NCBI GenBank assembly: GCA_037441385.1
Contig: JBBISH010000008.1
Location: 1-64,000, forward strand
Reading direction: 5' to 3'
Source: Myxococcales bacterium
GTDB lineage: Bacteria; Myxococcota_A; UBA9042
DNA: 64,000 nucleotides
Shown: positions 1-64,000 of the stretch, piece by piece
Position numbering within the stretch: the stretch's first letter is position 1
Layout of the letters: every line of letters begins with the position of its first letter
Notes under the pieces: model-generated
The model's database searches: none
The model's input: only the letters and a program-made list of their open reading frames with translations
What the model was told of the DNA's origin: nothing
Program-made: the position numbers and the translations under genes

Positions 1-323
1 GCTCCGGCGCGGCCGGCGGCGACGGCGGGCAGGGCGGCGCCAGCGGCGAGGGCGAAAGCAAGACCTTCTGCACGTCCAAGGGCGGCAACGGCGGCTTGGG
101 GGGCACCGGCGGCCACGGCGGCGGCGGCGGCGGTGGCGCGGGCGGCCCCAGCGTGTTGTTGGCCACGGTCGGCTTCGAGCCTGGCACCGCCAAGACGCTG
201 TCGCAGGGCAACCTGCTCAAATCGCTGGGCAAAGGTGGAAAGGGCGGCCTGGGCGGCCCGTCGATCGGCGCCTTTGGGTTTGCGGGCGAGACTGGCTTGG
301 CCGGTTTCGTGCTGGAATTGTAG
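1..323 (+). CDS. 3' end of a Gly-rich (PE-PGRS-like GGxGGxGG) surface or secreted protein, truncated by the window edge
   Basis: Open frame from the window start to TAG at 321-323, with GGDGGQGG/GGGGGGGAGGPS repeats. Confidence 0.7.
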   Translation, partial: SGAAGGDGGQGGASGEGESKTFCTSKGGNGGLGGTGGHGGGGGGGAGGPSVLLATVGFEPGTAKTLSQGNLLKSLGKGGKGGLGGPSIGAFGFAGETGLAGFVLEL

Positions 324-336
324 TCCGGGGCAACCG

Positions 337-2100
337 CTACATGAACGCCGGGTCGCGGTAGACGCCGAACTCACTGCGGAACACGTCGCTGATTTCGCCC
401 AGCGTCACGCCGGCTTTGACCGCCGCCAGGATCGCCACCACCAGGTTCGACCCATCTTGGCACGCGGTATGCACGCCCTGCAGCGCCGCGCTGGCCGCCG
501 CCTGATCGCGGTTCTGCTTGTGTTCTTTGCAGCGGGCGATCTGCGAGCGCTCGACCTCGTGGTCGATGTGCAGCAGCGGAATGGCGTCGCTCTGCTCTTC
601 CACATAGGCGTTGACGCCCACGGTCTTGCGTTCGCCCGACTCGACGCGCCGCTGGAAGGCAAAGGCGCTTTCGGCAATTTCCTTTTGCGGGTAACCGAGT
701 TCAATGGCCCGCACGATGCCGCCCAAGTCGTCGATCTTGCGGATGTAGTACAGGGCCTCTTCTTCCATCTCGTCGGTCAGCTTTTCGACAAAGTACGAAC
801 CGGCCAGCGGATCGACGGCGTTGGCCACCCCCGACTCTTCCAGGAGCAACTGCTGTGTGCGCAAAGCGAGTTTGGCCGCGCCTTCCGTGGGCAGCGCATA
901 GGTCTCGTCCAGCGAGTTGGTGTGCAGCGACTGGGTGCCGCCCAGGATCGCCGACAGGGCCTGCCAGGTGGTCCGCACCACGTTGTTCATCGGCTGCTGC
1001 GCCGTCAGCGACACGCCGGCCGTCTGGCAGTGGGTCCGCAGCATCATCGAGCGCGGGTTCTTGGCGCCAAAGCGCTCTTTCATGATGCGCGCCCACAGGC
1101 GGCGGGCCGCGCGCAGCTTGCCGATCTCCTCGAAGAAGTCGTTGTGCACGTCAAAGAAGAAGCTGAGGCGCGGCGCAAATTCGTCCACGTCCAAGCCCGC
1201 TTCGATGCCGGCCTGCACGTAGCCGATGCCGTCCGCCAGTGTAAAGGCCAGCTCTTGGGCCGCCGTCGCCCCGGCCTCGCGGATGTGGTAGCCCGAGATC
1301 GAAATCGTGTTCCACTTCGGCAAGTTCTTGGTGCAGAACACCAACATGTCGCGGATGATGCGCATCGACGGCCGCGGCGGGCTGATCCACTCCTTTTGCG
1401 CAATGAATTCCTTCAGGATGTCGTTCTGCAGCGTGCCCGAGATTTGGTCGTGGGGCACCCCTTGCCGCTCGGCCACCGCCACGTACAGGGCCAACATCAC
1501 GATGGCCGGCGCGTTGATGGTCATCGACGTCGACACCTGCCCCAGCGGGATGTCGCCGAACAGCCGCTCCATGTCGCTCAGGCTGCACACCGACACGCCC
1601 TCGCGGCCCACTTCGCCTTCCGCCATGGCGTGATCGGGGTCGTAGCCCATCAGGGTGGGCATGTCGAAGGCCGTCGACAGGCCGGTCTGGCCCTGCTGCA
1701 GCAAGAACTTGAAGCGCCGGTTGGTGTCTTCGGGTGTGCCAAAGCCCGCGAACATGCGCATCGTCCACGGTTTGCCGCGGTACATGTTGACGTGCACGCC
1801 GCGCGTAAACGGGTACTGGCCCGGCACGCCGATCTGCTCGAAGTACTCGGGCGGCAGCTGCTTGGGGAAGTAGGCGACGTCGATCGGCCGCGCGTCGAGC
1901 GATGGGAATTGGCCTTTGTACGACGAGGCTTTGCGGGCCTGGGCCGCGTACTGCTGCAGGCGCGGGTCGGCGTCGCCCGGCAGCGCGCTGGTGGCCACGG
2001 CCACGCCTGGACGACCGGCGGCGGGCGGCAGGTGACCGGTTTCGCCCGGCGCCCCAGACGGAGTGGACGCGTCCATGGAATTTCCCCGATCTTGTGCCAT
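337..2100 (-). CDS. icmA: B12-dependent acyl-CoA mutase large subunit (stand-alone substrate-binding domain); specificity residues match isobutyryl-CoA mutase
   Basis: Motifs [58 protein letters not shown]; no C-terminal DxHxxG B12 domain; start at 2100 or 2076. Confidence 0.85.
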
Positions 2101-2160
2101 CCTTGCCTCGGCGTAGGCCGGCAGTGGGCTCCGGCGCCGCGGAAGTCTAACCGAACGAAG

Positions 2161-3198
2161 GTGCGCTTGCGAGCCAAAACCCAACCCGAGCCAGCAGTCC
2201 TGGGCGGTCCGCCGCGTACCGACCGGCGCACGTTGCAGGCGGTCCGACAGGCCGTGCGCTCGGGGGAGCTTTGGCAACCTGGGCACCGGATTTTGCTTGG
2301 TATTTCAGGCGGAAAGGACTCGGTCGCCGCCGCAGTGATCCTGGCCGCCCTGCGCCGCAGTCTGGGCCATCAGCTGGTGCTTGGCCACGTGGACCACGGC
2401 CTGCAGCCCAACTCCGCCGCCGCGGCCCCGCTCGTAGCTGCGCTTGCTCAGCGGCTGCGTGTCGAATTCCATAGTGTTCAAGCCGTTGTAGCCGATGGTC
2501 CTGACCTGGAGGGCCGCGCCCGCACGGCCCGCTACCAGGCCTTGGAACAACTGGGCAAGGACGTGAACTGTCCGCGGCTGGTCACGGCCCACCACGCCCA
2601 GGATCAAGCCGAGACGCTGCTCATGCGCGCCAGCCGTGGGGCCGGGTTGGCGGCGCTGCAGGGGGTGCGCCCGCTGCGCGAGGGCTGGGTGGTGCGGCCG
2701 TTCTTGGCGATCGATCGCGACGATCTGCGCGCCTTTGCCGCCGACCTGCCCTTCTGGGACGATCCGAGCAACCTCAGTGGCGACGCCACCCGCAACGCGG
2801 TGCGGCTGCAGGTCCTGCCCGTGCTCGAGGCCGCCTTACCGGGCGCGGTGGCGGGGTTGGCCCGCACGGCGCTGAATCTTCGGGGCGCCACGGCCGGCGT
2901 CGACTTCTGGCTGGAGCAAGCCCTGGCCGATCAGGTGCAGCGACCGGCGCCGGGGGTGCTGCGAGTCCCCACGGCGCGGATTCCGGACCGGGCCGAGGCG
3001 CTGGCCCCGCTGCTGCATTGGCTGGCCGCCGCCCTGAACCTGCCGCCGCCGTCGGCACGGGCGGTCCAGCAACTCCAGGCCTTGCGCGCCAAACCCGGCC
3101 CTGGCCTGGCGCGTCTCAGTGGCATGGACGTGCAGGCCCACCGCGACTTCTGGACGTTTTCGCGTCGCCACGTTGCGCGGCCCCAGGGTGCGGACTAA
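2161..3198 (+). CDS. tilS: tRNA(Ile)-lysidine synthetase
   Basis: PP-loop [31 protein letters not shown]; lies upstream of ftsH; start approximate (GTG). Confidence 0.9.
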
Positions 3199-3325
3199 CC
3201 TGAGTTCAGGCAGCCGAGCCGGGCGCCTGGCACGTGCGACCTCGACCTGCGGCACTCACCCGCCGCGACCCCCCAAACGGTTCGCCCCTCGCCCCACCTG
3301 CCCGGCCCGCCTTCAAGGAGTTTTC

Positions 3326-5266
<1,941 letters not shown>

Positions 5267-5275
5267 GGACTTGCC

Positions 5276-6136
5276 ATGCAACTGGGCGGACGCGCAGTGG
5301 ATCTCCGGCGTCCGTGGGTTGTCGGCATCCTGAACCTGACCCCCGACTCCTTCAGCGATGGCGGCCTTTTGCAGAGCCGCGACGACGTGCTCTTTGCCGC
5401 CGAGCGCATGGTGGCCGAAGGGGCCGATCTACTGGATTTGGGTGGGGAATCGACTCGTCCGGGTGCAGAGCCGGTGGCCGAGCAAGAGGAACTCGATCGC
5501 GTCTTGCCGGCGATCGAAGCGCTGCGCACTCGCCTGGAAGTGCCCTTGTCGGCCGACACCCGCCGTGCGCAAGTGGCGAAGGAGGCGTTGGCCGCTGGCG
5601 CGGTCATGATCAATGACGTCAGCGGTTTTGGCGATCCGAACATGGGCGAGGTGGTGGCCGCGAGCGGCGCAGCTTGGGTACTGATGCACATGCCGCACCG
5701 CGTGGGGGCCATGGCGCCCAGTCAGCGCACGCCGGCCATGAGCGAGCAGTTGCACGAGGGGCTGCAGCAGGTGGCCGATGGGCTGGCGCACGCGGTGGCG
5801 CGGGCGGTGGCCGCCGGGGTTCCGCGCAGCCAATTGGCCGTGGATCCGGGCATCGGCTTTGGCAAAACGCTGGAGCAGAACCTTTGCCTCTTGCGCGGCG
5901 CGGCGCCGATTGCCATGCTCGACCTGCCGGTGTACCTCGGGCCGTCGCGCAAGTCGTTCATCGCCGCGGTGGCCCAGGCCGCTACGGCCGACCTGCCTGC
6001 GCAGCGCCTGTTTGGTACCGCAGCGGCGGTCGCGGCGGCCGTGCTGGGTGGCGCAGCCTTCGTGCGGGTGCACGACGTGGCGGCGATGCGCCAAGTGGTC
6101 GACGTGGCGGTGGCCCTGCGCGACGCGGGTCGGTAG
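5276..6136 (+). CDS. folP: Dihydropteroate synthase
   Basis: GILNLTPDSFSDGG, GGESTRPG, DPGIGFGK, SRKSF, RVHDV. Confidence 0.97.
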   Translation: MQLGGRAVDLRRPWVVGILNLTPDSFSDGGLLQSRDDVLFAAERMVAEGADLLDLGGESTRPGAEPVAEQEELDRVLPAIEALRTRLEVPLSADTRRAQVAKEALAAGAVMINDVSGFGDPNMGEVVAASGAAWVLMHMPHRVGAMAPSQRTPAMSEQLHEGLQQVADGLAHAVARAVAAGVPRSQLAVDPGIGFGKTLEQNLCLLRGAAPIAMLDLPVYLGPSRKSFIAAVAQAATADLPAQRLFGTAAAVAAAVLGGAAFVRVHDVAAMRQVVDVAVALRDAGR

Positions 6137-6160
6137 CCGCCACACGGGTTCGGGAGGCCG

Positions 6161-7183
6161 ATGGACTGGAACCAGCTCAGCGACTGGCTGCACTGGCGGC
6201 GCCTGCTCGATGTCGGGCTGGTGGCGGCGCTGGTGTACCAAGTGCTGGTGCTGCTGCGCGGTTCGCGATCGGGCTCGCTGCTCACGTCGCTGGGCATCCT
6301 GTTTGGCGTGTACTACGGCAGCAGCGCCGACATGCTGGATCTGCCGACCGTGCATTGGATTTTGGACAAGATCCTGGCGTCGGTGGTAGTGGTGCTGGTG
6401 GTGCTGTTCCAAGAGGATTTGCGCCGGGCCTTGACCAGCACCCTGCGCTCGCCGCTGGCGGGGGCGCCCAAGGCCCGCCTGTCCGACGAGATCATTGACG
6501 AGATCGTGCGCGCGGCCGCCGAGCTGTCGTCGCGCGGGCTGGGCGCGCTCATCGTCGTGGAGCAGCAGGCGCCGCTGGATCGCTACATTCACGACGGCAT
6601 TGCGGTCGACGCCGAGCTGTCGTGGCAGATCCTGCTGGCGATGTTCATCCCCGAGCACGCGAGTCCCACGCACGACGGCGCGGTCGTGGTCAAGAAGGGC
6701 CGGATCGCCGCCGCGGCTTGCTTCTTGCCGCTGGCCGGCGGCGCGGGCATCCCCGGTACCTTGGGTTCGCGGCACCGCGCGGCCCTGGGCTTGGCCGACG
6801 AAACCGACGCGGTGGTGGTGGTGGTGAGCGAAGAGACCGCCACTTGCTCGCTGGCGCACATGGGCCAGCTGGATCTGGGCCTGTCGCCTGCCGATTTGCG
6901 CGAGCGGCTGCGCGTGTTGGTTGGCAGCACGGGGCACGGCGAAGCCTGGCGTGACCAGTCTTGGCGGCGCCGCATCCACTTCCATGCCAACGCGGACCCC
7001 ATGCCGTTGCGGCCGCCAGCCGCCCACGTGCCCTTGCCCCAAGACGACGGCGAAGAAGAAGCACACTTGCGGCCGCCCGCACCGATCCTGGACTTGGCCG
7101 ACGACGACGACCTGAGTCTGCAGGTCGACGGTCTGGGCGAAGAAGACGAACCCTACGCGCAAGAGAGTGGCGACGACTCGTAG
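6161..7183 (+). CDS. cdaA: Membrane diadenylate cyclase (c-di-AMP synthase, CdaA/DacA type)
   Basis: Three N-terminal TM helices, LFQEDLRRAL, DAC motifs HDGA and GSRHRAA, VSEET; acidic C-terminal tail. Confidence 0.92.
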   Translation: MDWNQLSDWLHWRRLLDVGLVAALVYQVLVLLRGSRSGSLLTSLGILFGVYYGSSADMLDLPTVHWILDKILASVVVVLVVLFQEDLRRALTSTLRSPLAGAPKARLSDEIIDEIVRAAAELSSRGLGALIVVEQQAPLDRYIHDGIAVDAELSWQILLAMFIPEHASPTHDGAVVVKKGRIAAAACFLPLAGGAGIPGTLGSRHRAALGLADETDAVVVVVSEETATCSLAHMGQLDLGLSPADLRERLRVLVGSTGHGEAWRDQSWRRRIHFHANADPMPLRPPAAHVPLPQDDGEEEAHLRPPAPILDLADDDDLSLQVDGLGEEDEPYAQESGDDS

Positions 7184-7189
7184 GGGCGA

Positions 7190-7639
7190 GTGTCGCGCAA
7201 CCACAAGGTATCTATGCGGAACTTGCTGCAACCCTTGATGGATCTGTTCACCGTCGAGCCCGGCCTGAAGGTGTTGGCCCTGTGCCTGGCGGTGCTGGTG
7301 CAACTGGCAGTAGAGCGCGAAAGCGGCGACGCCGAGCGCATGCTGTTTGGCCAACCCGTGGTCGTGCGCGGCTGTCCGGCAGGCGCGCGCTGCCAAGTCG
7401 ACCCCACCGAGGTCAACGTGCGCGCTCAGGGGCGGACAAGCCTGTTGCGCACGCTGGCCGCTGACCCGCCAGACAACTTGGTGATCGCTGACTTGGAGCC
7501 TGTGCTGGCCAACCGCGACGGGTTCGTTCATTTTTCGACGGGGCAACTCCCCGGCGTCACGCTGGCGGTCATCCCCACCGTTGCAAAGTTCACCGTGGTG
7601 TACGACGCTCCGCCCGCCAAGGCGGCGCCCACGCCGTGA
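7190..7639 (+). CDS. Short CdaR/YbbR-like regulator of diadenylate cyclase
   Basis: Immediately after cdaA; KVLALCLAVLV TM helix, then a beta-rich segment (PTEVNVRAQG) typical of YbbR. Confidence 0.6.
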   Translation: MSRNHKVSMRNLLQPLMDLFTVEPGLKVLALCLAVLVQLAVERESGDAERMLFGQPVVVRGCPAGARCQVDPTEVNVRAQGRTSLLRTLAADPPDNLVIADLEPVLANRDGFVHFSTGQLPGVTLAVIPTVAKFTVVYDAPPAKAAPTP

Positions 7640-7705
7640 GCTGTCGCCGCCCGACTCCGCAACCCAGCACTGCCCACCCCAACAACCAGCTGACTCCAGG
7701 CTAAA

Positions 7706-8965
7706 ATGGCGCTGATCGTTCAGAAATACGGCGGATCGTCGATGGGCTCCATCGAGCGCATCCAGCATGTGGCCCGCCGAGTCGCCCGGACGCAGGCGGC
7801 CGGCAACCGGGTGGTGGTCGTGGTGTCGGCCATGGCGGGCGAGACCGACCGCCTGCTCGGGCTGGCCAGCAAGATCTCGGGCAAGCCCCGCGACCGCGAG
7901 ATCGACGTGCTGTTGGCCACCGGCGAGCAGGTGTCGATCGCGCTTTTGGCGCTGGCCCTTGGCGAAATTGGCGTGGAGGCGCGCAGCCTTTTGGGCCATC
8001 AGGTCAAGATCGTCACCGACAACGTCCACGGCTCGGCGCGCATCCATACCATCGACGCGGCGCCGGTGCACGAGTGCCTGGATCGCGGCGAAGTCGTGGT
8101 GGTCGCTGGCTTTCAGGGCGTGGACCACGAGGGCAACATCACCACCTTGGGCCGCGGCGGCTCGGATCTCTCGGCGGTGGCGATGGCGGCGGCAGTCAAA
8201 GCCGATGCTTGCGAAATCTATAGCGATGTTGACGGGATCTACACGACCGATCCCAACCTGTACGCCAAGGCGCGCAAGATCGACCGCATCTCCAGTGAAG
8301 AGATGCTGGAGCTGGCCAGCCTGGGCGCCAAGGTGTTGCAGGCGCGCAGCGTGGAATTCGCTCTGAAGTACGGCGTGCCGATTTGCTGCAAATCAACATT
8401 TGACGACGGCGAAGGGAGCTGGGTGATGCCCGACCTGCCTGGAGGGAGCATGGGTTCGCTAGAAGGCGCTGTAGTGACTGGAATTGCCGCCGATCGTCAA
8501 GCGGCGCGCATCTCGGTGACGCGTATCCCCGATCGGGCGGGCGCGGCCGCCGAACTGTTCGAACCGCTGGCGCGCGAGGCGATCAACGTCGACGTCATCG
8601 TCCAGACCGCCCCGCAAGACGGCCACTGCGACCTGTCGTTCACGGTGCCCAAGGCCTCGGCCAAGCAGGCGCAGGAGCTGCTGGAGAGCTTGCGCGGCGA
8701 GTTGGGCTTTGCCGAAGTGCGCATCGACGACCGGGTGGCCAAGGTCTCGATCGTCGGCGCGGGCATGCGCAGTCAACCTGGCGTGGCGCTTCGTTGTTTC
8801 CGGGCCTTGGGCCAGGCCGGCGTGAACCTGCAGCTCATTTCCACCTCCGAGATCAAGATCTCGGTCGTGGTGGACGAGCGTTTTGCCGAGGCGGCGGTGC
8901 GGGTGCTGCACGACGCGTTCGAGCTGGACAAGCCGCAGAGCGAGCGCAAGGGTCTGCACGACTGA
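7706..8965 (+). CDS. lysC: Aspartate kinase
   Basis: [33 protein letters not shown], two ACT domains, ISTSEIKIS. Confidence 0.97.
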
Positions 8966-8976
8966 TCGCGGCTGGG

Positions 8977-9028
8977 CTAGTACACCAAACCTCAAGTCCT
9001 TTCAGAGTTGCCGATGCCGGTGTACTAG
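8977..9028. repeat. 52-bp element with perfect 10-bp terminal inverted repeat (CTAGTACACC...GGTGTACTAG), MITE-like
   Basis: Read directly from the sequence. Confidence 0.7.
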
Positions 9029-9108
9029 GCGGCGCTAGCCGCGCGCGGGGGTCGCAGGGGGCGGGGATCCCAGAGTGCGCGGCGCGCCCCCTTTGCCCAC
9101 TCAAAAGG

Positions 9109-9168
9109 CTAGTACTACGAACCATTCGACAGGCCTAACCCTGAACGTACTCCGGTTTGCAGTACTAG
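9109..9168. repeat. 60-bp element with imperfect 15-bp terminal inverted repeat (CTAGTACTACGAACC...GGTTTGCAGTACTAG), MITE-like
   Basis: Read directly; same CTAGTAC...GTACTAG ends as 8977-9028; right end overlaps the stop codon of the minus-strand gene. Confidence 0.7.
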
Positions 9169-10079
9169 TTCGGCCAGCGATCGCGCCCCGGCCAGGTGGC
9201 AAACGGCTCCAGATTCTTGGGCTTGATCGACACGTACACGCCGCGGGTCAGCAGAACCGGCTGGCCGTTGGCAAACAGCCCGGCGCGCAGCAGCAGCGTG
9301 CGGCCGTCGCGCCCCACCAACTCGGCCTGGATCTGCAGCGGCTGCCGCGACGGCGCCGGGGCCAGGAACTGGCTGTGGATCTGCGCACCTGGCGCCACGT
9401 GGCCTTCGCACCAGCAGGCCCAGCCCATGGCCTCGTCGCACAGGGCCGCCAGCAGTCCGCCGTGGACGTGACCCGGCAATCCCTCGCTCTCTGGACCAAA
9501 TTGCAGCGTGCCCAGCACTTTGCGCTCAGCGGCCCGCCAGTGCCAGTCCAACTGCAGGTCGCTGTGGCGCAGGTGCTGACTCGCCCCGCAGAGCGCGTCG
9601 GTGGTCAGGACGCCAGCGCCGAGATCGGCCGCCTGGGGCAGCTCGGGCGGCTGCCAGCCGGGGGCCGCCATCTGGAAGCCTTCGAACGTGAAGGCCGGCG
9701 CCACCGTGCAGCTGACCAGCGTCCAGGCGCCCAGCGGCGCCGCCGCCTGCCAATGCCCAGGTGGGATCACCCGTTGGGGGATCTGGCCGCGCACGGGATC
9801 GCCGCCCAGGCGCACCGTTTGCGGCGGGTTCTGGCCATCCCAGGTCTGCAGCTGCAGGGGATCCCCGGCGTGGAAGTGCCAGATCTCTGTGGCGTCCACG
9901 CGGTGCCAGTGCGATCGTTCGCCGCGCTGCAACAGGTAGTAAATGGCGGTGGCGTGACCGCGCTGCCCCGGTTCCGCCGCGGCGCGCCACGTCTCGCGGT
10001 ACCAGCCGCCCTCGGGATGGGGCTGCAGACCGAGCTGCCTAATGATATCGCGTGCTTGCGTGTCGAGTGTCTGACTCAT
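9165..10079 (-). CDS. DUF985/Cupin_5 domain fused to a PaaI-type hotdog thioesterase
   Basis: N-half LQPHPEGGWYRET, TAIYYLL, SHWHRV..EIWHFHAG, CTVAPAF; C-half GLPGHVHGGLLAALCDEAMG; single frame. Confidence 0.85.
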   Translation of the reverse strand: MSQTLDTQARDIIRQLGLQPHPEGGWYRETWRAAAEPGQRGHATAIYYLLQRGERSHWHRVDATEIWHFHAGDPLQLQTWDGQNPPQTVRLGGDPVRGQIPQRVIPPGHWQAAAPLGAWTLVSCTVAPAFTFEGFQMAAPGWQPPELPQAADLGAGVLTTDALCGASQHLRHSDLQLDWHWRAAERKVLGTLQFGPESEGLPGHVHGGLLAALCDEAMGWACWCEGHVAPGAQIHSQFLAPAPSRQPLQIQAELVGRDGRTLLLRAGLFANGQPVLLTRGVYVSIKPKNLEPFATWPGRDRWPN

Positions 10080-10202
10080 GGCGCTCCTTCGCAGTCCCTT
10101 TGCCGCCGCCATTGCACCGCGAGCGCGCCACCCCTTGCAAGTCTTGGCAGAAACGGGCATCCCTTGCTCCAGCCGCGCCCGCTCGCCGGCGCTTGGAGCA
10201 TC

Positions 10203-10715
10203 GTGCCGCACCCCGATCCATTGCTCGAAATTCAGCGCATTCCCTCCATGCCGTGTGGACTGTACCGAACCGGCAGGGCACTCACCGGCGCGGAGGACGA
10301 GGTGCCGGCCGAGGCCCTGGTGCACCTGCACGATCACCGCCCCGAAGAGTGGCCGACCGTGCACATGCCCGTCGATCAACAGGGCATCCACTGGCAATTT
10401 GACGAGTCTGGTTGCCAGGCCGTCGATCCCGCCTTCCTGATCGACCTGGTGCCGCTGGCGCCCGAGGGGTGGTACGTGCTGCGCCAGCCGCTGGCCACCG
10501 GGGGTCCTGACGACGCGACCTTGCCCGCCCGCTCGCTCGTGCTGCTGGGCTACAACCGCAATGCGCACTGCATCTTGTTCCCGGCTCAGTTTGGCCTGCG
10601 CGAGGTTCGCTTTGCAGAACGAGGGTTTCTCTTTGAAGATTTGGCCGTTCTAGAGGCGCTAGAGGCCGTCAACTTCGACGTGCCCGACGGCGACACCGGT
10701 CGCATCGTCCACTGA
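10203..10715 (+). CDS. Hypothetical protein
   Basis: GGAG before GTG 10203 (alternative ATG 10248); coding-like composition; ends GRIVH-stop. Confidence 0.65.
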   Translation: MPHPDPLLEIQRIPSMPCGLYRTGRALTGAEDEVPAEALVHLHDHRPEEWPTVHMPVDQQGIHWQFDESGCQAVDPAFLIDLVPLAPEGWYVLRQPLATGGPDDATLPARSLVLLGYNRNAHCILFPAQFGLREVRFAERGFLFEDLAVLEALEAVNFDVPDGDTGRIVH

Positions 10716-10739
10716 CGCGCCCAACTTCCAATTCGTTGG

Positions 10740-10874
10740 GGGTTGCCGCCGTTGGCGTACTCGAACACACACGGTCATCTCTTGGGGCCCGAACCGACGT
10801 CCCTGTCTGATTCTCGCCAGTTGCATGGCAGGTCAGATGAGCGCACCGGCGTGAATCCGGTGGGGTGCGCGTGA
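10740..10874 (+). repeat. Dispersed ~135-bp structured intergenic repeat, copy A (most diverged)
   Basis: Shares GGGCCCGAACC, GTCCC, CTGATTCTCGCC, GTTGCA, GGTCAG, GGCGTGAATC in the same order and spacing with 59394-59526 and 62256-62387. Confidence 0.8.
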
Positions 10875-11086
10875 CTCGTCCGCCAGACCCAGAACCCGCC
10901 TCTGTGCGTCGCAATCCCATGCCCCCTGCGATGGGCTGGCCCGCGAGTACGCAAAACCACGAAGTGCCGCCACAATGGGTTGCGCAACCAACGCAGTCAC
11001 GCTAAGAAGGCGGTTGGGTCGTTGCGACGCGGGTGTCTCGCGGAGGCGGTCCGCGCCGTCCCTGCCCGCTCTGCCCGGAGGAACCC

Positions 11087-12934
11087 GTGAGGTTTACCTG
11101 TCCTAGCTGTGCTAAATCATACCGCTTGCCGCCAGAGCGTCTGGGGCCAGCGGGGCGGGCCCAGATCAGCTGCCCCAATTGCAAGGCGGTGGTGCTGGTC
11201 AAGACGGGGCAGGACGAGAACCTCATTTGCCAGCTGCTTGGCCCCGGCGCCGCCCCCGAAGGCGCATCCCCCAGCGCGACTGCGAATCCTGCTCGCACTA
11301 GCGCCGCGATTCCAGCTGCTGTTCCGCCGACTTGGTTCGTGGTCGTCGATCGCGAAAAAGTTGGGCCGCTCACCCCGGCGCAGATTGCCGAGAAGCTGGC
11401 GACCGGCGCGCTGACCATCCACAGCCTGGCCTGGCAAAAGGGCATGGCCGGTTGGACCAAGATCGAAGAGCTTCCCGAATTGCTCAAGGATCTGGCGCGG
11501 ACCGGTCAAGTGGCTCATGCGCGCCAATCGGGCGCCGTGGCTCCGCAACCGGCCGCCGGGCAGCCCGCGGCCCCTGTGCCGGCCGCCACCCACAGTGCCC
11601 CGCACCCGGTCGCGGCAGCCAGTGCCCCGCACCCTGCGACTCACCCTGGGACTCACCCTGCGACTCAGGCCGCGCCGCACCCTGCGACTCAGCCCCCGCC
11701 GCACCCTGCGACTCAGCCCGCGCCGCACCCTGCGACTCAGCCCGCGCCTCAGGCCGCGGCCGCCAAGTCGGGCCCTCAGCCCATCGCGGCGCGCACTTCG
11801 CAGCCTGCGCCGGCAGCACGGCCGGTAGCGGCGCGCCCGCCGATGCCGCTCCCCACCGCGAACGAAGACGACGGCAGCGGGCCCACGCTCGAGGCGGCCA
11901 TCCCGTTGCCCGCCGGTCGCCCAGAGCCCAAGGCGCCGGCCAAACCGCCTGCGCCGGCGCCGATCGCGCCCAGCAAGTCGCCCTCCACCGCCAAGGCCCA
12001 CCACGATGCGCACGGCGAAGATTTCTTTGGCAAGCACGACCTGGGCGACGTCGACTTCGCGCTGCCCGATCCCAACAAGCACAAGCCGACCAAAGAGGAA
12101 TACCAGAACCTAATTCAAGAGTTCAGTGTGATGTTCCGCTTGGACAAGCGCACCAAGCGGCAAAAGGTGCTGATCGCGGTGGTCCTGGCGTCGCTGCTGG
12201 TCGGTGCGATCAGCTTTGGCGTGGTCTTGGCCGTGGGCGCCAGCAAGAAGAAGCAGCTCATCCGCGACAGCAAGGAAATTCTGGCCTTGTTCGATCTGGG
12301 CTACAAGCAGGCGGTGACGCCGGCGGTGTCGGGCGACAACGGCGACGCGGCGGCGGCGGGCGACGCCAAGGCAGCTGGCGCGGCGGGCAGCGCGGGCACG
12401 GCGGCGGCCAAGAAGGCCGAGCCGGCCAAGGTGTCGATGATCGCCGACAAACTGCTGGGCAACGTCGTCAAGAAGCGCAAGGATACCAAGCCCGTCGGCG
12501 CCACCAGCATGGCCCAGCGCGGGCAAGTCGATGCGGCCAAAGAAGCGGCCGACCTGGCCGCACAAGAAGACAAGCGCCGCGCAGAGGCCCAGAAAAAGGC
12601 CGCCGAGCTCGCTGCCAAGTACGGCGTCGTCGGCAAAGTCGAGAATCAGGTTGGCGGGGCCGGGTCGCTGGGCGAAGAACTGTCGCAAAAGGAAGTCACC
12701 AAGACCTGCAACGAAGCGGAAGGTCAGCTCCGCGTGTGCGGCAAGAAGAACGACGCCGAGGCCGGCTACAAGCTGAAGATCACCGTGGTGACCAGCGGCA
12801 AGGTGGACAACGTGGTCGCGCTGGTCGACGGCAAGCCCAATTCGGCGCTCAGCCAGTGCGCCAAAAACGTCCTGGGTGCCAAGCGCCTGAATGCCCCCAA
12901 GGCCACGACCACCTACGACTGCAAGGTCGACTAG
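11087..12934 (+). CDS. GltJ/AgmX-like protein: zinc ribbon + GYF_2 domain + Pro/Ala linker + TM + periplasmic TonB-C-like domain
   Basis: CPSC...CPNC; WFVVVDREKVGP...LAWQKGMAGW; one TM helix (VLIAVVLASLLVG); Cys-containing C-terminal domain; GGAGGA RBS before GTG. Confidence 0.7.
   Translation: MRFTCPSCAKSYRLPPERLGPAGRAQISCPNCKAVVLVKTGQDENLICQLLGPGAAPEGASPSATANPARTSAAIPAAVPPTWFVVVDREKVGPLTPAQIAEKLATGALTIHSLAWQKGMAGWTKIEELPELLKDLARTGQVAHARQSGAVAPQPAAGQPAAPVPAATHSAPHPVAAASAPHPATHPGTHPATQAAPHPATQPPPHPATQPAPHPATQPAPQAAAAKSGPQPIAARTSQPAPAARPVAARPPMPLPTANEDDGSGPTLEAAIPLPAGRPEPKAPAKPPAPAPIAPSKSPSTAKAHHDAHGEDFFGKHDLGDVDFALPDPNKHKPTKEEYQNLIQEFSVMFRLDKRTKRQKVLIAVVLASLLVGAISFGVVLAVGASKKKQLIRDSKEILALFDLGYKQAVTPAVSGDNGDAAAAGDAKAAGAAGSAGTAAAKKAEPAKVSMIADKLLGNVVKKRKDTKPVGATSMAQRGQVDAAKEAADLAAQEDKRRAEAQKKAAELAAKYGVVGKVENQVGGAGSLGEELSQKEVTKTCNEAEGQLRVCGKKNDAEAGYKLKITVVTSGKVDNVVALVDGKPNSALSQCAKNVLGAKRLNAPKATTTYDCKVD
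11630..11748 (+). repeat. In-frame tandem repeat (12-bp CACCCTGCGACT core and 24-bp units) encoding HPAT/QPAPHPAT
   Basis: Three 12-bp units followed by about 3.5 24-bp units, read directly. Confidence 0.85.
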
Positions 12935-12997
12935 CCGCGCCCCCAGCGAATCGGCAGGGTCCGGCGCGCGTTGCATCTCCACCGGTGGAGGACGACC

Positions 12998-13651
12998 ATG
13001 AAGTTTCCGCACCTGCGCTTTGGGTTCCTGCCCCTGCTGCTCACCGTGGCCGGGCTGCTTCTGGCCGGCGCGGCGTTTGGCCAAGAAATCCGCGTCCACT
13101 ACAAGATCCGCGGCTTCTCGCCGGATCAGAAGCAGATGCTGGTGCAGATCGACGACATCAACTCGTCGGACCCGTTCCTGCAGGTCTGGGACGTCGACCC
13201 ACCGGCGCCGGCCAAGAAGGCGCAGAAGACCGCGTTCGTCAAGTCAGAAGGGCCCAAGATCATTCGCGAAACCCGCAAGAAGCTCAAGATGGCCGACGCG
13301 GGCATCGAAGACTGGCTGTACCCGCTGGACCCCAAGGACGACACCAAGGCGCTGTCGTTCTTTGGCCTGATGGCGTCCAAGGACCGGTTTGTGCTGGCCT
13401 GCACCGACAAGCAAAAGCTGGGCAAGGTCAAGGATATCCCCATCAAGATCGACGAGGAGACCAAGACCCAGGCCAAGGCCAAGCTGGAAGGGATCTTTTG
13501 GACGGGCGACCGCAAGCTGCTGATTGCCGTGGTGTCGCAGAAGATCGACACCGGCTCGTTCCTGAGCGAGCGCGACGAGTTCCACGTGGTGCGCTTCAAC
13601 CCGTCGGACATCCAGTGGGTCGACAACAGCCCCGAACCGCCCCCGAAGTAG
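12998..13651 (+). CDS. Exported hypothetical protein
   Basis: GGAGG RBS, signal peptide ending AAFG/Q, Lys/Asp-rich beta-strand-like mature part. Confidence 0.8.
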   Translation: MKFPHLRFGFLPLLLTVAGLLLAGAAFGQEIRVHYKIRGFSPDQKQMLVQIDDINSSDPFLQVWDVDPPAPAKKAQKTAFVKSEGPKIIRETRKKLKMADAGIEDWLYPLDPKDDTKALSFFGLMASKDRFVLACTDKQKLGKVKDIPIKIDEETKTQAKAKLEGIFWTGDRKLLIAVVSQKIDTGSFLSERDEFHVVRFNPSDIQWVDNSPEPPPK

Positions 13652-13669
13652 GCCGAGATCGGGTTCCGA

Positions 13670-15505
13670 ATGGCGCAATCCACAACTGGGCAAACCGCCC
13701 AAGCCCCCAAAGACGGGCTGACCTCTGGCGAGCCCCAGCCCGCGCAGCGTCCGCGCGGCCAGGATTGGGCGCTGCTCAAGCGTTTTTGGGAGTTTGCGCG
13801 CCAAGACCGGCGCTGGCTGATCCTGGGGCTGCTGGGCCTGCCGGCGATGACCGGTGCGGGCCTGCTGCAGCCGTGGCTGATCAAGGTGGCGATCGACGGC
13901 CCGATCTCGGCCAGCGTCAAGGGCACCCAAGTGGCCGGACCGTGGACCCTGGGCACGGTTGCGGCGGTTTTCTTGGTGGCGGTCGTGGCCGAATACAGCT
14001 TTCGCGGCCTGCAGTTGTATGCCCTGCAAAAGCTGGGCTTCCGTGCCTTGGGCCGGCTGCGGCGAGCGGTGTTCGTGCACGTGCTGCGCCAGGGCGGTCG
14101 CTTTTTTGACACGCGCACCACCGGTTCGCTGCTGACCCGCACCACCACCGATGTCGAGGCCTTGGGCGAAGTCCTGACCATGGGCATCGTGGGGATCGTT
14201 GGCGATGTCATCGATATCGCAGCGATTATTGCGGTGATGGTGGCGCTGGACGTGAAGCTGACGGCCATGAGCATGCTGGTGGCACCGCTGATCGTGCTGG
14301 TGGTCAACTTCTTTCGGCGGCAACTGCGCAAGTATTCAAACGAAATTCGCCGAGCGATGGCGCAGTCCAGCGGCTACTACCAAGAAGCGCTGGCCGGCGC
14401 GCGCGTCATCCAGCTGCACGGCCGCCAGCAGACCACGCAAGACGAGTATCGCGAGCTGAACTACTCGTACTTGAACGCGTATCGCATCTCGAACATCTAC
14501 GACGCCAGCCTGTACGCCGTCATGGACGGGGTGGCTTCGCTGTGTATTGCGCTGCTCATCTGGTACGGCGGCGGTCGCGCGCTGCAAGGTGCGGTGACGG
14601 TTGGGCTTTTGGTGGCATTCATCCAGTACATCCAGCGGTTGTTCATCCCGATCCGCGAGCTGTCGGCCAAGGTGGCGACCATCGAGCGGGCGCTGGCAGC
14701 GCTCGAGCGCATCTTTGGCCTGCTCGACGTGCACGAGGAAGTGCGCGAAGGCCAGTTCGCCCCCGAACAGGTGAGGGGCGAAATCTGCCTGGACGCAGTG
14801 GATTTTGCCTACGACGGCAAGAACCTGGTGCTGCGCGGCGTGTCGTTGGAGATCGGGCCGGGACAGGTCCTGGCGCTGGTGGGGCCGACCGGATCGGGCA
14901 AGACCACGGTGGCCAAGCTGCTGACCCACATGTACGAACCGCCGGACGGCCGGGTGCGACTGGACGGCGTGCCGGTGGAGCAGTGGCAGGCGGGGGCGTT
15001 GCGGCGGGCGATTGGCGTGGTGCAGCAAGACGTGGTCGAGTTTTCGGGCAGTTTGTACGACAACGTGGACCTGGGCCGCGGGCTTGGGCGCGACCACGTC
15101 GCCCAGGCCCTGAACGACGCCTGCCTGGGCGATGTCGTCGAGCGCCTGGGCGGTATCGACGCGCAGCTGGGCGAGGGCGTGGCGCTGTCGGCCGGCGAGC
15201 GGCAGTTGCTGAGCGTGGCGCGCATCTTGGCCGCCAATCCTGCGGTAGTCGTGTTGGACGAGGCCACCGCGTCGATCGACTCGCTCACCGAACAGAAGCT
15301 GCAGCAGGCCATCGAACGGGTGCTGGCCGGCCGCACGGCGGTGGTGGTGGCGCACCGGCTGTCGACCATCCGCCGGGCCGACTGCATCGCCGTGTTGCGC
15401 CGCGGCGAGCTGGTCGAGAAGGGCAACCACGACGAGCTGATGCAGCTTGGCGGCCTGTATGCCGAGCTGGTCGCGTCGGCCGATCGCCAGGGTCATTTGG
15501 CGTAG
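13670..15505 (+). CDS. ABC exporter, fused permease/ATPase (MdlB/MsbA-like)
   Basis: TM domain, GPTGSGKT, LSAGERQ, VLDEAT, AHRLST. Confidence 0.93.
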   Translation: MAQSTTGQTAQAPKDGLTSGEPQPAQRPRGQDWALLKRFWEFARQDRRWLILGLLGLPAMTGAGLLQPWLIKVAIDGPISASVKGTQVAGPWTLGTVAAVFLVAVVAEYSFRGLQLYALQKLGFRALGRLRRAVFVHVLRQGGRFFDTRTTGSLLTRTTTDVEALGEVLTMGIVGIVGDVIDIAAIIAVMVALDVKLTAMSMLVAPLIVLVVNFFRRQLRKYSNEIRRAMAQSSGYYQEALAGARVIQLHGRQQTTQDEYRELNYSYLNAYRISNIYDASLYAVMDGVASLCIALLIWYGGGRALQGAVTVGLLVAFIQYIQRLFIPIRELSAKVATIERALAALERIFGLLDVHEEVREGQFAPEQVRGEICLDAVDFAYDGKNLVLRGVSLEIGPGQVLALVGPTGSGKTTVAKLLTHMYEPPDGRVRLDGVPVEQWQAGALRRAIGVVQQDVVEFSGSLYDNVDLGRGLGRDHVAQALNDACLGDVVERLGGIDAQLGEGVALSAGERQLLSVARILAANPAVVVLDEATASIDSLTEQKLQQAIERVLAGRTAVVVAHRLSTIRRADCIAVLRRGELVEKGNHDELMQLGGLYAELVASADRQGHLA

Positions 15506-15523
15506 ACAGCGCAAGGAGCACCG

Positions 15524-16837
15524 ATGATTCCGCAGACACTCAAAGGTTTTCGCGATTTTTTGCCCGACACGATGGCGCCGCGCCAACAGATGATCCGCAC
15601 CATCGAAGACGCTTTTGCCCGCCACGGCTTTTTGCCGTTGCAGACCCCGGCGCTGGAATACCTGGAGACGTTGCTGGGCAAGTACGGCGAAGAGGGCGAC
15701 AAGCTGCTGTATCGCTTTGAGGACAACGGCGGGCGCAACGTGGCGCTGCGCTACGACCTGACTGTGCCGCTGGCGCGCCTGGTGGCCCAGCACCGCGCCG
15801 AGATCGTGCTGCCGTTCCGCCGCTACCACATCGCGCCGGTGTGGCGGGCCGAGAAGCCGCAGCGCGGGCGTTTCCGCGAATTCCTGCAGTGCGACGCGGA
15901 CATCTGTGGGGTCGATTCGCCGATGGCTGACGCCGAGGTGCTGGTGACTGGTCTGGCCACGCTGCGGGCGCTGGGCGTGACCGGCGCGCGGCTGCACCTG
16001 AACCACCGCGACGTGCTGTTCGGCATGCTCGAAGTGCTGGGAATTGCCGAAAAGACCAAGCAGATCATCTGCATTCGGGCTATCGACAAGCTGGACAAGA
16101 TTGGCAAGGACGGCGTGGTGGCCGAGATCGTGCGCGAAGCGGCGGTCGAGAGCACGCAAGCGGCCGAGATCGTAGCCGCTTTTGACGGCGGCGGCGGCAT
16201 CGAGCCGATCGCGGCGCTGGCGGCGGGCAAGGGCCACGCGGCGCTGGACACGGCCCTGCAGCGCCTGCAGGCGGTGGTAGAGCTGGTAGCCGCGGCCGGG
16301 CTGGGCGATCAGGTGGTGATCGATCGCTCGATCGCGCGCGGTCTGGACTACTACACCGGCATCATCTACGAGACGCGGCTGACCGATCCCAAGGTCGCCA
16401 GCATCGGCGCGGTCATGTCCGGCGGGCGCTACGACGGCCTCATCGGCCTGTTCGGCAAAGAGCAGATCGCCGCAGTGGGCATCTCGATCGGCCTGGACCG
16501 CCTGCTGGCGGCCTTGCAGGAACTGGGGCTGCTGGCGCAGGGGCTGGCACAGGTGCCCATCTACGTCATGCCTTTGGATGCCAGCGTGGCCGGGCCGGCG
16601 CTGGCTTTGGCGAGCGAGCTGCGCGCGGCCGGGTTGCGGGTCGAGCTCGATCTGGCCGGCGGGCGCATTGGCAAGCAGTTCGAGCGGGCGGGCAAGCGGG
16701 GCGCGCGCCTGGCTTTGGTGCTGGGTGGCGACGAACTGGCAGCGGGCGAAGTGGTGGTCAAGGACCTGGGCGCCGGCAGTCAGAGCAAGGTGGCGCGAGC
16801 CGAGCTGGTGGCCGCGCTGCAGCACCTGCTGGCCTAG
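15524..16837 (+). CDS. hisS: Histidyl-tRNA synthetase
   Basis: LKGFRDF, LRYDLTVP, RAEKPQRGRFREFLQCD, RGLDYYTG, GGRYD, GLDR, anticodon-binding domain. Confidence 0.97.
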   Translation: MIPQTLKGFRDFLPDTMAPRQQMIRTIEDAFARHGFLPLQTPALEYLETLLGKYGEEGDKLLYRFEDNGGRNVALRYDLTVPLARLVAQHRAEIVLPFRRYHIAPVWRAEKPQRGRFREFLQCDADICGVDSPMADAEVLVTGLATLRALGVTGARLHLNHRDVLFGMLEVLGIAEKTKQIICIRAIDKLDKIGKDGVVAEIVREAAVESTQAAEIVAAFDGGGGIEPIAALAAGKGHAALDTALQRLQAVVELVAAAGLGDQVVIDRSIARGLDYYTGIIYETRLTDPKVASIGAVMSGGRYDGLIGLFGKEQIAAVGISIGLDRLLAALQELGLLAQGLAQVPIYVMPLDASVAGPALALASELRAAGLRVELDLAGGRIGKQFERAGKRGARLALVLGGDELAAGEVVVKDLGAGSQSKVARAELVAALQHLLA

Positions 16838-17134
16838 CGGCGCCGGGCTGACGTTTTTTGTCAGTGCCGTGTGCGCGTTGCGTCACCGCCGCAGCCGCGA
16901 CTGTATTCCTTGTCATGAAATCAGCAGCATTACCATGTTGATGGATAGGACGCCCAACTTGGCATAGAAGTTGGAAAGCCAGTTGGTGGGGGATCACCTC
17001 GGACCCTCCGCTGCGTCGGCACTGGTCGTCGTGGCGGAGGGTTCGGGGTTTTTGGCGACCTGCACACTCTGCCGCGGCGGCCGATGTGCGGCGGCCTGTT
17101 GACTTGGGCCGGGCGTTCCCAGCACTCTGAAGCC

Positions 17135-18325
17135 ATGCTGCCCCGGCTGTCCGCCCCTGCGTTGCTTCTGTTTCTGGCCACGTTGGCCACGGCTGGGCTG
17201 CCAGCGTGCGGCGGTGCCGGCGCCCAGATGCGCAACACCCAGGTCATCGCCCTGGACCCGATCGAGATCAAGGCCGATCGCCGCGACGGCAAGGTCGAAA
17301 GTTACGTCAAGGACTTCGATCAGTTGCACGACGCGGCCATGGCCAGCTTTCAGGCTGGCGAGTGGGCCGCTGCGCTGCGCGACTTCGAGCGAATGATTCG
17401 CGACTTCCCGGATCACCCGCAGCGCTACGCCTTGGAATTCAATGCCGGCCTGTGCCTGGGGCACTTGGGTCGCCACGGCGAGGCCGCGGTGCGTTTTGCC
17501 CAGGCCCGCAGCCACAGCATCGGCACCCGCCACGCCCGCGACGCGCTGTTCTTGCAGGCAGAGGCGTTGGAACATGCCGAAAAATGGAGCGATGCCGCGC
17601 AACTGTACCGTAGCGCCCTGGAAGACCCCGCGACCCAGGAGCAAATCGGCGGCAAGCTGGGGCTGCTGGACGAGCTGGAGGCGCAGGCTCGCCGCGGTTT
17701 GGCGCTGCGCCGGGCTGGCGATCTCCCCGGGGCGGACAAGGCGCTGCGGCAGGTGGAGCAGCTGTACGACGACCACCGCGACACGCCGCTGGTAGCGCAG
17801 TCCGAGTGGGTGGCGCGGGCCCTGTTCGAGCGGGCGCAGATTTTCTACGACCTGTTCGCCTCGATTCGCTTTCGCTTGCCGGTGGAGCGGATGCAAAAGG
17901 AGCTGGAAGACAAATCGAATTTATTCTTGAAGGCAGAGGGGTTGCTGTACCGTTGCGTGCGCCTGCGGTTCAGGCCGTGGTCGCTGGCGGCGGGCCATGC
18001 CATCGGCGGCCTCTACACGCGCCTCATCGAGGACATCGACAGCGCCGAAGTGCCGCCCGACTTGGACGCGCCCACCATGGACCTGTACCGCGACGAGCTG
18101 TGGAATCACACCGAGCGCTTGGCCAAGCGCGCCCTGACCATCTTCCAGAAGAACATCGAGCTGGCGCAAACGCTGGGCGATGCAGAGTGGGCCGAAAAGT
18201 CGCACCAGGGCTACAAGCGCGTCGAGCAGTTGGTCGAGATCAACATGGCGCGGCGGGTGCGGCTCCTCAAGGGTACCCAGGTCGCGCCGCCGGCCGAGGC
18301 GACCCCCAGCGACGAGCCGCCGTAG
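17135..18325 (+). CDS. TPR-repeat lipoprotein with GltD/GltE-like C-terminus
   Basis: Lipobox-like LPAC; TPR helices; C-terminal WSLAAGHAIGGLY..PPDL..YRDEL..EWAEKS pattern. Confidence 0.7.
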   Translation: MLPRLSAPALLLFLATLATAGLPACGGAGAQMRNTQVIALDPIEIKADRRDGKVESYVKDFDQLHDAAMASFQAGEWAAALRDFERMIRDFPDHPQRYALEFNAGLCLGHLGRHGEAAVRFAQARSHSIGTRHARDALFLQAEALEHAEKWSDAAQLYRSALEDPATQEQIGGKLGLLDELEAQARRGLALRRAGDLPGADKALRQVEQLYDDHRDTPLVAQSEWVARALFERAQIFYDLFASIRFRLPVERMQKELEDKSNLFLKAEGLLYRCVRLRFRPWSLAAGHAIGGLYTRLIEDIDSAEVPPDLDAPTMDLYRDELWNHTERLAKRALTIFQKNIELAQTLGDAEWAEKSHQGYKRVEQLVEINMARRVRLLKGTQVAPPAEATPSDEPP

Positions 18326-18406
18326 CCGAATTGGGTGCAGGTGCGCCGCCGCCCTAGTTGACGTACACTGCCGCGACCTTGCGCGTGCGCGAGCCAGCGA
18401 TCTGCG

Positions 18407-19405
18407 ATGAGCGAAACTCTCAAATTCATCCGCGCCGACTCCACACCCCACGTGGCCGCGACCCGCTTGCGCCGCGACGACCCGCGCATGGGCAGCTGCG
18501 CGGTTACGCTGGACGCCGACCCGCCCGAAAGCCGGGTGCGCGCGATCGTGTTGGGGGTCGCCGACGAACGGGCGGTGCAGCTGGCCGGTGGTCGCGTAGG
18601 CGCTGTCGACGGACCGCACCGATTGCGCGACTGGTTCTTTCGGCTGCCGGCGCCGCCCGAATTCGGGCCCCTGTCGGTGCTCAACGCTGGCGATCTGCAG
18701 GCCGCCGATCACACGAGCGAAACGCAGGCCAGGCTGGCTGAAGTGATCGCTGTGCTGCGCGATCGCTTCCCGCGTGCCCGCGTCGTGGTGGTGGGCGGCG
18801 GCCACGATCACTGCTATGGCGAAGTGCTGGGACTGGCCCGCAGCGTGGCGCGCGGCGATCCCGCGGCGCGCACGGCCTTGCTCGACATCAGTCACCGGGC
18901 CGGCGTGCGTCCCAGCGAACACGATCGGCGCGAAGTAGCGGCCGACTCGCAGCTGCGGCGCTTGCTCCTTGAGCCCGCTGCGCGACTGGACGGACAGTCC
19001 ACGTTGGTCTGGGGGTTGCAGCGCTCGGCGAACTCCGTTGATCGGCTGCAGTTTCTGCATCAGCACGGCGCCCGCACCCAGTTCTGGGAAGACATCGAAT
19101 CGGACGAGCGGCGCGCGGCCGAGGGGCTGACCCGCTGGCAGGACGAAGCCGCCCACAGTCACGCCGGGCTGGCCATGACCGTTGACTTGACTGTGTTTGG
19201 CCAGGTCGCCGCGCCGGGCGTCAGCGATCCGGTGGCGATCGGCGTGGCTCCGGGTGCGGTGGTGCGGGCCGCGGCCCATCTGACCGCCTCGAGCCGCCCC
19301 ACAGTGCTGGGCTTGCACGGCTTGAACCCGCGCTTTGACCAAGACGGGGCCACTGCTCGGCTTGCCGCGCGCCTGGCCTGGAGTTACCTGACCGGCTGGG
19401 CCTGA
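18407..19405 (+). CDS. Arginase/formimidoylglutamase (HutG)-fold protein with degenerate metal ligands
   Basis: GGRVGAVDGP, GGGHD, APGVS, LNPRFDQDGATARLAA; DAHxD reads DISHR and DxD reads DLT. Confidence 0.8.
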   Translation: MSETLKFIRADSTPHVAATRLRRDDPRMGSCAVTLDADPPESRVRAIVLGVADERAVQLAGGRVGAVDGPHRLRDWFFRLPAPPEFGPLSVLNAGDLQAADHTSETQARLAEVIAVLRDRFPRARVVVVGGGHDHCYGEVLGLARSVARGDPAARTALLDISHRAGVRPSEHDRREVAADSQLRRLLLEPAARLDGQSTLVWGLQRSANSVDRLQFLHQHGARTQFWEDIESDERRAAEGLTRWQDEAAHSHAGLAMTVDLTVFGQVAAPGVSDPVAIGVAPGAVVRAAAHLTASSRPTVLGLHGLNPRFDQDGATARLAARLAWSYLTGWA

Positions 19406-19436
19406 TCCCCGGCCAATCCTAGAATAAGGTGTTTTC

Positions 19437-20720
19437 ATGCGCAATTACGTGGCCCTTACCTTGGCTCTTTCCGTCTTGACTACGGCGGCCTGTGGCAGCG
19501 ACGCCGCGACCGCCACCTCCGCCAAAGACGCGGTGGCCAGCGACGGCTCTGGCCAGCCCAACGACACCGCCAGCGGCACGGGCGCCGACAGTGCCAGCAC
19601 GGCCGACACCAGCAGTGCGGACACCAGCAGTGCAGACGCCAGCAGTGCAGACGCCACCACGGCGGATGCCACCGAGACCGCGCCCTACGGCGTGGGCGTC
19701 CTGGACCTCAAAGTCGCCGGTCCCGGCGGCCGCAGCCTGCCGGCCACACTGTGGTACCCGATCCCCGCCGGCAGCACGGGCACGGTGGTCAAGTACTTGG
19801 GCATGATGGCCTCGCCCGGCGGCGCCTTGGACAAAGCCGAGGCCGCCAAAGGGCCCTTCCCGCTGGTCGCCTTCAGCCACGGCAACCAGGGCATGCGACA
19901 ACAGTCGGTATTCCTGACCGAAGCGCTGGCCAAGCACGGCTATGTGGTCATCGCCCCCGACCACGTGGGCAATACCTACTCGGACTACGACGCCAAGCTG
20001 ATCGGCGCGATGGTGGTCTGGCGGCCGCTGGACCTGCGCGCCGCGATTGACCGCGCCCTCAAGGCCGAGGCCGGCGATCCCGCGTGGTTTGCCGGCTTGG
20101 TCGACCCGCAGCACATCGCGGTCAGCGGCCACAGCTTTGGCGGCTACACGGCCTTGGCGGTGGCTGGCGCACCCGTAGACGTTCCCAAGTCCCTTCTGCC
20201 CGACTGCAGCCTTCCTGGGGCCTCTACCGAGGCCACTTGCACGGCCATGGCGCTGGCGGGCACGCTGCCCTGGAAGTTTGGCGATCCGCGGGTCAGTCTG
20301 GTGATCCCTCTGGCCCATTGCGGGCAGTTGCCGGGCTTTGGCTTTGTGTTGCCCCTGCTCGGCGACTTGAAGATGCCGGCCATTTTGCAGGCCGCGACCG
20401 GGGATACCACCTGTACGCTCACCGAGCAGGCTTTGCCGGCCTACAACGCCTGGGGCGGCCCCAAAGCACTCGTCACCATGCAGGGCGGCAACCACTTCAG
20501 CTATTCGGACTTGTGCAATCTGCCGCTGGCGCAGATCCCGCAGTTTGCCAGCTACTGCAAAGACCGCGTGCCCGAGCTCGCCGCCGCGCACGAATCGATC
20601 ATCCACTACACGCTGGCGGCGTGCGACGCGTGGCTCCGCGGTCAGACCGACAAGGCGGCCGAGTTCAAACCCGGCGCAGCCGGCATCGTCACGATTCAGT
20701 CCAGCGGCATCGTCAAGTAG
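19437..20720 (+). CDS. Alpha/beta-hydrolase lipoprotein (predicted dienelactone-hydrolase/PAF-AH-like)
   Basis: TAAC lipobox, ADTSS repeat linker, FSHG, APDH, nucleophile GHSFGG, GGNHFSY. Confidence 0.85.
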   Translation: MRNYVALTLALSVLTTAACGSDAATATSAKDAVASDGSGQPNDTASGTGADSASTADTSSADTSSADASSADATTADATETAPYGVGVLDLKVAGPGGRSLPATLWYPIPAGSTGTVVKYLGMMASPGGALDKAEAAKGPFPLVAFSHGNQGMRQQSVFLTEALAKHGYVVIAPDHVGNTYSDYDAKLIGAMVVWRPLDLRAAIDRALKAEAGDPAWFAGLVDPQHIAVSGHSFGGYTALAVAGAPVDVPKSLLPDCSLPGASTEATCTAMALAGTLPWKFGDPRVSLVIPLAHCGQLPGFGFVLPLLGDLKMPAILQAATGDTTCTLTEQALPAYNAWGGPKALVTMQGGNHFSYSDLCNLPLAQIPQFASYCKDRVPELAAAHESIIHYTLAACDAWLRGQTDKAAEFKPGAAGIVTIQSSGIVK

Positions 20721-20770
20721 CGGCCCCGAACTGGGCGGGCATCTGCTACTGCCCAACACCGCAGGGTTTT

Positions 20771-22330
20771 CTATTTGAAGCAGTCGCTGTCGGGCAGCAA
20801 GCACGAGTCGCAGGTGCCGTCGCCATACTTGCCCGCGGCCTCGCACGAGTCTTGGCAAGTGCCGGTGGTCGCTCCCTGGGTCGCCGGGACGCAGCTCAAG
20901 CCGGGCAAGCAGGTGGCCGTGCCGATGCCGCAGTCCTTGCCCAGGCCCAGCGCCGGCAGGCACTTGGCGGTGGTCTGGCTCGCGTCGACGTACGAGCAGC
21001 CCAAGAAGGCCGCGCAGAAGCCGATGCCGTAGCCGCACTCGTCGCCGCTGAACTTGACGTCCATGCAGGTGCCGGTGGCCTTCGCGTCCGAGGAGTCGGG
21101 CACGCAGGTGGCAAAGCCGGCGCAATCGGTGGCGGTGCCAAAGTCGCCGCACTTGTCGCCCGCGCTGCCCAAGGCGTAGCACGAAGCGGACGACTTGGCG
21201 CTGGTGTCCCATACGCAGTCGGCGCCGTCGACGCAGCCGCCCAGGCCGTAGCCGCAAGCCGCGCCGGGGGCGCCGGCGGTTTGGCAGGTGCTGTTCGGGT
21301 CGGTGGCCGAGGTGGGGAAGCAGGTCAGCCCCGTCTTGCAGCCGCCCAGGCCGATGCCGCCGCACTGGGCGCCGGCGTTGCCGTTGGTGTAGCACTTGGC
21401 CGACGTCGCGGCCGTGCTGGTCCAGCCGCAGCTGCTGCCCGCCGCACACGTGCCAAACCCGTACTTGCCGCAGGCGCCGCCCAGGCTGACGTCGGCGTAG
21501 CACTTCATGGTGTTCTTGGTCTTGTCCGTAAAGCCGCAGGTCGAGCCGTCGGCGCAGTCACCCACGCCGGGGCCGCAGGTCTGGCCGGGGCTGCGCACGG
21601 TCTGGCAGATGTAGTCGCTCAGCTCGCCCGAGATGGCGCACTTGCTGCCGGCCGGGCAGCCGCTGTAGTTGCCAAAGCAGCTGCTGCCCACAGTCAGGGT
21701 GCCGCCGCCGCCCACGCACTGGCCGCTGGCGTTGCAGGTCTTGCTGCCCGAGCAGGTGCCGCACTTGCCGCCACAGCCGTCGTCGCCGCACTGCTTGTTG
21801 GCGCACTGCTTGGTGCAGGTGCCGCTTTTGCACAGCCCCTGCACGCAGTTGGGCGCCGCGGTGGGGCACTTGCCGCAGTTGCCGCCGCAGCCGTCGGCGC
21901 CGCACTCTTTGCCGTCGCATTGCGGCACGCAGCCGCCGTTGTCGGACTTGGCGCCATCCTTGTTGGCGATGATGAGGTCTTGGCCGCCGCCCGTCGAGTC
22001 GCCGCCGCTGGTCGCGTCCAGGCCGCCGCCGGTCGAGCTGGCCACGCAGATCGCCAGCTTCTTGACACCGGTGGGGTCGCTCCCGTCGTTCTGCACGTTG
22101 CAGTATTCATTGGCGGCGCACGGCCCCAAGTCCTTCCACACGTTGTTGTCGCACTGCACGCGATGTGCCGGCGCAATGCCCGTGTAGCAGCCCTGGTTGG
22201 CGTAGTTGCTGTCGCACACGGCGCCGGGCACTCCGCCGGGGAGCAGGGCGCCGCCGCCGCCACCACCGCCTCCGCTAGCGCCGCACGCCGCCACGATCAG
22301 GGCCAAACCAAGAAATGCCAGGTGCTTCAT
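20771..22330 (-). CDS. Cys-rich repeat lipoprotein (surface protein)
   Basis: IVAAC lipobox; CGxDGCGGxCGxC repeats, then about 8 repeats of G..CG.G...C..G..C. Confidence 0.85.
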   Translation of the reverse strand: MKHLAFLGLALIVAACGASGGGGGGGGALLPGGVPGAVCDSNYANQGCYTGIAPAHRVQCDNNVWKDLGPCAANEYCNVQNDGSDPTGVKKLAICVASSTGGGLDATSGGDSTGGGQDLIIANKDGAKSDNGGCVPQCDGKECGADGCGGNCGKCPTAAPNCVQGLCKSGTCTKQCANKQCGDDGCGGKCGTCSGSKTCNASGQCVGGGGTLTVGSSCFGNYSGCPAGSKCAISGELSDYICQTVRSPGQTCGPGVGDCADGSTCGFTDKTKNTMKCYADVSLGGACGKYGFGTCAAGSSCGWTSTAATSAKCYTNGNAGAQCGGIGLGGCKTGLTCFPTSATDPNSTCQTAGAPGAACGYGLGGCVDGADCVWDTSAKSSASCYALGSAGDKCGDFGTATDCAGFATCVPDSSDAKATGTCMDVKFSGDECGYGIGFCAAFLGCSYVDASQTTAKCLPALGLGKDCGIGTATCLPGLSCVPATQGATTGTCQDSCEAAGKYGDGTCDSCLLPDSDCFK

Positions 22331-22433
22331 GATGTCCTCTGGTCCAAGTTGCCGACACGGGGCGCGACCACTCGCAAGAGCCTAGCGCGCCGAGCCGGGC
22401 CACGACAAGGGGCGCCAACCGGCAAATCGCGCC

Positions 22434-22474
22434 AAAAAGGAAACAGGGCGCTGAGTTGCCCCAACGCCCTGTCC
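22434..22474 (-). terminator. Rho-independent terminator
   Basis: Minus strand GGACAGGGCG-loop-CGCCCTGTTTCC-TTTTT, about 40 nt after the stop of 22515-24311. Confidence 0.7.
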
Positions 22475-22514
22475 AAGTTCGGTTAGATCCGCGTCAACCC
22501 GGCCAGCGTTCGCC

Positions 22515-24311
22515 CTAGCCCGGATTGAACACGAACGGCCACTGAATCACACACACGCCCGCTTCGGGCTTCATGAACTTGATGCGGCGGATGGTGCGCA
22601 GCACGCAGTCCGTCACCGACGAATTCTTCATGGTGTCGTCGACGATCTTGTCGTTGGCCACCGAGCCGTCGCCCGTGATCGTCCACTGCACCGTGACCTT
22701 GCCGCTGAGGTCAGGCTTGGCCATCAACTGGGTCTCGTAGCAGGCGCGCAAGCTGGCGGCGCGGGCGCGCACGTTCTTGCTGATGTCGCCCTTGTCGCAG
22801 CCGCCGGTCGAGTTGCCTTGGGCGATGTTGATCTTGGCCACCTTCTTGGCCGACTTGCGGCCGATGCCCATGTCGGCGTTGCGGCCCGTGCCGCCGCCAG
22901 TGTCGATCGCGCCCAGGCCGTGCAAGCGGCCATAGCCTTCGCCGCCGCCGCCCGAGCCCGTGCCGCGGAAGCCCATGCCGCCCGAGCCGTGGCCGATGAC
23001 GAGTTCGCCGCCTTCGCCCGACATCGCGACCGCCATCTTGCTGGAGATCGCGCCCGTGTCGCCGGCCATGATGTTGCCCAACGCGCCGGTCATGGCCTGC
23101 GGGCCGCCCAGCACCTTGGCGATACCGATGTTCTTGACGTCGACCTTGTCGCGCATCGGCCCGTCCATCTTGGGCACTTTGCTCTGCTTGTTCGGATCCT
23201 TGTCCGGATCGCCAAACTTGCCTTCTTCGCCGCCGGCCTTCTTGCCGGTGGTGTCTTCGTCCTCACCCTCGGGCTTGATCTCTTCGGGCTTCTCTTCTTC
23301 CTTTTGCTCCACGGCCACTTCGATGAGGCCGCGGTTTTTCTGCGCCAGTGCTTCGCTCTCGAGCCGGTCCTCGTCGCTCTTGGCGACCGAGTTCACGCCG
23401 ACGAACAGTACGAAGAAGATCGACATCACCGTCGCGAACGACACGGCGAGCGCGGCGTTGCGGGTGCGGTGAGTGCCGACCAGCGCGCCCGGTTGAGCGC
23501 CGGTGAAGTTGAAGTGCAGCTCGATGCCATTCTCGAACGAGATCACGCCCGAGTCGCCGCGGCTGATCGCGTGGCTGCCGCCCGCATCGACCTCGTTGCC
23601 GCCGATCTGGAGGCTACCCGTGGCGCCGTTGGGAACCGTGAGTTGGTACTGCTCGGCCGCGCCCGGCGTGAACAGAACGTGCGAATTGATGCCGTTGGCC
23701 GCCAACTGCAGGGTGTTCTTGTTGTCTTCGCCTACGGTGACGACCGTGGGGACGAAGAACACCTTTTCAGCCACCGTTTGATCGTTCCAGGCCAACGCCA
23801 CGCGCAAGAAGCGCTGGTCCTTGTGGTACTCGTCGAACGAGGCCACCGCCGTCAGGCCGCCAAAGAAGGCCAGCACCGAGCCGAAGACCAGCCAGATCAA
23901 GCCGTTGAGGTGCACATAGGTCTCTGGAATCAGCCCGCCCGACGCGTCGCAGAAGGCCAGCTCCATCGCCTTGCAGGGCACGAGCGTGTAGACCTGATCG
24001 TAGGTCAGCCAGGCCAGCACGATCTGGACCAGCCCGGCGGCGGCGATGCCCCAGCCGAACTTGCGCTTGCGCTGCTTGAAGATCAGCGCGCCCAGTGCCA
24101 CTGAAACCAGCGACAACAACAGCGAAACTTGACCTGTCCAGATCTGGAACCCGGCGATGCCTTTGTAGCCGAACTCTTCGACGTAGACAGCCGAGAACAG
24201 GTTGCGCCACGCCGACGGGTCGGCTTCGGCACCGCCGCCGCCCATGCCGAGGTTGGTGCCCAGCAGCGCGATCAGGCTGCCGATGATTGCTAAAATGGCT
24301 CCGCCGCTCAT
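22515..24311 (-). CDS. GltG-like protein (AgmX/PglI C-terminal TonB-C domain) with an extra N-terminal multi-TM module
   Basis: GGAG RBS; about 4 TM helices, beta-rich cytoplasmic domain, TM, KKAGGEEGKFG, Gly-rich GMGFRGTGSGGGG, LRACYE..GKVTVQWTI..CV..WPFVF. Confidence 0.75.
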   Translation of the reverse strand: MSGGAILAIIGSLIALLGTNLGMGGGGAEADPSAWRNLFSAVYVEEFGYKGIAGFQIWTGQVSLLLSLVSVALGALIFKQRKRKFGWGIAAAGLVQIVLAWLTYDQVYTLVPCKAMELAFCDASGGLIPETYVHLNGLIWLVFGSVLAFFGGLTAVASFDEYHKDQRFLRVALAWNDQTVAEKVFFVPTVVTVGEDNKNTLQLAANGINSHVLFTPGAAEQYQLTVPNGATGSLQIGGNEVDAGGSHAISRGDSGVISFENGIELHFNFTGAQPGALVGTHRTRNAALAVSFATVMSIFFVLFVGVNSVAKSDEDRLESEALAQKNRGLIEVAVEQKEEEKPEEIKPEGEDEDTTGKKAGGEEGKFGDPDKDPNKQSKVPKMDGPMRDKVDVKNIGIAKVLGGPQAMTGALGNIMAGDTGAISSKMAVAMSGEGGELVIGHGSGGMGFRGTGSGGGGEGYGRLHGLGAIDTGGGTGRNADMGIGRKSAKKVAKINIAQGNSTGGCDKGDISKNVRARAASLRACYETQLMAKPDLSGKVTVQWTITGDGSVANDKIVDDTMKNSSVTDCVLRTIRRIKFMKPEAGVCVIQWPFVFNPG

Positions 24312-24587
24312 GTTTCTCCACGCTCGGCCGACCCTGGATCGGCTCGGAGGGGCTGGGCCGGGCACGACCAAACTCAGGTCGCACCAAACCGGGCCGCGAT
24401 GCTAGTTTCGGGGCAACCCCCCGTCAAGCGCCCTTTGCAACTTGATTCGCTACCCCGGCAATTGAGCCCCGACGCGGGGCGGTGCCAGACCCCGGAGCCA
24501 GGCGCGGACCACCGGGTCACGACCATCGACGCGCCAAACGCGCGGGCGATCTACGCCCGGCCGCATGGGCATGATTTTTTCTGGCGC

Positions 24588-26780
24588 TCAGTCGCTGGCC
24601 GCGCTGGCAGGGGCCGCCATGTCTGCGGGCTGGCTGGAACTGGCAGTGCTATTCGTCAGTTCGATCGTCTCGCCGCGCTGCACGGCCGCTTCGGGCACCT
24701 GCGCACGCTGCAGGGCGCCGCAGCCGGCGCGGACCTCGACCACCCGCACGTCGCCGCGCCGACCTTCGGTGGACCAGGGCAGGCGCAGCGTCCACCGCCC
24801 GTTGGGCTCGCTCTGGCCGAACGCCAGCCAACGGTAGCCTTGATCGCCCACCTGCAGCAGCACTTCGGCCCGCGGGACCTGGCCGGTCGCACAGCCGCGC
24901 CCGGTCAGCACGGCCCCCGCCACTCGCTCGAATACCTTGGCCCGCTCGCCGGGCGTGGCGTGGAGCAGCCGCCACTCGGGCCTGGCGGCGCAGCGGCCGT
25001 CGGGGCTGGCGCTGCCGTTGGCGTAAAAAAGCACTTGAGCGTTGCTGCATTCCGCTTCGGCGGTCAGCTGGCGGCTGCCATCGGCGCCGTCGACGACGAA
25101 GCGATCGGCGGGCAGGCCGCGGGCGACGCCATAGGCCCGCAACGCCGCCCCAGGGACTTGCGTGGCGATCCAGTAGCGGATGCGGTGGCGCTGGACCAGC
25201 TGTGGACGATCGCCGGTGGCCAGGATCAGCTCGGCACAGGCGTCCAGGCCGCTGGTCTGGCCGGGGGCGATGAGCGGGCTGCAGACGTTGGCCTGCCCGC
25301 CCCACGCCAGCAGATCGTGGCCAAAGCCCCAGCCGGCCATCACCGCGTAGGTTGGCTTGCTGAGCGGGTTGTCCGCCGCACCGGCCGCGGGCGCGTGGAC
25401 CGCCAGCCAGTCCAACGCCTGCCAAACCGGGACCCGCCGCGCCAGCGGCAGCGGCCGGCTGGCCACGTCCGCCAGGCCAGGCAGCAGCGCTACGCCCGCG
25501 ATCGCGTAGGCCACGCCCGGCCGCACCTGCCGCTCGGCCACCTGCGCCAGCGCCGCCCCGGCCAACACGGCCAGCGGCACCGCCGACAGGGTCGCGAAAC
25601 GCTGTTGCAGCACCCCCAGCGCCACCCCAAGGGCCAGCGCGGCCGCCCATACCAGCACAGTTGGCCTTTGCCTGCGCTGGCGCAGCGCCCACAGCAGCAG
25701 CAGGGGCGTGGCAAGTGCGGGCCAGCTCAGCAGGCTCAGCGTCGCCGTCCATCCGTTTTCCGCGGCGGACGTCGACTCGGCGATGAGCGTCACATAGCCC
25801 TTGCCGGCGACGAAATCGCCCCCGCCGAACAGCGCCTGCCGCCCGGGCCCCCACACAGCCAGAACCAGCGCCGCCACGGCCAGTCCCTGTAGGGCCGACC
25901 ACGCCCGGCCCCGCCCGCCCGGCTGCGGCCGGATCCCCATCGCCAGCAGCGCCGCCGCCGCCATCGCCAGCAACCCTGGCTGCAGCATCGACAAGCCCTC
26001 GGCAACCACGGCGCCGCCTTGCCCCAGGGGCGACGCCGACGCCAGGGGCACCGCCAGTACGCCGGCCGCGCCAAAAACGAGCGCAAGCCGGCGCGAAAAC
26101 GCGCACCGCTGCTCGGCTTCGCTGACGAGGAGCGCGACGCCAGCCCACCCCGCCAGCAGGGCCACGGTCAGCGCCGACGACGGCCACAGGACCAACGGTG
26201 CCATCACCAGGCCGATCGCCCACGCCTGCTGCCCAATTCGGGCCGGCCTCTGCACGGCGAGCAGCGCGGCCAGGGCCGCGAAGGTGACCAACGGCTCGGC
26301 GGCGTGGTGGTCGATCTTGCCGACTTGCGTGTAATTGTGCAGGCCTGGGTGGCAGGCGACGAGCAGCCCGGCCACGGCCATCGCCCGCAGCCGGTGCGCG
26401 TCGTTCGCCAGCTTGCCAGCCACTTGAGCCGCCACCACCGTGGTGGCTACCGCGCAAGCGGTCACCAGGCCATAGCCCGCCCACAGCGCCGCGTTGCGAT
26501 CGCCGCCCAGCGCGGCCGCCGCCGCCGCGCACAAAGCATCGAACCCGTCTGGCCACACGACCCAGTTGCCGACCGGCACGTGGACCCAGGCGTCCTTGTG
26601 CAGGGGCCCGTGGCCTTGGGCCTGCCACAGCATCCGCCGCACGTGGTACCACGAGTCGCCGCTGACCGCGAACCAGCGGTCCCCCCAGTGCAAATCGGAC
26701 AAATTGCGCAGGCGCAGCCCGGCCGTCAACGCGGCCAACAGCAGCAAAAGGAGCCGCGGCGGCACGGCCTTGCGCAGCAT
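24588..26780 (-). CDS. STT3/AglB-like oligosaccharyltransferase (GT-C)
   Basis: GDSWYHVRR, DHHAAE, TLIAES (TIxE), VMAGWGFGH at the WWDYG position, KVFERVAGA; about 13 TM helices. Confidence 0.8.
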   Translation of the reverse strand: MLRKAVPPRLLLLLLAALTAGLRLRNLSDLHWGDRWFAVSGDSWYHVRRMLWQAQGHGPLHKDAWVHVPVGNWVVWPDGFDALCAAAAAALGGDRNAALWAGYGLVTACAVATTVVAAQVAGKLANDAHRLRAMAVAGLLVACHPGLHNYTQVGKIDHHAAEPLVTFAALAALLAVQRPARIGQQAWAIGLVMAPLVLWPSSALTVALLAGWAGVALLVSEAEQRCAFSRRLALVFGAAGVLAVPLASASPLGQGGAVVAEGLSMLQPGLLAMAAAALLAMGIRPQPGGRGRAWSALQGLAVAALVLAVWGPGRQALFGGGDFVAGKGYVTLIAESTSAAENGWTATLSLLSWPALATPLLLLWALRQRRQRPTVLVWAAALALGVALGVLQQRFATLSAVPLAVLAGAALAQVAERQVRPGVAYAIAGVALLPGLADVASRPLPLARRVPVWQALDWLAVHAPAAGAADNPLSKPTYAVMAGWGFGHDLLAWGGQANVCSPLIAPGQTSGLDACAELILATGDRPQLVQRHRIRYWIATQVPGAALRAYGVARGLPADRFVVDGADGSRQLTAEAECSNAQVLFYANGSASPDGRCAARPEWRLLHATPGERAKVFERVAGAVLTGRGCATGQVPRAEVLLQVGDQGYRWLAFGQSEPNGRWTLRLPWSTEGRRGDVRVVEVRAGCGALQRAQVPEAAVQRGETIELTNSTASSSQPADMAAPASAASD

Positions 26781-26783
26781 CGG

Positions 26784-27713
26784 CTACTCCGAGACTTCGT
26801 ACGGCACCAGCAGCACCACGCTGGCTGAGACCATCGCCGCGTGATCACCCGCCGCGTCCACACCGCCGCCCAAGTCCACGCCCACCTTGGTGGTCCGCCA
26901 CGACAGGCCGCCGCAGACCCAGTGGTGGGTGGCCGCGCCGCGCACGATCTGATCGAACTGATAGCCGGCGCGCAGTTGCAGGCCCTCGGCGCCGACCTGG
27001 TAGCCCACGCCAGCGCGGTAACTTTGGCCGTCAGCATCGCCGGCCAAGGCCACGTCGCGGTTGGCCACGCCCCACGATCCGGACACTTCGGCCACCAGCT
27101 GCGAGCCCACAAAGGCCGCGCCGACGGCCACCCGCCGCGGCGCCTCGCGCGGGTCCAGTGCCAGGCCGTTGTGGATGACCGCGCCCAGTCGCACGCTCTG
27201 CAGCCCGACCGTCACGCCCAGATCGCCCGTCCAGCCGTCTACGCTGTGGCTGCCTTGGCTGAGGTTCAAGTAGCGGGCCGAGGCGCCGAGCAGCAACCGG
27301 CTGGTCTCGCTTTGGCCGCCCATGCTCAGGCCCATGCGCACGTCGTGGCCACGGCGGTTGGGGGCGTCGGTCGACCAGCCGAGCTCGCTGGCATAGCCCA
27401 CGCCGGCCGCCAAGCCCCAGGCCGAGGTCGAGTCCACGTAGCTGACAAAGGGCGCCCCCGAGCCCGCCTGGCCAGAGCGGGCGAAACCCGCCTCGAAGAC
27501 CGAGTGTTGCACCTGGCTCATGCCGGCCGGATTGCTGTACAGCGCTGCCCCGGCCACGCCCGAGGCCACCTGGGCATCGGCCGTTCCCAACGAGGTGGTC
27601 CCCGCGCCGGCCGGCCGGTAGGGCCCCATGCCGCACAGCACGCACCAGGCGCCGGCAGCTACCATCCATTTCCACAAGCGTTGCAGGCTCATGCGCTCCC
27701 TAGCGGCGGTCAC
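26784..27713 (-). CDS. Outer-membrane beta-barrel protein (FadL/PorV-like N-terminus)
   Basis: Signal peptide, SLGTADAQVA..ALYSNPAGM motif, alternating amphipathic strands. Confidence 0.65.
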   Translation of the reverse strand: MTAARERMSLQRLWKWMVAAGAWCVLCGMGPYRPAGAGTTSLGTADAQVASGVAGAALYSNPAGMSQVQHSVFEAGFARSGQAGSGAPFVSYVDSTSAWGLAAGVGYASELGWSTDAPNRRGHDVRMGLSMGGQSETSRLLLGASARYLNLSQGSHSVDGWTGDLGVTVGLQSVRLGAVIHNGLALDPREAPRRVAVGAAFVGSQLVAEVSGSWGVANRDVALAGDADGQSYRAGVGYQVGAEGLQLRAGYQFDQIVRGAATHHWVCGGLSWRTTKVGVDLGGGVDAAGDHAAMVSASVVLLVPYEVSE

Positions 27714-28387
27714 GAAGTCTTCTTGTCCGCGGCCTTCTTCATGCGCGCGATCAGGCCCGACCAGCCCTCTTTGCCCAGGATCTTAGCAAAGTTTTGCCGG
27801 TACGACTGCACCTGGCTGGCGTCGTCGACCACGATGTCGAACACCCACCAGCGGCCATCGCCCGGCAGCAACTGGTAGTTCACGTCGGCGCTGGTGGTCT
27901 TGACCTTGAGCACCGTCTGCACCTCGCTGCGGCCGCCGGGTAGGCTGCGGGTCTGCTTGTACGTGATCTCGACGGGCGTGCCGGGCTTGAAGCGCTTGAC
28001 GTAGGTGTTGATCACCATCCGCGTCAGCAGTTGGGTGAACTCGGTCCGCTGCTCGGGCTGCAGGCCATCCCATTGTCCGGGCAGGGTCAGCTTGGCCATC
28101 TCGGCAAAGTCGATGACGCCGTGGAGCTCGTCGCCAATCGCCTTGTGCAACGCCGCAACATCGCTGGTCGCCTTGGACTGCTGATCCAGCTTGGCCGACA
28201 GCCCGGCGATGAATTTCTGCGGATCCCCGGCTGGCTTCTTGGGGCCCGCACTCGGCGCCGGAGCGGCAGGGGTGGCCGGGGCCGCGGCTGGCGGATTGGC
28301 TGGCTTGGCCGCCTTGGGTGCCGCAGCGGCGGGCACGGCAAACAGCGCAACCAGGCAACCCACAACAAGCTTACTCAAATGGGACAT
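27710..28387 (-). CDS. MlaC/Ttg2D(HpnM)-family lipid-binding periplasmic protein
   Basis: IDFAEMAKLTL..W, EFTQLL, WWVFDIVVDDASQVQSYRQNF. Confidence 0.9.
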   Translation of the reverse strand: MSHLSKLVVGCLVALFAVPAAAAPKAAKPANPPAAAPATPAAPAPSAGPKKPAGDPQKFIAGLSAKLDQQSKATSDVAALHKAIGDELHGVIDFAEMAKLTLPGQWDGLQPEQRTEFTQLLTRMVINTYVKRFKPGTPVEITYKQTRSLPGGRSEVQTVLKVKTTSADVNYQLLPGDGRWWVFDIVVDDASQVQSYRQNFAKILGKEGWSGLIARMKKAADKKTS

Positions 28388-28455
28388 GATCTTCCTTGAA
28401 CCCGCCTGCGCCGCCATGGCGCATGCCGATGCAACGCCCGCGAGGGCTCACTCAT

Positions 28456-29892
28456 TCAGGGGCCGGGCTGCGCCAGTTGGGTCAGGTCCATGCCGACCGC
28501 CCGCGACAGCGCCGCCACCGCCACGTTGTAGTTGAAGATCGACTCGGCGTAGGCCATGCGCCGGCGCGTGTAGGCCTCCATGGCGCGCAGCACCTCGGCA
28601 AACTCTTGGAAGCCGTCTTCGTAGGCTTGATTCTCGGCCGAGAGCCAACCGCGGGCCGACTTGTAGGCGCGCTCTTGCACGTCGATCATGGCGCGCGCGT
28701 CGACCATTTCGCGGTACATCTGCCGCACTTCCATTCGCACTTTGGCTTGCTCGCCTTTTTCGAGCAGCGCCGCCTGCTTGGCGTCTAGATCCGCCTGATC
28801 GATCTTTTCGAGCTGCCGCAGCGGATCGACGCTCCAGCGCAGCGCCACGCCCAAGCCGGACGTGGCCGAATTGTTGGGGTTGGTGGCCAACGAGTCCTGC
28901 GTATCCGCCCGGGTCGGGGCGTACGTATAGGCATAGCGCGCCACCAGCACGAAATCCGGCAAGAACTGGTTTCGCGCCAACTGGGCTTGCATCAAGCGAA
29001 CTTGTACGCCACCGCGCTGGGCCAGCAACCGCGGCGAGTTGGCCAGCGCCAGGGTCTCGATCGCCTCCATGGGCACGGTCGGTACCACGACGGGGGTCAG
29101 ATCGCCGGCCGCCTCCACCGGCAATTCGGACGATTCGCCCAGCGCCATGCGCAGGCCATCTTCGGCCTGACCGCGCGATCGCTCGAACTGCCGCACTTTC
29201 TCTTCGATGTCGGCCGAGAACACGTTCAGCTTGGCCAGGTCGGCCTGGTTGAAGCTCGCGTCGCCATCGTCGCGGGCTTTTTCAATCTTCTCGCGCTGTT
29301 CTTGCATCAGCCGCTTGCCGTCGGCGACCAGGTCGCGCAGCTCGGCGACCAGCACCAGGCCCCACCACGCTCGGGCCAGCTGGTAGCGCATCTCGTCTTC
29401 GGCGATGTGGATCGTGACGCGGGCGATGTCCACGCCCTGGCGCGCCATGTCCTTGAGCGTCGAGATCTTGCCAAAGGTGAACAAGGTCTGGCCCATGCTC
29501 ACCGAGGTGACTAGCAGCGGCCCAAACTTGGTGAAGTCGTAGTCTTGCAGCGGCGTGGCGCCGTCGTGGCCCGGCTTCAGCTCGGGCAGGGCCGTACCAA
29601 AAGCGCTGATGTCGAACTTGGGGTACCACGCCGACTGAGCCTCGCGCAGCCTGCTCTCGTACTGGGGCACGCCGAGCCGAGCGGCGGCCAGCAACGGCGA
29701 CTGACGCTTGGCCAGGTGCTGACACTCTTCCAGAGTGCAGCGCAGCTTGGGCGGGGCCGCGAGCGCGCTGGGCTGGACCGCGCCCACCGCCAGACTGGCT
29801 AGCGCTACCGCCATCGCGTGGCCAAGCCGGAGCCTGGCCCAAGGCCAGCGAGCCGTGCGCAACCGAGCCTGATTCAACAGAGAGTCCGCCAT
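28456..29892 (-). CDS. TolC-family outer-membrane protein
   Basis: Two OEP repeats (WYPKF..QTLFTFGK; ALANSP..FLPDF; YNVAVAALSRAVG). Confidence 0.88.
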   Translation of the reverse strand: MADSLLNQARLRTARWPWARLRLGHAMAVALASLAVGAVQPSALAAPPKLRCTLEECQHLAKRQSPLLAAARLGVPQYESRLREAQSAWYPKFDISAFGTALPELKPGHDGATPLQDYDFTKFGPLLVTSVSMGQTLFTFGKISTLKDMARQGVDIARVTIHIAEDEMRYQLARAWWGLVLVAELRDLVADGKRLMQEQREKIEKARDDGDASFNQADLAKLNVFSADIEEKVRQFERSRGQAEDGLRMALGESSELPVEAAGDLTPVVVPTVPMEAIETLALANSPRLLAQRGGVQVRLMQAQLARNQFLPDFVLVARYAYTYAPTRADTQDSLATNPNNSATSGLGVALRWSVDPLRQLEKIDQADLDAKQAALLEKGEQAKVRMEVRQMYREMVDARAMIDVQERAYKSARGWLSAENQAYEDGFQEFAEVLRAMEAYTRRRMAYAESIFNYNVAVAALSRAVGMDLTQLAQPGP

Positions 29893-29895
29893 GAT

Positions 29896-31389
29896 CTAGA
29901 ACCCCGACTTGAGCGGCACGCGGTCGACGGTGTGTGCCAATAGGTTCCAGGCGGCCAGGTAGGCCCCCTCGGCGCCCAAGCCGCAGAAGCTCGCGTCCCC
30001 GCCGATGAGGACGTTCTTGTAGCCGGTCGTGGTCGCCAGCGGGCTGGTGCCCACGGTGTGGGCGATGGCCTCGCCGTAGCCCGGCTGCAATTCACCTGGG
30101 TCGATGTCTTCGGCGCCGTCTTCGCCGCGTTGCAGCCACGGCGTGTGGCGGTGCAACAGGTGTTCGCCCAAGAAGGGCAGCGTGTCTTCGATGCGCTTTT
30201 GCAGGCGGTCCAGCAGCATGCGTGCGGCCGGCGCACCGCCCGAGGCCACGCTGATCGGCACGCGCATCGCCGCCGAAATCAGGCGCACTTCGCGATCGTC
30301 GGCGCTGGTCCCAATGTCGGCGTCGCGGGCGATGTGGATCAGGTTATCCTCTTCCAACGACTGGCTGAGATCGGCCACGGCGAACACGTGGCGCGCCATC
30401 GCCTCGGGCACGGCGCGGGCGCGCACCACGAAATTGCCCACAAAGGTGTGGCAGATCGGCTGCAGCGTGTGCAAGACGTGGTGGTACTCCTCGTTCTGCT
30501 GCTCTTGTGGGATCAGCGTTGCAAAGCGTTTGGGGTCCATGTTGCAGACCACCATGTCGCAGCTGATCACTTCGCGGCGGTCGCGCAGGACCACGCTTTG
30601 GGCCTTGCCGCGGTGCACCTGGATCGACGACACCACCGCCCGCGGCCGCACGTCGCCCGAGGTCTGGATGATCGACGAGAACAAGTCGCGCAGCGCGTTG
30701 GGGCCGCGATCAAAAACCGCGGTGCCGCGCCACAGTTCGGTGACGGCGCGCACGAAGGTAGCCGGGTAGGGCCGCGCCGGTACCATCCCTGAGACGAAGC
30801 GAAACGGCGCCTGCACAAACGCGCGGAACGGGTGGCCGTGGGCAAAGCGCGCCAGCGGATCTTCCAGCGCCCACTCGTCTTCCAGGATCGGGTATTTCTT
30901 GACCAGCGAGCGGAAGCGGAACGTCTCGACCAGACCCGTGGGCGGCAGCACCGGGCGCACCTTCAGCACTTCGTCGACCTGGCCGTCGATCTCGCTGACA
31001 CGGCGGAAGAACACGCCGATCTCCGAGTCGAGGCCGGGGAATTCGCGGCGCAGCTCGCGCTCGAGCAGGCGCGGCTCGGTGCCCACGTTGATGCGCGCCT
31101 TGGGCAGCACCACCTGGAACGAAGGCTCTAGCGGCCGTGGCAGGTTGCGCAGCTCCAGGCCCAGGCTCAGCTCGTCAAAGACCCGCCGCGCCGCCAGCGA
31201 GCTGAGTGCGTAATTCAAGTCCAGGCGCCGGCACAGCGTGTAGCCTTGGTGCTCGTACAGTGCGCCGCTGCTGCCGTGCGCCACGACCAACACGCGGTAA
31301 CCTCGCTTGGCGCAAAGCGCTCCGTAGATCAGCCCGGCGAGATCCGTGCCGATGACCACGACGCTGTAGTGGGAAGAGACCTGGCTCAC
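29896..31389 (-). CDS. Phytoene-dehydrogenase-like flavoprotein-fold protein
   Basis: VVVIGTDLAG..LCAKRGYRVLVV N-terminus; C-terminal TGYKNVLIGGDASFCGLGAEG. Confidence 0.7.
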   Translation of the reverse strand: MSQVSSHYSVVVIGTDLAGLIYGALCAKRGYRVLVVAHGSSGALYEHQGYTLCRRLDLNYALSSLAARRVFDELSLGLELRNLPRPLEPSFQVVLPKARINVGTEPRLLERELRREFPGLDSEIGVFFRRVSEIDGQVDEVLKVRPVLPPTGLVETFRFRSLVKKYPILEDEWALEDPLARFAHGHPFRAFVQAPFRFVSGMVPARPYPATFVRAVTELWRGTAVFDRGPNALRDLFSSIIQTSGDVRPRAVVSSIQVHRGKAQSVVLRDRREVISCDMVVCNMDPKRFATLIPQEQQNEEYHHVLHTLQPICHTFVGNFVVRARAVPEAMARHVFAVADLSQSLEEDNLIHIARDADIGTSADDREVRLISAAMRVPISVASGGAPAARMLLDRLQKRIEDTLPFLGEHLLHRHTPWLQRGEDGAEDIDPGELQPGYGEAIAHTVGTSPLATTTGYKNVLIGGDASFCGLGAEGAYLAAWNLLAHTVDRVPLKSGF

Positions 31390-31518
31390 GCGACCCGCAC
31401 GCCACCTCCACCACCTGGAGCGGCGGGCGCAAGCCTAGCGCAACAGGGCCTGCGGCGCCATTGCCGGGCCGGGCTTGCGCTGCCGGTGCGCCCAGGTAGG
31501 CTTTCCGCGAGGCAAGGG

Positions 31519-32925
31519 ATGCAAAGCGGACAGCGACACGCGGGGCAGGGCAGCAAGTGGGCTCCACCGCTGCTCGTCGCCGCTGTGTGGTTGGCGAGCA
31601 CGTGGGCCGCGCATCACTTGGGGTTGGCCATGCAGGTCGACCTGGGCCGCATGTGGCAGGCGCTCGATCTGGACGAGCTGCGCCGCAACCTGGGCCCGAG
31701 CTTGTGGTATCAGCACAGCCAGCCGCCGCTGTGGAACCTGTTCCTGGGGTCGCTGCTGAAGTTGGGGATCGACCCCAGCGCGCCGGTTGTCCACGGCCTG
31801 TTTGACGGGATCGGGCTGGCCATCGGTCTGCTCACCTGGCGCGTCGCGGTGGAACTGGGCGCGGATCGCGGGTGGGCCGCGTTGGCCGCAAGCCTGCTGC
31901 TCGCATCCCCAGGTTTCACTCTGACGATTCACTGGTTGTTCTACGACGGGCCGGTCACGCTGGTGGTGCTGGTACTCGTTTTGAGCCTGGCGTCCGCGGC
32001 CCACCGCCCCGACTTGCCGCGCCTGATCCTGCTGGCCCTGGCGGCGGCGGGTCTGGTCTGGCTACGAAGTGCCTTTCATCTTGCTTGGTTGCTTGGCCTG
32101 CTCGCGCTGGTGGGCGTGGACCGGTCGCTGCCACGTCGGCGCCTCCTTGGGGCGTTGGCGGCGGCGCTGGTGCTGGCAACCCTGCCGTTTGCCAAGAATG
32201 CGGTGGTGTTTGGCACATTTGCCTCCAGCTCGTGGGCGGGGATGAGCGCTCAGCGCCTGACCAAGACCATGCTCAGTGGCGCGGAGGTGCACACTCAAGT
32301 TGCTGCCAGACGGCTGGCGCCGGTGACCGCGGTGGGGCCGTTCCAGCCGCTGGAGCGCTACGGACCGGTTGCACCGGTGCCGGACCAGTTCGCGCCGATC
32401 GCCGTGCTCAGCGCTGCCCACAAAGCGAGCGGCGAGACCAACTTCAACCACTACGCCTACCTGGAGCTGTCGCGGACGATGGCGCGCGACGCGCTACGGC
32501 TGGTTTTTCGGCATCCCGGCGCCTACTTGCGTGCCCACGCCGCCGCGTGGCTGCAGTGGCTGCGCCCGGCGGCTTTGGATACCAACCTGGGCGAGGGCCG
32601 CCGTGTGCTCCGACCGTGGGTCGATGGCTGGGATCAGTATTTGCTTTTGGATGTGGGCCAGGTCTGGCTGCTGCTGGCGATCGGGGCGCTGCTGGCGCTG
32701 GCGCTGCTGGTCGATCGACTGCGGCCGACCACGGTGGCCCAGCTGCCGGCCCCGCAACGGGCGCTGTGGCGGGCCGCCGCGTGGACCACGCTGTGGATCA
32801 CTCTGCTGGGCAACGCCGTGGAGTATGGCGAAAACTATCGCTTTCGCGGCTACATCGACCCGCTGTTGCTCGCGACCTTGGCTGTGGCGGCGACCCAGTT
32901 GCGATCCCGCTTGCGCAGGCCGTGA
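31519..32925 (+). CDS. Polytopic membrane protein, probable GT-C (ArnT/PMT-like) glycosyltransferase
   Basis: HSQPPLWNLF loop, WLFYD, multiple TM helices, GENYRFR near the C-terminus; start approximate. Confidence 0.6.
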   Translation: MQSGQRHAGQGSKWAPPLLVAAVWLASTWAAHHLGLAMQVDLGRMWQALDLDELRRNLGPSLWYQHSQPPLWNLFLGSLLKLGIDPSAPVVHGLFDGIGLAIGLLTWRVAVELGADRGWAALAASLLLASPGFTLTIHWLFYDGPVTLVVLVLVLSLASAAHRPDLPRLILLALAAAGLVWLRSAFHLAWLLGLLALVGVDRSLPRRRLLGALAAALVLATLPFAKNAVVFGTFASSSWAGMSAQRLTKTMLSGAEVHTQVAARRLAPVTAVGPFQPLERYGPVAPVPDQFAPIAVLSAAHKASGETNFNHYAYLELSRTMARDALRLVFRHPGAYLRAHAAAWLQWLRPAALDTNLGEGRRVLRPWVDGWDQYLLLDVGQVWLLLAIGALLALALLVDRLRPTTVAQLPAPQRALWRAAAWTTLWITLLGNAVEYGENYRFRGYIDPLLLATLAVAATQLRSRLRRP

Positions 32926-32979
32926 AACTGCCGCACGATTCGCCCCCCGCTGCCGGTCCCTGGCAGCCGAGGTGCCGCG

Positions 32980-33858
32980 ATGGCCGAACCGAGCATGGAC
33001 CCCCTGCAGGCCGGTTTTCCGCTGCTGAACAAGCGCGCGCTGCTGACCGTCGCTGGCGTGACCGCCCTGGTGTGGGTGACCGCCGCGATAACGGGCAGCA
33101 AGATTGTCTTGATTGGCGTGGGCATTTTGACCGCCGCGTTGGCTGGTTTGCTGTTCTGGGCCTGGCGCCAGGCGCAGAAGCAGACCAAGATGATGCAGTT
33201 GCTGCAGCAGGCGCAGGGCTCACCAGAGGCGCGCAAAGCCGCGCTTGAGCAGCTTGCCGCCCAAGACCCCAAGGGCGCGGACGCCATCGGTCAGATCGCC
33301 AAGGCCCAGATCGAGGCGCAAGAGAACCCGGACAAGGCGCTGGAGACCCTGCAAGCTATTGACTTGTCTAAGGTCCCCGCCGAGGCGGCCGATCAAGTCC
33401 GCACCTTCCGCGCCCAACTGCTGCTGCTCAAGAACCGCACCCGTGAAGCCCGCGATCTGGCCGACCAGATCAACGTGCCGGCCAGCGGCCCCAAGGCGGC
33501 GCGGGCGATGATGGCCAGCGTGGTCGCCGAAGCCTACGCACGCACTGGCAAAGCCGACGCGGCGCTGACCTTGCTCGAGGAGTTCAAGCCGAGCGACCCC
33601 GAACTGGAGCAAATGAAGCCGATGCTCCTGTACGCCAGCGTGTTCGCCAACTTTGCCGCCGGCAAGAAAGAGCGCTCCAAAAAGGATATGAAGGCCTTGA
33701 TGGAGATGGACATGAACCTGCTCGGGCGCTTTGTCCAGCCCGGGCCGGGCATCCACATCGAGCTGCGCCAGATCGCCGGCGAAGTCCTGCAAGGGCACCC
33801 AGACATGCGCAAGATGGCGCGCGCCCAGCAGAACATGATGCACAAGCGTATGCGCTGA
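32980..33858 (+). CDS. Membrane-anchored TPR-like helical protein
   Basis: Two N-terminal TM helices followed by helical repeats; GAGG RBS. Confidence 0.75.
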   Translation: MAEPSMDPLQAGFPLLNKRALLTVAGVTALVWVTAAITGSKIVLIGVGILTAALAGLLFWAWRQAQKQTKMMQLLQQAQGSPEARKAALEQLAAQDPKGADAIGQIAKAQIEAQENPDKALETLQAIDLSKVPAEAADQVRTFRAQLLLLKNRTREARDLADQINVPASGPKAARAMMASVVAEAYARTGKADAALTLLEEFKPSDPELEQMKPMLLYASVFANFAAGKKERSKKDMKALMEMDMNLLGRFVQPGPGIHIELRQIAGEVLQGHPDMRKMARAQQNMMHKRMR

Positions 33859-33996
33859 CGCGAATCCCAACGGACGTGGACCCCGGCGCGGCTTCTTGCG
33901 CCCGTTTTGCGCAGGGCAAGAATCCGGCCACGCCTCCCGTGCAGGCCCCAACAACGCCGATTTTTCCGTGGCATGGGGCGAAGCCGGCGGCGGTCG

Positions 33997-35034
33997 TCAC
34001 GGCGTAAACAGGTACCACCAGGCCGGGAAGGGCAACGGGTCGCCGTCGCCGCCGATCTTCAGCTCGCCATCGGCCGCCACGCCGCTCTCGCTTACCACGC
34101 CGTGGGCGCTGCCAAACGCGCCCAGGCCGGCCACGGGCGACCAGCTGGTCCCCAGGCCCAGGGCAATCCAGTTGGCCGAAATCACATCGAAATCACTTGC
34201 CGTCTTGTTGGCCAGACCAAACCACTGGCTGGCGGGAGTCTGCGCCGAGCTGGCGATCCAGGCCGCTGGACCTTGGGCCGTGCTATCGGTCGGCCCTTGG
34301 AGCAGCACCGCCCGCGACACTTTGCGCACCTTGGCGATAAAGCCCGCGTGGCCGGCGCCCTCGCCATGGCCGACGATCACAATGTCTTGCCAAAGCGGCG
34401 TGCTGCCCGCCACAAAGTTGCCCCAGCCCTGGCCCGGGCGGTGCTTGGCCAGCCACTGCAGCGCCAACGCCAGGCGCTGTTCGATGCAGTTGTTGAAACC
34501 GACTTTGACTTTGTCGCTGCGGTCCTGGCCGTCCAGCACCTCGTGGCGTACGTACTCGTAGCAGGTGCTGCTTTGGCCGCACAGGCTGGCCGTGCTGGGA
34601 TTGGCGGGGTAGGCCAGGCCCAAGACGCGGTGGCCACGCTGCGCAGCGGTCCACAGGATCTTGCTGTAGTCCTTGGGTTGCATGCCGGTGTCGGGCAGCA
34701 GCACCACCAACTCGCCGCTGCTGGGCACCTGGGCATCAAAGATGGCCAGATGGTCGCCAAACTCGCCGCTCACGCCGGTTTGGGTATTGGTGGCCGGCAC
34801 AAAGCTGTCCACCGCGTCCGAATTGGGGGCTGCCGCTGTGTCTTCTGCGGATCCGGCCATGTCCCCAGTGGCTGTGTCGGCCCCGGTGGTTCCGCTGTCG
34901 GCCGTAAGCGAGGTGGCCGAACTCGTGCCCGGCGTGGGCACAGGGTTGACGACGCAGCCGCCTTGGCCCAGGAGCAGGAGCACCATGAGCCAAAATGCCG
35001 CGCAGGTTGGGCGGCGTGCGAGCGGTGCGATCAT
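33997..35034 (-). CDS. Alpha/beta-hydrolase-fold lipoprotein (BPSS1187-like), nucleophile Ser absent
   Basis: GGC-VVNPVPTP lipoprotein start; RGHRVLGLAYP, VGHGEGAGHA, WWYLF; start approximate. Confidence 0.7.
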   Translation of the reverse strand: MIAPLARRPTCAAFWLMVLLLLGQGGCVVNPVPTPGTSSATSLTADSGTTGADTATGDMAGSAEDTAAAPNSDAVDSFVPATNTQTGVSGEFGDHLAIFDAQVPSSGELVVLLPDTGMQPKDYSKILWTAAQRGHRVLGLAYPANPSTASLCGQSSTCYEYVRHEVLDGQDRSDKVKVGFNNCIEQRLALALQWLAKHRPGQGWGNFVAGSTPLWQDIVIVGHGEGAGHAGFIAKVRKVSRAVLLQGPTDSTAQGPAAWIASSAQTPASQWFGLANKTASDFDVISANWIALGLGTSWSPVAGLGAFGSAHGVVSESGVAADGELKIGGDGDPLPFPAWWYLFTP

Positions 35035-36938
35035 GGCGAATCCCCTGCGGCTGACTCAGCAACCTCTGCCGATTCTGCCAGTTTCACCCCCAGGTCGCCA
35101 GTTGACTGGGTTGCCGGCAGACCTGCCTTGGCATCGCTCACCCGGTGGATCTGCGAGCGACGGCGGTCGCCAAACAGGGCCCCCGGCGGCCGGCGCGGCA
35201 GTTCGACGACAAACCGCGCACCCCCCAAGCTGGGGCTACGCTCGACCCGCACGCGTCCGTCGTGGGCTTTGACGTGGCGCGCCACCGTGGCCAAGCCAAG
35301 GCCGGTACCCTGCGCGCCTTTGGTCGTATAGAACGGCTCGAAAATGCGGTCGTTGTCGCTGGGATCGATGCCTGGGCCGCTGTCGTCGACCGCCAGTTCC
35401 AGCCACTCGCTCTCGCTGCGCAGGCTGACCATCACGCTGCGTTGCTCCACCTCTTGCACGGCATGGGTCGCGTTGATCAGCAGGTTCCACATCACCTGCC
35501 TGATCAGCGCGGCGTCGCCGACGAGAGTCCAGTTCGCGCCTGGGCTGCTCAACGCTTGCGGCGGCGGCACCTGCACGCCCGTCGCCGCCACCGAAGGGCT
35601 TTGCACGCACGACTGCACCGTCTCGCTGGCCAGACTCAGCAAGTCCAGTTCGCCAAACTGCACAGGGCGTGGTCGGGCGAAATCCAAGAATTCGCCAATC
35701 CATTCACTCAGCTGACTGGTTTCACGCACCACGATCCCCATCAGCATGCGCTCGCTCTCGTCCAGCCCGCTGGCCGTCTGCAGCATTTGCACGGCGCCCG
35801 AGATCGACGCCAGCGGGTTGCGAATCTCGTGGGCCACCGCCGACGCCAGCGAACCCACCGTGGCCAGGCGCTCGCGCGAGCGGTGTTCCTCTTCGCGGGC
35901 CCGCACTTCGGTCACGTCGCGCAGCACCAGCACCCGCCCCCATTTCCCGCCGGGATCGCGCAGCGGTGCCACGCGCACGGCCAGCATTTGCGCCTTGCCA
36001 CCCGCGGATTTGCGGGCAATCTGCTGGGTCGAGTGAATGTTCTGCGGCTCGGGGCGCGCCAGCTCCCACTCGCCGGGCGGCCCCGCCAGGGCCTGCTCGA
36101 TCTCGGGCACGGTTGTCGCCAAGGGCCGGCCCAGCAGTTGCTGCCGCTCGAGGCGCAGGATCATCTCGGCCGCCGGATTGGCCGCCGTGACCAAACCGTT
36201 GGGTCCCACTGTGACCAACCCGTCCGGCAAGCTGGTGACCACGTCTTCGTAGTGGACGCGCAGACTTGCCAGCTCACTCCGCTGTTGCTGGGCGCGTCGG
36301 CGGGCTCGTTCCAGCTCGCGCACTAGGTGCGACGCCAGCACGGACGTGGCATAGGCGGCGGCGATCTGGAGCGCCAGGTTGCTGGCAATCTCGAACGGCG
36401 TGGGGGTCTTGACCGCAGGCAGCGCCGACAGATACGCCACGCGCAGCCGCGGCAGCTCGATCCAGCCCACCTCGTCCAGCGACATCGCCACCATACCCAC
36501 GCCGATCGCCGTGGCCGACAAGAGCGAGCCCACACGGTTCAGCAGGATCGCGGCGTTCAGCACGGCCAGCGGCAGGCCGAACAGGAACAAGCTCTGCATG
36601 CCGCCGGTGGCGTGCACCAAGAACAGCGCTAGTACCTCGTCCAGCAGAACCGAGGTCCACGTCAAGCGAACTAGAAACGAATTGTGATTGTGGCCCAACT
36701 GCGCCAGCAGCAGTAAAAGGAAACTGACGCCATAGGCCACGGCGGCCAGTTGGTAGAGCAGGGTCTCGGGCGCCGCGGTGGCCTTCTGCGGCGCCATGCC
36801 CAGGTCGACGGCCACGGCAAAGGCCAACACCCCGGTGATCACCAGCACGCGCGCCAGGGTTGTCCATTTCAGGCGGTCGACCAGCGTGTCGTCCGTCAAC
36901 GGCAAGTCGCCAACGCCGGCCTGTTCCGGATGGGCCAT
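35031..36938 (-). CDS. pilS: PilS-type sensor histidine kinase (TM + PAS + HisKA + HATPase)
   Basis: AHEIRNPL, NLLINA, DSGPG, FYTTK, GTGLGL; follows pilC. Confidence 0.88.
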   Translation of the reverse strand: MAHPEQAGVGDLPLTDDTLVDRLKWTTLARVLVITGVLAFAVAVDLGMAPQKATAAPETLLYQLAAVAYGVSFLLLLLAQLGHNHNSFLVRLTWTSVLLDEVLALFLVHATGGMQSLFLFGLPLAVLNAAILLNRVGSLLSATAIGVGMVAMSLDEVGWIELPRLRVAYLSALPAVKTPTPFEIASNLALQIAAAYATSVLASHLVRELERARRRAQQQRSELASLRVHYEDVVTSLPDGLVTVGPNGLVTAANPAAEMILRLERQQLLGRPLATTVPEIEQALAGPPGEWELARPEPQNIHSTQQIARKSAGGKAQMLAVRVAPLRDPGGKWGRVLVLRDVTEVRAREEEHRSRERLATVGSLASAVAHEIRNPLASISGAVQMLQTASGLDESERMLMGIVVRETSQLSEWIGEFLDFARPRPVQFGELDLLSLASETVQSCVQSPSVAATGVQVPPPQALSSPGANWTLVGDAALIRQVMWNLLINATHAVQEVEQRSVMVSLRSESEWLELAVDDSGPGIDPSDNDRIFEPFYTTKGAQGTGLGLATVARHVKAHDGRVRVERSPSLGGARFVVELPRRPPGALFGDRRRSQIHRVSDAKAGLPATQSTGDLGVKLAESAEVAESAAGDSP

Positions 36939-36944
36939 GGCCGC

Positions 36945-38153
36945 TTACTTCACGTTGTCGCCCATCGTGAAGATTGGCGCATAAAGGGCGATCATGATGG
37001 TACCGACGATGCCGCCCAAGATAAGCATGATGAGCGGTTCCATCATCGACGTCATGCCATCGATGGCTTCGTCCACTTCCGAGTCGTAGAAGTCGGCGAT
37101 CTTGCCCAGCATCACGTCCATGGCGCCAGTGGCCTCGCCCACCGCGATCATCTGCACCACCATCACCGGGAAGATCTGCGTCTCCATCAGCGGGCCCGTC
37201 ACGTTGCGGCCTTCCATGATCTTGTTGCGCGTGTAGTCCACGCCGCGCTCGACCACCAGGTTGCCCGAGGTCTTGCCCACGATCGCCAGCGCCTCGATGA
37301 TCGGCACACCGGCGGCCACCAACGTGCCCAAGGTGCGGGTGAACTTGGCCACCGCGCCCTTTTGCACCACGTTGCCGATGATCGGCCCGTGGAACAACAA
37401 CCAGTCGCGGACGTACGGGCCCTGCTTGGTCTTCATCGCCAGCTTGTACGCCACGACCAGCGCCGCCAGACCGGCGCCCAGAAACGGCGCCTTGGCCATA
37501 AACCCGTCCGAGATATCGACCACCGTCTGGGTGATGCCCGGCAGTTTGGCGCCCATCGACTGGAACGTGGACGCAAAGCTGGGCACCACCTTCCACAGCA
37601 GGCCCACGGTGATGAGCAGCGACACCGAGAGCACCGTCAGCGGGTACTTCATGGCGCCTTTGATCTTCTTTTGGGTCTCGGCGGCCTTTTCGATGTACTC
37701 GGCCAAGCGGTTCATGATGGTGTCCAAGATGCCGCCCATCTCGCCGGCCTGGACCAGGTTGACGTACAACTCCTCAAAAACCTTGGGATACTTCTTCAGG
37801 GCGTCCGAAAACGACGAGCCGCCTTCCACCGACGCCTTCACGCCCAGGATGGTCTTCTTCAGCTGCGGGTTGGGCTCTGAGTTGCCCACCAGATCCAGCG
37901 CCTGCACCAGCGGCAGACCCGCGTCGATCATCGTCGCCATCTGCCGGGTAAAAATCACCATGTTTTTGGTGGGTACACTGGCGCCCAGTCCCGGGATCGT
38001 GAGGTCGATCTCCAGCTGCTTGCGCTTGAGCTTGATGACGTTGACGCCTTGCTGCTTGAGCTTGGCTTTGGCATCGGCTTTGTCGGCAGCATCGACCTCA
38101 CCGCGGCGAAAATCGCCTTCGGTGCTCGTCCCTTCCCATTGCCACATCGCCAT
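36945..38153 (-). CDS. pilC: Type IV pilus inner-membrane platform protein
   Basis: FTRQMATMIDAGLP, AGEMGG, GEATG, MEPLIM. Confidence 0.95.
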   Translation of the reverse strand: MAMWQWEGTSTEGDFRRGEVDAADKADAKAKLKQQGVNVIKLKRKQLEIDLTIPGLGASVPTKNMVIFTRQMATMIDAGLPLVQALDLVGNSEPNPQLKKTILGVKASVEGGSSFSDALKKYPKVFEELYVNLVQAGEMGGILDTIMNRLAEYIEKAAETQKKIKGAMKYPLTVLSVSLLITVGLLWKVVPSFASTFQSMGAKLPGITQTVVDISDGFMAKAPFLGAGLAALVVAYKLAMKTKQGPYVRDWLLFHGPIIGNVVQKGAVAKFTRTLGTLVAAGVPIIEALAIVGKTSGNLVVERGVDYTRNKIMEGRNVTGPLMETQIFPVMVVQMIAVGEATGAMDVMLGKIADFYDSEVDEAIDGMTSMMEPLIMLILGGIVGTIMIALYAPIFTMGDNVK

Positions 38154-38184
38154 CGTGCACCCCTACTCTTTCGCCAGAAAGCCA

Positions 38185-39924
38185 CTAGTCGTTGCGGGTC
38201 ACGCGCAGCACTTCTTCCAACGTCGTCAGGCCTTGCCGCAGCTTGTTCAGCGCCGACATGCGCAACGTCTGCAGGCCGTCCTCGATGGCCACTCGCTTGA
38301 GCTCGCCGGACGAGCTGCCCTGCAACACCGCCTCGCGCAAGTTGTCGCTCATGGGCATGATCTCGTAGATGGCGACGCGGCCCTTGTACCCCGAGTCGTT
38401 GCAGGTCTTGCAGCCGACTCCCTTCATGAAACCACCCTTGTCGTAATCTTCTTCCGACATGCCGGCGTCCAGGCAGGCGCGCCGGTCGGGCGCAAAGGGC
38501 GCCTTGCACTCCGGGCAGATGCGGCGCACCAGACGCTGGGCGGCGATGAGGTTGAGCGCGGCTGTCACCATGAACGGTTCCACGCCCATGTTCAGCAGAC
38601 GCGAAATCGTCGACGGCGCGTCGTTGGTGTGCAGGGTCGACAGCACCATGTGGCCGGTGAGCGCGGCCTTGATGCCGATTTCGGCCGTCTCGAAGTCACG
38701 GATCTCGCCGACCATGAGCACATCCGGGTCTTGCCGCAAGAACGAGCGAAGCACCGAGGCGAACGTCAGGCCGATGGCGTCGTTCATCTGCACCTGGTTG
38801 ATGCCTTCCAGGTTGAATTCCACGGGATCTTCGGCGGTCGAGCAGTTCTCGCTCACCTTGTTCAGCTCGGTCAGCGCCGAGTAGAGCGTCGTGGTCTTGC
38901 CCGAACCCGTGGGCCCCGTCACCAGCACCATGCCAAACGGCTGGTGAATGGCGTGCTTGAACTTGTCCAGCTCGGTTTGGTCAAAGCCCAGCTTGGTCAT
39001 GTCGGTCTGCAGGTTGGCCTTGTCCAGCAGACGCATGACGACTTTTTCGCCAAACAGGCACGGCAGCACCGACACGCGGAAGTCGCACTCCTTGCCGTCG
39101 GCCAGCTTGAGCTTGATACGGCCGTCTTGCGGCAAGCGGCGCTCGGCGATGTCGAGCTGGCTCATGATCTTGATACGGCTGACGATCGCGTTGCGCAGCT
39201 TGAGCGGCGGCCGCATGATCTCGTGCAGCACGCCGTCCACGCGGTAGCGCACGCGGAAGGCCTTTTCGTACGACTCGATGTGGATGTCCGAGGCGCGGCG
39301 CTTGATCGCGTCGATCAGGATCAGGTTCACCAGCTTGACGACCGGCGCCTCTTCGGACGATTGCTTGAGCTCCTCGGTGTTGACGTTGTCTTCATCCGTC
39401 ATGATTTCGAGGGTTTCGCTCATCTCCTCGAAGATCTGCAGCTGATCGACCGAGCCGTACAGCTTGCCGCGGACCTTGGTGATGTCGTCTTCGGGCGCCA
39501 CCACGATCTCGACGTTCAGGCCCGTCTTGAACTTCAGGTCGTCGATCGCGTGGTAATTGCCCGGGTCGGTCAGTGCCACCACCAGCGTCGTCCCGTGCAC
39601 GGCGATCGGCAAAAGCTGGTGCCGTTCGCACAGTTCGCGCGGTACCAACCGCGTCACGTCCGGGGCAATCTCGACTTGATTCAGGTCGATCGACGGCACC
39701 TGGTACTGCCGCGACAAGAAGTCGACCATCTGCGACTTGTCGACGTAGCCCAGCGCCTGCAGCGCCGAACCCAGGTGCTTGCCGGTCTTGGCCGCTTCGG
39801 CCGCCGCGTTCTTCAGCTGTTCGACCGACACGACCCGCTCGCGCAGGAGCATGTCGCCCATGCCTTTGGCGACGGCGGGCAGGTACTGCGAAGGGCGCGT
39901 TCGGACGGGGGTATCGTCACTCAT
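38185..39924 (-). CDS. pilB: Type IV pilus assembly ATPase
   Basis: ASDIHIE, RLPQDGR, GPTGSGKTTT, RQDPD, CxxC..CxxC zinc motif, MshEN-like N-terminus. Confidence 0.96.
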   Translation of the reverse strand: MSDDTPVRTRPSQYLPAVAKGMGDMLLRERVVSVEQLKNAAAEAAKTGKHLGSALQALGYVDKSQMVDFLSRQYQVPSIDLNQVEIAPDVTRLVPRELCERHQLLPIAVHGTTLVVALTDPGNYHAIDDLKFKTGLNVEIVVAPEDDITKVRGKLYGSVDQLQIFEEMSETLEIMTDEDNVNTEELKQSSEEAPVVKLVNLILIDAIKRRASDIHIESYEKAFRVRYRVDGVLHEIMRPPLKLRNAIVSRIKIMSQLDIAERRLPQDGRIKLKLADGKECDFRVSVLPCLFGEKVVMRLLDKANLQTDMTKLGFDQTELDKFKHAIHQPFGMVLVTGPTGSGKTTTLYSALTELNKVSENCSTAEDPVEFNLEGINQVQMNDAIGLTFASVLRSFLRQDPDVLMVGEIRDFETAEIGIKAALTGHMVLSTLHTNDAPSTISRLLNMGVEPFMVTAALNLIAAQRLVRRICPECKAPFAPDRRACLDAGMSEEDYDKGGFMKGVGCKTCNDSGYKGRVAIYEIMPMSDNLREAVLQGSSSGELKRVAIEDGLQTLRMSALNKLRQGLTTLEEVLRVTRND

Positions 39925-40165
39925 GGGCTTGAACCTCGGCAACTACGGCGCGCCGCCGGCCCTTGGGCTGGCCAACCGGCGGCCTGGGAGCCCGGCAGTG
40001 GGCAACACGACAAAGCCGCCCGACCAACTCGGTGGACGGCGTCATCGCTCACACCGTAGCAGATGATGCGAAATCCGCAATCGCGCGAGACCCGGTCGCA
40101 CGTGCCCGTCCCATCCGTGGGCAGCGCAACCGGGGACCGTCGAAGTGGCGAATGGTCAAGAAGTT

Positions 40166-41329
40166 CTAAATGTACCAGACTTTCAGCGACTCGCTGGGGT
40201 ACCAGTTGGGCGCGTCAGACAGGTGGGTGCCATCGAACACGTCGACGTGGCCGGTGCCCGAGAAACCGAAGATCTTGTCGAAGGCCACGATGCCGCGCTT
40301 GCCGGCGACCACGGGCTCGATGTCGCGGTCAAAGGTGGTCTGGAACTCGTCTGACGTCTTGAAGCGCTTGCCATTGGGCCACTGCTGGTGCGGCTGGCCG
40401 GCATACTTGGTCAGGTAGGTCCACATTTCCTTGGCGGACAGAATGTAGAACCAGCCCGTCTTCTTGCTGTAGGGGATGCGGCCCGGATCCAGGCCGGCCG
40501 CCTTGGCCTTTTCCTTGGTGATCTTCAGATCGCCGCCCAGCGTGTTGAGCATGATCGACAGACGGATCGCGCAGGTGTTGCTGTACGCGTCCGGGCTCCA
40601 GCCTTGCTGAACCAGCAGGTCGGCGCTGGACTTGTTCTTGCCGGCATCCTCTTGGTAGTTGTGCGGGTGGGCGTCCCACACCTTTTGGAAGTCGTCCGGC
40701 AAGCCGCCGTTCTTGCTGCCAGCCGGACCTTCGCGCGACGAATTGCCACCTTGGGCCTGTGCTTGCGTCTGACCTTCGGGGGGCGTGGTCGAGCTGGGCG
40801 CGCGACGCTGGCCAGCCGGCCGATCCACCGCGCCTTGAGTCGCCGTCGTCGGCGCCGAGGTGACCGCCGGCTCTTGGTCCATGGCCGCCAGCGTCAAATG
40901 ACCAAAGACGCCGGTTGCCGGCACGCCGTGGGTCGCTTGCCAGGCCTTGAGCGCCTTAGTGGTGCGCGGCCCCCACTGGCCATCGGCGCCCGCGGGACCA
41001 ACGTCCAACCCCTGGGCCATCAAGAACTGTTGAATGGCGCGGATCGCCGGACCCTGAGCGCCTGGGTTCAAGTACACCTGACCCGTGGCCACGGTTTCGA
41101 GCACGTGGTCGCCGCTGAACAGCGGCTGGCGCAGCGCACCGCCCCCCGGCGCACCCGGCCGCTGCGGCTGCTGCCCGCCCGCCCCTTGCGCTTGGGTTGT
41201 CGCTTGGCTGCCGCCACCGCCGGCGTCTTGCGGCCGCTGGCGCACCCCGCTGGCAACGTTGGCTTGCTGCACGCGCTGGCCAGCAACTGGCGTAGGCGAA
41301 CTCGACTGGGGTGGGGTGTGAGCCGGCAT
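40166..41329 (-). CDS. Peptidoglycan-binding domain + Tae4-family amidase/endopeptidase
   Basis: PG_binding_1 (AIQQFL..ADGQWGPRT..WQ..G..ATGVFG..T); NTCAIRLS and GIVAF..GHVDVFDG Cys-His pair; GGAG RBS. Confidence 0.8.
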   Translation of the reverse strand: MPAHTPPQSSSPTPVAGQRVQQANVASGVRQRPQDAGGGGSQATTQAQGAGGQQPQRPGAPGGGALRQPLFSGDHVLETVATGQVYLNPGAQGPAIRAIQQFLMAQGLDVGPAGADGQWGPRTTKALKAWQATHGVPATGVFGHLTLAAMDQEPAVTSAPTTATQGAVDRPAGQRRAPSSTTPPEGQTQAQAQGGNSSREGPAGSKNGGLPDDFQKVWDAHPHNYQEDAGKNKSSADLLVQQGWSPDAYSNTCAIRLSIMLNTLGGDLKITKEKAKAAGLDPGRIPYSKKTGWFYILSAKEMWTYLTKYAGQPHQQWPNGKRFKTSDEFQTTFDRDIEPVVAGKRGIVAFDKIFGFSGTGHVDVFDGTHLSDAPNWYPSESLKVWYI

Positions 41330-41457
41330 GGGATTCTCCGCAGCGTGCGCCGCCGCTGGGCCCAAAGTATGCCACGGTTCGCACAATGTCGCGCTTCGCC
41401 GTCAAGAGTCCTGGGATTGACCGGGGTGCCGCCGCCCCAGGGCGCGATCGACCGTGC

Positions 41458-42525
41458 TCAGGCGCCGGCGCTGAGGCCCGCCAGCCGCTCGTACAGTTCC
41501 TTTTGCTCTTTGCTAAGTTGGCGTGGAATGACCAGCTTGACGTGGGCGATCTGATCGCCGCGACCGCTCCCCGACAGGTGCGGGATGCCCTTGCCGCGCA
41601 GGCGCACGCGCTCGCCAGGCTGTACTCCCGCGGGCAGCTTGACCTTTTCGCCGGTGCCGTCGATGAGCGGGACCTCGACAAGGCCGCCCAGCACGGCGGT
41701 GGGCACGTCCACCTCGACTTCGCAATGCAAGTCGTCGTCTTGGCGTTGGAAAACCTCGTGCCCGGCCACCTGCAGCACCACGTAGAGGTCGCCCGCGGGC
41801 TGGCCCGCTGCGCCGCGCTCACCTTCGCCCCCCACGCGCAGCCGCGTGCCGGTGTCGACGCCGGGCGGGACCTTGACCCCCACCTTGCGCTCGACCCGCG
41901 TGCTGCCCGAGCCGCCACAGGCGGTGCAGCGGTTGGCCGGCTTGATGGTGGTGCCCTGACCGCCGCAGCTCGGGCACGAAACCGCAAACATGAAGGGACC
42001 TTGGCGTGTGCTGACCTGACCGCGGCCGTGGCACTTGCTGCACTGTTCGGGCGCGGTGCCCGACTTGGCTCCCGAGCCGTGACAGGTCTCGCACGGCTCG
42101 ACGCGCGGGATGGTGAGTTCTTTGCGCACGCCACTGAAGGCCTCTTCCAAAGAGATGCCCAGGTCGTAGCGCAAATCGGCGCCCCGGCTGGCTCGCTGCC
42201 GACCACCGCGGCCACCGCCACCAAAGATATCGCCAAAGATGTCGCCAAAGTGCGAGAACAGGTCGTCCATGTTGCCGTACTGGCCGCCGCCCGCCGCGCC
42301 CTGCACGCCCTGGTGCCCGTAGCGGTCGTAGCGCGCGCGCTTGTCGGCATCCGAAAGGACGTCGTAGGCCTCGGCCGCCTCCTTGAACGACTCTTCCGCC
42401 GCCTTGTCGCCGGGGTTGCGGTCAGGGTGAAACTTCATGGCCGCGGCACGGAAGGCCTTCTTGATGTCGGCGTCGCCAGCGTCGCGGGCTACGCCCAGCA
42501 CTTCGTAATAGTCGCGTTTCGACAT
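41458..42525 (-). CDS. dnaJ: Chaperone DnaJ
   Basis: KRDYYEVLG, HPD, G/F region, four CxxCxGxG repeats. Confidence 0.97.
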   Translation of the reverse strand: MSKRDYYEVLGVARDAGDADIKKAFRAAAMKFHPDRNPGDKAAEESFKEAAEAYDVLSDADKRARYDRYGHQGVQGAAGGGQYGNMDDLFSHFGDIFGDIFGGGGRGGRQRASRGADLRYDLGISLEEAFSGVRKELTIPRVEPCETCHGSGAKSGTAPEQCSKCHGRGQVSTRQGPFMFAVSCPSCGGQGTTIKPANRCTACGGSGSTRVERKVGVKVPPGVDTGTRLRVGGEGERGAAGQPAGDLYVVLQVAGHEVFQRQDDDLHCEVEVDVPTAVLGGLVEVPLIDGTGEKVKLPAGVQPGERVRLRGKGIPHLSGSGRGDQIAHVKLVIPRQLSKEQKELYERLAGLSAGA

Positions 42526-42742
42526 GGATCTCCGGAGCGAGGGGACGGGCACGAAGCGCTGCGAACATAGGACTAGAACTACGCTCGCCACGCAGGCGGC
42601 AAGCAAGGTCGCACAACCCGTCTGTCAAGTCCCAGAGCGCCGGGGCGCCGGTTGGGCAGACCGGCGACCCTGGTTCGACCCAGGCCGATTTGGTGCTATC
42701 TTGCGCCGCGGATCCGGGGGGTCACCTGGGCTAGGGCAACGC

Positions 42743-43294
42743 GTGCAGCAAGAAAATCCAGAGAATGGGGGCCTGGTTGCGCCAGGCGAGCCGCCCACGC
42801 TGGCGCAGATTCGGGCCTGGGTGGACCAGCTTGGCGCTCACCACGTGCAGAGCCTGGGGCCGCTGGCGGCGCCGACGGCCGTGATCGCGTGGTACCGCAC
42901 CCACCTGCAATCGGCCGAACTCCGCGAGGCGCACGGGCTGGTCTGGCTGAACTTGCACAGCACGTTTTGTGTGGCGCCCCAGCGCCCGGCGGCCGTGCTG
43001 CCTTTGCTCGCCCACGCCAACCTGCAGATCGAGACCGGGCGTTGGTTTCGCAAGCAGCACCCGTTACGGCTGGCCTGCAGCTACGATGTGCCGGCGGCGG
43101 GCCTGGACCAGGCCGGATTTGCGCGCCTGTGGCAGCGATTCCACGACGACGCACTCAGTCATGGTATTGAAATCACTTTAAAAACTCGCTCTGAGTCCTG
43201 GGTCCGTTGGTTGGCCGAGCGGGGGCGGGCCCCCAAAGGGCTGCTCCCGCGGCGGCGGCGCAAGCCGAACCGGCCCACTCCGGAGGCGCCGTGA
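42743..43294 (+). CDS. Hypothetical protein, possible YbjN/T3SS-chaperone fold
   Basis: LLAHANLQIETGRWF pattern; GTGA coupling to the next gene; start uncertain. Confidence 0.5.
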   Translation: MQQENPENGGLVAPGEPPTLAQIRAWVDQLGAHHVQSLGPLAAPTAVIAWYRTHLQSAELREAHGLVWLNLHSTFCVAPQRPAAVLPLLAHANLQIETGRWFRKQHPLRLACSYDVPAAGLDQAGFARLWQRFHDDALSHGIEITLKTRSESWVRWLAERGRAPKGLLPRRRRKPNRPTPEAP

Positions 43295-43956
43295 TCGACG
43301 AGCTGAATTACGATCCGCCTTGGGGCGGTGACTGGCCGGCCGACGGACTGGCGATCGAGGTGCCCAGCCCGGCGCCGTCAGCGGCTTGGGTGGTTCTTCG
43401 CCAGCAATTGCAGGAAATTGGCTTTGAGGCCGAGCCCAACATCCATCCGGAGGCCGGGCTGGTCGGCTATAGTTTGCGCGTCCGCAACGCCAGCGTCGGA
43501 GTGGGCGTGGTGCAGCGCGGCGAGGGCCTGCAACTGGCTGTCACCGCGGTGCTTTGTCGCGGCATGGACCAGCAGCGGCTGGCTCTGGCGGCCATCGACC
43601 GCGCCAATCGCGACCTGCGGCTGGGGCAGATGCTGTTCTATCCGGGGCCGCCGCCCGAGCTCGCCTTCTATTTGTCCTTGCCATGGGAGCACTTGCGGGC
43701 TGGCTTGCTGGCGCCCACGCTCACGGCGGTACTCCGCGAGATCGAGCAGGTCGGCTTCCCGGCGGTTGCGCTGGTGCAGGGCTACCATCCCGGTGATCTC
43801 GAACAGCTTTTTCGGCAGTTGGAGGAGCTGGCTGCCGCGCAGCCCGGCCAGGCCACGGCTGAGGCCAACGCACCGACCGCGGCCGAGGCGCCGCCGCCAC
43901 CGCCAGCCGCTTCGGTGCGTAAGCGCAAGAAAATCAAGAACTCAGAGTCGAACTGA
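43291..43956 (+). CDS. Hypothetical protein, possible YbjN/T3SS-chaperone fold
   Basis: AIDRANRDLRLGQMLF pattern; Pro/Ala and basic tail. Confidence 0.55.
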   Translation: MIDELNYDPPWGGDWPADGLAIEVPSPAPSAAWVVLRQQLQEIGFEAEPNIHPEAGLVGYSLRVRNASVGVGVVQRGEGLQLAVTAVLCRGMDQQRLALAAIDRANRDLRLGQMLFYPGPPPELAFYLSLPWEHLRAGLLAPTLTAVLREIEQVGFPAVALVQGYHPGDLEQLFRQLEELAAAQPGQATAEANAPTAAEAPPPPPAASVRKRKKIKNSESN

Positions 43957-43983
43957 CCACAGCACGAGCGCGGGCAATTGGCG

Positions 43984-44012
43984 TTGACCACCCCCATCGG
44001 CGTCCCTACACT
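43984..44012 (+). promoter_or_regulatory. Sigma70-type promoter
   Basis: TTGACC-17 bp-TACACT upstream of the 44100 ORF. Confidence 0.55.
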
Positions 44013-44099
44013 GAAGGGCTAGGGCAGGGGCCTGCCGGCGCGGTTGCCGTTTGCCCCCACGCCGCTGCCCCCACCTCTGCACTGCCGCCTGGAGGACGA

Positions 44100-45950
44100 T
44101 TGCCGCATTCGCGCGAGTCCAAGCCCGCCGCCGCACCCCAACCTGTGGGTGCCGCGGGCAATGGCCACGAATTGCCAACCGTCTCGGCTGGTTCGCTGCT
44201 GGGTAGCTGGCTGCCCGCCATCTTGATCGCCACCTGCCTCGGCGCGGTCTTGGCCGTGGGTTGGGCGCAATTGGGGCCGGGTCCCGCCGACCTTGCACAC
44301 CGCGACTTGGACCTGCAGACCATCGACCGGCGCGCTCGCGCCCTTGTGGGCGAGCCGGCGCAGGTGCAGACGACCTTGGCCGCGCCGACCCCTGCCGAAG
44401 CGTGGTTGGCGCAAAGCTCTTTCGAGCTGCCCGAGTTGCAGCGACTGGATGCCCAAGGCGACCTGCAAGCGCGCGGCGATGCCAGCACCGACTACGGGGT
44501 TTGGCCGCCGGCTGGCGAAAGCAACGAGCGCGATGGCGAGAGCGCGTTCCCCGCGGGTACCGGCCAGCCCGCGCCGTTCGAGAGTGAGGCCGGGCGGCCG
44601 CGAGCGCCGCTCAAGCGCTACGACGGCGATTCCGTCGTGTTGTGGACCGATACCAAGTCCGAGTACGCCACCGAGCTGCTTGTGCGCCTGGACCATTTCT
44701 TGAGCCAAGCCCACGCCGAAATGGCGCGGGTTCTGCAGGTAGAAAGCAAGCCAAAGCCCGTCCAAATCTATGTATTTGAGAGCCAAGAGCGCTACCAAGA
44801 CTACGCACGCGAGCACGCCCCGGGGCTGGTAAACAACGGCGGTTTCTACGACGGCGGCCTGCGCACCGTGGTGACCTATCGCTACAACAACTCGATGCAA
44901 CTGTATTTCCACGAGTTGGTCCACGCGATGATGGGCGAGCTGTTCCAGGACCACCATTTTACCCGCTACACCAAGCGCAACTGGCCGATTTGGTTCGACG
45001 AAGGCATCAGCGAGTACCTGGGCTCGTTCGAGCTGCTGGGCGGGCAGGTGCACATTCCGGCGCTGAACAAGGGCAAGCTCGCCTACCTAGCCAACGCGAT
45101 GAACAACCGCGTTTTCATCGACATCCCGGCCCTGCTGCGGGCACCGGCCGAGCGGTTCTCGGGCTCGTCGATGAACATCTACTACGCCGAATCGTGGGGG
45201 CTGCTGCAGTTCTTGCTGGCGTCGCCGACCACGCGGCCCAAGGTGGCGCAGTTCTTCCGGCAAATTCGCAATGGCGAAGATGGCTTGCAGGCCTTCAAGG
45301 CGTGTTTTGGCGACGACACTGCCGGCTTGTCCGAGGCCTGGAAATCGCACATTTACAACCTGACGCGCACCGAGCCGGGCGCACAGGCGCTGTTTTCGGG
45401 CGACACCATCGACGATTGGACCATCCACGAAGGTGGCCATTGGCGCGCGGGCGGCGGCGAGATCAGCGGCCAAGGCGATCGCAACTACAACTACCTGATC
45501 AAAAGCGAGCTGCCGGTCACCGATTTTGCCTACGAGCTGGACGTCAAGCTGCAGCGCGGCACCGCCGGCTTGATCCTGGGCAACAATTTCCACGGCGAAT
45601 ACCCGTACTACTATCTGATCGAAGTCGCTCGCGACGTGGTGATGGTGCGGCGGGCGTGGTCGGCCAGCCAGATCGAGCCCGTCATCCAGGCCTACGCCGA
45701 TGTGCCGCAGGGCGAGTGGGTGCATGTGCGGGTGGCGGTGAGCGATCGCGTGCTGCGGTTGACCGTGGGCGGGCGGCAGGTGCTGCAGACGCGCGTCGAT
45801 CGCGACCGTTATTCGCTGTTTGGCCTGTACCTGTACCGGGCCAAGGTGCAGTTCCGCAACATCGTGCTGCTGCGCGACGGGCCGCGCCAGTTCACGGCCA
45901 CGCCCGCGACCCCGGCTGGAGGGCCGGCCGAGGCCAAGCCCGGACCGTGA
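44100..45950 (+). CDS. Membrane-anchored DUF1570/peptidase-MA-like zinc metallopeptidase with C-terminal DUF1080-like beta-sandwich
   Basis: FHELVH + WFDEGISEY + YAESWGL; C-terminal LFSG..DW..W..GEI..DFAYELDVK pattern; start uncertain. Confidence 0.75.
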   Translation: MPHSRESKPAAAPQPVGAAGNGHELPTVSAGSLLGSWLPAILIATCLGAVLAVGWAQLGPGPADLAHRDLDLQTIDRRARALVGEPAQVQTTLAAPTPAEAWLAQSSFELPELQRLDAQGDLQARGDASTDYGVWPPAGESNERDGESAFPAGTGQPAPFESEAGRPRAPLKRYDGDSVVLWTDTKSEYATELLVRLDHFLSQAHAEMARVLQVESKPKPVQIYVFESQERYQDYAREHAPGLVNNGGFYDGGLRTVVTYRYNNSMQLYFHELVHAMMGELFQDHHFTRYTKRNWPIWFDEGISEYLGSFELLGGQVHIPALNKGKLAYLANAMNNRVFIDIPALLRAPAERFSGSSMNIYYAESWGLLQFLLASPTTRPKVAQFFRQIRNGEDGLQAFKACFGDDTAGLSEAWKSHIYNLTRTEPGAQALFSGDTIDDWTIHEGGHWRAGGGEISGQGDRNYNYLIKSELPVTDFAYELDVKLQRGTAGLILGNNFHGEYPYYYLIEVARDVVMVRRAWSASQIEPVIQAYADVPQGEWVHVRVAVSDRVLRLTVGGRQVLQTRVDRDRYSLFGLYLYRAKVQFRNIVLLRDGPRQFTATPATPAGGPAEAKPGP

Positions 45951-46073
45951 CGCCGGCGACCGCAGCGCGCGACCAGCGATCCGGGATGGGAGCGTAGCTG
46001 CGGGCATTTGTCGGCAGGGCCGGTCTAGTTCACAATCGTCGCGGGGCCGTCGCAGGGGCGACGGGAGGCAAGC

Positions 46074-46967
46074 ATGGCGCAGCAACCGCACGACGAAGCG
46101 ACCCGCCTGCATCCGGGGTCGGGATTCCCAGGCCAGGCGCATGACGCCGGCCTGGCCAGCGACGAGCTGCCGCCCGAGCTGGAGGCTCCACCGTTCCAGG
46201 CCCAGCGCCCCAGCACCCACACTCAGTTTTCCGTGGCCTCGATGGACGACGTGCCGCCTTTGCCGCCCGGTCCGCGCCGGACCATGGTGCCGGCCCCCGA
46301 GCGGCAGCGTCCGACCCTTTTGCCCCAGGGCTACGAACAGCCGCCCAAGCTGCCGGGTGCCAGCCGCCAGGCCGACCCAGGCCTAGTGCGCCCCGTGCGG
46401 CCGACCAGCGGCGGCGTGGAGCCCAACCGCGAAGGCTCCGACGTCATCCAAGTCTACGATACCGGCCAGGCCGGCGAGCCCAAACGCGCCACCATCCACA
46501 ACATGGCGCCGCCGCGCACCTCGGCGCCGGCCGCCGTACCTAGTCCCCCGCCAGCCCAACGCGCGCCAATTCGCAAGGTCGCTACCGTGCCGCCCGTCGC
46601 GGCGCAGCGCCCGTCGACCGTGTTGCCGCCGCCCAGCCCGCTGCCGCTGGACGCTGGCGCCATGGTGGGGCTGATGGCCGCCCATCGCGCCCAGATGGGC
46701 TCGCTGGATACCTACGCGCGCTATTTGGAGATTGCGGCCAGCGTCGTGGGTACTGCCGCGGCGGGCTTTCTGATCGCCAGCTTGGTGGCGCTGCTGGTCA
46801 GTTCGGGCAACACGCTGCTGGGCGCCGCCGCGGCCCTTGTCGCCGAGTTGGTCGGTCTGGCAGTGGCGCTGATGATGGTGGCCCTGGCGACGGCGCTGCG
46901 GCACGTGGCGTCGATGGCCTCGCAGTTGGCCGCTCTGCTGGAGGCCTTGTCGCAAACGCGCCGTTGA
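46074..46967 (+). CDS. Pro-rich protein with two C-terminal TM helices
   Basis: GGAGG RBS; disordered N-terminus, hydrophobic hairpin at the C-terminus. Confidence 0.7.
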   Translation: MAQQPHDEATRLHPGSGFPGQAHDAGLASDELPPELEAPPFQAQRPSTHTQFSVASMDDVPPLPPGPRRTMVPAPERQRPTLLPQGYEQPPKLPGASRQADPGLVRPVRPTSGGVEPNREGSDVIQVYDTGQAGEPKRATIHNMAPPRTSAPAAVPSPPPAQRAPIRKVATVPPVAAQRPSTVLPPPSPLPLDAGAMVGLMAAHRAQMGSLDTYARYLEIAASVVGTAAAGFLIASLVALLVSSGNTLLGAAAALVAELVGLAVALMMVALATALRHVASMASQLAALLEALSQTRR

Positions 46968-47247
46968 GGCTGCGCACCCGCCGAACGACTGTTGCGAACC
47001 TGTGGCAGCCAGCCGGCGACCGTTCCCGCCGCTTCGTTGACGCAAACTGGGCGCGAACCTATCCTTTTGCACCCGGAACGGCTGGCCACCGCGCCGCCGC
47101 TGCCCCGGAGGGACCGAAAGCTGCCTTCTTGCGGGCAACACCCGATTCAGCGCGCCCCAGTCGAGCGGCTTGCCAGGCACACGGCCGCAGCGGTTGCGCC
47201 GCGCCGCCGACCCCAGTCACCCGTTCGCCCTTGGAACCCGGAGTTCA

Positions 47248-48276
47248 ATGTCCGCACGTCGACCCCGCATCGCGATCAACGGCTTTGGCCGCATTGGGCG
47301 GGCCTTTGCCCGCATCGCCGCCCTAGACCCCGACTGCCCGTTTGACTTGGTGGCCGCCAACGATCTGACCGATCCCGGCGCGCTGGCCTATCTGATGCGC
47401 TACGACTCGGCCCATAGTCGTTTTGCCGGCGAACTGGCCTTGGACGGCGCCACGCTGAAAGCGGGCCAACAGACGATCCAATTGGTGGCCCAACCCGATC
47501 CCAGCAGGCTGCCTTGGGGCCAACTGGGCGTGGACGTGGTCATCGAGTCGACGGGCAAATTCCGCAAGCGCAGCGAGGCCCAAAAGCACCTGGCCGCGGG
47601 CGCCAAGAAAGTCCTCTTGTCGGCCCCGGGCGAAACGGGCGACGAGGCGCCCGACGTCACCGTGATTCGCGGCATCAATTGCGAGTTGCTGCGGCCCGAG
47701 CACACCCTTGTCTCTGCCGCGTCGTGCACGACCACCTGCCTGGCACCGATGGCCAAAGCGCTGCACCGCGCGGTTGGAATCCAGGCGGGGGTGATGTCGA
47801 CCGTGCACGCCTACACCGGCGACCAAGCGCTGGTCGACACCCCGCACAAGAAGGAATGGCGGCGGGGGCGCAGCGCGGCGGCGAACATCGTGCCCACCAC
47901 CACTGGCGCGGCCAAGGCGATTGGTCTGGTGGTACCCGAACTGCAAGGCTGTTTGCACGGGGTATCCGTGCGCGTGCCCGTGCAGGACGTGTCGCTGGTC
48001 GATCTGGTGTGCCAAGTGCGCCGCGACACCAGCGCCGACGAAGTCAACGCCATCATGCGCGCCGCCGCCGCGGCCTACCTGCCCGGCACGTTCCGCGTCG
48101 AGGACCAATTGGTCGTGTCCAGCGACTTGCTGGGCGATGAAGCGGGCTCGGTGTTCGATCCGTCGCTGACCCATGTCCAGAACGGCAAGCTGGTCAAGGT
48201 CGTCGCTTGGTACGACAACGAATGGGGTTACACCTCGCGGCTGTACGCCCTGGCCCGCCACTACGCGTCGCTGTAG
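47248..48276 (+). CDS. gap: Type I glyceraldehyde-3-phosphate dehydrogenase
   Basis: INGFGRIGR, ASCTTTCLAP, TTTGAAKA, WYDNEWGY. Confidence 0.97.
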   Translation: MSARRPRIAINGFGRIGRAFARIAALDPDCPFDLVAANDLTDPGALAYLMRYDSAHSRFAGELALDGATLKAGQQTIQLVAQPDPSRLPWGQLGVDVVIESTGKFRKRSEAQKHLAAGAKKVLLSAPGETGDEAPDVTVIRGINCELLRPEHTLVSAASCTTTCLAPMAKALHRAVGIQAGVMSTVHAYTGDQALVDTPHKKEWRRGRSAAANIVPTTTGAAKAIGLVVPELQGCLHGVSVRVPVQDVSLVDLVCQVRRDTSADEVNAIMRAAAAAYLPGTFRVEDQLVVSSDLLGDEAGSVFDPSLTHVQNGKLVKVVAWYDNEWGYTSRLYALARHYASL

Positions 48277-48288
48277 GCGGCGCCGACG

Positions 48289-48314
48289 GTCGAATTTCGG
48301 TCGACTTTTCTTTT
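48289..48314 (+). terminator. Short intercistronic hairpin + U tract between gap and pgk
   Basis: GTCGA-ATTTCGG-TCGAC-TTTTCTTTT. Confidence 0.4.
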
Positions 48315-48393
48315 GGGGCCTGCGGGCCCTGCTCGCGGTGCCCTTCCGAGTCCCGATCTGGTGTCGGTAGGGCCCCGCAACCCGCGAGGAGTC

Positions 48394-49638
48394 ATGGAAG
48401 CTGCAGCTCTGCTCAAGTCCTTGAATATCATGTCTGTTCGCGACCTGCACCTGCAGAACAAGCGCGTGCTGCTGCGCGCGGACTTCAACGTGCCGGTCGA
48501 CGACCAGGGCGGTATCGGCGACGATTCGCGGATCCGCGCCACCCTGCCGACCATCGAGCTCATCCGCAAGGCCGAGGCTCGCCTGATCCTGTGCTCGCAC
48601 CTGGGCCGGCCCAAGGGCAAGAAAAGCGCCAAATATTCGCTTGAGCCGGTAGGCCGCCGGCTGGCCGAGCTGCTGAGCTGCGAAGTCCTGATGCCCGACG
48701 ACTGCATCGGCGACGCCGCTATCCACCTGATCGCGAACCAGCGGCCGGGGCAGATCGTGTTGCTCGAAAACCTGCGCTACCACGACGGCGAAGAGGCCAA
48801 TAGCGAAGATTTTGCCCGCAAGCTTGCGGATTTGTGTGACGTGTACATCTGCGACGCCTTTGGCTGCGTGCACCGGGCCCACGCCTCGGTGTCGGCGCTG
48901 CCCAAACTGGTGCCGGTGCGCGGCGCTGGACTGCTGCTCGAGCGCGAGTTGGAGGTCTTGGGCAAGCTGATGTCGAGCCCCGAGGCACCCTACGTGGCGC
49001 TGCTCGGCGGTGCCAAAGTGTCGGACAAGATCGAGGTCATCGAGTCGCTGTTGCCGTTGGTGCAGGGGCTGGTGATCGGTGGCGCGATGGCCTACACGTT
49101 CTTGACGGCGCAGGGCTTCGACATGGGCAAGTCCTTGGTCGAGAAGGATCACCTGGGCTTGGCCAAGCACCTGCTCGGTCGCTGCGACGAAAAGGGTCTA
49201 CCCGTGTTGCTCCCGGTCGATCACGTCGTCGTCAAAGAGATCAAGCCGGACGCGCCGCGGACGATCAAGAAGAACGGTGAGCTGCAAGCCGATGACATCG
49301 CGGTGGATATCGGCCCCGAGACGACCCGCCTCTTTGAGCAATTGCTGGCCGGCACGCACCCGTCGCTGCCGCAGCCGCCGCGCACGGTGCTGTGGAACGG
49401 GCCGATGGGCATCTTTGAGATGGACGCCTTTGCGGCCGGCACCATGGCGGTGGCCCAAGCCGTGGCGCACTCGACCGCCTATAGCGTGGTGGGCGGCGGG
49501 GACTCGGTTGCGGCCGTGCAGAAAGCCGGTGTCACGCCCATGATTCGCCACATCTCGACGGGCGGTGGCGCCAGTCTGGAGTACCTGTCGGGTCAGCCGA
49601 TGCCGGGCGTGCAGGCGTTGCGCGGCGGTCGTCGTTAA
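48394..49638 (+). CDS. pgk: Phosphoglycerate kinase
   Basis: RADFNVP, SHLGRP, LENLR, GGAKVSDK, WNGPMG, STGGGASL; GAGGAG RBS. Confidence 0.98.
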   Translation: MEAAALLKSLNIMSVRDLHLQNKRVLLRADFNVPVDDQGGIGDDSRIRATLPTIELIRKAEARLILCSHLGRPKGKKSAKYSLEPVGRRLAELLSCEVLMPDDCIGDAAIHLIANQRPGQIVLLENLRYHDGEEANSEDFARKLADLCDVYICDAFGCVHRAHASVSALPKLVPVRGAGLLLERELEVLGKLMSSPEAPYVALLGGAKVSDKIEVIESLLPLVQGLVIGGAMAYTFLTAQGFDMGKSLVEKDHLGLAKHLLGRCDEKGLPVLLPVDHVVVKEIKPDAPRTIKKNGELQADDIAVDIGPETTRLFEQLLAGTHPSLPQPPRTVLWNGPMGIFEMDAFAAGTMAVAQAVAHSTAYSVVGGGDSVAAVQKAGVTPMIRHISTGGGASLEYLSGQPMPGVQALRGGRR

Positions 49639-49666
49639 TTTCTTGCTGTTTCCATAAGGAGTTGCC

Positions 49667-50422
49667 ATGTCTCGTACCCCGGTCGTCGGCGGCAATTGGA
49701 AGATGAACTTGACGCTTGGCGAAGCCGAAGCCCTGGCCAGCGAAGTGCGCCACCGCCTGGGCAGCTACCCGGGCGCCCAGACGCTGATCTTTCCGCCTTT
49801 CCCGTACTTGCAGGCCGTAGCCAGCCGGTTGGGCGACAGCCCGATCGGCCTGGGCGCCCAAGACTTGTGGTACGAAGGCAAGGGCGCCTTCACCGGTGCC
49901 GTCTCGGCGTCGATGCTCACCTCGGTGGGCTGCAAGTGGGTGCTGATCGGCCACAGCGAACGGCGCCACGTGTTTGGCGAAAGCGACGAGATCATCGCCA
50001 AGAAGCTGCGGGCTGCGCTGCACGCCGGACTCAAGCCGGTGCTGTGCGTGGGAGAGACCCTGCAAGAACGCCAGGCGGGTCAGACGTTTGCCGTGTGTGG
50101 GCGCCAACTGCGCACGGCGCTGTCGGGCCTGTCGCGCGGTGACCTGGAGCACCTGGTGGTGGCCTACGAGCCGGTGTGGGCGATCGGCACGGGCTTGGTG
50201 GCCAGCCCCGAGCAGGCCCAGGAGGTCCATGCCGACATTCGCGAGCGCGTGGGCGATCTGCTGGGCATGGACTTTGCCGGCAAGCTGCGCATCCAGTACG
50301 GCGGCTCGGTGAAGTCGAGCACCGCGGCGGGTTTGATGGCTCAGCCCGACGTGGATGGTCTGCTGGTGGGCGGCGCCTCGCTGCAGGCCGAGGAGTTTGC
50401 GGCCATCGTCCGCGCCAAGTAG
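49667..50422 (+). CDS. tpiA: Triosephosphate isomerase
   Basis: GNWKMN, GHSERR, AYEPVWAIGTG, YGGSV, LVGGASL. Confidence 0.98.
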   Translation: MSRTPVVGGNWKMNLTLGEAEALASEVRHRLGSYPGAQTLIFPPFPYLQAVASRLGDSPIGLGAQDLWYEGKGAFTGAVSASMLTSVGCKWVLIGHSERRHVFGESDEIIAKKLRAALHAGLKPVLCVGETLQERQAGQTFAVCGRQLRTALSGLSRGDLEHLVVAYEPVWAIGTGLVASPEQAQEVHADIRERVGDLLGMDFAGKLRIQYGGSVKSSTAAGLMAQPDVDGLLVGGASLQAEEFAAIVRAK

Positions 50423-50522
50423 ACCGGGACACCCTTGAGGTTTTCGCCATAACCCTGTAAGGTTTGGCCCCCCGGGTGCCCGCCCAGCGGTGGCCCCTGG
50501 CCGGCAAATTTGGAGAATTCAA

Positions 50523-50981
50523 GTGCTTTACTCGCTCGCCGTCGCTCTGTACGTCATCGTGTGCCTGTTCCTAGTGGTCGTGGTGCTGCTGCAGCCCGGG
50601 CAGGTCGGTCGCCGCGGCGGTGGTGGCGGCGTGTTCGGCGCCGGCTCGTCCACGGGTTCAGTCTTTGGCGGCCGCGGCGCTTCGACGGTGTTGTCCAAGG
50701 CCACCACGATCGCGGCGGCCTCGTTCATGGTGCTGTCGATCGTCCTGGCCCGCGCCGGTTCGGATCGCTCGTCGGTCGAAGGTGCGGCCCAGAGCGTGCT
50801 GACGCCCAAGGCCGCTCCGGCTGGCAAGCCCATCGACAAAGCCCCCGCAAAGGCTGGCGATAACGCGGCTCCGGCGGCTCCTGCGGCCCCCGCGCCGGCG
50901 GCTCCGGCTGCGCCCGCGGCTCCGGCTCCGGCCGTTCCCGCCCCGGCTGCTCCGGCCGCGCCCGCTCCCGCCGCGCCCTAA
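50523..50981 (+). CDS. secG: Preprotein translocase subunit SecG with Pro/Ala tail
   Basis: VVVLLQ..G..FG..VFGGRGA..LSKAT; follows tpiA. Confidence 0.9.
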   Translation: MLYSLAVALYVIVCLFLVVVVLLQPGQVGRRGGGGGVFGAGSSTGSVFGGRGASTVLSKATTIAAASFMVLSIVLARAGSDRSSVEGAAQSVLTPKAAPAGKPIDKAPAKAGDNAAPAAPAAPAPAAPAAPAAPAPAVPAPAAPAAPAPAAP

Positions 50982-51032
50982 CTCCCCTCCAATTCACGGG
51001 CCGCGCGTGCCCCGGGCGGCCGCAAGGCTGCC

Positions 51033-51869
51033 ATGTCGCACACCCAGCTTGCCCACCTGGTCAGCGAAGCTTTCGCCGACCGCAACCTGTTGCACGATCG
51101 CCGCCACGCCGACGCCGTCTTGGAGACGATCGGGCTGCTCGATCACGGCCAGCTGCGCGTCGCCGAGCCGATCGCTCAAGAAGACGGCTCGCAGCAGTGG
51201 CAGGTCAACGCCTGGGTCAAAGAAGCCATCCTGCTGTACTTTGCGCTTTCGCCGCTGCGACAGCTGGAAGCCGGCGCGCTGGAATTCCACGACAAGATCC
51301 CCACTAAGCACAACCTGCTCGCCCAGGGCGTGCGCGTGGTGCCGCCCGGCGTGGCGCGCTACGGCAGCTTCTTGGAGCCCGGCGCGATCTTGATGCCCGG
51401 CTACGTGAACATCGGCGCCTACGTGGGCACTGGCACCATGGTCGACACGTGGGCCACCGTCGGCTCTTGCGCCCAGATCGGCAAGAACGTGCACCTGGCC
51501 GGCGGCGTGGGCATCGGCGGCGTGCTCGAGCCGCCTTCGGCGCGGCCCGTGATCATCGAAGATGGCTGCTTTGTCGGCTCGCGCGCCATCGTGGTCGAAG
51601 GCATGCACATCGAACGCGAGGCAGTGATCGGCGCTGGCGTGGTCTTGACCTCGTCCACGGCGATCCTGGACGTCACCGGCCCGGAAGTGGTGGAGTACCG
51701 CGGCCGCATCCCTGCGCGCTCGGTGGTGATCCCGGGCACCCGGACCAAGCAATTCCCGGCCGGCGAGTTCGGCGTGCCTTGCGCCCTGATCATCGGCCAG
51801 CGCAAGGCCTCGACCGACCTGAAGACCAGCCTGAATCAGGCCTTGCGCGACTACAACGTCGCGGCCTGA
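51033..51869 (+). CDS. dapD: Tetrahydrodipicolinate N-succinyltransferase
   Basis: WVKEAILLYF, DKIP, RVVPP, MVDTWATVGSCAQIG, GGVLEP. Confidence 0.95.
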   Translation: MSHTQLAHLVSEAFADRNLLHDRRHADAVLETIGLLDHGQLRVAEPIAQEDGSQQWQVNAWVKEAILLYFALSPLRQLEAGALEFHDKIPTKHNLLAQGVRVVPPGVARYGSFLEPGAILMPGYVNIGAYVGTGTMVDTWATVGSCAQIGKNVHLAGGVGIGGVLEPPSARPVIIEDGCFVGSRAIVVEGMHIEREAVIGAGVVLTSSTAILDVTGPEVVEYRGRIPARSVVIPGTRTKQFPAGEFGVPCALIIGQRKASTDLKTSLNQALRDYNVAA

Positions 51870-51875
51870 TCGGCT

Positions 51876-53231
51876 CTACTTCGGCGAGATCCGGTCAAAC
51901 GGCAGGTACGGCAGCAGCGCCTTGGGCATGGTGATCGAGCCATCGGCCTGCTGGTGGTTCTCTAGCACCGCGATCAGGCCGCGCGACAGCGCGATCGCCG
52001 TGCCGTTCAGCGTGTGGGCAAAACGCGGCTTGCTGTCGGCGTCGGGCCGGTAGCGGATGTCCAGGCGGCGCGCTTGGAAATCGGTGCAGTTCGACGTCGA
52101 CGTCACCTCGCCGTAGTCGCCGCGACCGGGCATCCACGCCTCGATGTCGAACTTGCGGTAGGCCGGGGCACCCAGATCGCCCGAGGCGATGTCGAGCACC
52201 CGGTACGGGATCTCCAGCGCGGTGAACAATTCCTCTTCGATCGCCAGTAGTTCTTCGTGGTGCTTGTTCGAGACGGCGGTGTCGCCCTCGCAAAAGACGA
52301 ACATCTCGACCTTGGTGAACTGATGCACGCGGTACAGACCGCGCGACTCGCGGCCGGCGGCGCCCGCTTCGGTGCGGAAGCAGTGCGAGATGCCGGCGAT
52401 CTTGATCGGCAACTGTCCAGGTTCCAGCAAGTTCCCCGCCAACATGCCGCCAATCGTGATCTCGGCCGTGCCCACCAGGCACAGGTCGTGGTTCGCCACG
52501 CTGTAGACCTGCGTCTCGGCGCCGCGCGGGTTGAAGCCAATCCCTTCCAAGATCGACGGCTTGGCCAGATCCGGCGTCACCACGGGCGAAAAGCCTTTCT
52601 TGACCAGCAGATCGATGGCAAAGCGCTGCAGCGCCAGGTCCAGCAGCACCATCTCGTTCTTTAGGAAGTAGAACTTCTGCCCGGCCACCTTGGCGCCCGC
52701 CTCGAAGTCGACCAGGTTCAGTTTCTCGGCCAGGACCACGTGGTCCAGCGGCTGGAAGTCAAAGGTGCGCGGCGTGCCCACCCGTCGCAGTACCCGGTGA
52801 TCGTCGTCGGTGTTGCCGATCGGCACGTCGGGGTGGGTCAGGTTCGGCAGCTGGCTGGCCAGGGCGTCCAGGTTGCTGTCGAGCTCGGTCACCTGCTGCT
52901 CCATCTCGGGGGCCAGCGACTTGATCCGGCGGCCGATACCCACCAGCCACGGCCGGTCCTTGGCCTGGCAGTCGGTGGGCTCGAACACGCCCAGGGCAGG
53001 GCGCAACCACTCGGGAATCAATGCGAACAGTTGAAGATCATCGATCTCGGGCTTGCCGGTCTGCTTGGCGATCAGGTTGCCGACCATCCGCAGCTCTTCC
53101 AGCCGGGTCAGCACTTGGTTGCGCGACTGATAGGCCGCCACGAGCCCCGGGACGTCGCCCTTGGCGTTGCGATTGACAATATTTTTGGCGACTTCGTCGG
53201 CGTTGGCCACCACGAACTTGATGTCGAGCAT
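51876..53231 (-). CDS. serS: Seryl-tRNA synthetase
   Basis: MLDIK, LPNLTHPDVP, GTAE, FRTEAG, YRVHQFTKVE, SNCTDFQARR, HTLNGT. Confidence 0.97.
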   Translation of the reverse strand: MLDIKFVVANADEVAKNIVNRNAKGDVPGLVAAYQSRNQVLTRLEELRMVGNLIAKQTGKPEIDDLQLFALIPEWLRPALGVFEPTDCQAKDRPWLVGIGRRIKSLAPEMEQQVTELDSNLDALASQLPNLTHPDVPIGNTDDDHRVLRRVGTPRTFDFQPLDHVVLAEKLNLVDFEAGAKVAGQKFYFLKNEMVLLDLALQRFAIDLLVKKGFSPVVTPDLAKPSILEGIGFNPRGAETQVYSVANHDLCLVGTAEITIGGMLAGNLLEPGQLPIKIAGISHCFRTEAGAAGRESRGLYRVHQFTKVEMFVFCEGDTAVSNKHHEELLAIEEELFTALEIPYRVLDIASGDLGAPAYRKFDIEAWMPGRGDYGEVTSTSNCTDFQARRLDIRYRPDADSKPRFAHTLNGTAIALSRGLIAVLENHQQADGSITMPKALLPYLPFDRISPK

Positions 53232-53327
53232 GCTGTCCTCGGGCGCGGGTGCGGGTTCGCGCGGGGGCAAAAGACTACACCAACCCGACTGCGGCTGCAC
53301 CAGGGGCAGCTTTGGCGGGACGGGTGG

Positions 53328-54119
53328 CTATTGACCCAGGATCGGTTGCAGCCAACCCGAAATCTGGGCCCGCTGATCGAATACGCCAAGCCAGGCCGTC
53401 CCGCGCTCGCTGCCGCGGATGACCGTGCGAACATGGGCCAGACCGCGCGACAATTCGTCGATGGCATTGCCGGCGTCGTCGGGACCGGCCAGCAGCACCC
53501 ACTTCTTGGCGGCGCTGGCGTGCCAACTGCGGTCGTCGAAGCCATCGCGCCGGCCCAGCGGGTCCACGGCTACCACGGCCAAAACGCGCGAATCCGCGCT
53601 GACTTGCAGCGCCGCCTCGCCCGCCCGGCCCGAGCCCGCCAGCACCACTGGACGGCCGTCGGCGGGGAGCGCCGCCAAGACCGCCTGCAACTTGCTCTGC
53701 AGTTCCGCGCGTTGGGTCGCCCGATCCTGGCCAACGGGAGTGGGGTCCGCGGCCAGCAGCACCACGGCGATGTCGCGATGGGTCCACAGACTCTTGACCA
53801 GCGGGCGCCAGACCTGGGGATCCCCGCCGGCCTCGCTAACGGCGACCAGCCAGGCGGTCCCGCGGCGCTGCGGCGGCCAGACCTCGCCGCGCAAGTTGCC
53901 GACATTCCAAGGCGAGCCCGCCACGAAATCCGCAGCCTTGCGCTCGACGAACGGCGGCTCGCCCGTGGGCGTGGCGGGTTCCGGCAGCACTTCTGGCGTC
54001 AGGATGTGATGCACGGGCTCCGGGGCTGGCGGCGGCGCCGAGCCCTGCCAGAACCAGACCACCGCGCCGACCGCAGCCAGCGCCCCCAACCCGATCCCCA
54101 TGCGCTGCAACGTCGTCAT
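53328..54119 (-). CDS. Membrane-anchored alpha/beta-hydrolase-fold protein, apparently non-catalytic
   Basis: N-terminal TM; VVLAGSGRAGEAAL elbow, VVAVDP, SERGT. Confidence 0.55.
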   Translation of the reverse strand: MTTLQRMGIGLGALAAVGAVVWFWQGSAPPPAPEPVHHILTPEVLPEPATPTGEPPFVERKAADFVAGSPWNVGNLRGEVWPPQRRGTAWLVAVSEAGGDPQVWRPLVKSLWTHRDIAVVLLAADPTPVGQDRATQRAELQSKLQAVLAALPADGRPVVLAGSGRAGEAALQVSADSRVLAVVAVDPLGRRDGFDDRSWHASAAKKWVLLAGPDDAGNAIDELSRGLAHVRTVIRGSERGTAWLGVFDQRAQISGWLQPILGQ

Positions 54120-54269
54120 GGGCCCATTTTGGCGCTGCGGCGGTCTGGCTGCAACCCAGGGCCCAGCTTGCGGGTGGGTTTGGGGCCCGTACGCTGCGGA
54201 TCGTTTGGCCAATGCCACCGCCTTCTGGCAGACTGCGAGCAGCGCTACTGCGCGTCCGCGTGCCTGCCT

Positions 54270-55193
54270 ATGGTCTTGACCCGCCTTGCCGCTTGCCTGC
54301 TGTTGGCCGCTGCCGCGACCCTGGGGGCGGTGGGCTGCGGTGTCAGCGCCGGCAGGGCGGCCACGGTCGACGCTGCTGCGGCCGACCTGCCGATCGGCGG
54401 CGCTGCCGATGGCGTGGGTACGAGCGACCTGGGCGCCGACGCGTCGAGCACTCCCGCCGACACCGCGCCGCCTGCCGACAGCGCCACGCCGGACTTGGAC
54501 GCGACCGGAACGGCCGGCGACGTTACCGAGTGGATGGACGCGAGCGCCGATGCTCAGGCGGATTCTGGGGGCGCAGGTGGCGATTCGGCCGGCGATGTCG
54601 CCGACGCCGCGATCGATGCGGGCCCGCAGGTCTGTTTCCACGGTGGGCCGCCGGCGGCCGATGCCTGGGTCGCCGACGTTCCAGCGCCCACCGCCGTCTG
54701 CAGCGAGGTTGCTCCCCCAGAGTGGTTCGACGGCCAGGCTGTGCCGGCGCCGACCTTGAACCTCCAAGTCGGTTGGCGCGACAAAGCGGGCACTTGGCAC
54801 CCCTACAACAACGGCGATTGGGTGCCGCTGCTCACGGCCAACCAAGGCGGATTCCACGTGGAATTGGTGCCAGTGGTGATGCTCCCCGGTCAAACCGCCG
54901 CTGTGCAGGGCCTGCAGTTGCAGTCGTTCACGCTCTTTGGTTGCGACCAGATCGGCAACGCCGCGACTGCCATGAGCACCTTTGTCCAGACGGCCGGGCC
55001 CGAAGGCGAGTACACCCTCGACCCAGCCAAGCAGGTGTTTACGATATTTGGCACCGGCATTGGAAATATCGATAAATACTGTGGAATCTGGATTCACGTT
55101 TACTGGCGGGTCCGCGTCAAGGGCACCAACCAGTGGGGCGAAGCAGTGCGTCTGCTGCGGACCTACAATTCGTTACCAGAGACCAAGAGTTAG
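54270..55193 (+). CDS. Lipoprotein with Asp/Ala-rich linker and C-terminal beta domain
   Basis: AVGC lipobox, DA/DTA linker, GDWVPL..NQGGFHV motif. Confidence 0.75.
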   Translation: MVLTRLAACLLLAAAATLGAVGCGVSAGRAATVDAAAADLPIGGAADGVGTSDLGADASSTPADTAPPADSATPDLDATGTAGDVTEWMDASADAQADSGGAGGDSAGDVADAAIDAGPQVCFHGGPPAADAWVADVPAPTAVCSEVAPPEWFDGQAVPAPTLNLQVGWRDKAGTWHPYNNGDWVPLLTANQGGFHVELVPVVMLPGQTAAVQGLQLQSFTLFGCDQIGNAATAMSTFVQTAGPEGEYTLDPAKQVFTIFGTGIGNIDKYCGIWIHVYWRVRVKGTNQWGEAVRLLRTYNSLPETKS

Positions 55194-55333
55194 CTGATCC
55201 GCACGCCCACTTGCAGCCGGCTTGGTGCGTTTTGTCGACGGGCATGGCCGGCAGGCGCGGCGTCGATCGCCGTCGGGGGCGCCAGTGCGGCTAATTGCGG
55301 TATTCGCGACAGGAATTTGCAGTCGCGCTGCAT

Positions 55334-55363
55334 TTGACACTGCGAGCGAGGGAATGGTACCGT
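55334..55363 (+). promoter_or_regulatory. Sigma70-type promoter candidate
   Basis: TTGACA-18 bp (ending TGG)-TACCGT, 26 nt before ATG 55390. Confidence 0.45.
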
Positions 55364-55389
55364 TGCCATGACCTCTGTGGGAGGAGATC

Positions 55390-57465
55390 ATGCGTCTTCG
55401 TTCGGTGAATTCTTCGTGCTTGCGCGGCTCTATGCCTGATTCCGCGACGGACGGCGTCCGAGTGCTCCGTGCGCGGACGAGCCATCGTCTGGGGCGTTCG
55501 TCGGCTTGGTTGGCTGCGCTGCTGGCGGCCGGGTTGCTTGCGGCCTGTGGCGACGATCCGGCGACCGTGGCCGGTTCGACGGCGGACACCTCGGCGAGCC
55601 AGGACATCGACGTCGCGGTGGGTGGCACGGATGTGCAGTCGCCGCCGGATGTTGCGGCGGATACGGCCGACACGGCCGACGCCAACCCGCCGGATGTCCA
55701 GCCCGATGTGCAGCCGGACGTGACGCAAGATACCACCGACACCACCGGCGGTTGCCCAGGTGGTGCCGGCTGCGCCTGCGCCGACGACAGCAAGTGCGAC
55801 GGCGGCAAGTGCATCGACACCCCCGACGGCAAGAAGTGCGCCAAGGCGTGCGCGAAAATCGAGGACTGCGGCAGCGGCTACACGTGCGCCTCGCTCGGCA
55901 GCACCGATGCTACCTCGTACTGCGTGCCCCAGCACTTGTCGATCTGCTCGCCGTGCAACACCAACGCGGACTGCCAGGCGCAGGGCATCCAAGATTCCTA
56001 CTGCCTGGACTACGGCGCGGCCGGCAAGTTCTGCGGTGGCGCCTGCACCTCGGACAGCAACTGCCCTGGCGGCTATGCCTGCAGCGACGTCAAAGAAGGC
56101 TCGGTCAAGCAGTGCAAGCTGAAGGACACCGCCGCCACCTGCGAGTGCAGCGCCTGGGCCAAGGCCAAGGGCGTAGAGACCACCTGCAGCGTGACCAATG
56201 ACCAGGGCACCTGCACCGCCAAGCGCAAGTGCGGCGACGCCGGCCTGGACGCCTGCAAGGCCAAGACCCCCGCGGCCGAGACCTGCAACGCCGACGACGA
56301 CAACTGCGACGGCAAGGTCGACAACCTGGCGGCCGACTTCACGTGCTTCAAGAAGGGCTTCCTGGACGCCGGCAGCAAGGCCGCCTGCACCAAAGACGCC
56401 GACTGCACCGCCGCCGGCGAGGCGTGCGACGAGGATGCCAAGGTCTGCAAGACCCTGATCGGCAAGTGCCAAGGCAAGCCCCAGTGTGGCAGCAGCGGTG
56501 CGCTCATCTGCGCAGACGCCGCGATCCCCACCCAGGAAATCTGCGACGGCAAAGACAACAACTGCGACGGCGCCATCGACGAAGGCTTTACTTGGAAGAG
56601 CCCGGTCGACGGCAGCGAGGTCAAGGTCGGCACGGCCTGCGGCGTGGGCCCCTGCGCGGGCGGCACCGTGCTCTGCAAGGACAATCTGACCGCCGTGTGC
56701 ACGTCGTACTCCAATGCTGCCAAAGAAACCTGCGACGGAGCCGACAACGACTGCAATGGCCAGACCGACGACGCCGCGTGCGACGACAGCGACGCGTGCA
56801 CGGTCGACGCCTGCGACGCCGCGGGCAAGAAGTGCAGCAACACCGCCAAGGATTGCGCCGACACCGATCAGTGCACCGAGGACAAGTGCGACAGCAAGAC
56901 TGGCGACTGCAGCCACCCGCAATACAACGGCTCGTGCAGCGACGGCAACGCCTGCACCCTGGGCGACGCCTGCGGCGCGGGCGCCGGCGGCAGCTGGGTG
57001 TGCATGTCGGGCGGCACCGCCGACAAGTGCGACGACAGCAACACCTGCACCGACGACAGCTGCGACCCTGGCACCGGCTGCGTCCACAAGCCCAATGCCA
57101 ACACCACGCCGTGCTACACCGGCAAAGACGGCACCCAGGGCGTGGGCACTTGCAAGGGCGGCAACTACGCCTGCGCCAGCGGCCAGATCGACAAGACCAA
57201 GTGCGTTGGCGAAGTCACCCCCGCGGCGAACGAGGCCTGCGACGGCTTGGACGACAACTGCAACGGTCAGACCGACGAAGGCTGCAAGCCGACCGCCGTC
57301 ACCGTGACCTTCTCGTCGGCCTATGTGTCGGGCAACACCGGCACCGACAAGAAGCTGCAACTGCTGGTTGGTCCTTCGGGCCCAGTCGGTGCGGCGGCGG
57401 GCACTGGTCAGTACAAAGTCAACTTTGGGTTCCTGGCTTGGCTGATGCAGCTGATCGGCAAGTAA
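55390..57465 (+). CDS. Cys-rich lipoprotein with putative metal-binding ExCDGxDNxCDG repeats
   Basis: LAAC lipobox; four ExC[DN]xxD[DN][ND]C[DN]G repeats and CTxDxC repeats. Confidence 0.85.
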   Translation: MRLRSVNSSCLRGSMPDSATDGVRVLRARTSHRLGRSSAWLAALLAAGLLAACGDDPATVAGSTADTSASQDIDVAVGGTDVQSPPDVAADTADTADANPPDVQPDVQPDVTQDTTDTTGGCPGGAGCACADDSKCDGGKCIDTPDGKKCAKACAKIEDCGSGYTCASLGSTDATSYCVPQHLSICSPCNTNADCQAQGIQDSYCLDYGAAGKFCGGACTSDSNCPGGYACSDVKEGSVKQCKLKDTAATCECSAWAKAKGVETTCSVTNDQGTCTAKRKCGDAGLDACKAKTPAAETCNADDDNCDGKVDNLAADFTCFKKGFLDAGSKAACTKDADCTAAGEACDEDAKVCKTLIGKCQGKPQCGSSGALICADAAIPTQEICDGKDNNCDGAIDEGFTWKSPVDGSEVKVGTACGVGPCAGGTVLCKDNLTAVCTSYSNAAKETCDGADNDCNGQTDDAACDDSDACTVDACDAAGKKCSNTAKDCADTDQCTEDKCDSKTGDCSHPQYNGSCSDGNACTLGDACGAGAGGSWVCMSGGTADKCDDSNTCTDDSCDPGTGCVHKPNANTTPCYTGKDGTQGVGTCKGGNYACASGQIDKTKCVGEVTPAANEACDGLDDNCNGQTDEGCKPTAVTVTFSSAYVSGNTGTDKKLQLLVGPSGPVGAAAGTGQYKVNFGFLAWLMQLIGK

Positions 57466-57480
57466 GGGATTGATCTTCCT

Positions 57481-57523
57481 GAACGCCGCTGCGCCAAATC
57501 GGACAGCGGCGTTCGGCATTTTT
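57481..57523 (+). terminator. Rho-independent terminator
   Basis: GAACGCCGCTG-loop-CAGCGGCGTTC followed by GGCATTTTT. Confidence 0.7.
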
Positions 57524-57534
57524 GAGTACCGGAC

Positions 57535-59391
57535 ATGCTGACACGCGAACAATTGCAGGCCAAGCTCGACGAGCGGGTGCTCGTCTTTGACGGCGCCATG
57601 GGCACCGAGCTGTACGAGCACGGCTTTACCTTTGACAAGGCGTTCGAGGGCTTGAACCTGACCCAACCCGCGGCGGTGCGGCGCATCCATCGCGCCTATG
57701 TCGACGCGGGCGCGGCGGTGATCACCACCAACAGCTTTGGCGCCAACCGGTTGCGGCTGCTGCGCTCGGGCCTGCAAGAGCAAGTGACTGAGATCAACCG
57801 GGCCGCGGTCGCCCTGGCGCGCGAGGCAGCGTCGGTGCGGCCCCCCCACAACCGCCCGCTGGTGGCGGCGTCGATCGGACCGCTGGGGCAGCCGTTGGCG
57901 CCCGTGGGGCGGCTGCCGCGCGAAGTAGGTAAGTCGGCCTTTGGCGAGCAAATTCGCGCGCTGGTCGGCGCGGATCCCGACTTGTTCATCCTGGAGACCT
58001 TCTCGGACCTCAGTGAGCTGCAGTTGTGCGCCGAGGCGCTGACCGAGCTGGCCCCGGGTTGCGCGTTCGTGGCGCTGGCTACGTTTACCGACGACGGCAA
58101 GACGCTCTTTGGCCACAAGCCCGAAGAGGTGGTCCGCACCATGCTGGCGGCGGGCGCGGCGGCGGTGGGGGCGAACTGCTCGACGGGCCCGCAGGGACTG
58201 GAGCCGGTGCTCGAGCGGATGCGCAAGGTGCCTGGGGCGCGCCTGTACGCAGCGCCCAATGCGGGCATGCCAAGGCTGGTCGACGGCCGCTATGTGTATG
58301 TCTCTACGCCGGATTATTTTGGCGAGTGGGCGGTGCGCATGGCCGACTCTGGCCTGCGCGGCGTGGGCGGTTGCTGTGGGACCAAGCCGGCCCACATCGC
58401 GCGGATGGTCGATGCGGTCGGTGTGCGCGCGCCAGCACAGCGGACCACGGACTCCGGCGTCTTTGAAGTCCGAGAAAATACAGAAGAGACTGGCATCGTC
58501 GTGCCCGTGGAAGCGCTGTCGACCTTTGACGCCAAGCTGGCGGATGGGCGCTTTGTCGTGTCGGTCGAGCTAGATCCGCCGCGCGGTGTGGACGCCGACA
58601 AGTTGGTGCACGGGGCGGTGGCGCTGAAGCAGGCGGGCGTCGACGCCATCAACATCGCCGATTCGCCGCTGGCCACGGCGCGGATGAGTCCGTTGGCGCT
58701 GGCGGTGTTGATTCGTCAACAAGTGGATATCGAAGTCCTTTTGCACGTGTCGTGCCGCGACCGTAACCTGCTGGGGCTGCTGAGCGAGTGCATGGGCGCG
58801 CACGCGCTGGGCATGCGGCACATGCTCTGCGTCACCGGCGACCCGCCGTCGCTGGGCGACTATCCCGGCGCCAAGGGCGTGTTCGAAGTCGACTCGATCG
58901 GCCTTGTCGACACGCTGCAAAAGCTCAACCGCGGTCTGGACGCCAACGGCAAGGCCCTGCCGTTCACCGCCAATTTCCGCATCTCGTGTGCGGTGAACCC
59001 AACTGCGGTCGACCTGCCCAAAGAGATCGATCGATTCCATCGCAAGGTCGACGCGGGCGCCCAGTATGCGCTGACCCAGCCGCTGTACGATCCGGCCGAT
59101 CTCGAGCGTTTCGTCGAGCTCGCCAAACCGACCATCCCGCTTTTGGTCGGGGTGCTGCCGCTGCGCAATGCCCGCCACGCCCACTTCATCCACCACGAAG
59201 TGCCCGGCATGGCCATCCCGCAAGCGATCCGCGACCGCATGGGCAAGGCCGGCGAGCGCGGACCCGAAGAAGGCGTAGCGATCGCTCGCGAATTCATCGA
59301 GACGGTCCGCCGCGGCATCGCCGGCACCTACCTGATGCCGCCCTTCAACAAATTTGAAATGGCAGTGGATGTGTTGCGGGGGATTCTCTAA
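57535..59391 (+). CDS. Bifunctional homocysteine S-methyltransferase / methylenetetrahydrofolate reductase (YitJ type)
   Basis: DGAMGT, TNSFGAN, GANC, PNAG, GGCCGT; then ELDPP, INIADSP, CRDRN, TGDPP, TQP. Confidence 0.92.
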   Translation: MLTREQLQAKLDERVLVFDGAMGTELYEHGFTFDKAFEGLNLTQPAAVRRIHRAYVDAGAAVITTNSFGANRLRLLRSGLQEQVTEINRAAVALAREAASVRPPHNRPLVAASIGPLGQPLAPVGRLPREVGKSAFGEQIRALVGADPDLFILETFSDLSELQLCAEALTELAPGCAFVALATFTDDGKTLFGHKPEEVVRTMLAAGAAAVGANCSTGPQGLEPVLERMRKVPGARLYAAPNAGMPRLVDGRYVYVSTPDYFGEWAVRMADSGLRGVGGCCGTKPAHIARMVDAVGVRAPAQRTTDSGVFEVRENTEETGIVVPVEALSTFDAKLADGRFVVSVELDPPRGVDADKLVHGAVALKQAGVDAINIADSPLATARMSPLALAVLIRQQVDIEVLLHVSCRDRNLLGLLSECMGAHALGMRHMLCVTGDPPSLGDYPGAKGVFEVDSIGLVDTLQKLNRGLDANGKALPFTANFRISCAVNPTAVDLPKEIDRFHRKVDAGAQYALTQPLYDPADLERFVELAKPTIPLLVGVLPLRNARHAHFIHHEVPGMAIPQAIRDRMGKAGERGPEEGVAIAREFIETVRRGIAGTYLMPPFNKFEMAVDVLRGIL

Positions 59392-59393
59392 GA

Positions 59394-59526
59394 CGGTTTC
59401 CGTCCAAATCGGCTCGAAAAATTCGGCAATTCTTCGGGCCCGAACCGGGGTCCCCGCCTGATTCTCGCCGGTTGCAGACCGGGTCAGAGGAACCGTACAG
59501 GCGTGAATCAGACGGGGTTCGTATAA
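59394..59526 (+). repeat. Dispersed ~135-bp structured intergenic repeat, copy B
   Basis: Long imperfect stem CCCCGCCTGATTCTCGCC...GGCGTGAATCAGACGGGG; colinear with copies A and C. Confidence 0.85.
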
Positions 59527-59533
59527 CCAAGAA

Positions 59534-60112
59534 CTAGGGCTCTACGCTATCGCGCTCGGGCTCAGCCGGCGACTCGCTGCTGGCGGTGGCCGCGCCCGGA
59601 ATCGGCTGCCCTGGGTCGACGACTGGCCAGCGCAAGTTGAGGGGCTGGCCGCCGCGCTGCACATCTACGGCGATTTCGCTGGCACCTTTGGCGCGCTGAT
59701 AGACGGTCAGCAAGTCGCCGGGCGTCACGATGCGCTGACCTTGCACCCGCAGGAGCAAATCGCCGGGGCGCACGTCGAAACGGCCGGCGACCGGCGAACC
59801 GTCGAACACGGACACAATGCGAAAGCCAATGAACTTGTGATCATTTCCGCGGACCGGTTCGAGCTGCACCTTGGACAGCATCCAACCAGGACCGGCGGCC
59901 AGCACCCGGTCGAGGACGGCACGGGGAATGGCCGGGGCGTTCTGGGTCCAGTCGCCGCGGTCGGCGCGGGGGGCGCGGCTGTTGGTGCGAACCGCCCCGG
60001 AGGCGCGCCCAGCCCGGCGCGGCGGCGGCGTGTCTTCTACATCGGGTCCCGAGCATGCGGCCAATGCGGCCAGGCAAGCGAGACCGATGAAGCGGACGAG
60101 ACCGGCGGTCAC
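59534..60112 (-). CDS. Lipoprotein with GspC-like PDZ domain
   Basis: LAAC lipobox; FIGFRI..SP...VRPGDLLLRVQG..VQRGGQ; GTG overlaps the upstream stop. Confidence 0.7.
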   Translation of the reverse strand: MTAGLVRFIGLACLAALAACSGPDVEDTPPPRRAGRASGAVRTNSRAPRADRGDWTQNAPAIPRAVLDRVLAAGPGWMLSKVQLEPVRGNDHKFIGFRIVSVFDGSPVAGRFDVRPGDLLLRVQGQRIVTPGDLLTVYQRAKGASEIAVDVQRGGQPLNLRWPVVDPGQPIPGAATASSESPAEPERDSVEP

Positions 60113-60468
60113 GGAGCCTTGCCGCAGAAGCTTTGGCCGTCCAGCGTGCAGGGGGCGGCGGCCGAAGGGTCCGAGCTCGAGGTGCATTTGCCCGCGCTCC
60201 GGCAAGTCATTCCGCTGCGGCACTCGTTGTCGGGCGAGCAGGCGCGCATGCACCACCGCGTGTCGAAACCAAAATCGACGCACGTGGCTTCGGCTGGGCA
60301 CTCGCCTTCGCGGCAGCCGACCTTGAGGCAGTAGCCGTCGGTGAAGGTGGTGTCGCAGGTCAGGGTCGTGCCGCATTGGCTGTTGTAGGTGCACTTGTCG
60401 CCGACGGCCGGCGTGCACCCCGCCGCGACGGCCAGGACCGCGATGAACCACGCAGCGCGCAAGCTCAT
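60109..60468 (-). CDS. Small Cys-rich lipoprotein
   Basis: AAGC lipobox; Cys-rich mature part (GDKC..C..CD..GYC..C..CP..C). Confidence 0.75.
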   Translation of the reverse strand: MSLRAAWFIAVLAVAAGCTPAVGDKCTYNSQCGTTLTCDTTFTDGYCLKVGCREGECPAEATCVDFGFDTRWCMRACSPDNECRSGMTCRSAGKCTSSSDPSAAAPCTLDGQSFCGKAP

Positions 60469-60956
60469 TTGCCGCTCCCCGCGTTGGGGGCCGGGGCCGC
60501 ACCCGAACCTGAACCGGCACCCGCATCGCCACCCGCACCGCCACCCGCCTCCGCGCCCGTGGGCGTGGCTGCCCCCGGCCCCAGCGCCGGCTTTCCGCCA
60601 GGGCAGGGCTGCGCGTAGGCCGCGGCCACGGCGGCGCGCGCCCAGTCGCGGTCCAGTTTGGCCGCCGCCGCGAAGGTGTCGGCGAACTCGTGCGCCGAAC
60701 CGTAGCCCAAGTCCGTATAGATCTTGGGCAGCGGCGCCGCGTAGCCGATGATCTGGCAGCGGATCGTCGCAAAGTCCTTGGCCAGCTTGGCTTTGTCGAC
60801 GTTCGCCGCCGTCGCCGTGGCCGGACCCGGCAGCCCGACGCCCGCCGCACCGGCCTTGTCGGCCGCGACCGGGGGCTTGGGCGGTTCAGTCTTGCCGCAA
60901 GCCACACCGGCCAACAGCGCTGCCGCCGCCGCAAACTTTGCAGATTTCCTGAACAT
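60465..60956 (-). CDS. Lipoprotein, hypothetical
   Basis: GVAC lipobox; coupled to neighbouring genes. Confidence 0.7.
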   Translation of the reverse strand: MFRKSAKFAAAAALLAGVACGKTEPPKPPVAADKAGAAGVGLPGPATATAANVDKAKLAKDFATIRCQIIGYAAPLPKIYTDLGYGSAHEFADTFAAAAKLDRDWARAAVAAAYAQPCPGGKPALGPGAATPTGAEAGGGAGGDAGAGSGSGAAPAPNAGSGK

Positions 60957-60961
60957 GCGTT

Positions 60962-62387
<1,426 letters not shown>

Positions 62388-62538
62388 GCATGGTTCGGTG
62401 GCCCGCTTCGGGCGGCGAGCAGGGTACCGCTTTGCGCCGCGGCGGGCAATCGCGAACGCGCCGTTGCGGGGCGACGGCTTGCGCGCGATGCCGCAGTTTT
62501 GTCACAGTAGCCGCGCGGCCAGCGCCGCGGAGTTCGCC

Positions 62539-63345
62539 ATGCAACGTTTCAAAGCCGCGGTCGTGCAAATGCGCTCGACCGAAGACATCGACCAGAACCT
62601 GAAGCGTGCCGGTGAGTTGGTGCGTGCCGCCGCCGCCGACGGCGCCCAGCTCATCACCTTGCCCGAGAATTGCACCTTCCTCCGCATCAGCGCCAACTAC
62701 AACGTGGGCGAGACGCTTGATGGCCGAATCGCGACCTATTTTGCCGAGTTGGCGCGCGAGGTGCAGGCCGCCATCCTGCTGGGCTCGTTCCAAGAGCTGG
62801 CCCCCAGCGGTCACCGTGTCTACAACACCCAGGTGCTGTTTGGTCCCGACGGCGAGATCGTGCAGAAGTACCGCAAGGTTCACCTGTTCGATATCGATAT
62901 CCCCGGTCAGGTCACCATGCGCGAGAGCGACAACGTGGCCCCCGGCGGCGACGCGGTGACGGCCGACCTGTTCGGCACGCGCCTGGGCATGTCGATCTGC
63001 TACGACCTGCGCTTCCCCGAGCTGTACCGCAAGCTGCTGGACGCCGGCGCCGAGGTGCTGCTCATTCCGGCCGCCTTTACCATGCAGACGGGCAAGGATC
63101 ACTGGGAAGTCTTGTTGCGCGCCCGCGCCATCGAGAACCAGTGCTACGTGATCGCCGCCGGGCAGCACGGCCACCATGGCGGCGCCCGCACCAGCTATGG
63201 GCACTCGATGATTATCGATCCATGGGGACTGGTGGTTGCCCGCTGCTCGGATGGCGAGGGCTTTGCTACCGCGTGGTTGGACCCCAATCTGGTGGCCAGC
63301 GTCCGGCGCAATCTGCCCTGCGGCGAGCACCGCCGTTTCCGCTGA
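62539..63345 (+). CDS. Carbon-nitrogen hydrolase (Nit1/deaminated glutathione amidase-like)
   Basis: LPE, YRKVHLFD, SICYDLRFPE, RARAIENQ, YGHS..DPWG. Confidence 0.92.
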   Translation: MQRFKAAVVQMRSTEDIDQNLKRAGELVRAAAADGAQLITLPENCTFLRISANYNVGETLDGRIATYFAELAREVQAAILLGSFQELAPSGHRVYNTQVLFGPDGEIVQKYRKVHLFDIDIPGQVTMRESDNVAPGGDAVTADLFGTRLGMSICYDLRFPELYRKLLDAGAEVLLIPAAFTMQTGKDHWEVLLRARAIENQCYVIAAGQHGHHGGARTSYGHSMIIDPWGLVVARCSDGEGFATAWLDPNLVASVRRNLPCGEHRRFR

Positions 63346-63493
63346 TCGGTCGCCCCAGTTCGCCAGGAAATCGTAGACGCGGCTCAGGTTCGCGTGGCGC
63401 TCGCCAAAAAGAGCGAGCGGCGACGCGGGGCCTTTTGATGCGGCGGCTTTTGCGCCATACTCCTGCAATTGAACTGCGCGAGGTCGTTCCGCC

Positions 63494-64000
63494 GTGCTCA
63501 ATTTTCTGAACCCGAATCTGGCCTTGGCACCTGCGGGCCGCACGTTCGGTCGCGGCTTGGCGTTGGCCCTGCTGCTGACCGCGACTGCCGCGCCGCTGGC
63601 CATCGCTCGTCCGGCGGCGGCGGCCACGGCTGGCGACATCGAGGCCGCCAAGTCGCTGGTCGAAGACGAGAAGTATTACGACGCCTTCAGCAAGCTCGAC
63701 GACATCCTCAACAGCGTCTCGCCCGGCGACCCGGCGCGCAACGCGGCGCAGCTGTTACAGGGCAAGGTGCTCATGGGCCTTGGCCTGTACCAATCGGCGC
63801 TGCGCAGCTTCGACTCGGTCAGCGTGCCGGCCGATCACCCGTTCTACAAGGAAAAGATCAAGTACTTCCTGCAGATCCAGCGCTCCGTGCCCGGAGATCT
63901 GGCGACGTTGGAGCGTCTGGCCGACGCGCCCGAAGCGGTGCACAACCAAGACGACCTGGACGAAGTGCGCTTCTTGCTCGGGCGCTACTACTACGGTGTG
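63494..64000 (+). CDS. 5' part of an exported TPR protein, GltC-like; runs off the window
   Basis: Open frame absent from the ORF track: signal peptide, then GKVLMGLGLYQSAL..HPFY..EVRFLLGRYYY. Confidence 0.65.
   Translation, partial: MLNFLNPNLALAPAGRTFGRGLALALLLTATAAPLAIARPAAAATAGDIEAAKSLVEDEKYYDAFSKLDDILNSVSPGDPARNAAQLLQGKVLMGLGLYQSALRSFDSVSVPADHPFYKEKIKYFLQIQRSVPGDLATLERLADAPEAVHNQDDLDEVRFLLGRYYYGV

Follow-up and report, generated by a model that had tools for sequence, protein, structure and literature searches.

What kind of enzyme keeps the architecture of an oligosaccharyltransferase (OST) while losing the motif by which OSTs recognize their acceptor, and what might it glycosylate? To our knowledge, every characterised STT3, AglB or PglB enzyme, all of them OSTs of GT66 type, recognises the +2 Ser/Thr by means of WWD; the WWDYG motif makes hydrogen bonds to this residue and is treated as universal. 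A DK (DxxK) or MI (MxxI) motif completes the Ser/Thr pocket of OSTs. In the window, by which we mean the whole 64-kb stretch of DNA analysed here (64,000 nucleotides), one gene encodes a 730-aa protein that resembles archaeal AglB and carries GWGFGH where AglB has WWDYGH. The host is bacterial: neighbouring genes include TolC-like, MlaC-like and GltG/AgmX-like ones, and all 11 related genomic loci come from Myxococcota or 'Deltaproteobacteria' MAG records.

Because the Pfam STT3 model (PF02516) left the protein unmatched even at E <= 1, its family membership rests on other evidence; nine of the 19 close homologues, a set delimited by E <= 3.1e-85, carry precomputed PF02516 matches. Pfam AglB_L1 (PF18079) matched residues 622-706 with an E-value of 3.4e-7 (30.7 bits against a cutoff of 23.6), in a region that aligns with residues 766-867 of A. 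fulgidus AglB-L (AfAglB). TIGR04154 gave an E-value of 1.9e-33, but its 115.9 bits lie far under the cutoff of 450. A phmmer search of the PDB with the single protein returned weak matches alone (E 0.002) and a 19-sequence profile was needed; this profile of the homologues retrieved AfAglB chains only (5gmy, E 9e-24, residues 12-627 and 766-867). The AF2 model (pLDDT 88.8, pTM 0.87, with a dip in confidence at residues 320-350) has the two parts that mark the GT-C fold, a membrane domain of many helices and, after it, a periplasmic/luminal alpha-beta domain, and alignment and model together give an AglB fold whose C-terminal domain bears the 'long' peripheral unit. All top Foldseek matches of the model were AglB, STT3 and PglB chains, led by AfAglB 7e9s (TM 0.75, E 2e-22, about 16% identity), with TM values of 0.50-0.61 for STT3, 0.47-0.51 for PglB, 0.51-0.53 for DPY19 and 0.29-0.32 for ArnT. 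A Kyte-Doolittle helix count gave overlapping segments and was dropped. Judged by its sequence, the protein is a divergent member of the STT3/AglB family. The first-pass annotation had proposed an archaeal-AglB-type STT3-family enzyme in a bacterium, and the AglB_L1, TIGR04154, AfAglB profile and Foldseek results bear this out; STT3-family hits were obtained, though PF02516 itself stayed silent and TIGR04154 under its cutoff.

The archaeal single-subunit N-OST AfAglB (3WAJ, 3WAK, 5GMY, 7E9S) is thus the best structural match and the only solved family recovered by profile. The first-loop Asp, D-H-H, the TIxE Glu, the Q-RF Arg, the G-H of WWDYGH and the K-FERV-GA domain all align between the two. 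They differ in that AfAglB has WWD where this protein has G-W-G, in length (868-875 aa vs 730 aa) and in the DK motif, of which no DxxK-type form is evident here; AfAglB also belongs to an archaeal host, whereas in a bacterium the carrier would be undecaprenol rather than dolichol. The characterised bacterial N-OST, PglB of Campylobacter (3RCE, 5OGL, 6GXC), has the GT-C fold, the catalytic Asp/Glu, the donor Arg and a single periplasm-facing subunit in common with our protein, but it is more distant by TM and gave no profile match at E 0.01; it has WWDYG and MxxI and sits in a pgl cluster, whereas the gene here comes without either. Eukaryotic STT3 (6S7O, 6S7T, 6EZN, 8AGE) has the same fold and catalytic layout, but it acts as part of a multi-subunit complex, carries both WWDYG and the DK motif, and is without an AglB_L1 domain. 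The true family of the 730-aa protein is that of bacterial 'STT3 domain-containing' or AglB_core-like proteins, which spans Myxococcota, Acidobacteriota, Geobacteraceae and others, is named 'STT3 domain-containing protein' in the sources, and includes Atlas neighbours that carry AglB_L1, STT3 and AglB_core-like domains. A further homologue search, started from a diverse alignment of 28 sequences and capped at 8000 candidates, returned at least 33 proteins and added little new taxonomy.

The motif equivalences collected in Table 1 derive from HMMER alignment to AfAglB (5gmy/3waj). SGDSWYH pairs with GGNDPWYY (D47), GKIDHH with GFNDHH (D161/H163), (L)I(A)E with TIAE (E360), Q-RF with QNRFA and KVFERVAGAV with KIFERVKGAV, while AGWGFGHDL stands opposite SWWDYGHWI. 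A scan of the full-length protein found neither a WW dipeptide nor WWD, which rules out a misaligned or hidden copy elsewhere. All motifs lie where the first-pass annotation had put them within the reading frame.

Table 1. Features of the STT3/AglB-like gene and of the cassette that it closes (window coordinates).
Feature	Position	Strand	Evidence
STT3/AglB-like GT-C glycosyltransferase P0001, 730 aa	24588..26780	-	ORF, AglB_L1, TIGR04154, profile, AF2, Foldseek
DSWYH: first-loop catalytic/metal-binding Asp D42 (AfAglB D47)	26643..26657	-	HMMER alignment
DHHAAE: D157-H158-H159 (AfAglB D161-H162-H163), metal and phosphate site	26295..26312	-	alignment
TLIAE: TIXE-type motif in flexible fifth external loop, catalytic Glu E335	25776..25790	-	alignment
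QQRF: R394, paired with AfAglB QNRFA (donor-phosphate Arg)	25596..25607	-	alignment
GWGFGH where AglB has WWDYGH; next residue D489, the clade-invariant acid	25317..25334	-	alignment
KVFERVAGA, start of C-terminal peripheral domain	24912..24938	-	sequence
C-terminal peripheral beta domain, AglB 'long' type	24663..24938	-	PF18079 AglB_L1, residues 622-706
Putative outer-membrane barrel, PorV/PorQ-like, 309 aa	26784..27713	-	NCBIfam PorV2 E 0.0044 (weak); Atlas neighbour cluster PorV/PorQ
MlaC/HpnM-like periplasmic lipid-binding protein	27710..28417	-	Pfam MlaC E 4.9e-33; TIGR03481 HpnM 4e-21, below cutoff
TolC-family outer-membrane efflux protein	28456..29892	-	Pfam OEP E 4.8e-38; TIGR01844 below cutoff
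Phytoene-desaturase-family (CrtD-like) FAD oxidoreductase, first gene of the cassette	29896..31389	-	TIGR02733 E 1.6e-14, below cutoff

A profile of the clade to which the protein belongs retrieved 651 cluster representatives at E <= 1e-30. The best 150 of these, together with the close homologues, gave 164 full-length relatives, which divide into the 26-member window clade and 138 wider relatives. In a FastTree tree, midpoint-rooted and built from bacterial relatives without archaeal references, the window clade received 100% local support. Across these 164 (best 150 of 651 plus close homologues) the catalytic side is almost invariant: D42 and D157 are present in 26/26 clade members and 138/138 wider relatives, E335 in 26/26 and 134/138 (160/164 overall), R394 in 26/26 and 135/138 (161/164), and H159 in 157/164. 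The reading that the catalytic-side motifs are intact and the WWDYG position altered therefore holds for the protein, which aligns with AfAglB at the former, and for its clade, in which those residues are invariant and the WWDYG position is changed in every orthologue examined.

At that position, WWD occurs in only 2 and its Asp in 33 of the same 164 relatives (best 150 of 651 plus close homologues), where an x-W-x-x-G-H-type motif keeps the W in 154 and the G in 163; of WWDYGH, this bacterial AglB-like family conserves only W(2), G(5) and H(6). Within the window clade, small residues stand in place of the first Trp (G/S/P) and of the Asp (G/S/A) of WWD; the Asp is found in 0/26 members, whereas W484, G487 and H488 are each found in 26/26. 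All 26 show x-W-(small)-x-G-H-(D/E), with an Asp/Glu at 489, four residues past the lost Asp, against 10/138 outside the clade. Relative to other bacterial AglB_core-like proteins, the clade is thus set apart by a small residue where the Asp would be, by the invariant D/E489 and by N-V-C/A-S-P-L-I-A-P after the motif, and it is also linked to an envelope cassette. Since the altered motif recurs in 19/19 aligned close homologues and in 11/11 related loci with intact reading frames, GWGFGH is neither a chance event nor a sequencing defect. The first-pass annotation had described GWGFG in this one gene; the change is real and conserved, but it is not peculiar to the gene and marks a large bacterial AglB-like family. 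In the open literature, to which our search was confined, we found nothing on the window clade or on WWD-less STT3 homologues, and no member of tested function.

Around the DK-motif position of the Ser/Thr pocket, the profile alignment places ...GAALRAYG... opposite the ...METGKYYA... of AfAglB, without a DxxK and with R548 one position off K618; an Arg at 548 is found in 20/26 clade members. AfAglB H81 aligns with a Val. In the secondary structure of the model, residues 484-493 form a helix that would set residue 489 one helical turn past the lost Asp, and from this placement we suggest that D/E489 could partly restore the pocket. Because D/E489 arose once, in a single clade, it gives no statistical covariation.

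Genomic context adds candidate partners. The gene is not isolated but belongs to a conserved envelope cassette that the first-pass annotation did not mention: CrtD-like, TolC-like, MlaC-like and PorV-like barrel genes precede the STT3-like gene, which comes last, in the window and in 7/11 related loci (8/12). From the barrel stop to the STT3-like start there are 3 nt in 6 loci (window included), 40 nt in 1 and a 4-nt overlap in 1. The gene lies away from the cassette in 3/11 loci (L005, L010 and L011), so the link is not obligatory; one further locus, L008, is not assignable. The MlaC/HpnM-like protein has an Ala/Pro/Lys-rich N-terminal linker. The PorV-like label of the 309-aa protein is a lead only, taken from its sequence matches; its model from an 8-sequence alignment has a mean pLDDT of 46.7, too poor for a fold search. 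For a divergent 559-aa membrane protein, there was no Pfam match at E 5 and no meaningful PDB match. The absence of adjacent pgl genes, already remarked by the first-pass annotation, extends to the whole 64-kb window in Pfam and NCBIfam scans of its 43 ORFs, which likewise contain no glycan-assembly genes (initiating transferase, glycosyltransferases, flippase). The sole candidate is an MsbA/PglK-type ABC transporter at 13670-15505, 9 kb away, and the only glycosyltransferase seen in the related loci is a convergent GT4 gene in L004 and L009. The window thus does not have the layout of a PglB-type locus, in which the OST lies within a glycan-assembly cluster.

On balance, alignment and model indicate that the protein is probably a catalytically competent, single-subunit, inner-membrane GT-C glycosyltransferase derived from archaeal-type AglB, with a remodelled acceptor pocket. 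By alignment it keeps D42, D157, H159 and E335, the divalent-metal site of AglB, along with H158 and R394, which in AglB hold the polyprenyl-linked donor phosphate, and the TIXE-type loop. R394 takes the place of the donor-phosphate Arg (R375 in PglB, R404 in yeast); the role of this Arg and those of the catalytic residues in AglB and PglB are described in the review PMC7226087. The glycan would come from a polyprenyl phosphate or pyrophosphate carrier, undecaprenyl in a bacterium, on the outer side of the inner membrane. Once the flexible loop has closed over the acceptor, the enzyme would pass the glycan to a nucleophile positioned between D42 and E335. The +2 Ser/Thr pocket is remodelled: of its motif the second Trp, the Gly and the His are left, and an invariant acid follows one helical turn later. 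With the Trp and Asp of WWD replaced by small residues, canonical N-X-S/T reading should not be possible. As the most likely acceptor we tentatively propose the carboxamide (Asn) of envelope proteins, picked by a different or looser determinant, because the amide-activating Asp/Glu pair is strictly kept. The enzyme's job may be tied to the conserved outer-membrane/lipid-traffic cassette (PorV-like, MlaC-like, TolC-like and CrtD-like), whose products, or the lipid they carry, are candidate targets. In a broader and rather doubtful extension of this reading, a large, unstudied bacterial radiation of AglB-derived GT-C enzymes would have given up N-X-S/T reading entirely, and its Myxococcota clade would glycosylate an outer-membrane component. 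The target would be a protein of the cassette, such as the co-translated PorV-like barrel, modified outside any sequon, or else a lipid that the MlaC-like protein carries.

Among the alternatives, the one that survives best, although we consider it unlikely, invokes a non-protein acceptor: a lipid or glycolipid of the envelope that the co-encoded MlaC-like, PorV-like and TolC-like proteins would handle. The analogy is with ArnT, which acts on lipid A and is likewise a GT-C enzyme. Both ArnT and DPY19 (Trp C-mannosylation) have the same superfamily fold and polyprenyl-phosphate sugar donors, and their acceptors imply that the GT-C scaffold can change acceptor class. A lipid acceptor would fit a gene that closes a lipid-binding/outer-membrane cassette in 8/12 loci at a near-zero gap to the barrel, the clade-wide dismantling of the peptide Ser/Thr pocket, and the poor conservation of barrel sequons, with N-x-S/T at one site in only 3/8 orthologues. 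Yet in fold and motifs the protein is nearer AglB (TM 0.75) than ArnT (0.29-0.32), and both ArnT and DPY19 are far more distant and have none of the AglB-specific C-terminal units; the amide-activating Asp/Glu pair and the TIXE loop are strictly kept, the cassette link is missing in 3/11 loci, and we know of no STT3-family enzyme with a lipid acceptor.

Somewhat less credible still is an ordinary N-X-S/T oligosaccharyltransferase in which W484, the relocated D/E489 and the basic R548 near the DK-motif position would together recognise the +2 hydroxyl. The invariance of W484 and of the acid, which a predicted helix places at i+4 relative to the lost Asp, the frequency of Arg 548 one residue from the K618 position, and the retention of all remaining OST motifs are consistent with such a rebuilt pocket. 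Against it, two of the three WWD residues are small or absent in 26/26 clade members, and 99 of the 138 wider relatives examined have neither Asp485 nor an acid at 489.

Hydrolysis of lipid-linked glycans is a side activity of PglB, AglB and STT3, and an enzyme that is mainly such a hydrolase would use water as its acceptor and set oligosaccharide free in the periplasm. The full conservation of donor-side and metal-site residues, set beside the loss of the peptide-reading ones, would suit this role, which is nonetheless quite improbable: the large periplasmic domain and the acceptor-clamping loop are retained and confidently modelled, and no osmoregulation or glycan genes lie nearby.

The STT3-like gene is under purifying selection, with dN/dS of 0.225 and 0.231 against its two nearest orthologues. 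That the gene is what remains of an AglB acquired horizontally and now decaying or no longer catalytic, as its faster evolution relative to its cassette neighbours (dN/dS 0.23 vs 0.03-0.14) and the unmatched Pfam STT3 model might suggest, is extremely improbable, and we rejected it on that dN/dS, the catalytic residues invariant across 36-80% identity and the reading frames intact in 11/11 related loci (12/12 with the window), alongside a conserved tight junction between the barrel and STT3-like genes. The first-pass annotation had named orthologues that keep WWD, together with relaxed selection, as the mark of decay; instead, 0/26 clade members keep the Asp and dN/dS is 0.23.

A conserved and selected bacterial lineage thus keeps the residues of OST catalysis without WWD, against the presumed universality of the motif. 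If our preferred acceptor is correct and Asn sites are chosen by another rule, such enzymes could be used in glycoengineering of sequon-free sites; in the alternative outcome, the OST scaffold would have been turned to acceptors of another class. The reading of a sequon-free radiation, if true, would define a new class of periplasmic glycosylation on the OST scaffold. The coupling to the cassette supplies concrete candidate targets and makes the question testable. Automatic annotations such as 'asparagine N-glycosylation enzyme Stt3' and 'dolichyl-diphosphooligosaccharide-protein glycosyltransferase' exceed the evidence for such proteins.

The CrtD-like gene at the head of the cassette has the lowest dN/dS of the cassette, 0.03-0.05. 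Its product found nothing in the PDB at E 0.01, and its homologues are named 'phytoene dehydrogenase-like protein' in the sources. Close relatives of the CrtD-like protein are more numerous (64 at E <= 1e-20), which hints at versions of the cassette without the STT3-like gene.

The STT3-like protein is a bacterial representative of the STT3 superfamily, of AglB type, because its domain matches, PDB profile matches and fold ranking all point to this identity. Pfam recognized a single domain in it, the peripheral unit of long-type AglB (PF18079, E 3.4e-7, above cutoff, over residues 622-706), the Pfam STT3 model did not match it, and NCBIfam TIGR04154 (archaeosortase-associated STT3) matched with E 1.9e-33, far under its curated cutoff. 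Searching all PDB sequences with a profile of 19 homologues (A2) recovered A. fulgidus AglB chains only (best 5gmy with E 9e-24, over residues 12-627 and 766-867). The AlphaFold2 model built from the same alignment was confident (pLDDT 88.8, pTM 0.87), with a drop over residues 320-350, the place of the flexible fifth external loop in oligosaccharyltransferases (OSTs). Foldseek against PDB ranked A. fulgidus AglB first (7e9s, TM 0.75, E 2e-22), whereas eukaryotic STT3 (TM 0.50-0.61), DPY19 (0.51-0.53), PglB (0.47-0.51) and ArnT (0.29-0.32) scored lower. The neighboring genes are TolC-like, MlaC-like and GltG/AgmX-like, and 11/11 related loci belong to Myxococcota or 'Deltaproteobacteria' MAG records. 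The first-pass annotation, which had proposed an AglB-like enzyme in a bacterium, is thus borne out, including its kinship to STT3 (TIGR04154 under cutoff, A. fulgidus AglB profile and fold matches).

All five motifs were recovered where that annotation had placed them, and HMMER alignments to A. fulgidus AglB-L, the basis of the equivalences in the table, also gave its QNRFA a counterpart and confirmed that the WWDYG position is altered. WW and WWD are absent from the whole 730-residue protein.

Features of the window and of related loci
Feature	Position	Strand	Remark
STT3-like gene	24588-26780	-	ORF, 730 residues
DSWYH	26643-26657	-	AglB-L GGNDPWYY (D47)
DHHAAE	26295-26312	-	AglB-L GFNDHH (D161-H163)
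TLIAE	25776-25790	-	AglB-L TIAE (E360)
GWGFGH	25317-25334	-	AglB-L SWWDYGHWI
KVFERVAGA	24912-24938	-	AglB-L KIFERVKGAV
PorV/PorQ-like barrel candidate	26784-27713	-	cassette, 309 aa
MlaC/HpnM-like protein	27710-28417	-	cassette
TolC-family protein	28456-29892	-	cassette
CrtD-like FAD oxidoreductase	29896-31389	-	cassette
Multi-pass membrane protein	31246-32925	+	likely true start near 31462, ~490-559 aa
GltG/AgmX-like protein	22515-24371	-	myxobacterial AgmX/PglI C-terminal domain
Cys/Gly-rich secreted repeat protein, large	20771-22330	-	
Cys/Gly-rich secreted repeat protein, large	55390-57465	+	Dicty_CTDC and MopE-type motifs
Type IV pilus-type genes	35031-39942	-	PilS-like sensor kinase, T2SSF/PilC-like, T2SSE/PilB-like ATPase
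Peptidoglycan-binding and Tae4-family domains, one protein	40166-41386	-	type VI secretion amidase effector family
GT4-family glycosyltransferase	L004 12427-13701	-	
GT4-family glycosyltransferase	L009 14282-15493	-	
Convergent gene, ~550 aa	L005 12518-14167	-	
Convergent gene, ~550 aa	L008 2729-4381	-	

The altered motif is shared by orthologues and the gene is not decaying, the alternative the first-pass annotation had raised. A word-indexed search gave 19 homologues (36-80% identity) and 4 distant ones, whose alignments show x-W-(G/S/A)-(F/Y/L/I)-G-H in place of WWDYGH, alongside invariant D42, D157, H158, H159, E335 and R394. ORFs with the same motifs are intact in 11/11 loci from representative genomes. 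Against the two nearest orthologues, dN/dS was 0.225 and 0.231 (Nei-Gojobori), so the gene is under purifying selection, weaker than on its cassette neighbors (0.03-0.14).

Across 1.84 billion cluster representatives, the A2 profile matched 3226 proteins at E <= 0.001, a number that falls to 1960 at <= 1e-10 and to 651 at <= 1e-30. The best 150 plus the earlier homologues (169) left 164 full-length sequences after removal of 5 shorter than 600 aa. In this set, whose ranking came from a WWD-less profile, the WWDYGH positions held W in 2/164 (first), W in 154/164 (second), D in 33/164 (third), G in 163/164 (fifth) and H in 133/164 (sixth), with complete WWD in only two proteins (P0100, P0167); the catalytic residues were far steadier (D42 and D157 164/164, E335 160/164, R394 161/164). 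More distant matches carry canonical motifs (P0176 WWDYGH, P0178 WWDQGY). On a FastTree tree without archaeal outgroup, the window protein falls inside a 26-member clade (local support 100%), and Asp at the third position needs 25 changes among 28 rows, so this Asp is not constrained in the bacterial AglB-like family. Atlas neighbors are clusters with AglB_L1, STT3 and AglB_core-like domains, mostly from Myxococcota, Acidobacteriota and Poribacteria. Lombard 2016 (PMC4973528) mentions no more than 'a few bacterial homologues', which branch within euryarchaeal AglB and are ascribed to archaea-to-bacteria transfer. Some Myxococcota and Geobacteraceae members are recorded as 'STT3 domain-containing protein'; our full-text literature search found no prior description of this clade.

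The clade carries an acid of its own: Asp/Glu occupies position 489, four residues past the lost Asp, in 26/26 members versus 10/138 sequences outside. Residues 484-493 are modeled as a helix, so residue 489 would share a face with 485 and may reposition a carboxylate in the acceptor pocket, though the acid was gained only once.

On the minus strand, the STT3-like gene closes a compact run of five genes. By tblastn, this order is conserved in 7/11 loci (L001, L002, L003, L004, L006, where the contig end truncates it, L007 and L009) and absent from L005, L010 and L011, while L008 has too little upstream sequence to tell. The barrel stop lies 3 nt from the STT3-like start in six loci including the window, overlaps it by 4 nt in one and lies 40 nt away in another. 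Loci without the cassette are the P0015/P0016 subclade and P0019; in the FastTree tree, the basal split of an 18-member inner clade has cassette-linked members on either side, so linkage looks ancestral there and later lost in one lineage. A promoter-like site separates the STT3-like gene from the GltG-like gene downstream. As the first-pass annotation had remarked of pgl genes, no glycan-assembly genes were found within the 64-kb window.

These sequence comparisons describe a bacterial lineage of AglB-like proteins, conserved and set in an envelope cassette, in which the predicted sequon pocket is remodeled. The AglB fold, metal-binding and donor-phosphate residues and TIXE-type loop are all conserved. 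As outlined in one review (PMC7226087), an OST Arg binds the donor pyrophosphate and WWD hydrogen-bonds the +2 hydroxyl. On the periplasmic side, the enzyme would take its glycan from an undecaprenyl-(pyro)phosphate carrier and transfer it, and would select acceptors otherwise than by N-X-S/T reading. Given the strict conservation of the amide-activating pair, we favor a protein amide, presumably picked by a different rule. A lipid acceptor, which the cassette suggests, is unlikely; an ordinary OST whose pocket has been rebuilt is slightly less likely still, and a hydrolase is very unlikely.

Several neighbors merit mention. Of the cassette genes, the one for the CrtD-like oxidoreductase is best conserved (dN/dS 0.03, 97% identity to L001); in the translated protein, the dinucleotide-binding motif (within residues 10-20) reads G-T-D-L-A-G, Asp replacing the second Gly of GxGxxG. 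The MlaC-like protein joins signal peptide and MlaC domain through an Ala/Pro/Lys/Thr-rich low-complexity linker in 8/8 proteins (window, L001-L004, L006, L007, L009), conserved in composition and not in sequence; bacterial O-glycosylation typically targets linkers of this kind. The multi-pass membrane protein, transcribed divergently from the cassette, was found solely in the two closest of 11 loci and matched nothing in Pfam, NCBIfam or PDB; its rate of evolution equals that of the STT3-like gene (dN/dS 0.19-0.26), and its 'SQPPLW' stretch may resemble ArnT/PMT-type GT-C enzymes. Just downstream of the STT3-like gene, the GltG/AgmX-like protein shares 97% identity with the L001 orthologue, versus 77% for the STT3-like protein. 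In both repeat-protein regions long ORFs run antisense, as is usual in high-GC DNA, and the minus-strand repeat protein had no family match. The surroundings of the Tae4-family gene showed no type VI secretion genes. Between the pilus-type genes and the STT3-like gene are 8-13 kb, with synteny in the closest relatives only (PilS-like kinase in L001 and L002); archaeal AglB glycosylates pilins. In L005 and L008, the convergent gene, without family match, is followed by a HEAT-repeat protein, which may be an alternative conserved neighborhood for their subclade. Around family members, a single kind of glycosyltransferase was encountered, the GT4 gene of L004 and L009, which follows the STT3-like gene downstream but is encoded on the other strand.

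Follow-up and report, generated by a model that had tools for sequence, protein, structure and literature searches.

The stretch 24588..32925 of the window (the whole 64,000-nt stretch of DNA that was analysed) is best read as a housekeeping operon built up in layers around a functional core, a tolC-mlaC pair, with the TolC-fold protein replacing MlaA; we hold this reading to be moderately probable. Judged from sequence comparisons, the CrtI/CrtD-fold, STT3 and GT-C genes are neighbours gained at class, genus and species level, respectively. All six ORFs are present and intact:

29896-31389, minus strand, CrtI/CrtD-fold (flavoprotein-fold) gene, 497 aa
28456-29892, minus strand, TolC-fold channel gene, 478 aa
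27710-28387, minus strand, MlaC/HpnM-family gene, 225 aa counted from the second ATG
26784-27713, minus strand, FadL/TodX-like barrel gene, 309 aa
24588-26780, minus strand, STT3/AglB-L-like gene, 730 aa
31510-32925, plus strand, GT-C-like (PMT-like) membrane protein gene, 471 aa

The sequence-only reading had described five minus-strand genes separated by 3, 68, -4 and 3 nt and a divergent membrane gene; its ORFs, gaps and family calls were borne out, and the divergent gene lies 120 nt from the CrtI/CrtD-fold gene on the opposite strand. The 68-nt gap between tolC and mlaC is measured to the mlaC ATG at 28387; the upstream ATG at 28417 gives a gap of 38 nt. A scan for promoters and terminators found none above chance (1 promoter-like site versus 0.6 expected, and 3 terminator-like sites versus 5.2 expected). 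Of 10 genus relatives, 6 have the whole five-gene set, and one more has all but the upstream gene, where its contig ends.

The TolC-fold protein matches PF02321 (TolC/OEP; E 5e-38), and its predicted structure (pLDDT 94.2) has the TolC fold, with a TM of about 0.8 and 16-17% identity to TolC/OprM ducts. It belongs to a subfamily marked by PLYTFGK and PFxxDPxN motifs and by acidic periplasmic tips. The fold is shared with the TolC/OprM efflux ducts that work with an RND or ABC pump and a membrane-fusion adaptor, but the subfamily differs from them in having no adaptor gene near 169 of 170 ORFs and in carrying an acidic insertion at one periplasmic tip. In particular, a search of linked genes, in which some loci are duplicated, found an adaptor within 3 kb of 1 of the 170 subfamily ORFs; as a control, the source genome has ten other TolC genes and ten adaptor genes in all, and 8 of those TolC genes have an adaptor within 6 kb. 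Neither an adaptor gene nor mlaFEDB was found at the window's locus, in agreement with the earlier description of a TolC without an adaptor. The H3-H4 tip has a two-residue acidic insertion and a mean charge of -3.4 (-3 or below in 107 of 160), versus -1 to +2 in the seven other TolCs of the source genome that could be aligned, from a control set that is small (20) and contains fragments of the subfamily itself. The H7-H8 tip keeps its conserved glycine turn.

The MlaC protein matches PF05494 (E 5e-33; 114.7 bits against a cut-off of 26) and has a signal peptide and a Pro/Ala linker; its score against the HpnM model TIGR03481 is 75 bits, below the 160-bit cut-off. MlaA (PF04333) was not found in the source genome, which is 90.9% complete, nor in any of the 12 family genomes searched, and the E. 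coli control was positive. The sequence-only reading had remarked that this MlaC lacks mlaFEDB, which is correct for the neighbourhood but not for the genome, where mlaE, mlaF and long mlaD genes are present and unlinked to tolC-mlaC (5 MlaE and 4 MlaD matches). These MlaDs are all long (325, 355, 411 and 552 aa), with no short single-domain MlaD among them, and short MlaD is found in Geobacter and proteobacterial operons. Passages of PMC10665443 propose that long MlaD bridges the periplasm without MlaC; the long-only MlaD set of the source genome is a point against the preferred reading as regards the inner-membrane partner there. The genome further encodes an MMPL on its own, as well as a second MlaC-MMPL pair; no MMPL was found at the window's locus.

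Across 151 genomes of the phylum, 91 have MlaC and the TolC subfamily without MlaA, 27 have MlaC and MlaA without the TolC subfamily, and none of those with MlaC holds both, a pattern confounded by descent as the MlaA genomes fall in few families, possibly one clade. Every MlaC-bearing genome has one or the other, and no MlaA was found among the 94 phylum genomes that carry the TolC subfamily, which was scored by a profile built from MlaC-adjacent genes partly of the same genomes, with 10 candidates scored per genome and the cut-off placed at a score gap after the scores were seen. The two genes are adjacent in 78 of the 91 genomes, with mlaC directly after tolC in 77; in the other 13 they were not seen adjacent, 4 of these being without a listed MlaC position.

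A TolC is present at 21 of 27 distant MlaC loci, and the pairing extends beyond the phylum. A motif scan, which took one genome per species and favours GC-rich genomes, returned at least 120 matches, 80 of them with flanks; among those 80, at least 71 TolC-subfamily loci are found in the matches listed. At the listed loci with room for the comparison, mlaC adjoins tolC in 47 of 67 and is absent beside it in 20. Moreover, 14 of the 71 listed loci are mlaE/F/D-tolC-mlaC(-mlaB) operons, from Geobacter, Desulfuromonadaceae, Guyparkeria, Halothiobacillus and Hydrogenophilales; in Geobacter, Guyparkeria/Halothiobacillus and Hydrogenophilales, the subfamily gene sits between mlaD and mlaC. For example, the tolC-mlaC pair is present in records from cultured Myxococcus, Corallococcus, Pyxidicoccus and Guyparkeria and in Geobacter assemblies.

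A proteobacterial family (that of genome G178; 61 genomes) served as an out-of-sample test set. MlaA was not found in 16 of its 23 genomes with the TolC subfamily, versus 3 of 38 without it, and the best 12 loci all have the order mlaF-E-D-tolC-C-B. The exclusion is not absolute; MlaA and the TolC subfamily occur together in 7 of these 23 genomes and in 2 Geobacter genomes, and in 2 of the 7, MlaA lies in a separate MMPL-MlaC locus. Further, the TolC subfamily appears in this second context of MlaA, with 7 MMPL-MlaC loci that compare with the MMPL-MlaC-MlaA loci seen here, which we take to be the HpnN (MMPL)-HpnM (MlaC-like)-MlaA loci of hopanoid type. Overall, the tolC-mlaC pair is found almost only in bacteria without MlaA, and the TolC channel therefore probably fills MlaA's role in lipid movement. 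The MlaC tree, built by a quick method, leaves many forks open and gives no order of events. As weak evidence, no TolC-MlaC fusion was scored among longer proteins.

Complex prediction, proposed as a check in the sequence-only reading, gave an MlaC-TolC score of 0.41 versus 0.00 for the best control, with runs agreeing in at least 95% of contacts and a partner pLDDT of 79. The mark used for this score is reached by 116 of 157 solved pairs and by 2 of 215 mismatched pairs; among pairs that reach it, scores of 0.60 or under belong to only 18 solved pairs and to both mismatched ones. The predicted complex thus lends the pairing weak support. The TolC-linked MlaCs have a mean charge of +4.3 across their last 150 residues; in E. 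coli, MlaC is recruited by an acidic MlaA tail, and PMC10719372 describes the MlaA-MlaC recruitment as electrostatic.

The surrounding genes are tied less closely to this core. The barrel protein is FadL/TodX-like (profile E 1.8e-4 to TodX) and has an N-terminal hatch with an NPA motif, whose N61 and P62 are invariant in 18 of 18 sequences. Its gene adjoins tolC-mlaC in all 23 loci of the family comparison and in none of 22 other class loci, and its neighbours are varied outside the window's family. The barrel occurs in 76 of the 151 phylum genomes, 75 of which also hold the TolC subfamily, a co-occurrence that shared descent can account for. A universal partnership with TolC-MlaC was rejected, as 19 TolC genomes gave no barrel match and the genes are unlinked outside the family; the barrel is possibly an accessory to tolC-mlaC in the window's family.

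The flavoprotein-fold protein is modelled with a CrtI/CrtD fold (AlphaFold pLDDT 91.7; best match 4rep, Z 26.9, rmsd 3.6, 450 aligned), and its FAD motif is degenerate (GTDLAG for GxGxxG) and lost across its family. Among 149 distant homologues, the second glycine position of GxGxxG holds D/E/Q in 105 and G in 7, and the position at the end of the second strand, acidic in CrtI/CrtD flavoenzymes, holds G in 77 and D/E in 31. The loss of these FAD-binding glycines makes a redox modification of lipids by this protein unlikely. At 23 of 35 more distant loci, purM/purN are no more than a few kb from its gene, and neither the TolC subfamily nor this MlaC was found at these loci; in the phylum, 9 genomes have this gene without the TolC subfamily and 29 the reverse. 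From these sequence patterns, the protein is probably a pseudo-flavoenzyme, ancestrally the third gene of purM-purN and a passenger here. A role as lipid-modifying enzyme was rejected because of the motif loss and the purM-purN linkage, and a RabGDI-like lipid carrier is speculation, with RabGDI only the 21st match (Z 18.1 versus 26.9 for CrtD).

The STT3 protein matches TIGR04154 (E 2e-33, below cut-off) and PF18079. It shares with Archaeoglobus AglB-L (PDB 3WAJ/5GMY) a domain layout including the L1 domain and the DxWY, DHH and RF residues; in an alignment with AglB-L, the residues D42, D157-H159 and R394 (DxWY, DHH and the lipid-linked-sugar Arg) match, and none of them varies among the 8 sequences compared. 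In contrast, the WWDYG of AglB-L is a degenerate GWGFG in the window's protein, and the position reads GWGFG or SWSxG in 8 of 8, with only the second Trp and the Gly-His kept, which makes canonical N-X-S/T recognition doubtful. Of the 10 genus relatives, 7 have STT3 next after the barrel, versus 0 of 13 other family loci (7 of 23, one genus only); outside that genus, its homologues lie elsewhere in the genome or were not found. The divergent gene does encode a polytopic membrane protein, and its assignment as GT-C-like is a lead only, with no Pfam match and a language-model likeness (ESM features resembling PMT/PMT_2 clusters at 0.99). It adjoins in 2 of 23 family relatives, the closest genomes (G005 and G007), and seven other genomes have homologues at places away from tolC-mlaC. 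By this distribution in sequenced genomes it is a recent, species-level neighbour.

These distributions bear directly on the sequence-only reading's own proposal, in which the six genes together would modify and glycosylate a lipid or lipoprotein and bring it to the outer membrane as a single pathway. Neighbourhood conservation, which it had named as a check, upheld tolC-mlaC; the linkage of the GT-C, STT3, barrel and flavoprotein-fold genes is lost with distance, so that co-conservation fails for 4 of the 6. The short gaps suggest a single transcript, the five genes stay together in most genus relatives, and the altered STT3 acceptor motif could suit an unusual substrate. Against this, STT3 is tied to one genus, GT-C to the two closest genomes, and the flavoprotein-fold gene follows purM-purN elsewhere, is distributed unlike TolC and encodes a protein without the FAD-binding residues; a single six-gene pathway is very improbable. 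It is improbable, to a lesser degree, that the TolC serves as the usual exit duct of some pump or type I secretion system whose genes lie elsewhere, and is just co-regulated with mlaC in an envelope operon. The normal fold, the retained H7-H8 glycine turn and the ten adaptor genes fit such a duct, and in E. coli, too, tolC lies apart from the genes of its pumps. However, an ordinary duct does not account for two separate groups in which the TolC and MlaA nearly exclude each other, for the fixed mlaD-tolC-mlaC position or for the acidic H3-H4 insertion.

A partnership of the same two proteins could also run in reverse, with MlaC taking a lipid outward from an inner-membrane MMPL/HpnN-type pump or MCE complex and TolC passing it on to the outer membrane or the cell surface, perhaps aided by the FadL-like barrel; the cargo would be an inositol lipid, a sphingolipid or a sterol. 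TolC proteins are normally exit ducts. Moreover, paralogous MMPL-MlaC-TolC loci exist, two of them (L309 and L313) with an inositol-1-phosphate synthase within the cluster; MMPL follows tolC-mlaC immediately in L169, L201 and L204; the Myxococcaceae tolC-mlaC converges on a serine-palmitoyltransferase-like gene cluster; and the source genome has its own MMPL and MlaC-MMPL genes. However, where the context is complete it is most often an mlaFED(B) operon whose MlaD is short, as in the retrograde machine of E. coli type; in a quick tree, the MlaCs linked to MMPL at the paralogous loci group in a clade apart from the window's MlaC (SH-aLRT 99); and no lipid-synthesis gene is conserved next to tolC-mlaC in the window's class. 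Outward export is the likeliest of these three alternatives and still rather unlikely.

In the preferred reading, the adaptor-less TolC would do MlaA's part in an MlaC-type lipid shuttle, as its end at the outer membrane. MlaC would dock on the TolC trimer, probably through acidic TolC periplasmic tips and basic MlaC patches, by analogy with the MlaA tail in E. coli; it would pick up a lipid of glycerophospholipid type at the outer membrane and bring it to an inner-membrane MlaFE-MlaD complex. In the source genome this complex would be one of the four long-MlaD systems encoded elsewhere, and an MMPL pump is the alternative inner-membrane partner.

Several known systems come close to this arrangement. 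The E. coli Mla pathway (OmpC/F-MlaA, MlaC and MlaFEDB, as set out in parts of PMC10719372) has in common an MlaC-family shuttle and a likely electrostatic MlaC recruitment, and relatives of the window's TolC sit inside mlaF-E-D-(tolC)-C-B operons; it has MlaA, whereas in the window's system a TolC-fold trimer would take that place, mlaFED are unlinked and the MlaDs are all long. The mlaEFD-tolC-tamB operon of Veillonella/Negativicutes, in the sections of PMC10665443 that describe it, has tolC directly after mlaD and no MlaA, as in the relatives' operons, but it has a long bridging MlaD without MlaC, and those sections give its TolC no role. The HpnN-HpnM-MlaA loci share an MlaC-like shuttle with an outer-membrane partner, and paralogous loci with TolC exist; the window differs in having no MMPL at the locus, an HpnM score below cut-off, and TolC for MlaA. 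No paper on the TolC-MlaC pair was found in the openly available literature searched; for this pairing, that agrees with the earlier remark that the combination resembles no described system.

Periplasmic lipid transfer, as pictured in parts of PMC10665443, uses either MlaA with MlaC or a long bridging MlaD. The tolC-mlaC pair points to a third arrangement, in which MlaC works with a TolC-fold partner. It is an even call that the subfamily as a whole was repurposed from an adaptor-driven efflux duct into a lipid port passing membrane lipids directly to or from MlaC, that it is what MlaC shuttles normally have at the outer membrane in most lineages of the Myxococcota group, in Geobacter and in scattered sulfur-oxidising proteobacteria, that it and MlaA were exchanged on more than one occasion, and that it serves inner-membrane machines of the MlaFED as well as the MMPL kind. 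If true, the TolC family would gain a role beyond export, in the passage of lipids across the periplasm outside E. coli-like bacteria.

The locus holds six open reading frames, all confirmed as intact and with a codon bias of the coding type:

24588-26780, minus strand, STT3
26784-27713, minus strand, outer-membrane barrel
27710-28387, minus strand, MlaC
28456-29892, minus strand, TolC
29896-31389, minus strand, flavoprotein-fold protein
31510-32925, plus strand, GT-C-like membrane protein

With the ATG at 28387 as the MlaC start, the five minus-strand genes are spaced by 3, 68, -4 and 3 nt, as the sequence-only reading had them. Pfam and NCBIfam agree with its TolC, MlaC and AglB-like STT3 identities; the barrel is indeed FadL/TodX-like, and the flavoprotein fold is CrtI/CrtD-like (pLDDT 91.7; match to 4rep with Z 26.9, rmsd 3.6 and 450 aligned). 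The GT-C likeness of the divergent gene, whose best start is 31510, was recovered by language-model features, the one basis for that name. Labels on the homologues read Myxococcales or Deltaproteobacteria, so the host is an uncultured bacterium of the Myxococcota group. Directly after STT3 lies a GltG/AgmX-like gene (22515-24371) with a TonB-C tail and an NF033760 match below the cut-off, a linkage limited to the two closest genomes. Further along the window, at 35031-39942, is a pilB-pilC-pilS cluster, named by sequence likeness, with neither pilT nor pilR called between or beside its genes.

The six genes had been proposed to form one pathway that modifies, glycosylates and delivers a lipid or lipoprotein to the outer membrane, a proposal that fails when their co-conservation is counted. 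The MlaC region was retrieved from 23 of the 24 family relatives and from 15 class genomes outside the family, and 5 further class loci were picked via the flavoprotein-fold gene. TolC, MlaC and the barrel occur together in 23/23 family loci, and the flavoprotein-fold gene lies upstream in 20 (of the remainder, two end at a contig edge and one lacks the gene). STT3 comes next in 7/23, every one within the genus, and the GT-C-like gene adjoins in 2/23, its homologues in seven other genomes sitting away from the locus. STT3 orthologues are present in 10/10 genus relatives, two of which (G003 and G006) have a different gene after the barrel; no STT3 match was found in 10 of the 14 other family genomes. 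Outside the family, the barrel adjoins the tolC-mlaC core pair in 0/22 class loci and its neighbours vary. Several class genomes have the order purM-purN-flavoprotein-tolC-mlaC and two have purM-purN-tolC-mlaC. Since linkage differs by gene and these purM-purN orders exist, the operon was assembled in layers.

The bacterial, AglB-L-like STT3, whose close orthologues are almost restricted to one genus, keeps its metal-binding residues and has GWGFG or SWSxG in place of WWDYG; because this motif is degenerate, the acceptor may be unusual. The FadL/PorV-like barrel family (fetched loci L372-L388), for which there is no Pfam model, is single-copy in 76/151 phylum genomes, and in one family its gene lies upstream of Kazal-repeat lipoprotein genes.

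In FAD-binding folds, a GxGxxG motif and an acidic residue contact FAD, the latter at the ribose. Of 149 distant homologues of the flavoprotein-fold protein, 105 have D, E or Q in place of the second glycine and 7 keep G, while most have G at the acidic position; judging from these residues, the protein is probably not a flavoenzyme despite its CrtI/CrtD fold, and the family is a probable pseudo-enzyme. It is widespread (385 representatives at E up to 1e-30; fetched loci L071-L110) and is kept beside purM-purN in many Myxococcota-group genomes. Of 35 more distant loci, 23 have purM and/or purN within a few kb of its gene, and none has a subfamily TolC or MlaC next to it. By genome, 65 have both this gene and the subfamily TolC, 9 the former only and 29 the latter only, and thus the two are distributed differently.

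The phylum sample comprised 151 genomes that were at least 90% complete; MlaC occurs in 118 of them and MlaA, its usual outer-membrane partner, in 28. A profile built from 34 MlaC-adjacent TolCs, with 10 candidates scored per genome, places the subfamily in 94 genomes (members at 241 bits or more, next full-length matches at 162 or less), the profile being partly trained on the genomes it scored and the cut-off set post hoc at this gap. MlaC is present in 91/94 of these genomes and MlaA in 0/94; the remaining 27 MlaC genomes have MlaA in 27/27, related genomes being non-independent in these counts. The genes tolC and mlaC adjoin in 78/91 genomes, 77 in the order tolC-mlaC. Of 40 distant MlaC loci, 13 come from MlaA genomes and lack TolC, being mla operons or MMPL loci; TolC adjoins mlaC in 21 of the remaining 27.

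The same arrangement extends to other lineages. A scan for the subfamily's PLYTFGK motif, with one genome per species, gave at least 120 matches, 80 with flanks; among the matches listed, 71/80 flanked loci hold subfamily TolCs, mlaC adjoins tolC in 47/67 loci with room, and 14 are mlaE/F/D-tolC-mlaC operons that are complete and frequently include mlaB; their sources are Geobacter, Desulfuromonadaceae, Guyparkeria, Halothiobacillus, Hydrogenophilales and unclassified records. Of 10 genomes behind such TolC-containing loci, 8 gave no MlaA match, among them Myxococcus dinghuensis and the complete genome of Guyparkeria; the other two, both Geobacter, have it. The family of the proteobacterial genome G178 contributed nothing to the profile; there, MlaA was not found in 16/23 genomes with TolC versus 3/38 without (Fisher p 7e-7, overstated because kin are non-independent), and the order is mlaF-E-D-tolC-C-B in 12/12 best loci. 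Seven of its genomes have both TolC and MlaA, and in two of these MlaA sits at a separate MMPL-MlaC locus. Paralogues of this TolC are found at MMPL-MlaC loci too, some of which include inositol-phosphate synthase, so that TolC occupies both of the usual MlaA places.

Paralogous MMPL-MlaC-TolC clusters were fetched as L300, L308-L311, L313 and L316, some with myo-inositol-1-phosphate synthase. In Myxococcaceae (L197:1-2938, L224:1-2942, L208, L209), tolC-mlaC is convergent with a group of three genes, of which one is serine-palmitoyltransferase-like, one lacks an NCBIfam match and one encodes a reductase; the group is reminiscent of bacterial clusters for ceramide synthesis. Elsewhere (L303, L314, L315, L168, L171, L189, L192, L227; several from Polyangiaceae-labelled records), tolC lies apart from mlaC, and a second, divergent TolC gene is tail-to-tail with this subfamily tolC.

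The modeled window TolC is a regular protomer (pLDDT 94.2) and matches E. coli TolC with a TM of about 0.8. Of 170 subfamily TolC ORFs (some loci duplicated), 1 has an adaptor gene within 3 kb, versus 8/10 other TolC genes of the window's genome, G000, that have one within 6 kb. Two residues are inserted at the subfamily's H3-H4 tip, which is acidic (mean -3.4; -3 or below in 107/160), compared with -1 to +2 in seven other G000 TolCs; a wider control was small (20) and included subfamily fragments. The TolC-linked MlaCs have a basic average charge (+4.3). In E. coli, according to PMC10719372, MlaC is recruited through a basic patch by the acidic tail of MlaA. Complex prediction with two TolC protomers and MlaC gave 0.41 versus 0.00 for the best control (contact agreement at least 95%; partner pLDDT 79), and lends weak support to their association; the mark was reached by 116/157 solved and 2/215 mismatched pairs, with 18 solved and both mismatches at 0.60 or under, and the job differs in kind from these calibration pairs, its output not specifying an interface.

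That the TolC trimer replaces MlaA as the outer-membrane station of the MlaC shuttle is, on balance, the reading we favor. Its main rival, in which a special lipid is delivered outward, is unlikely. Less probable still is that TolC is an ordinary exit duct, merely co-regulated with mlaC; the six-gene pathway, not co-conserved across family and class loci, ranks last and is very improbable. Inner-membrane candidates in G000 lie away from the locus (four long MlaDs, five MlaE matches and two MMPL-type genes). A second, divergent MlaC is immediately upstream of an MMPL gene (G000:C52:25546-28780), with neither TolC nor MlaA beside this pair.

The sequence-only reading recognized no described system here, and for the TolC-MlaC pair our literature search, which covered sources other than subscription papers and supplements, likewise found no published description. 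The nearest known system, the Negativicutes mlaEFD-tolC-tamB operon, is without MlaC, and the excerpts of PMC10665443 and a preprint give its TolC no role. TolC neighbors are not listed in the available part of an MCE neighborhood survey (PMC5561183), and the portions of PMC13631591 and PMC13082787 at hand held nothing relevant. The window locus differs from the canonical Mla pathway in that MlaA was not found and there is no short MlaD; we infer that it nonetheless works like that pathway, with TolC as the outer-membrane station. Where TolC lies in mlaFEDB operons with a short MlaD, retrograde phospholipid traffic would be the natural guess.
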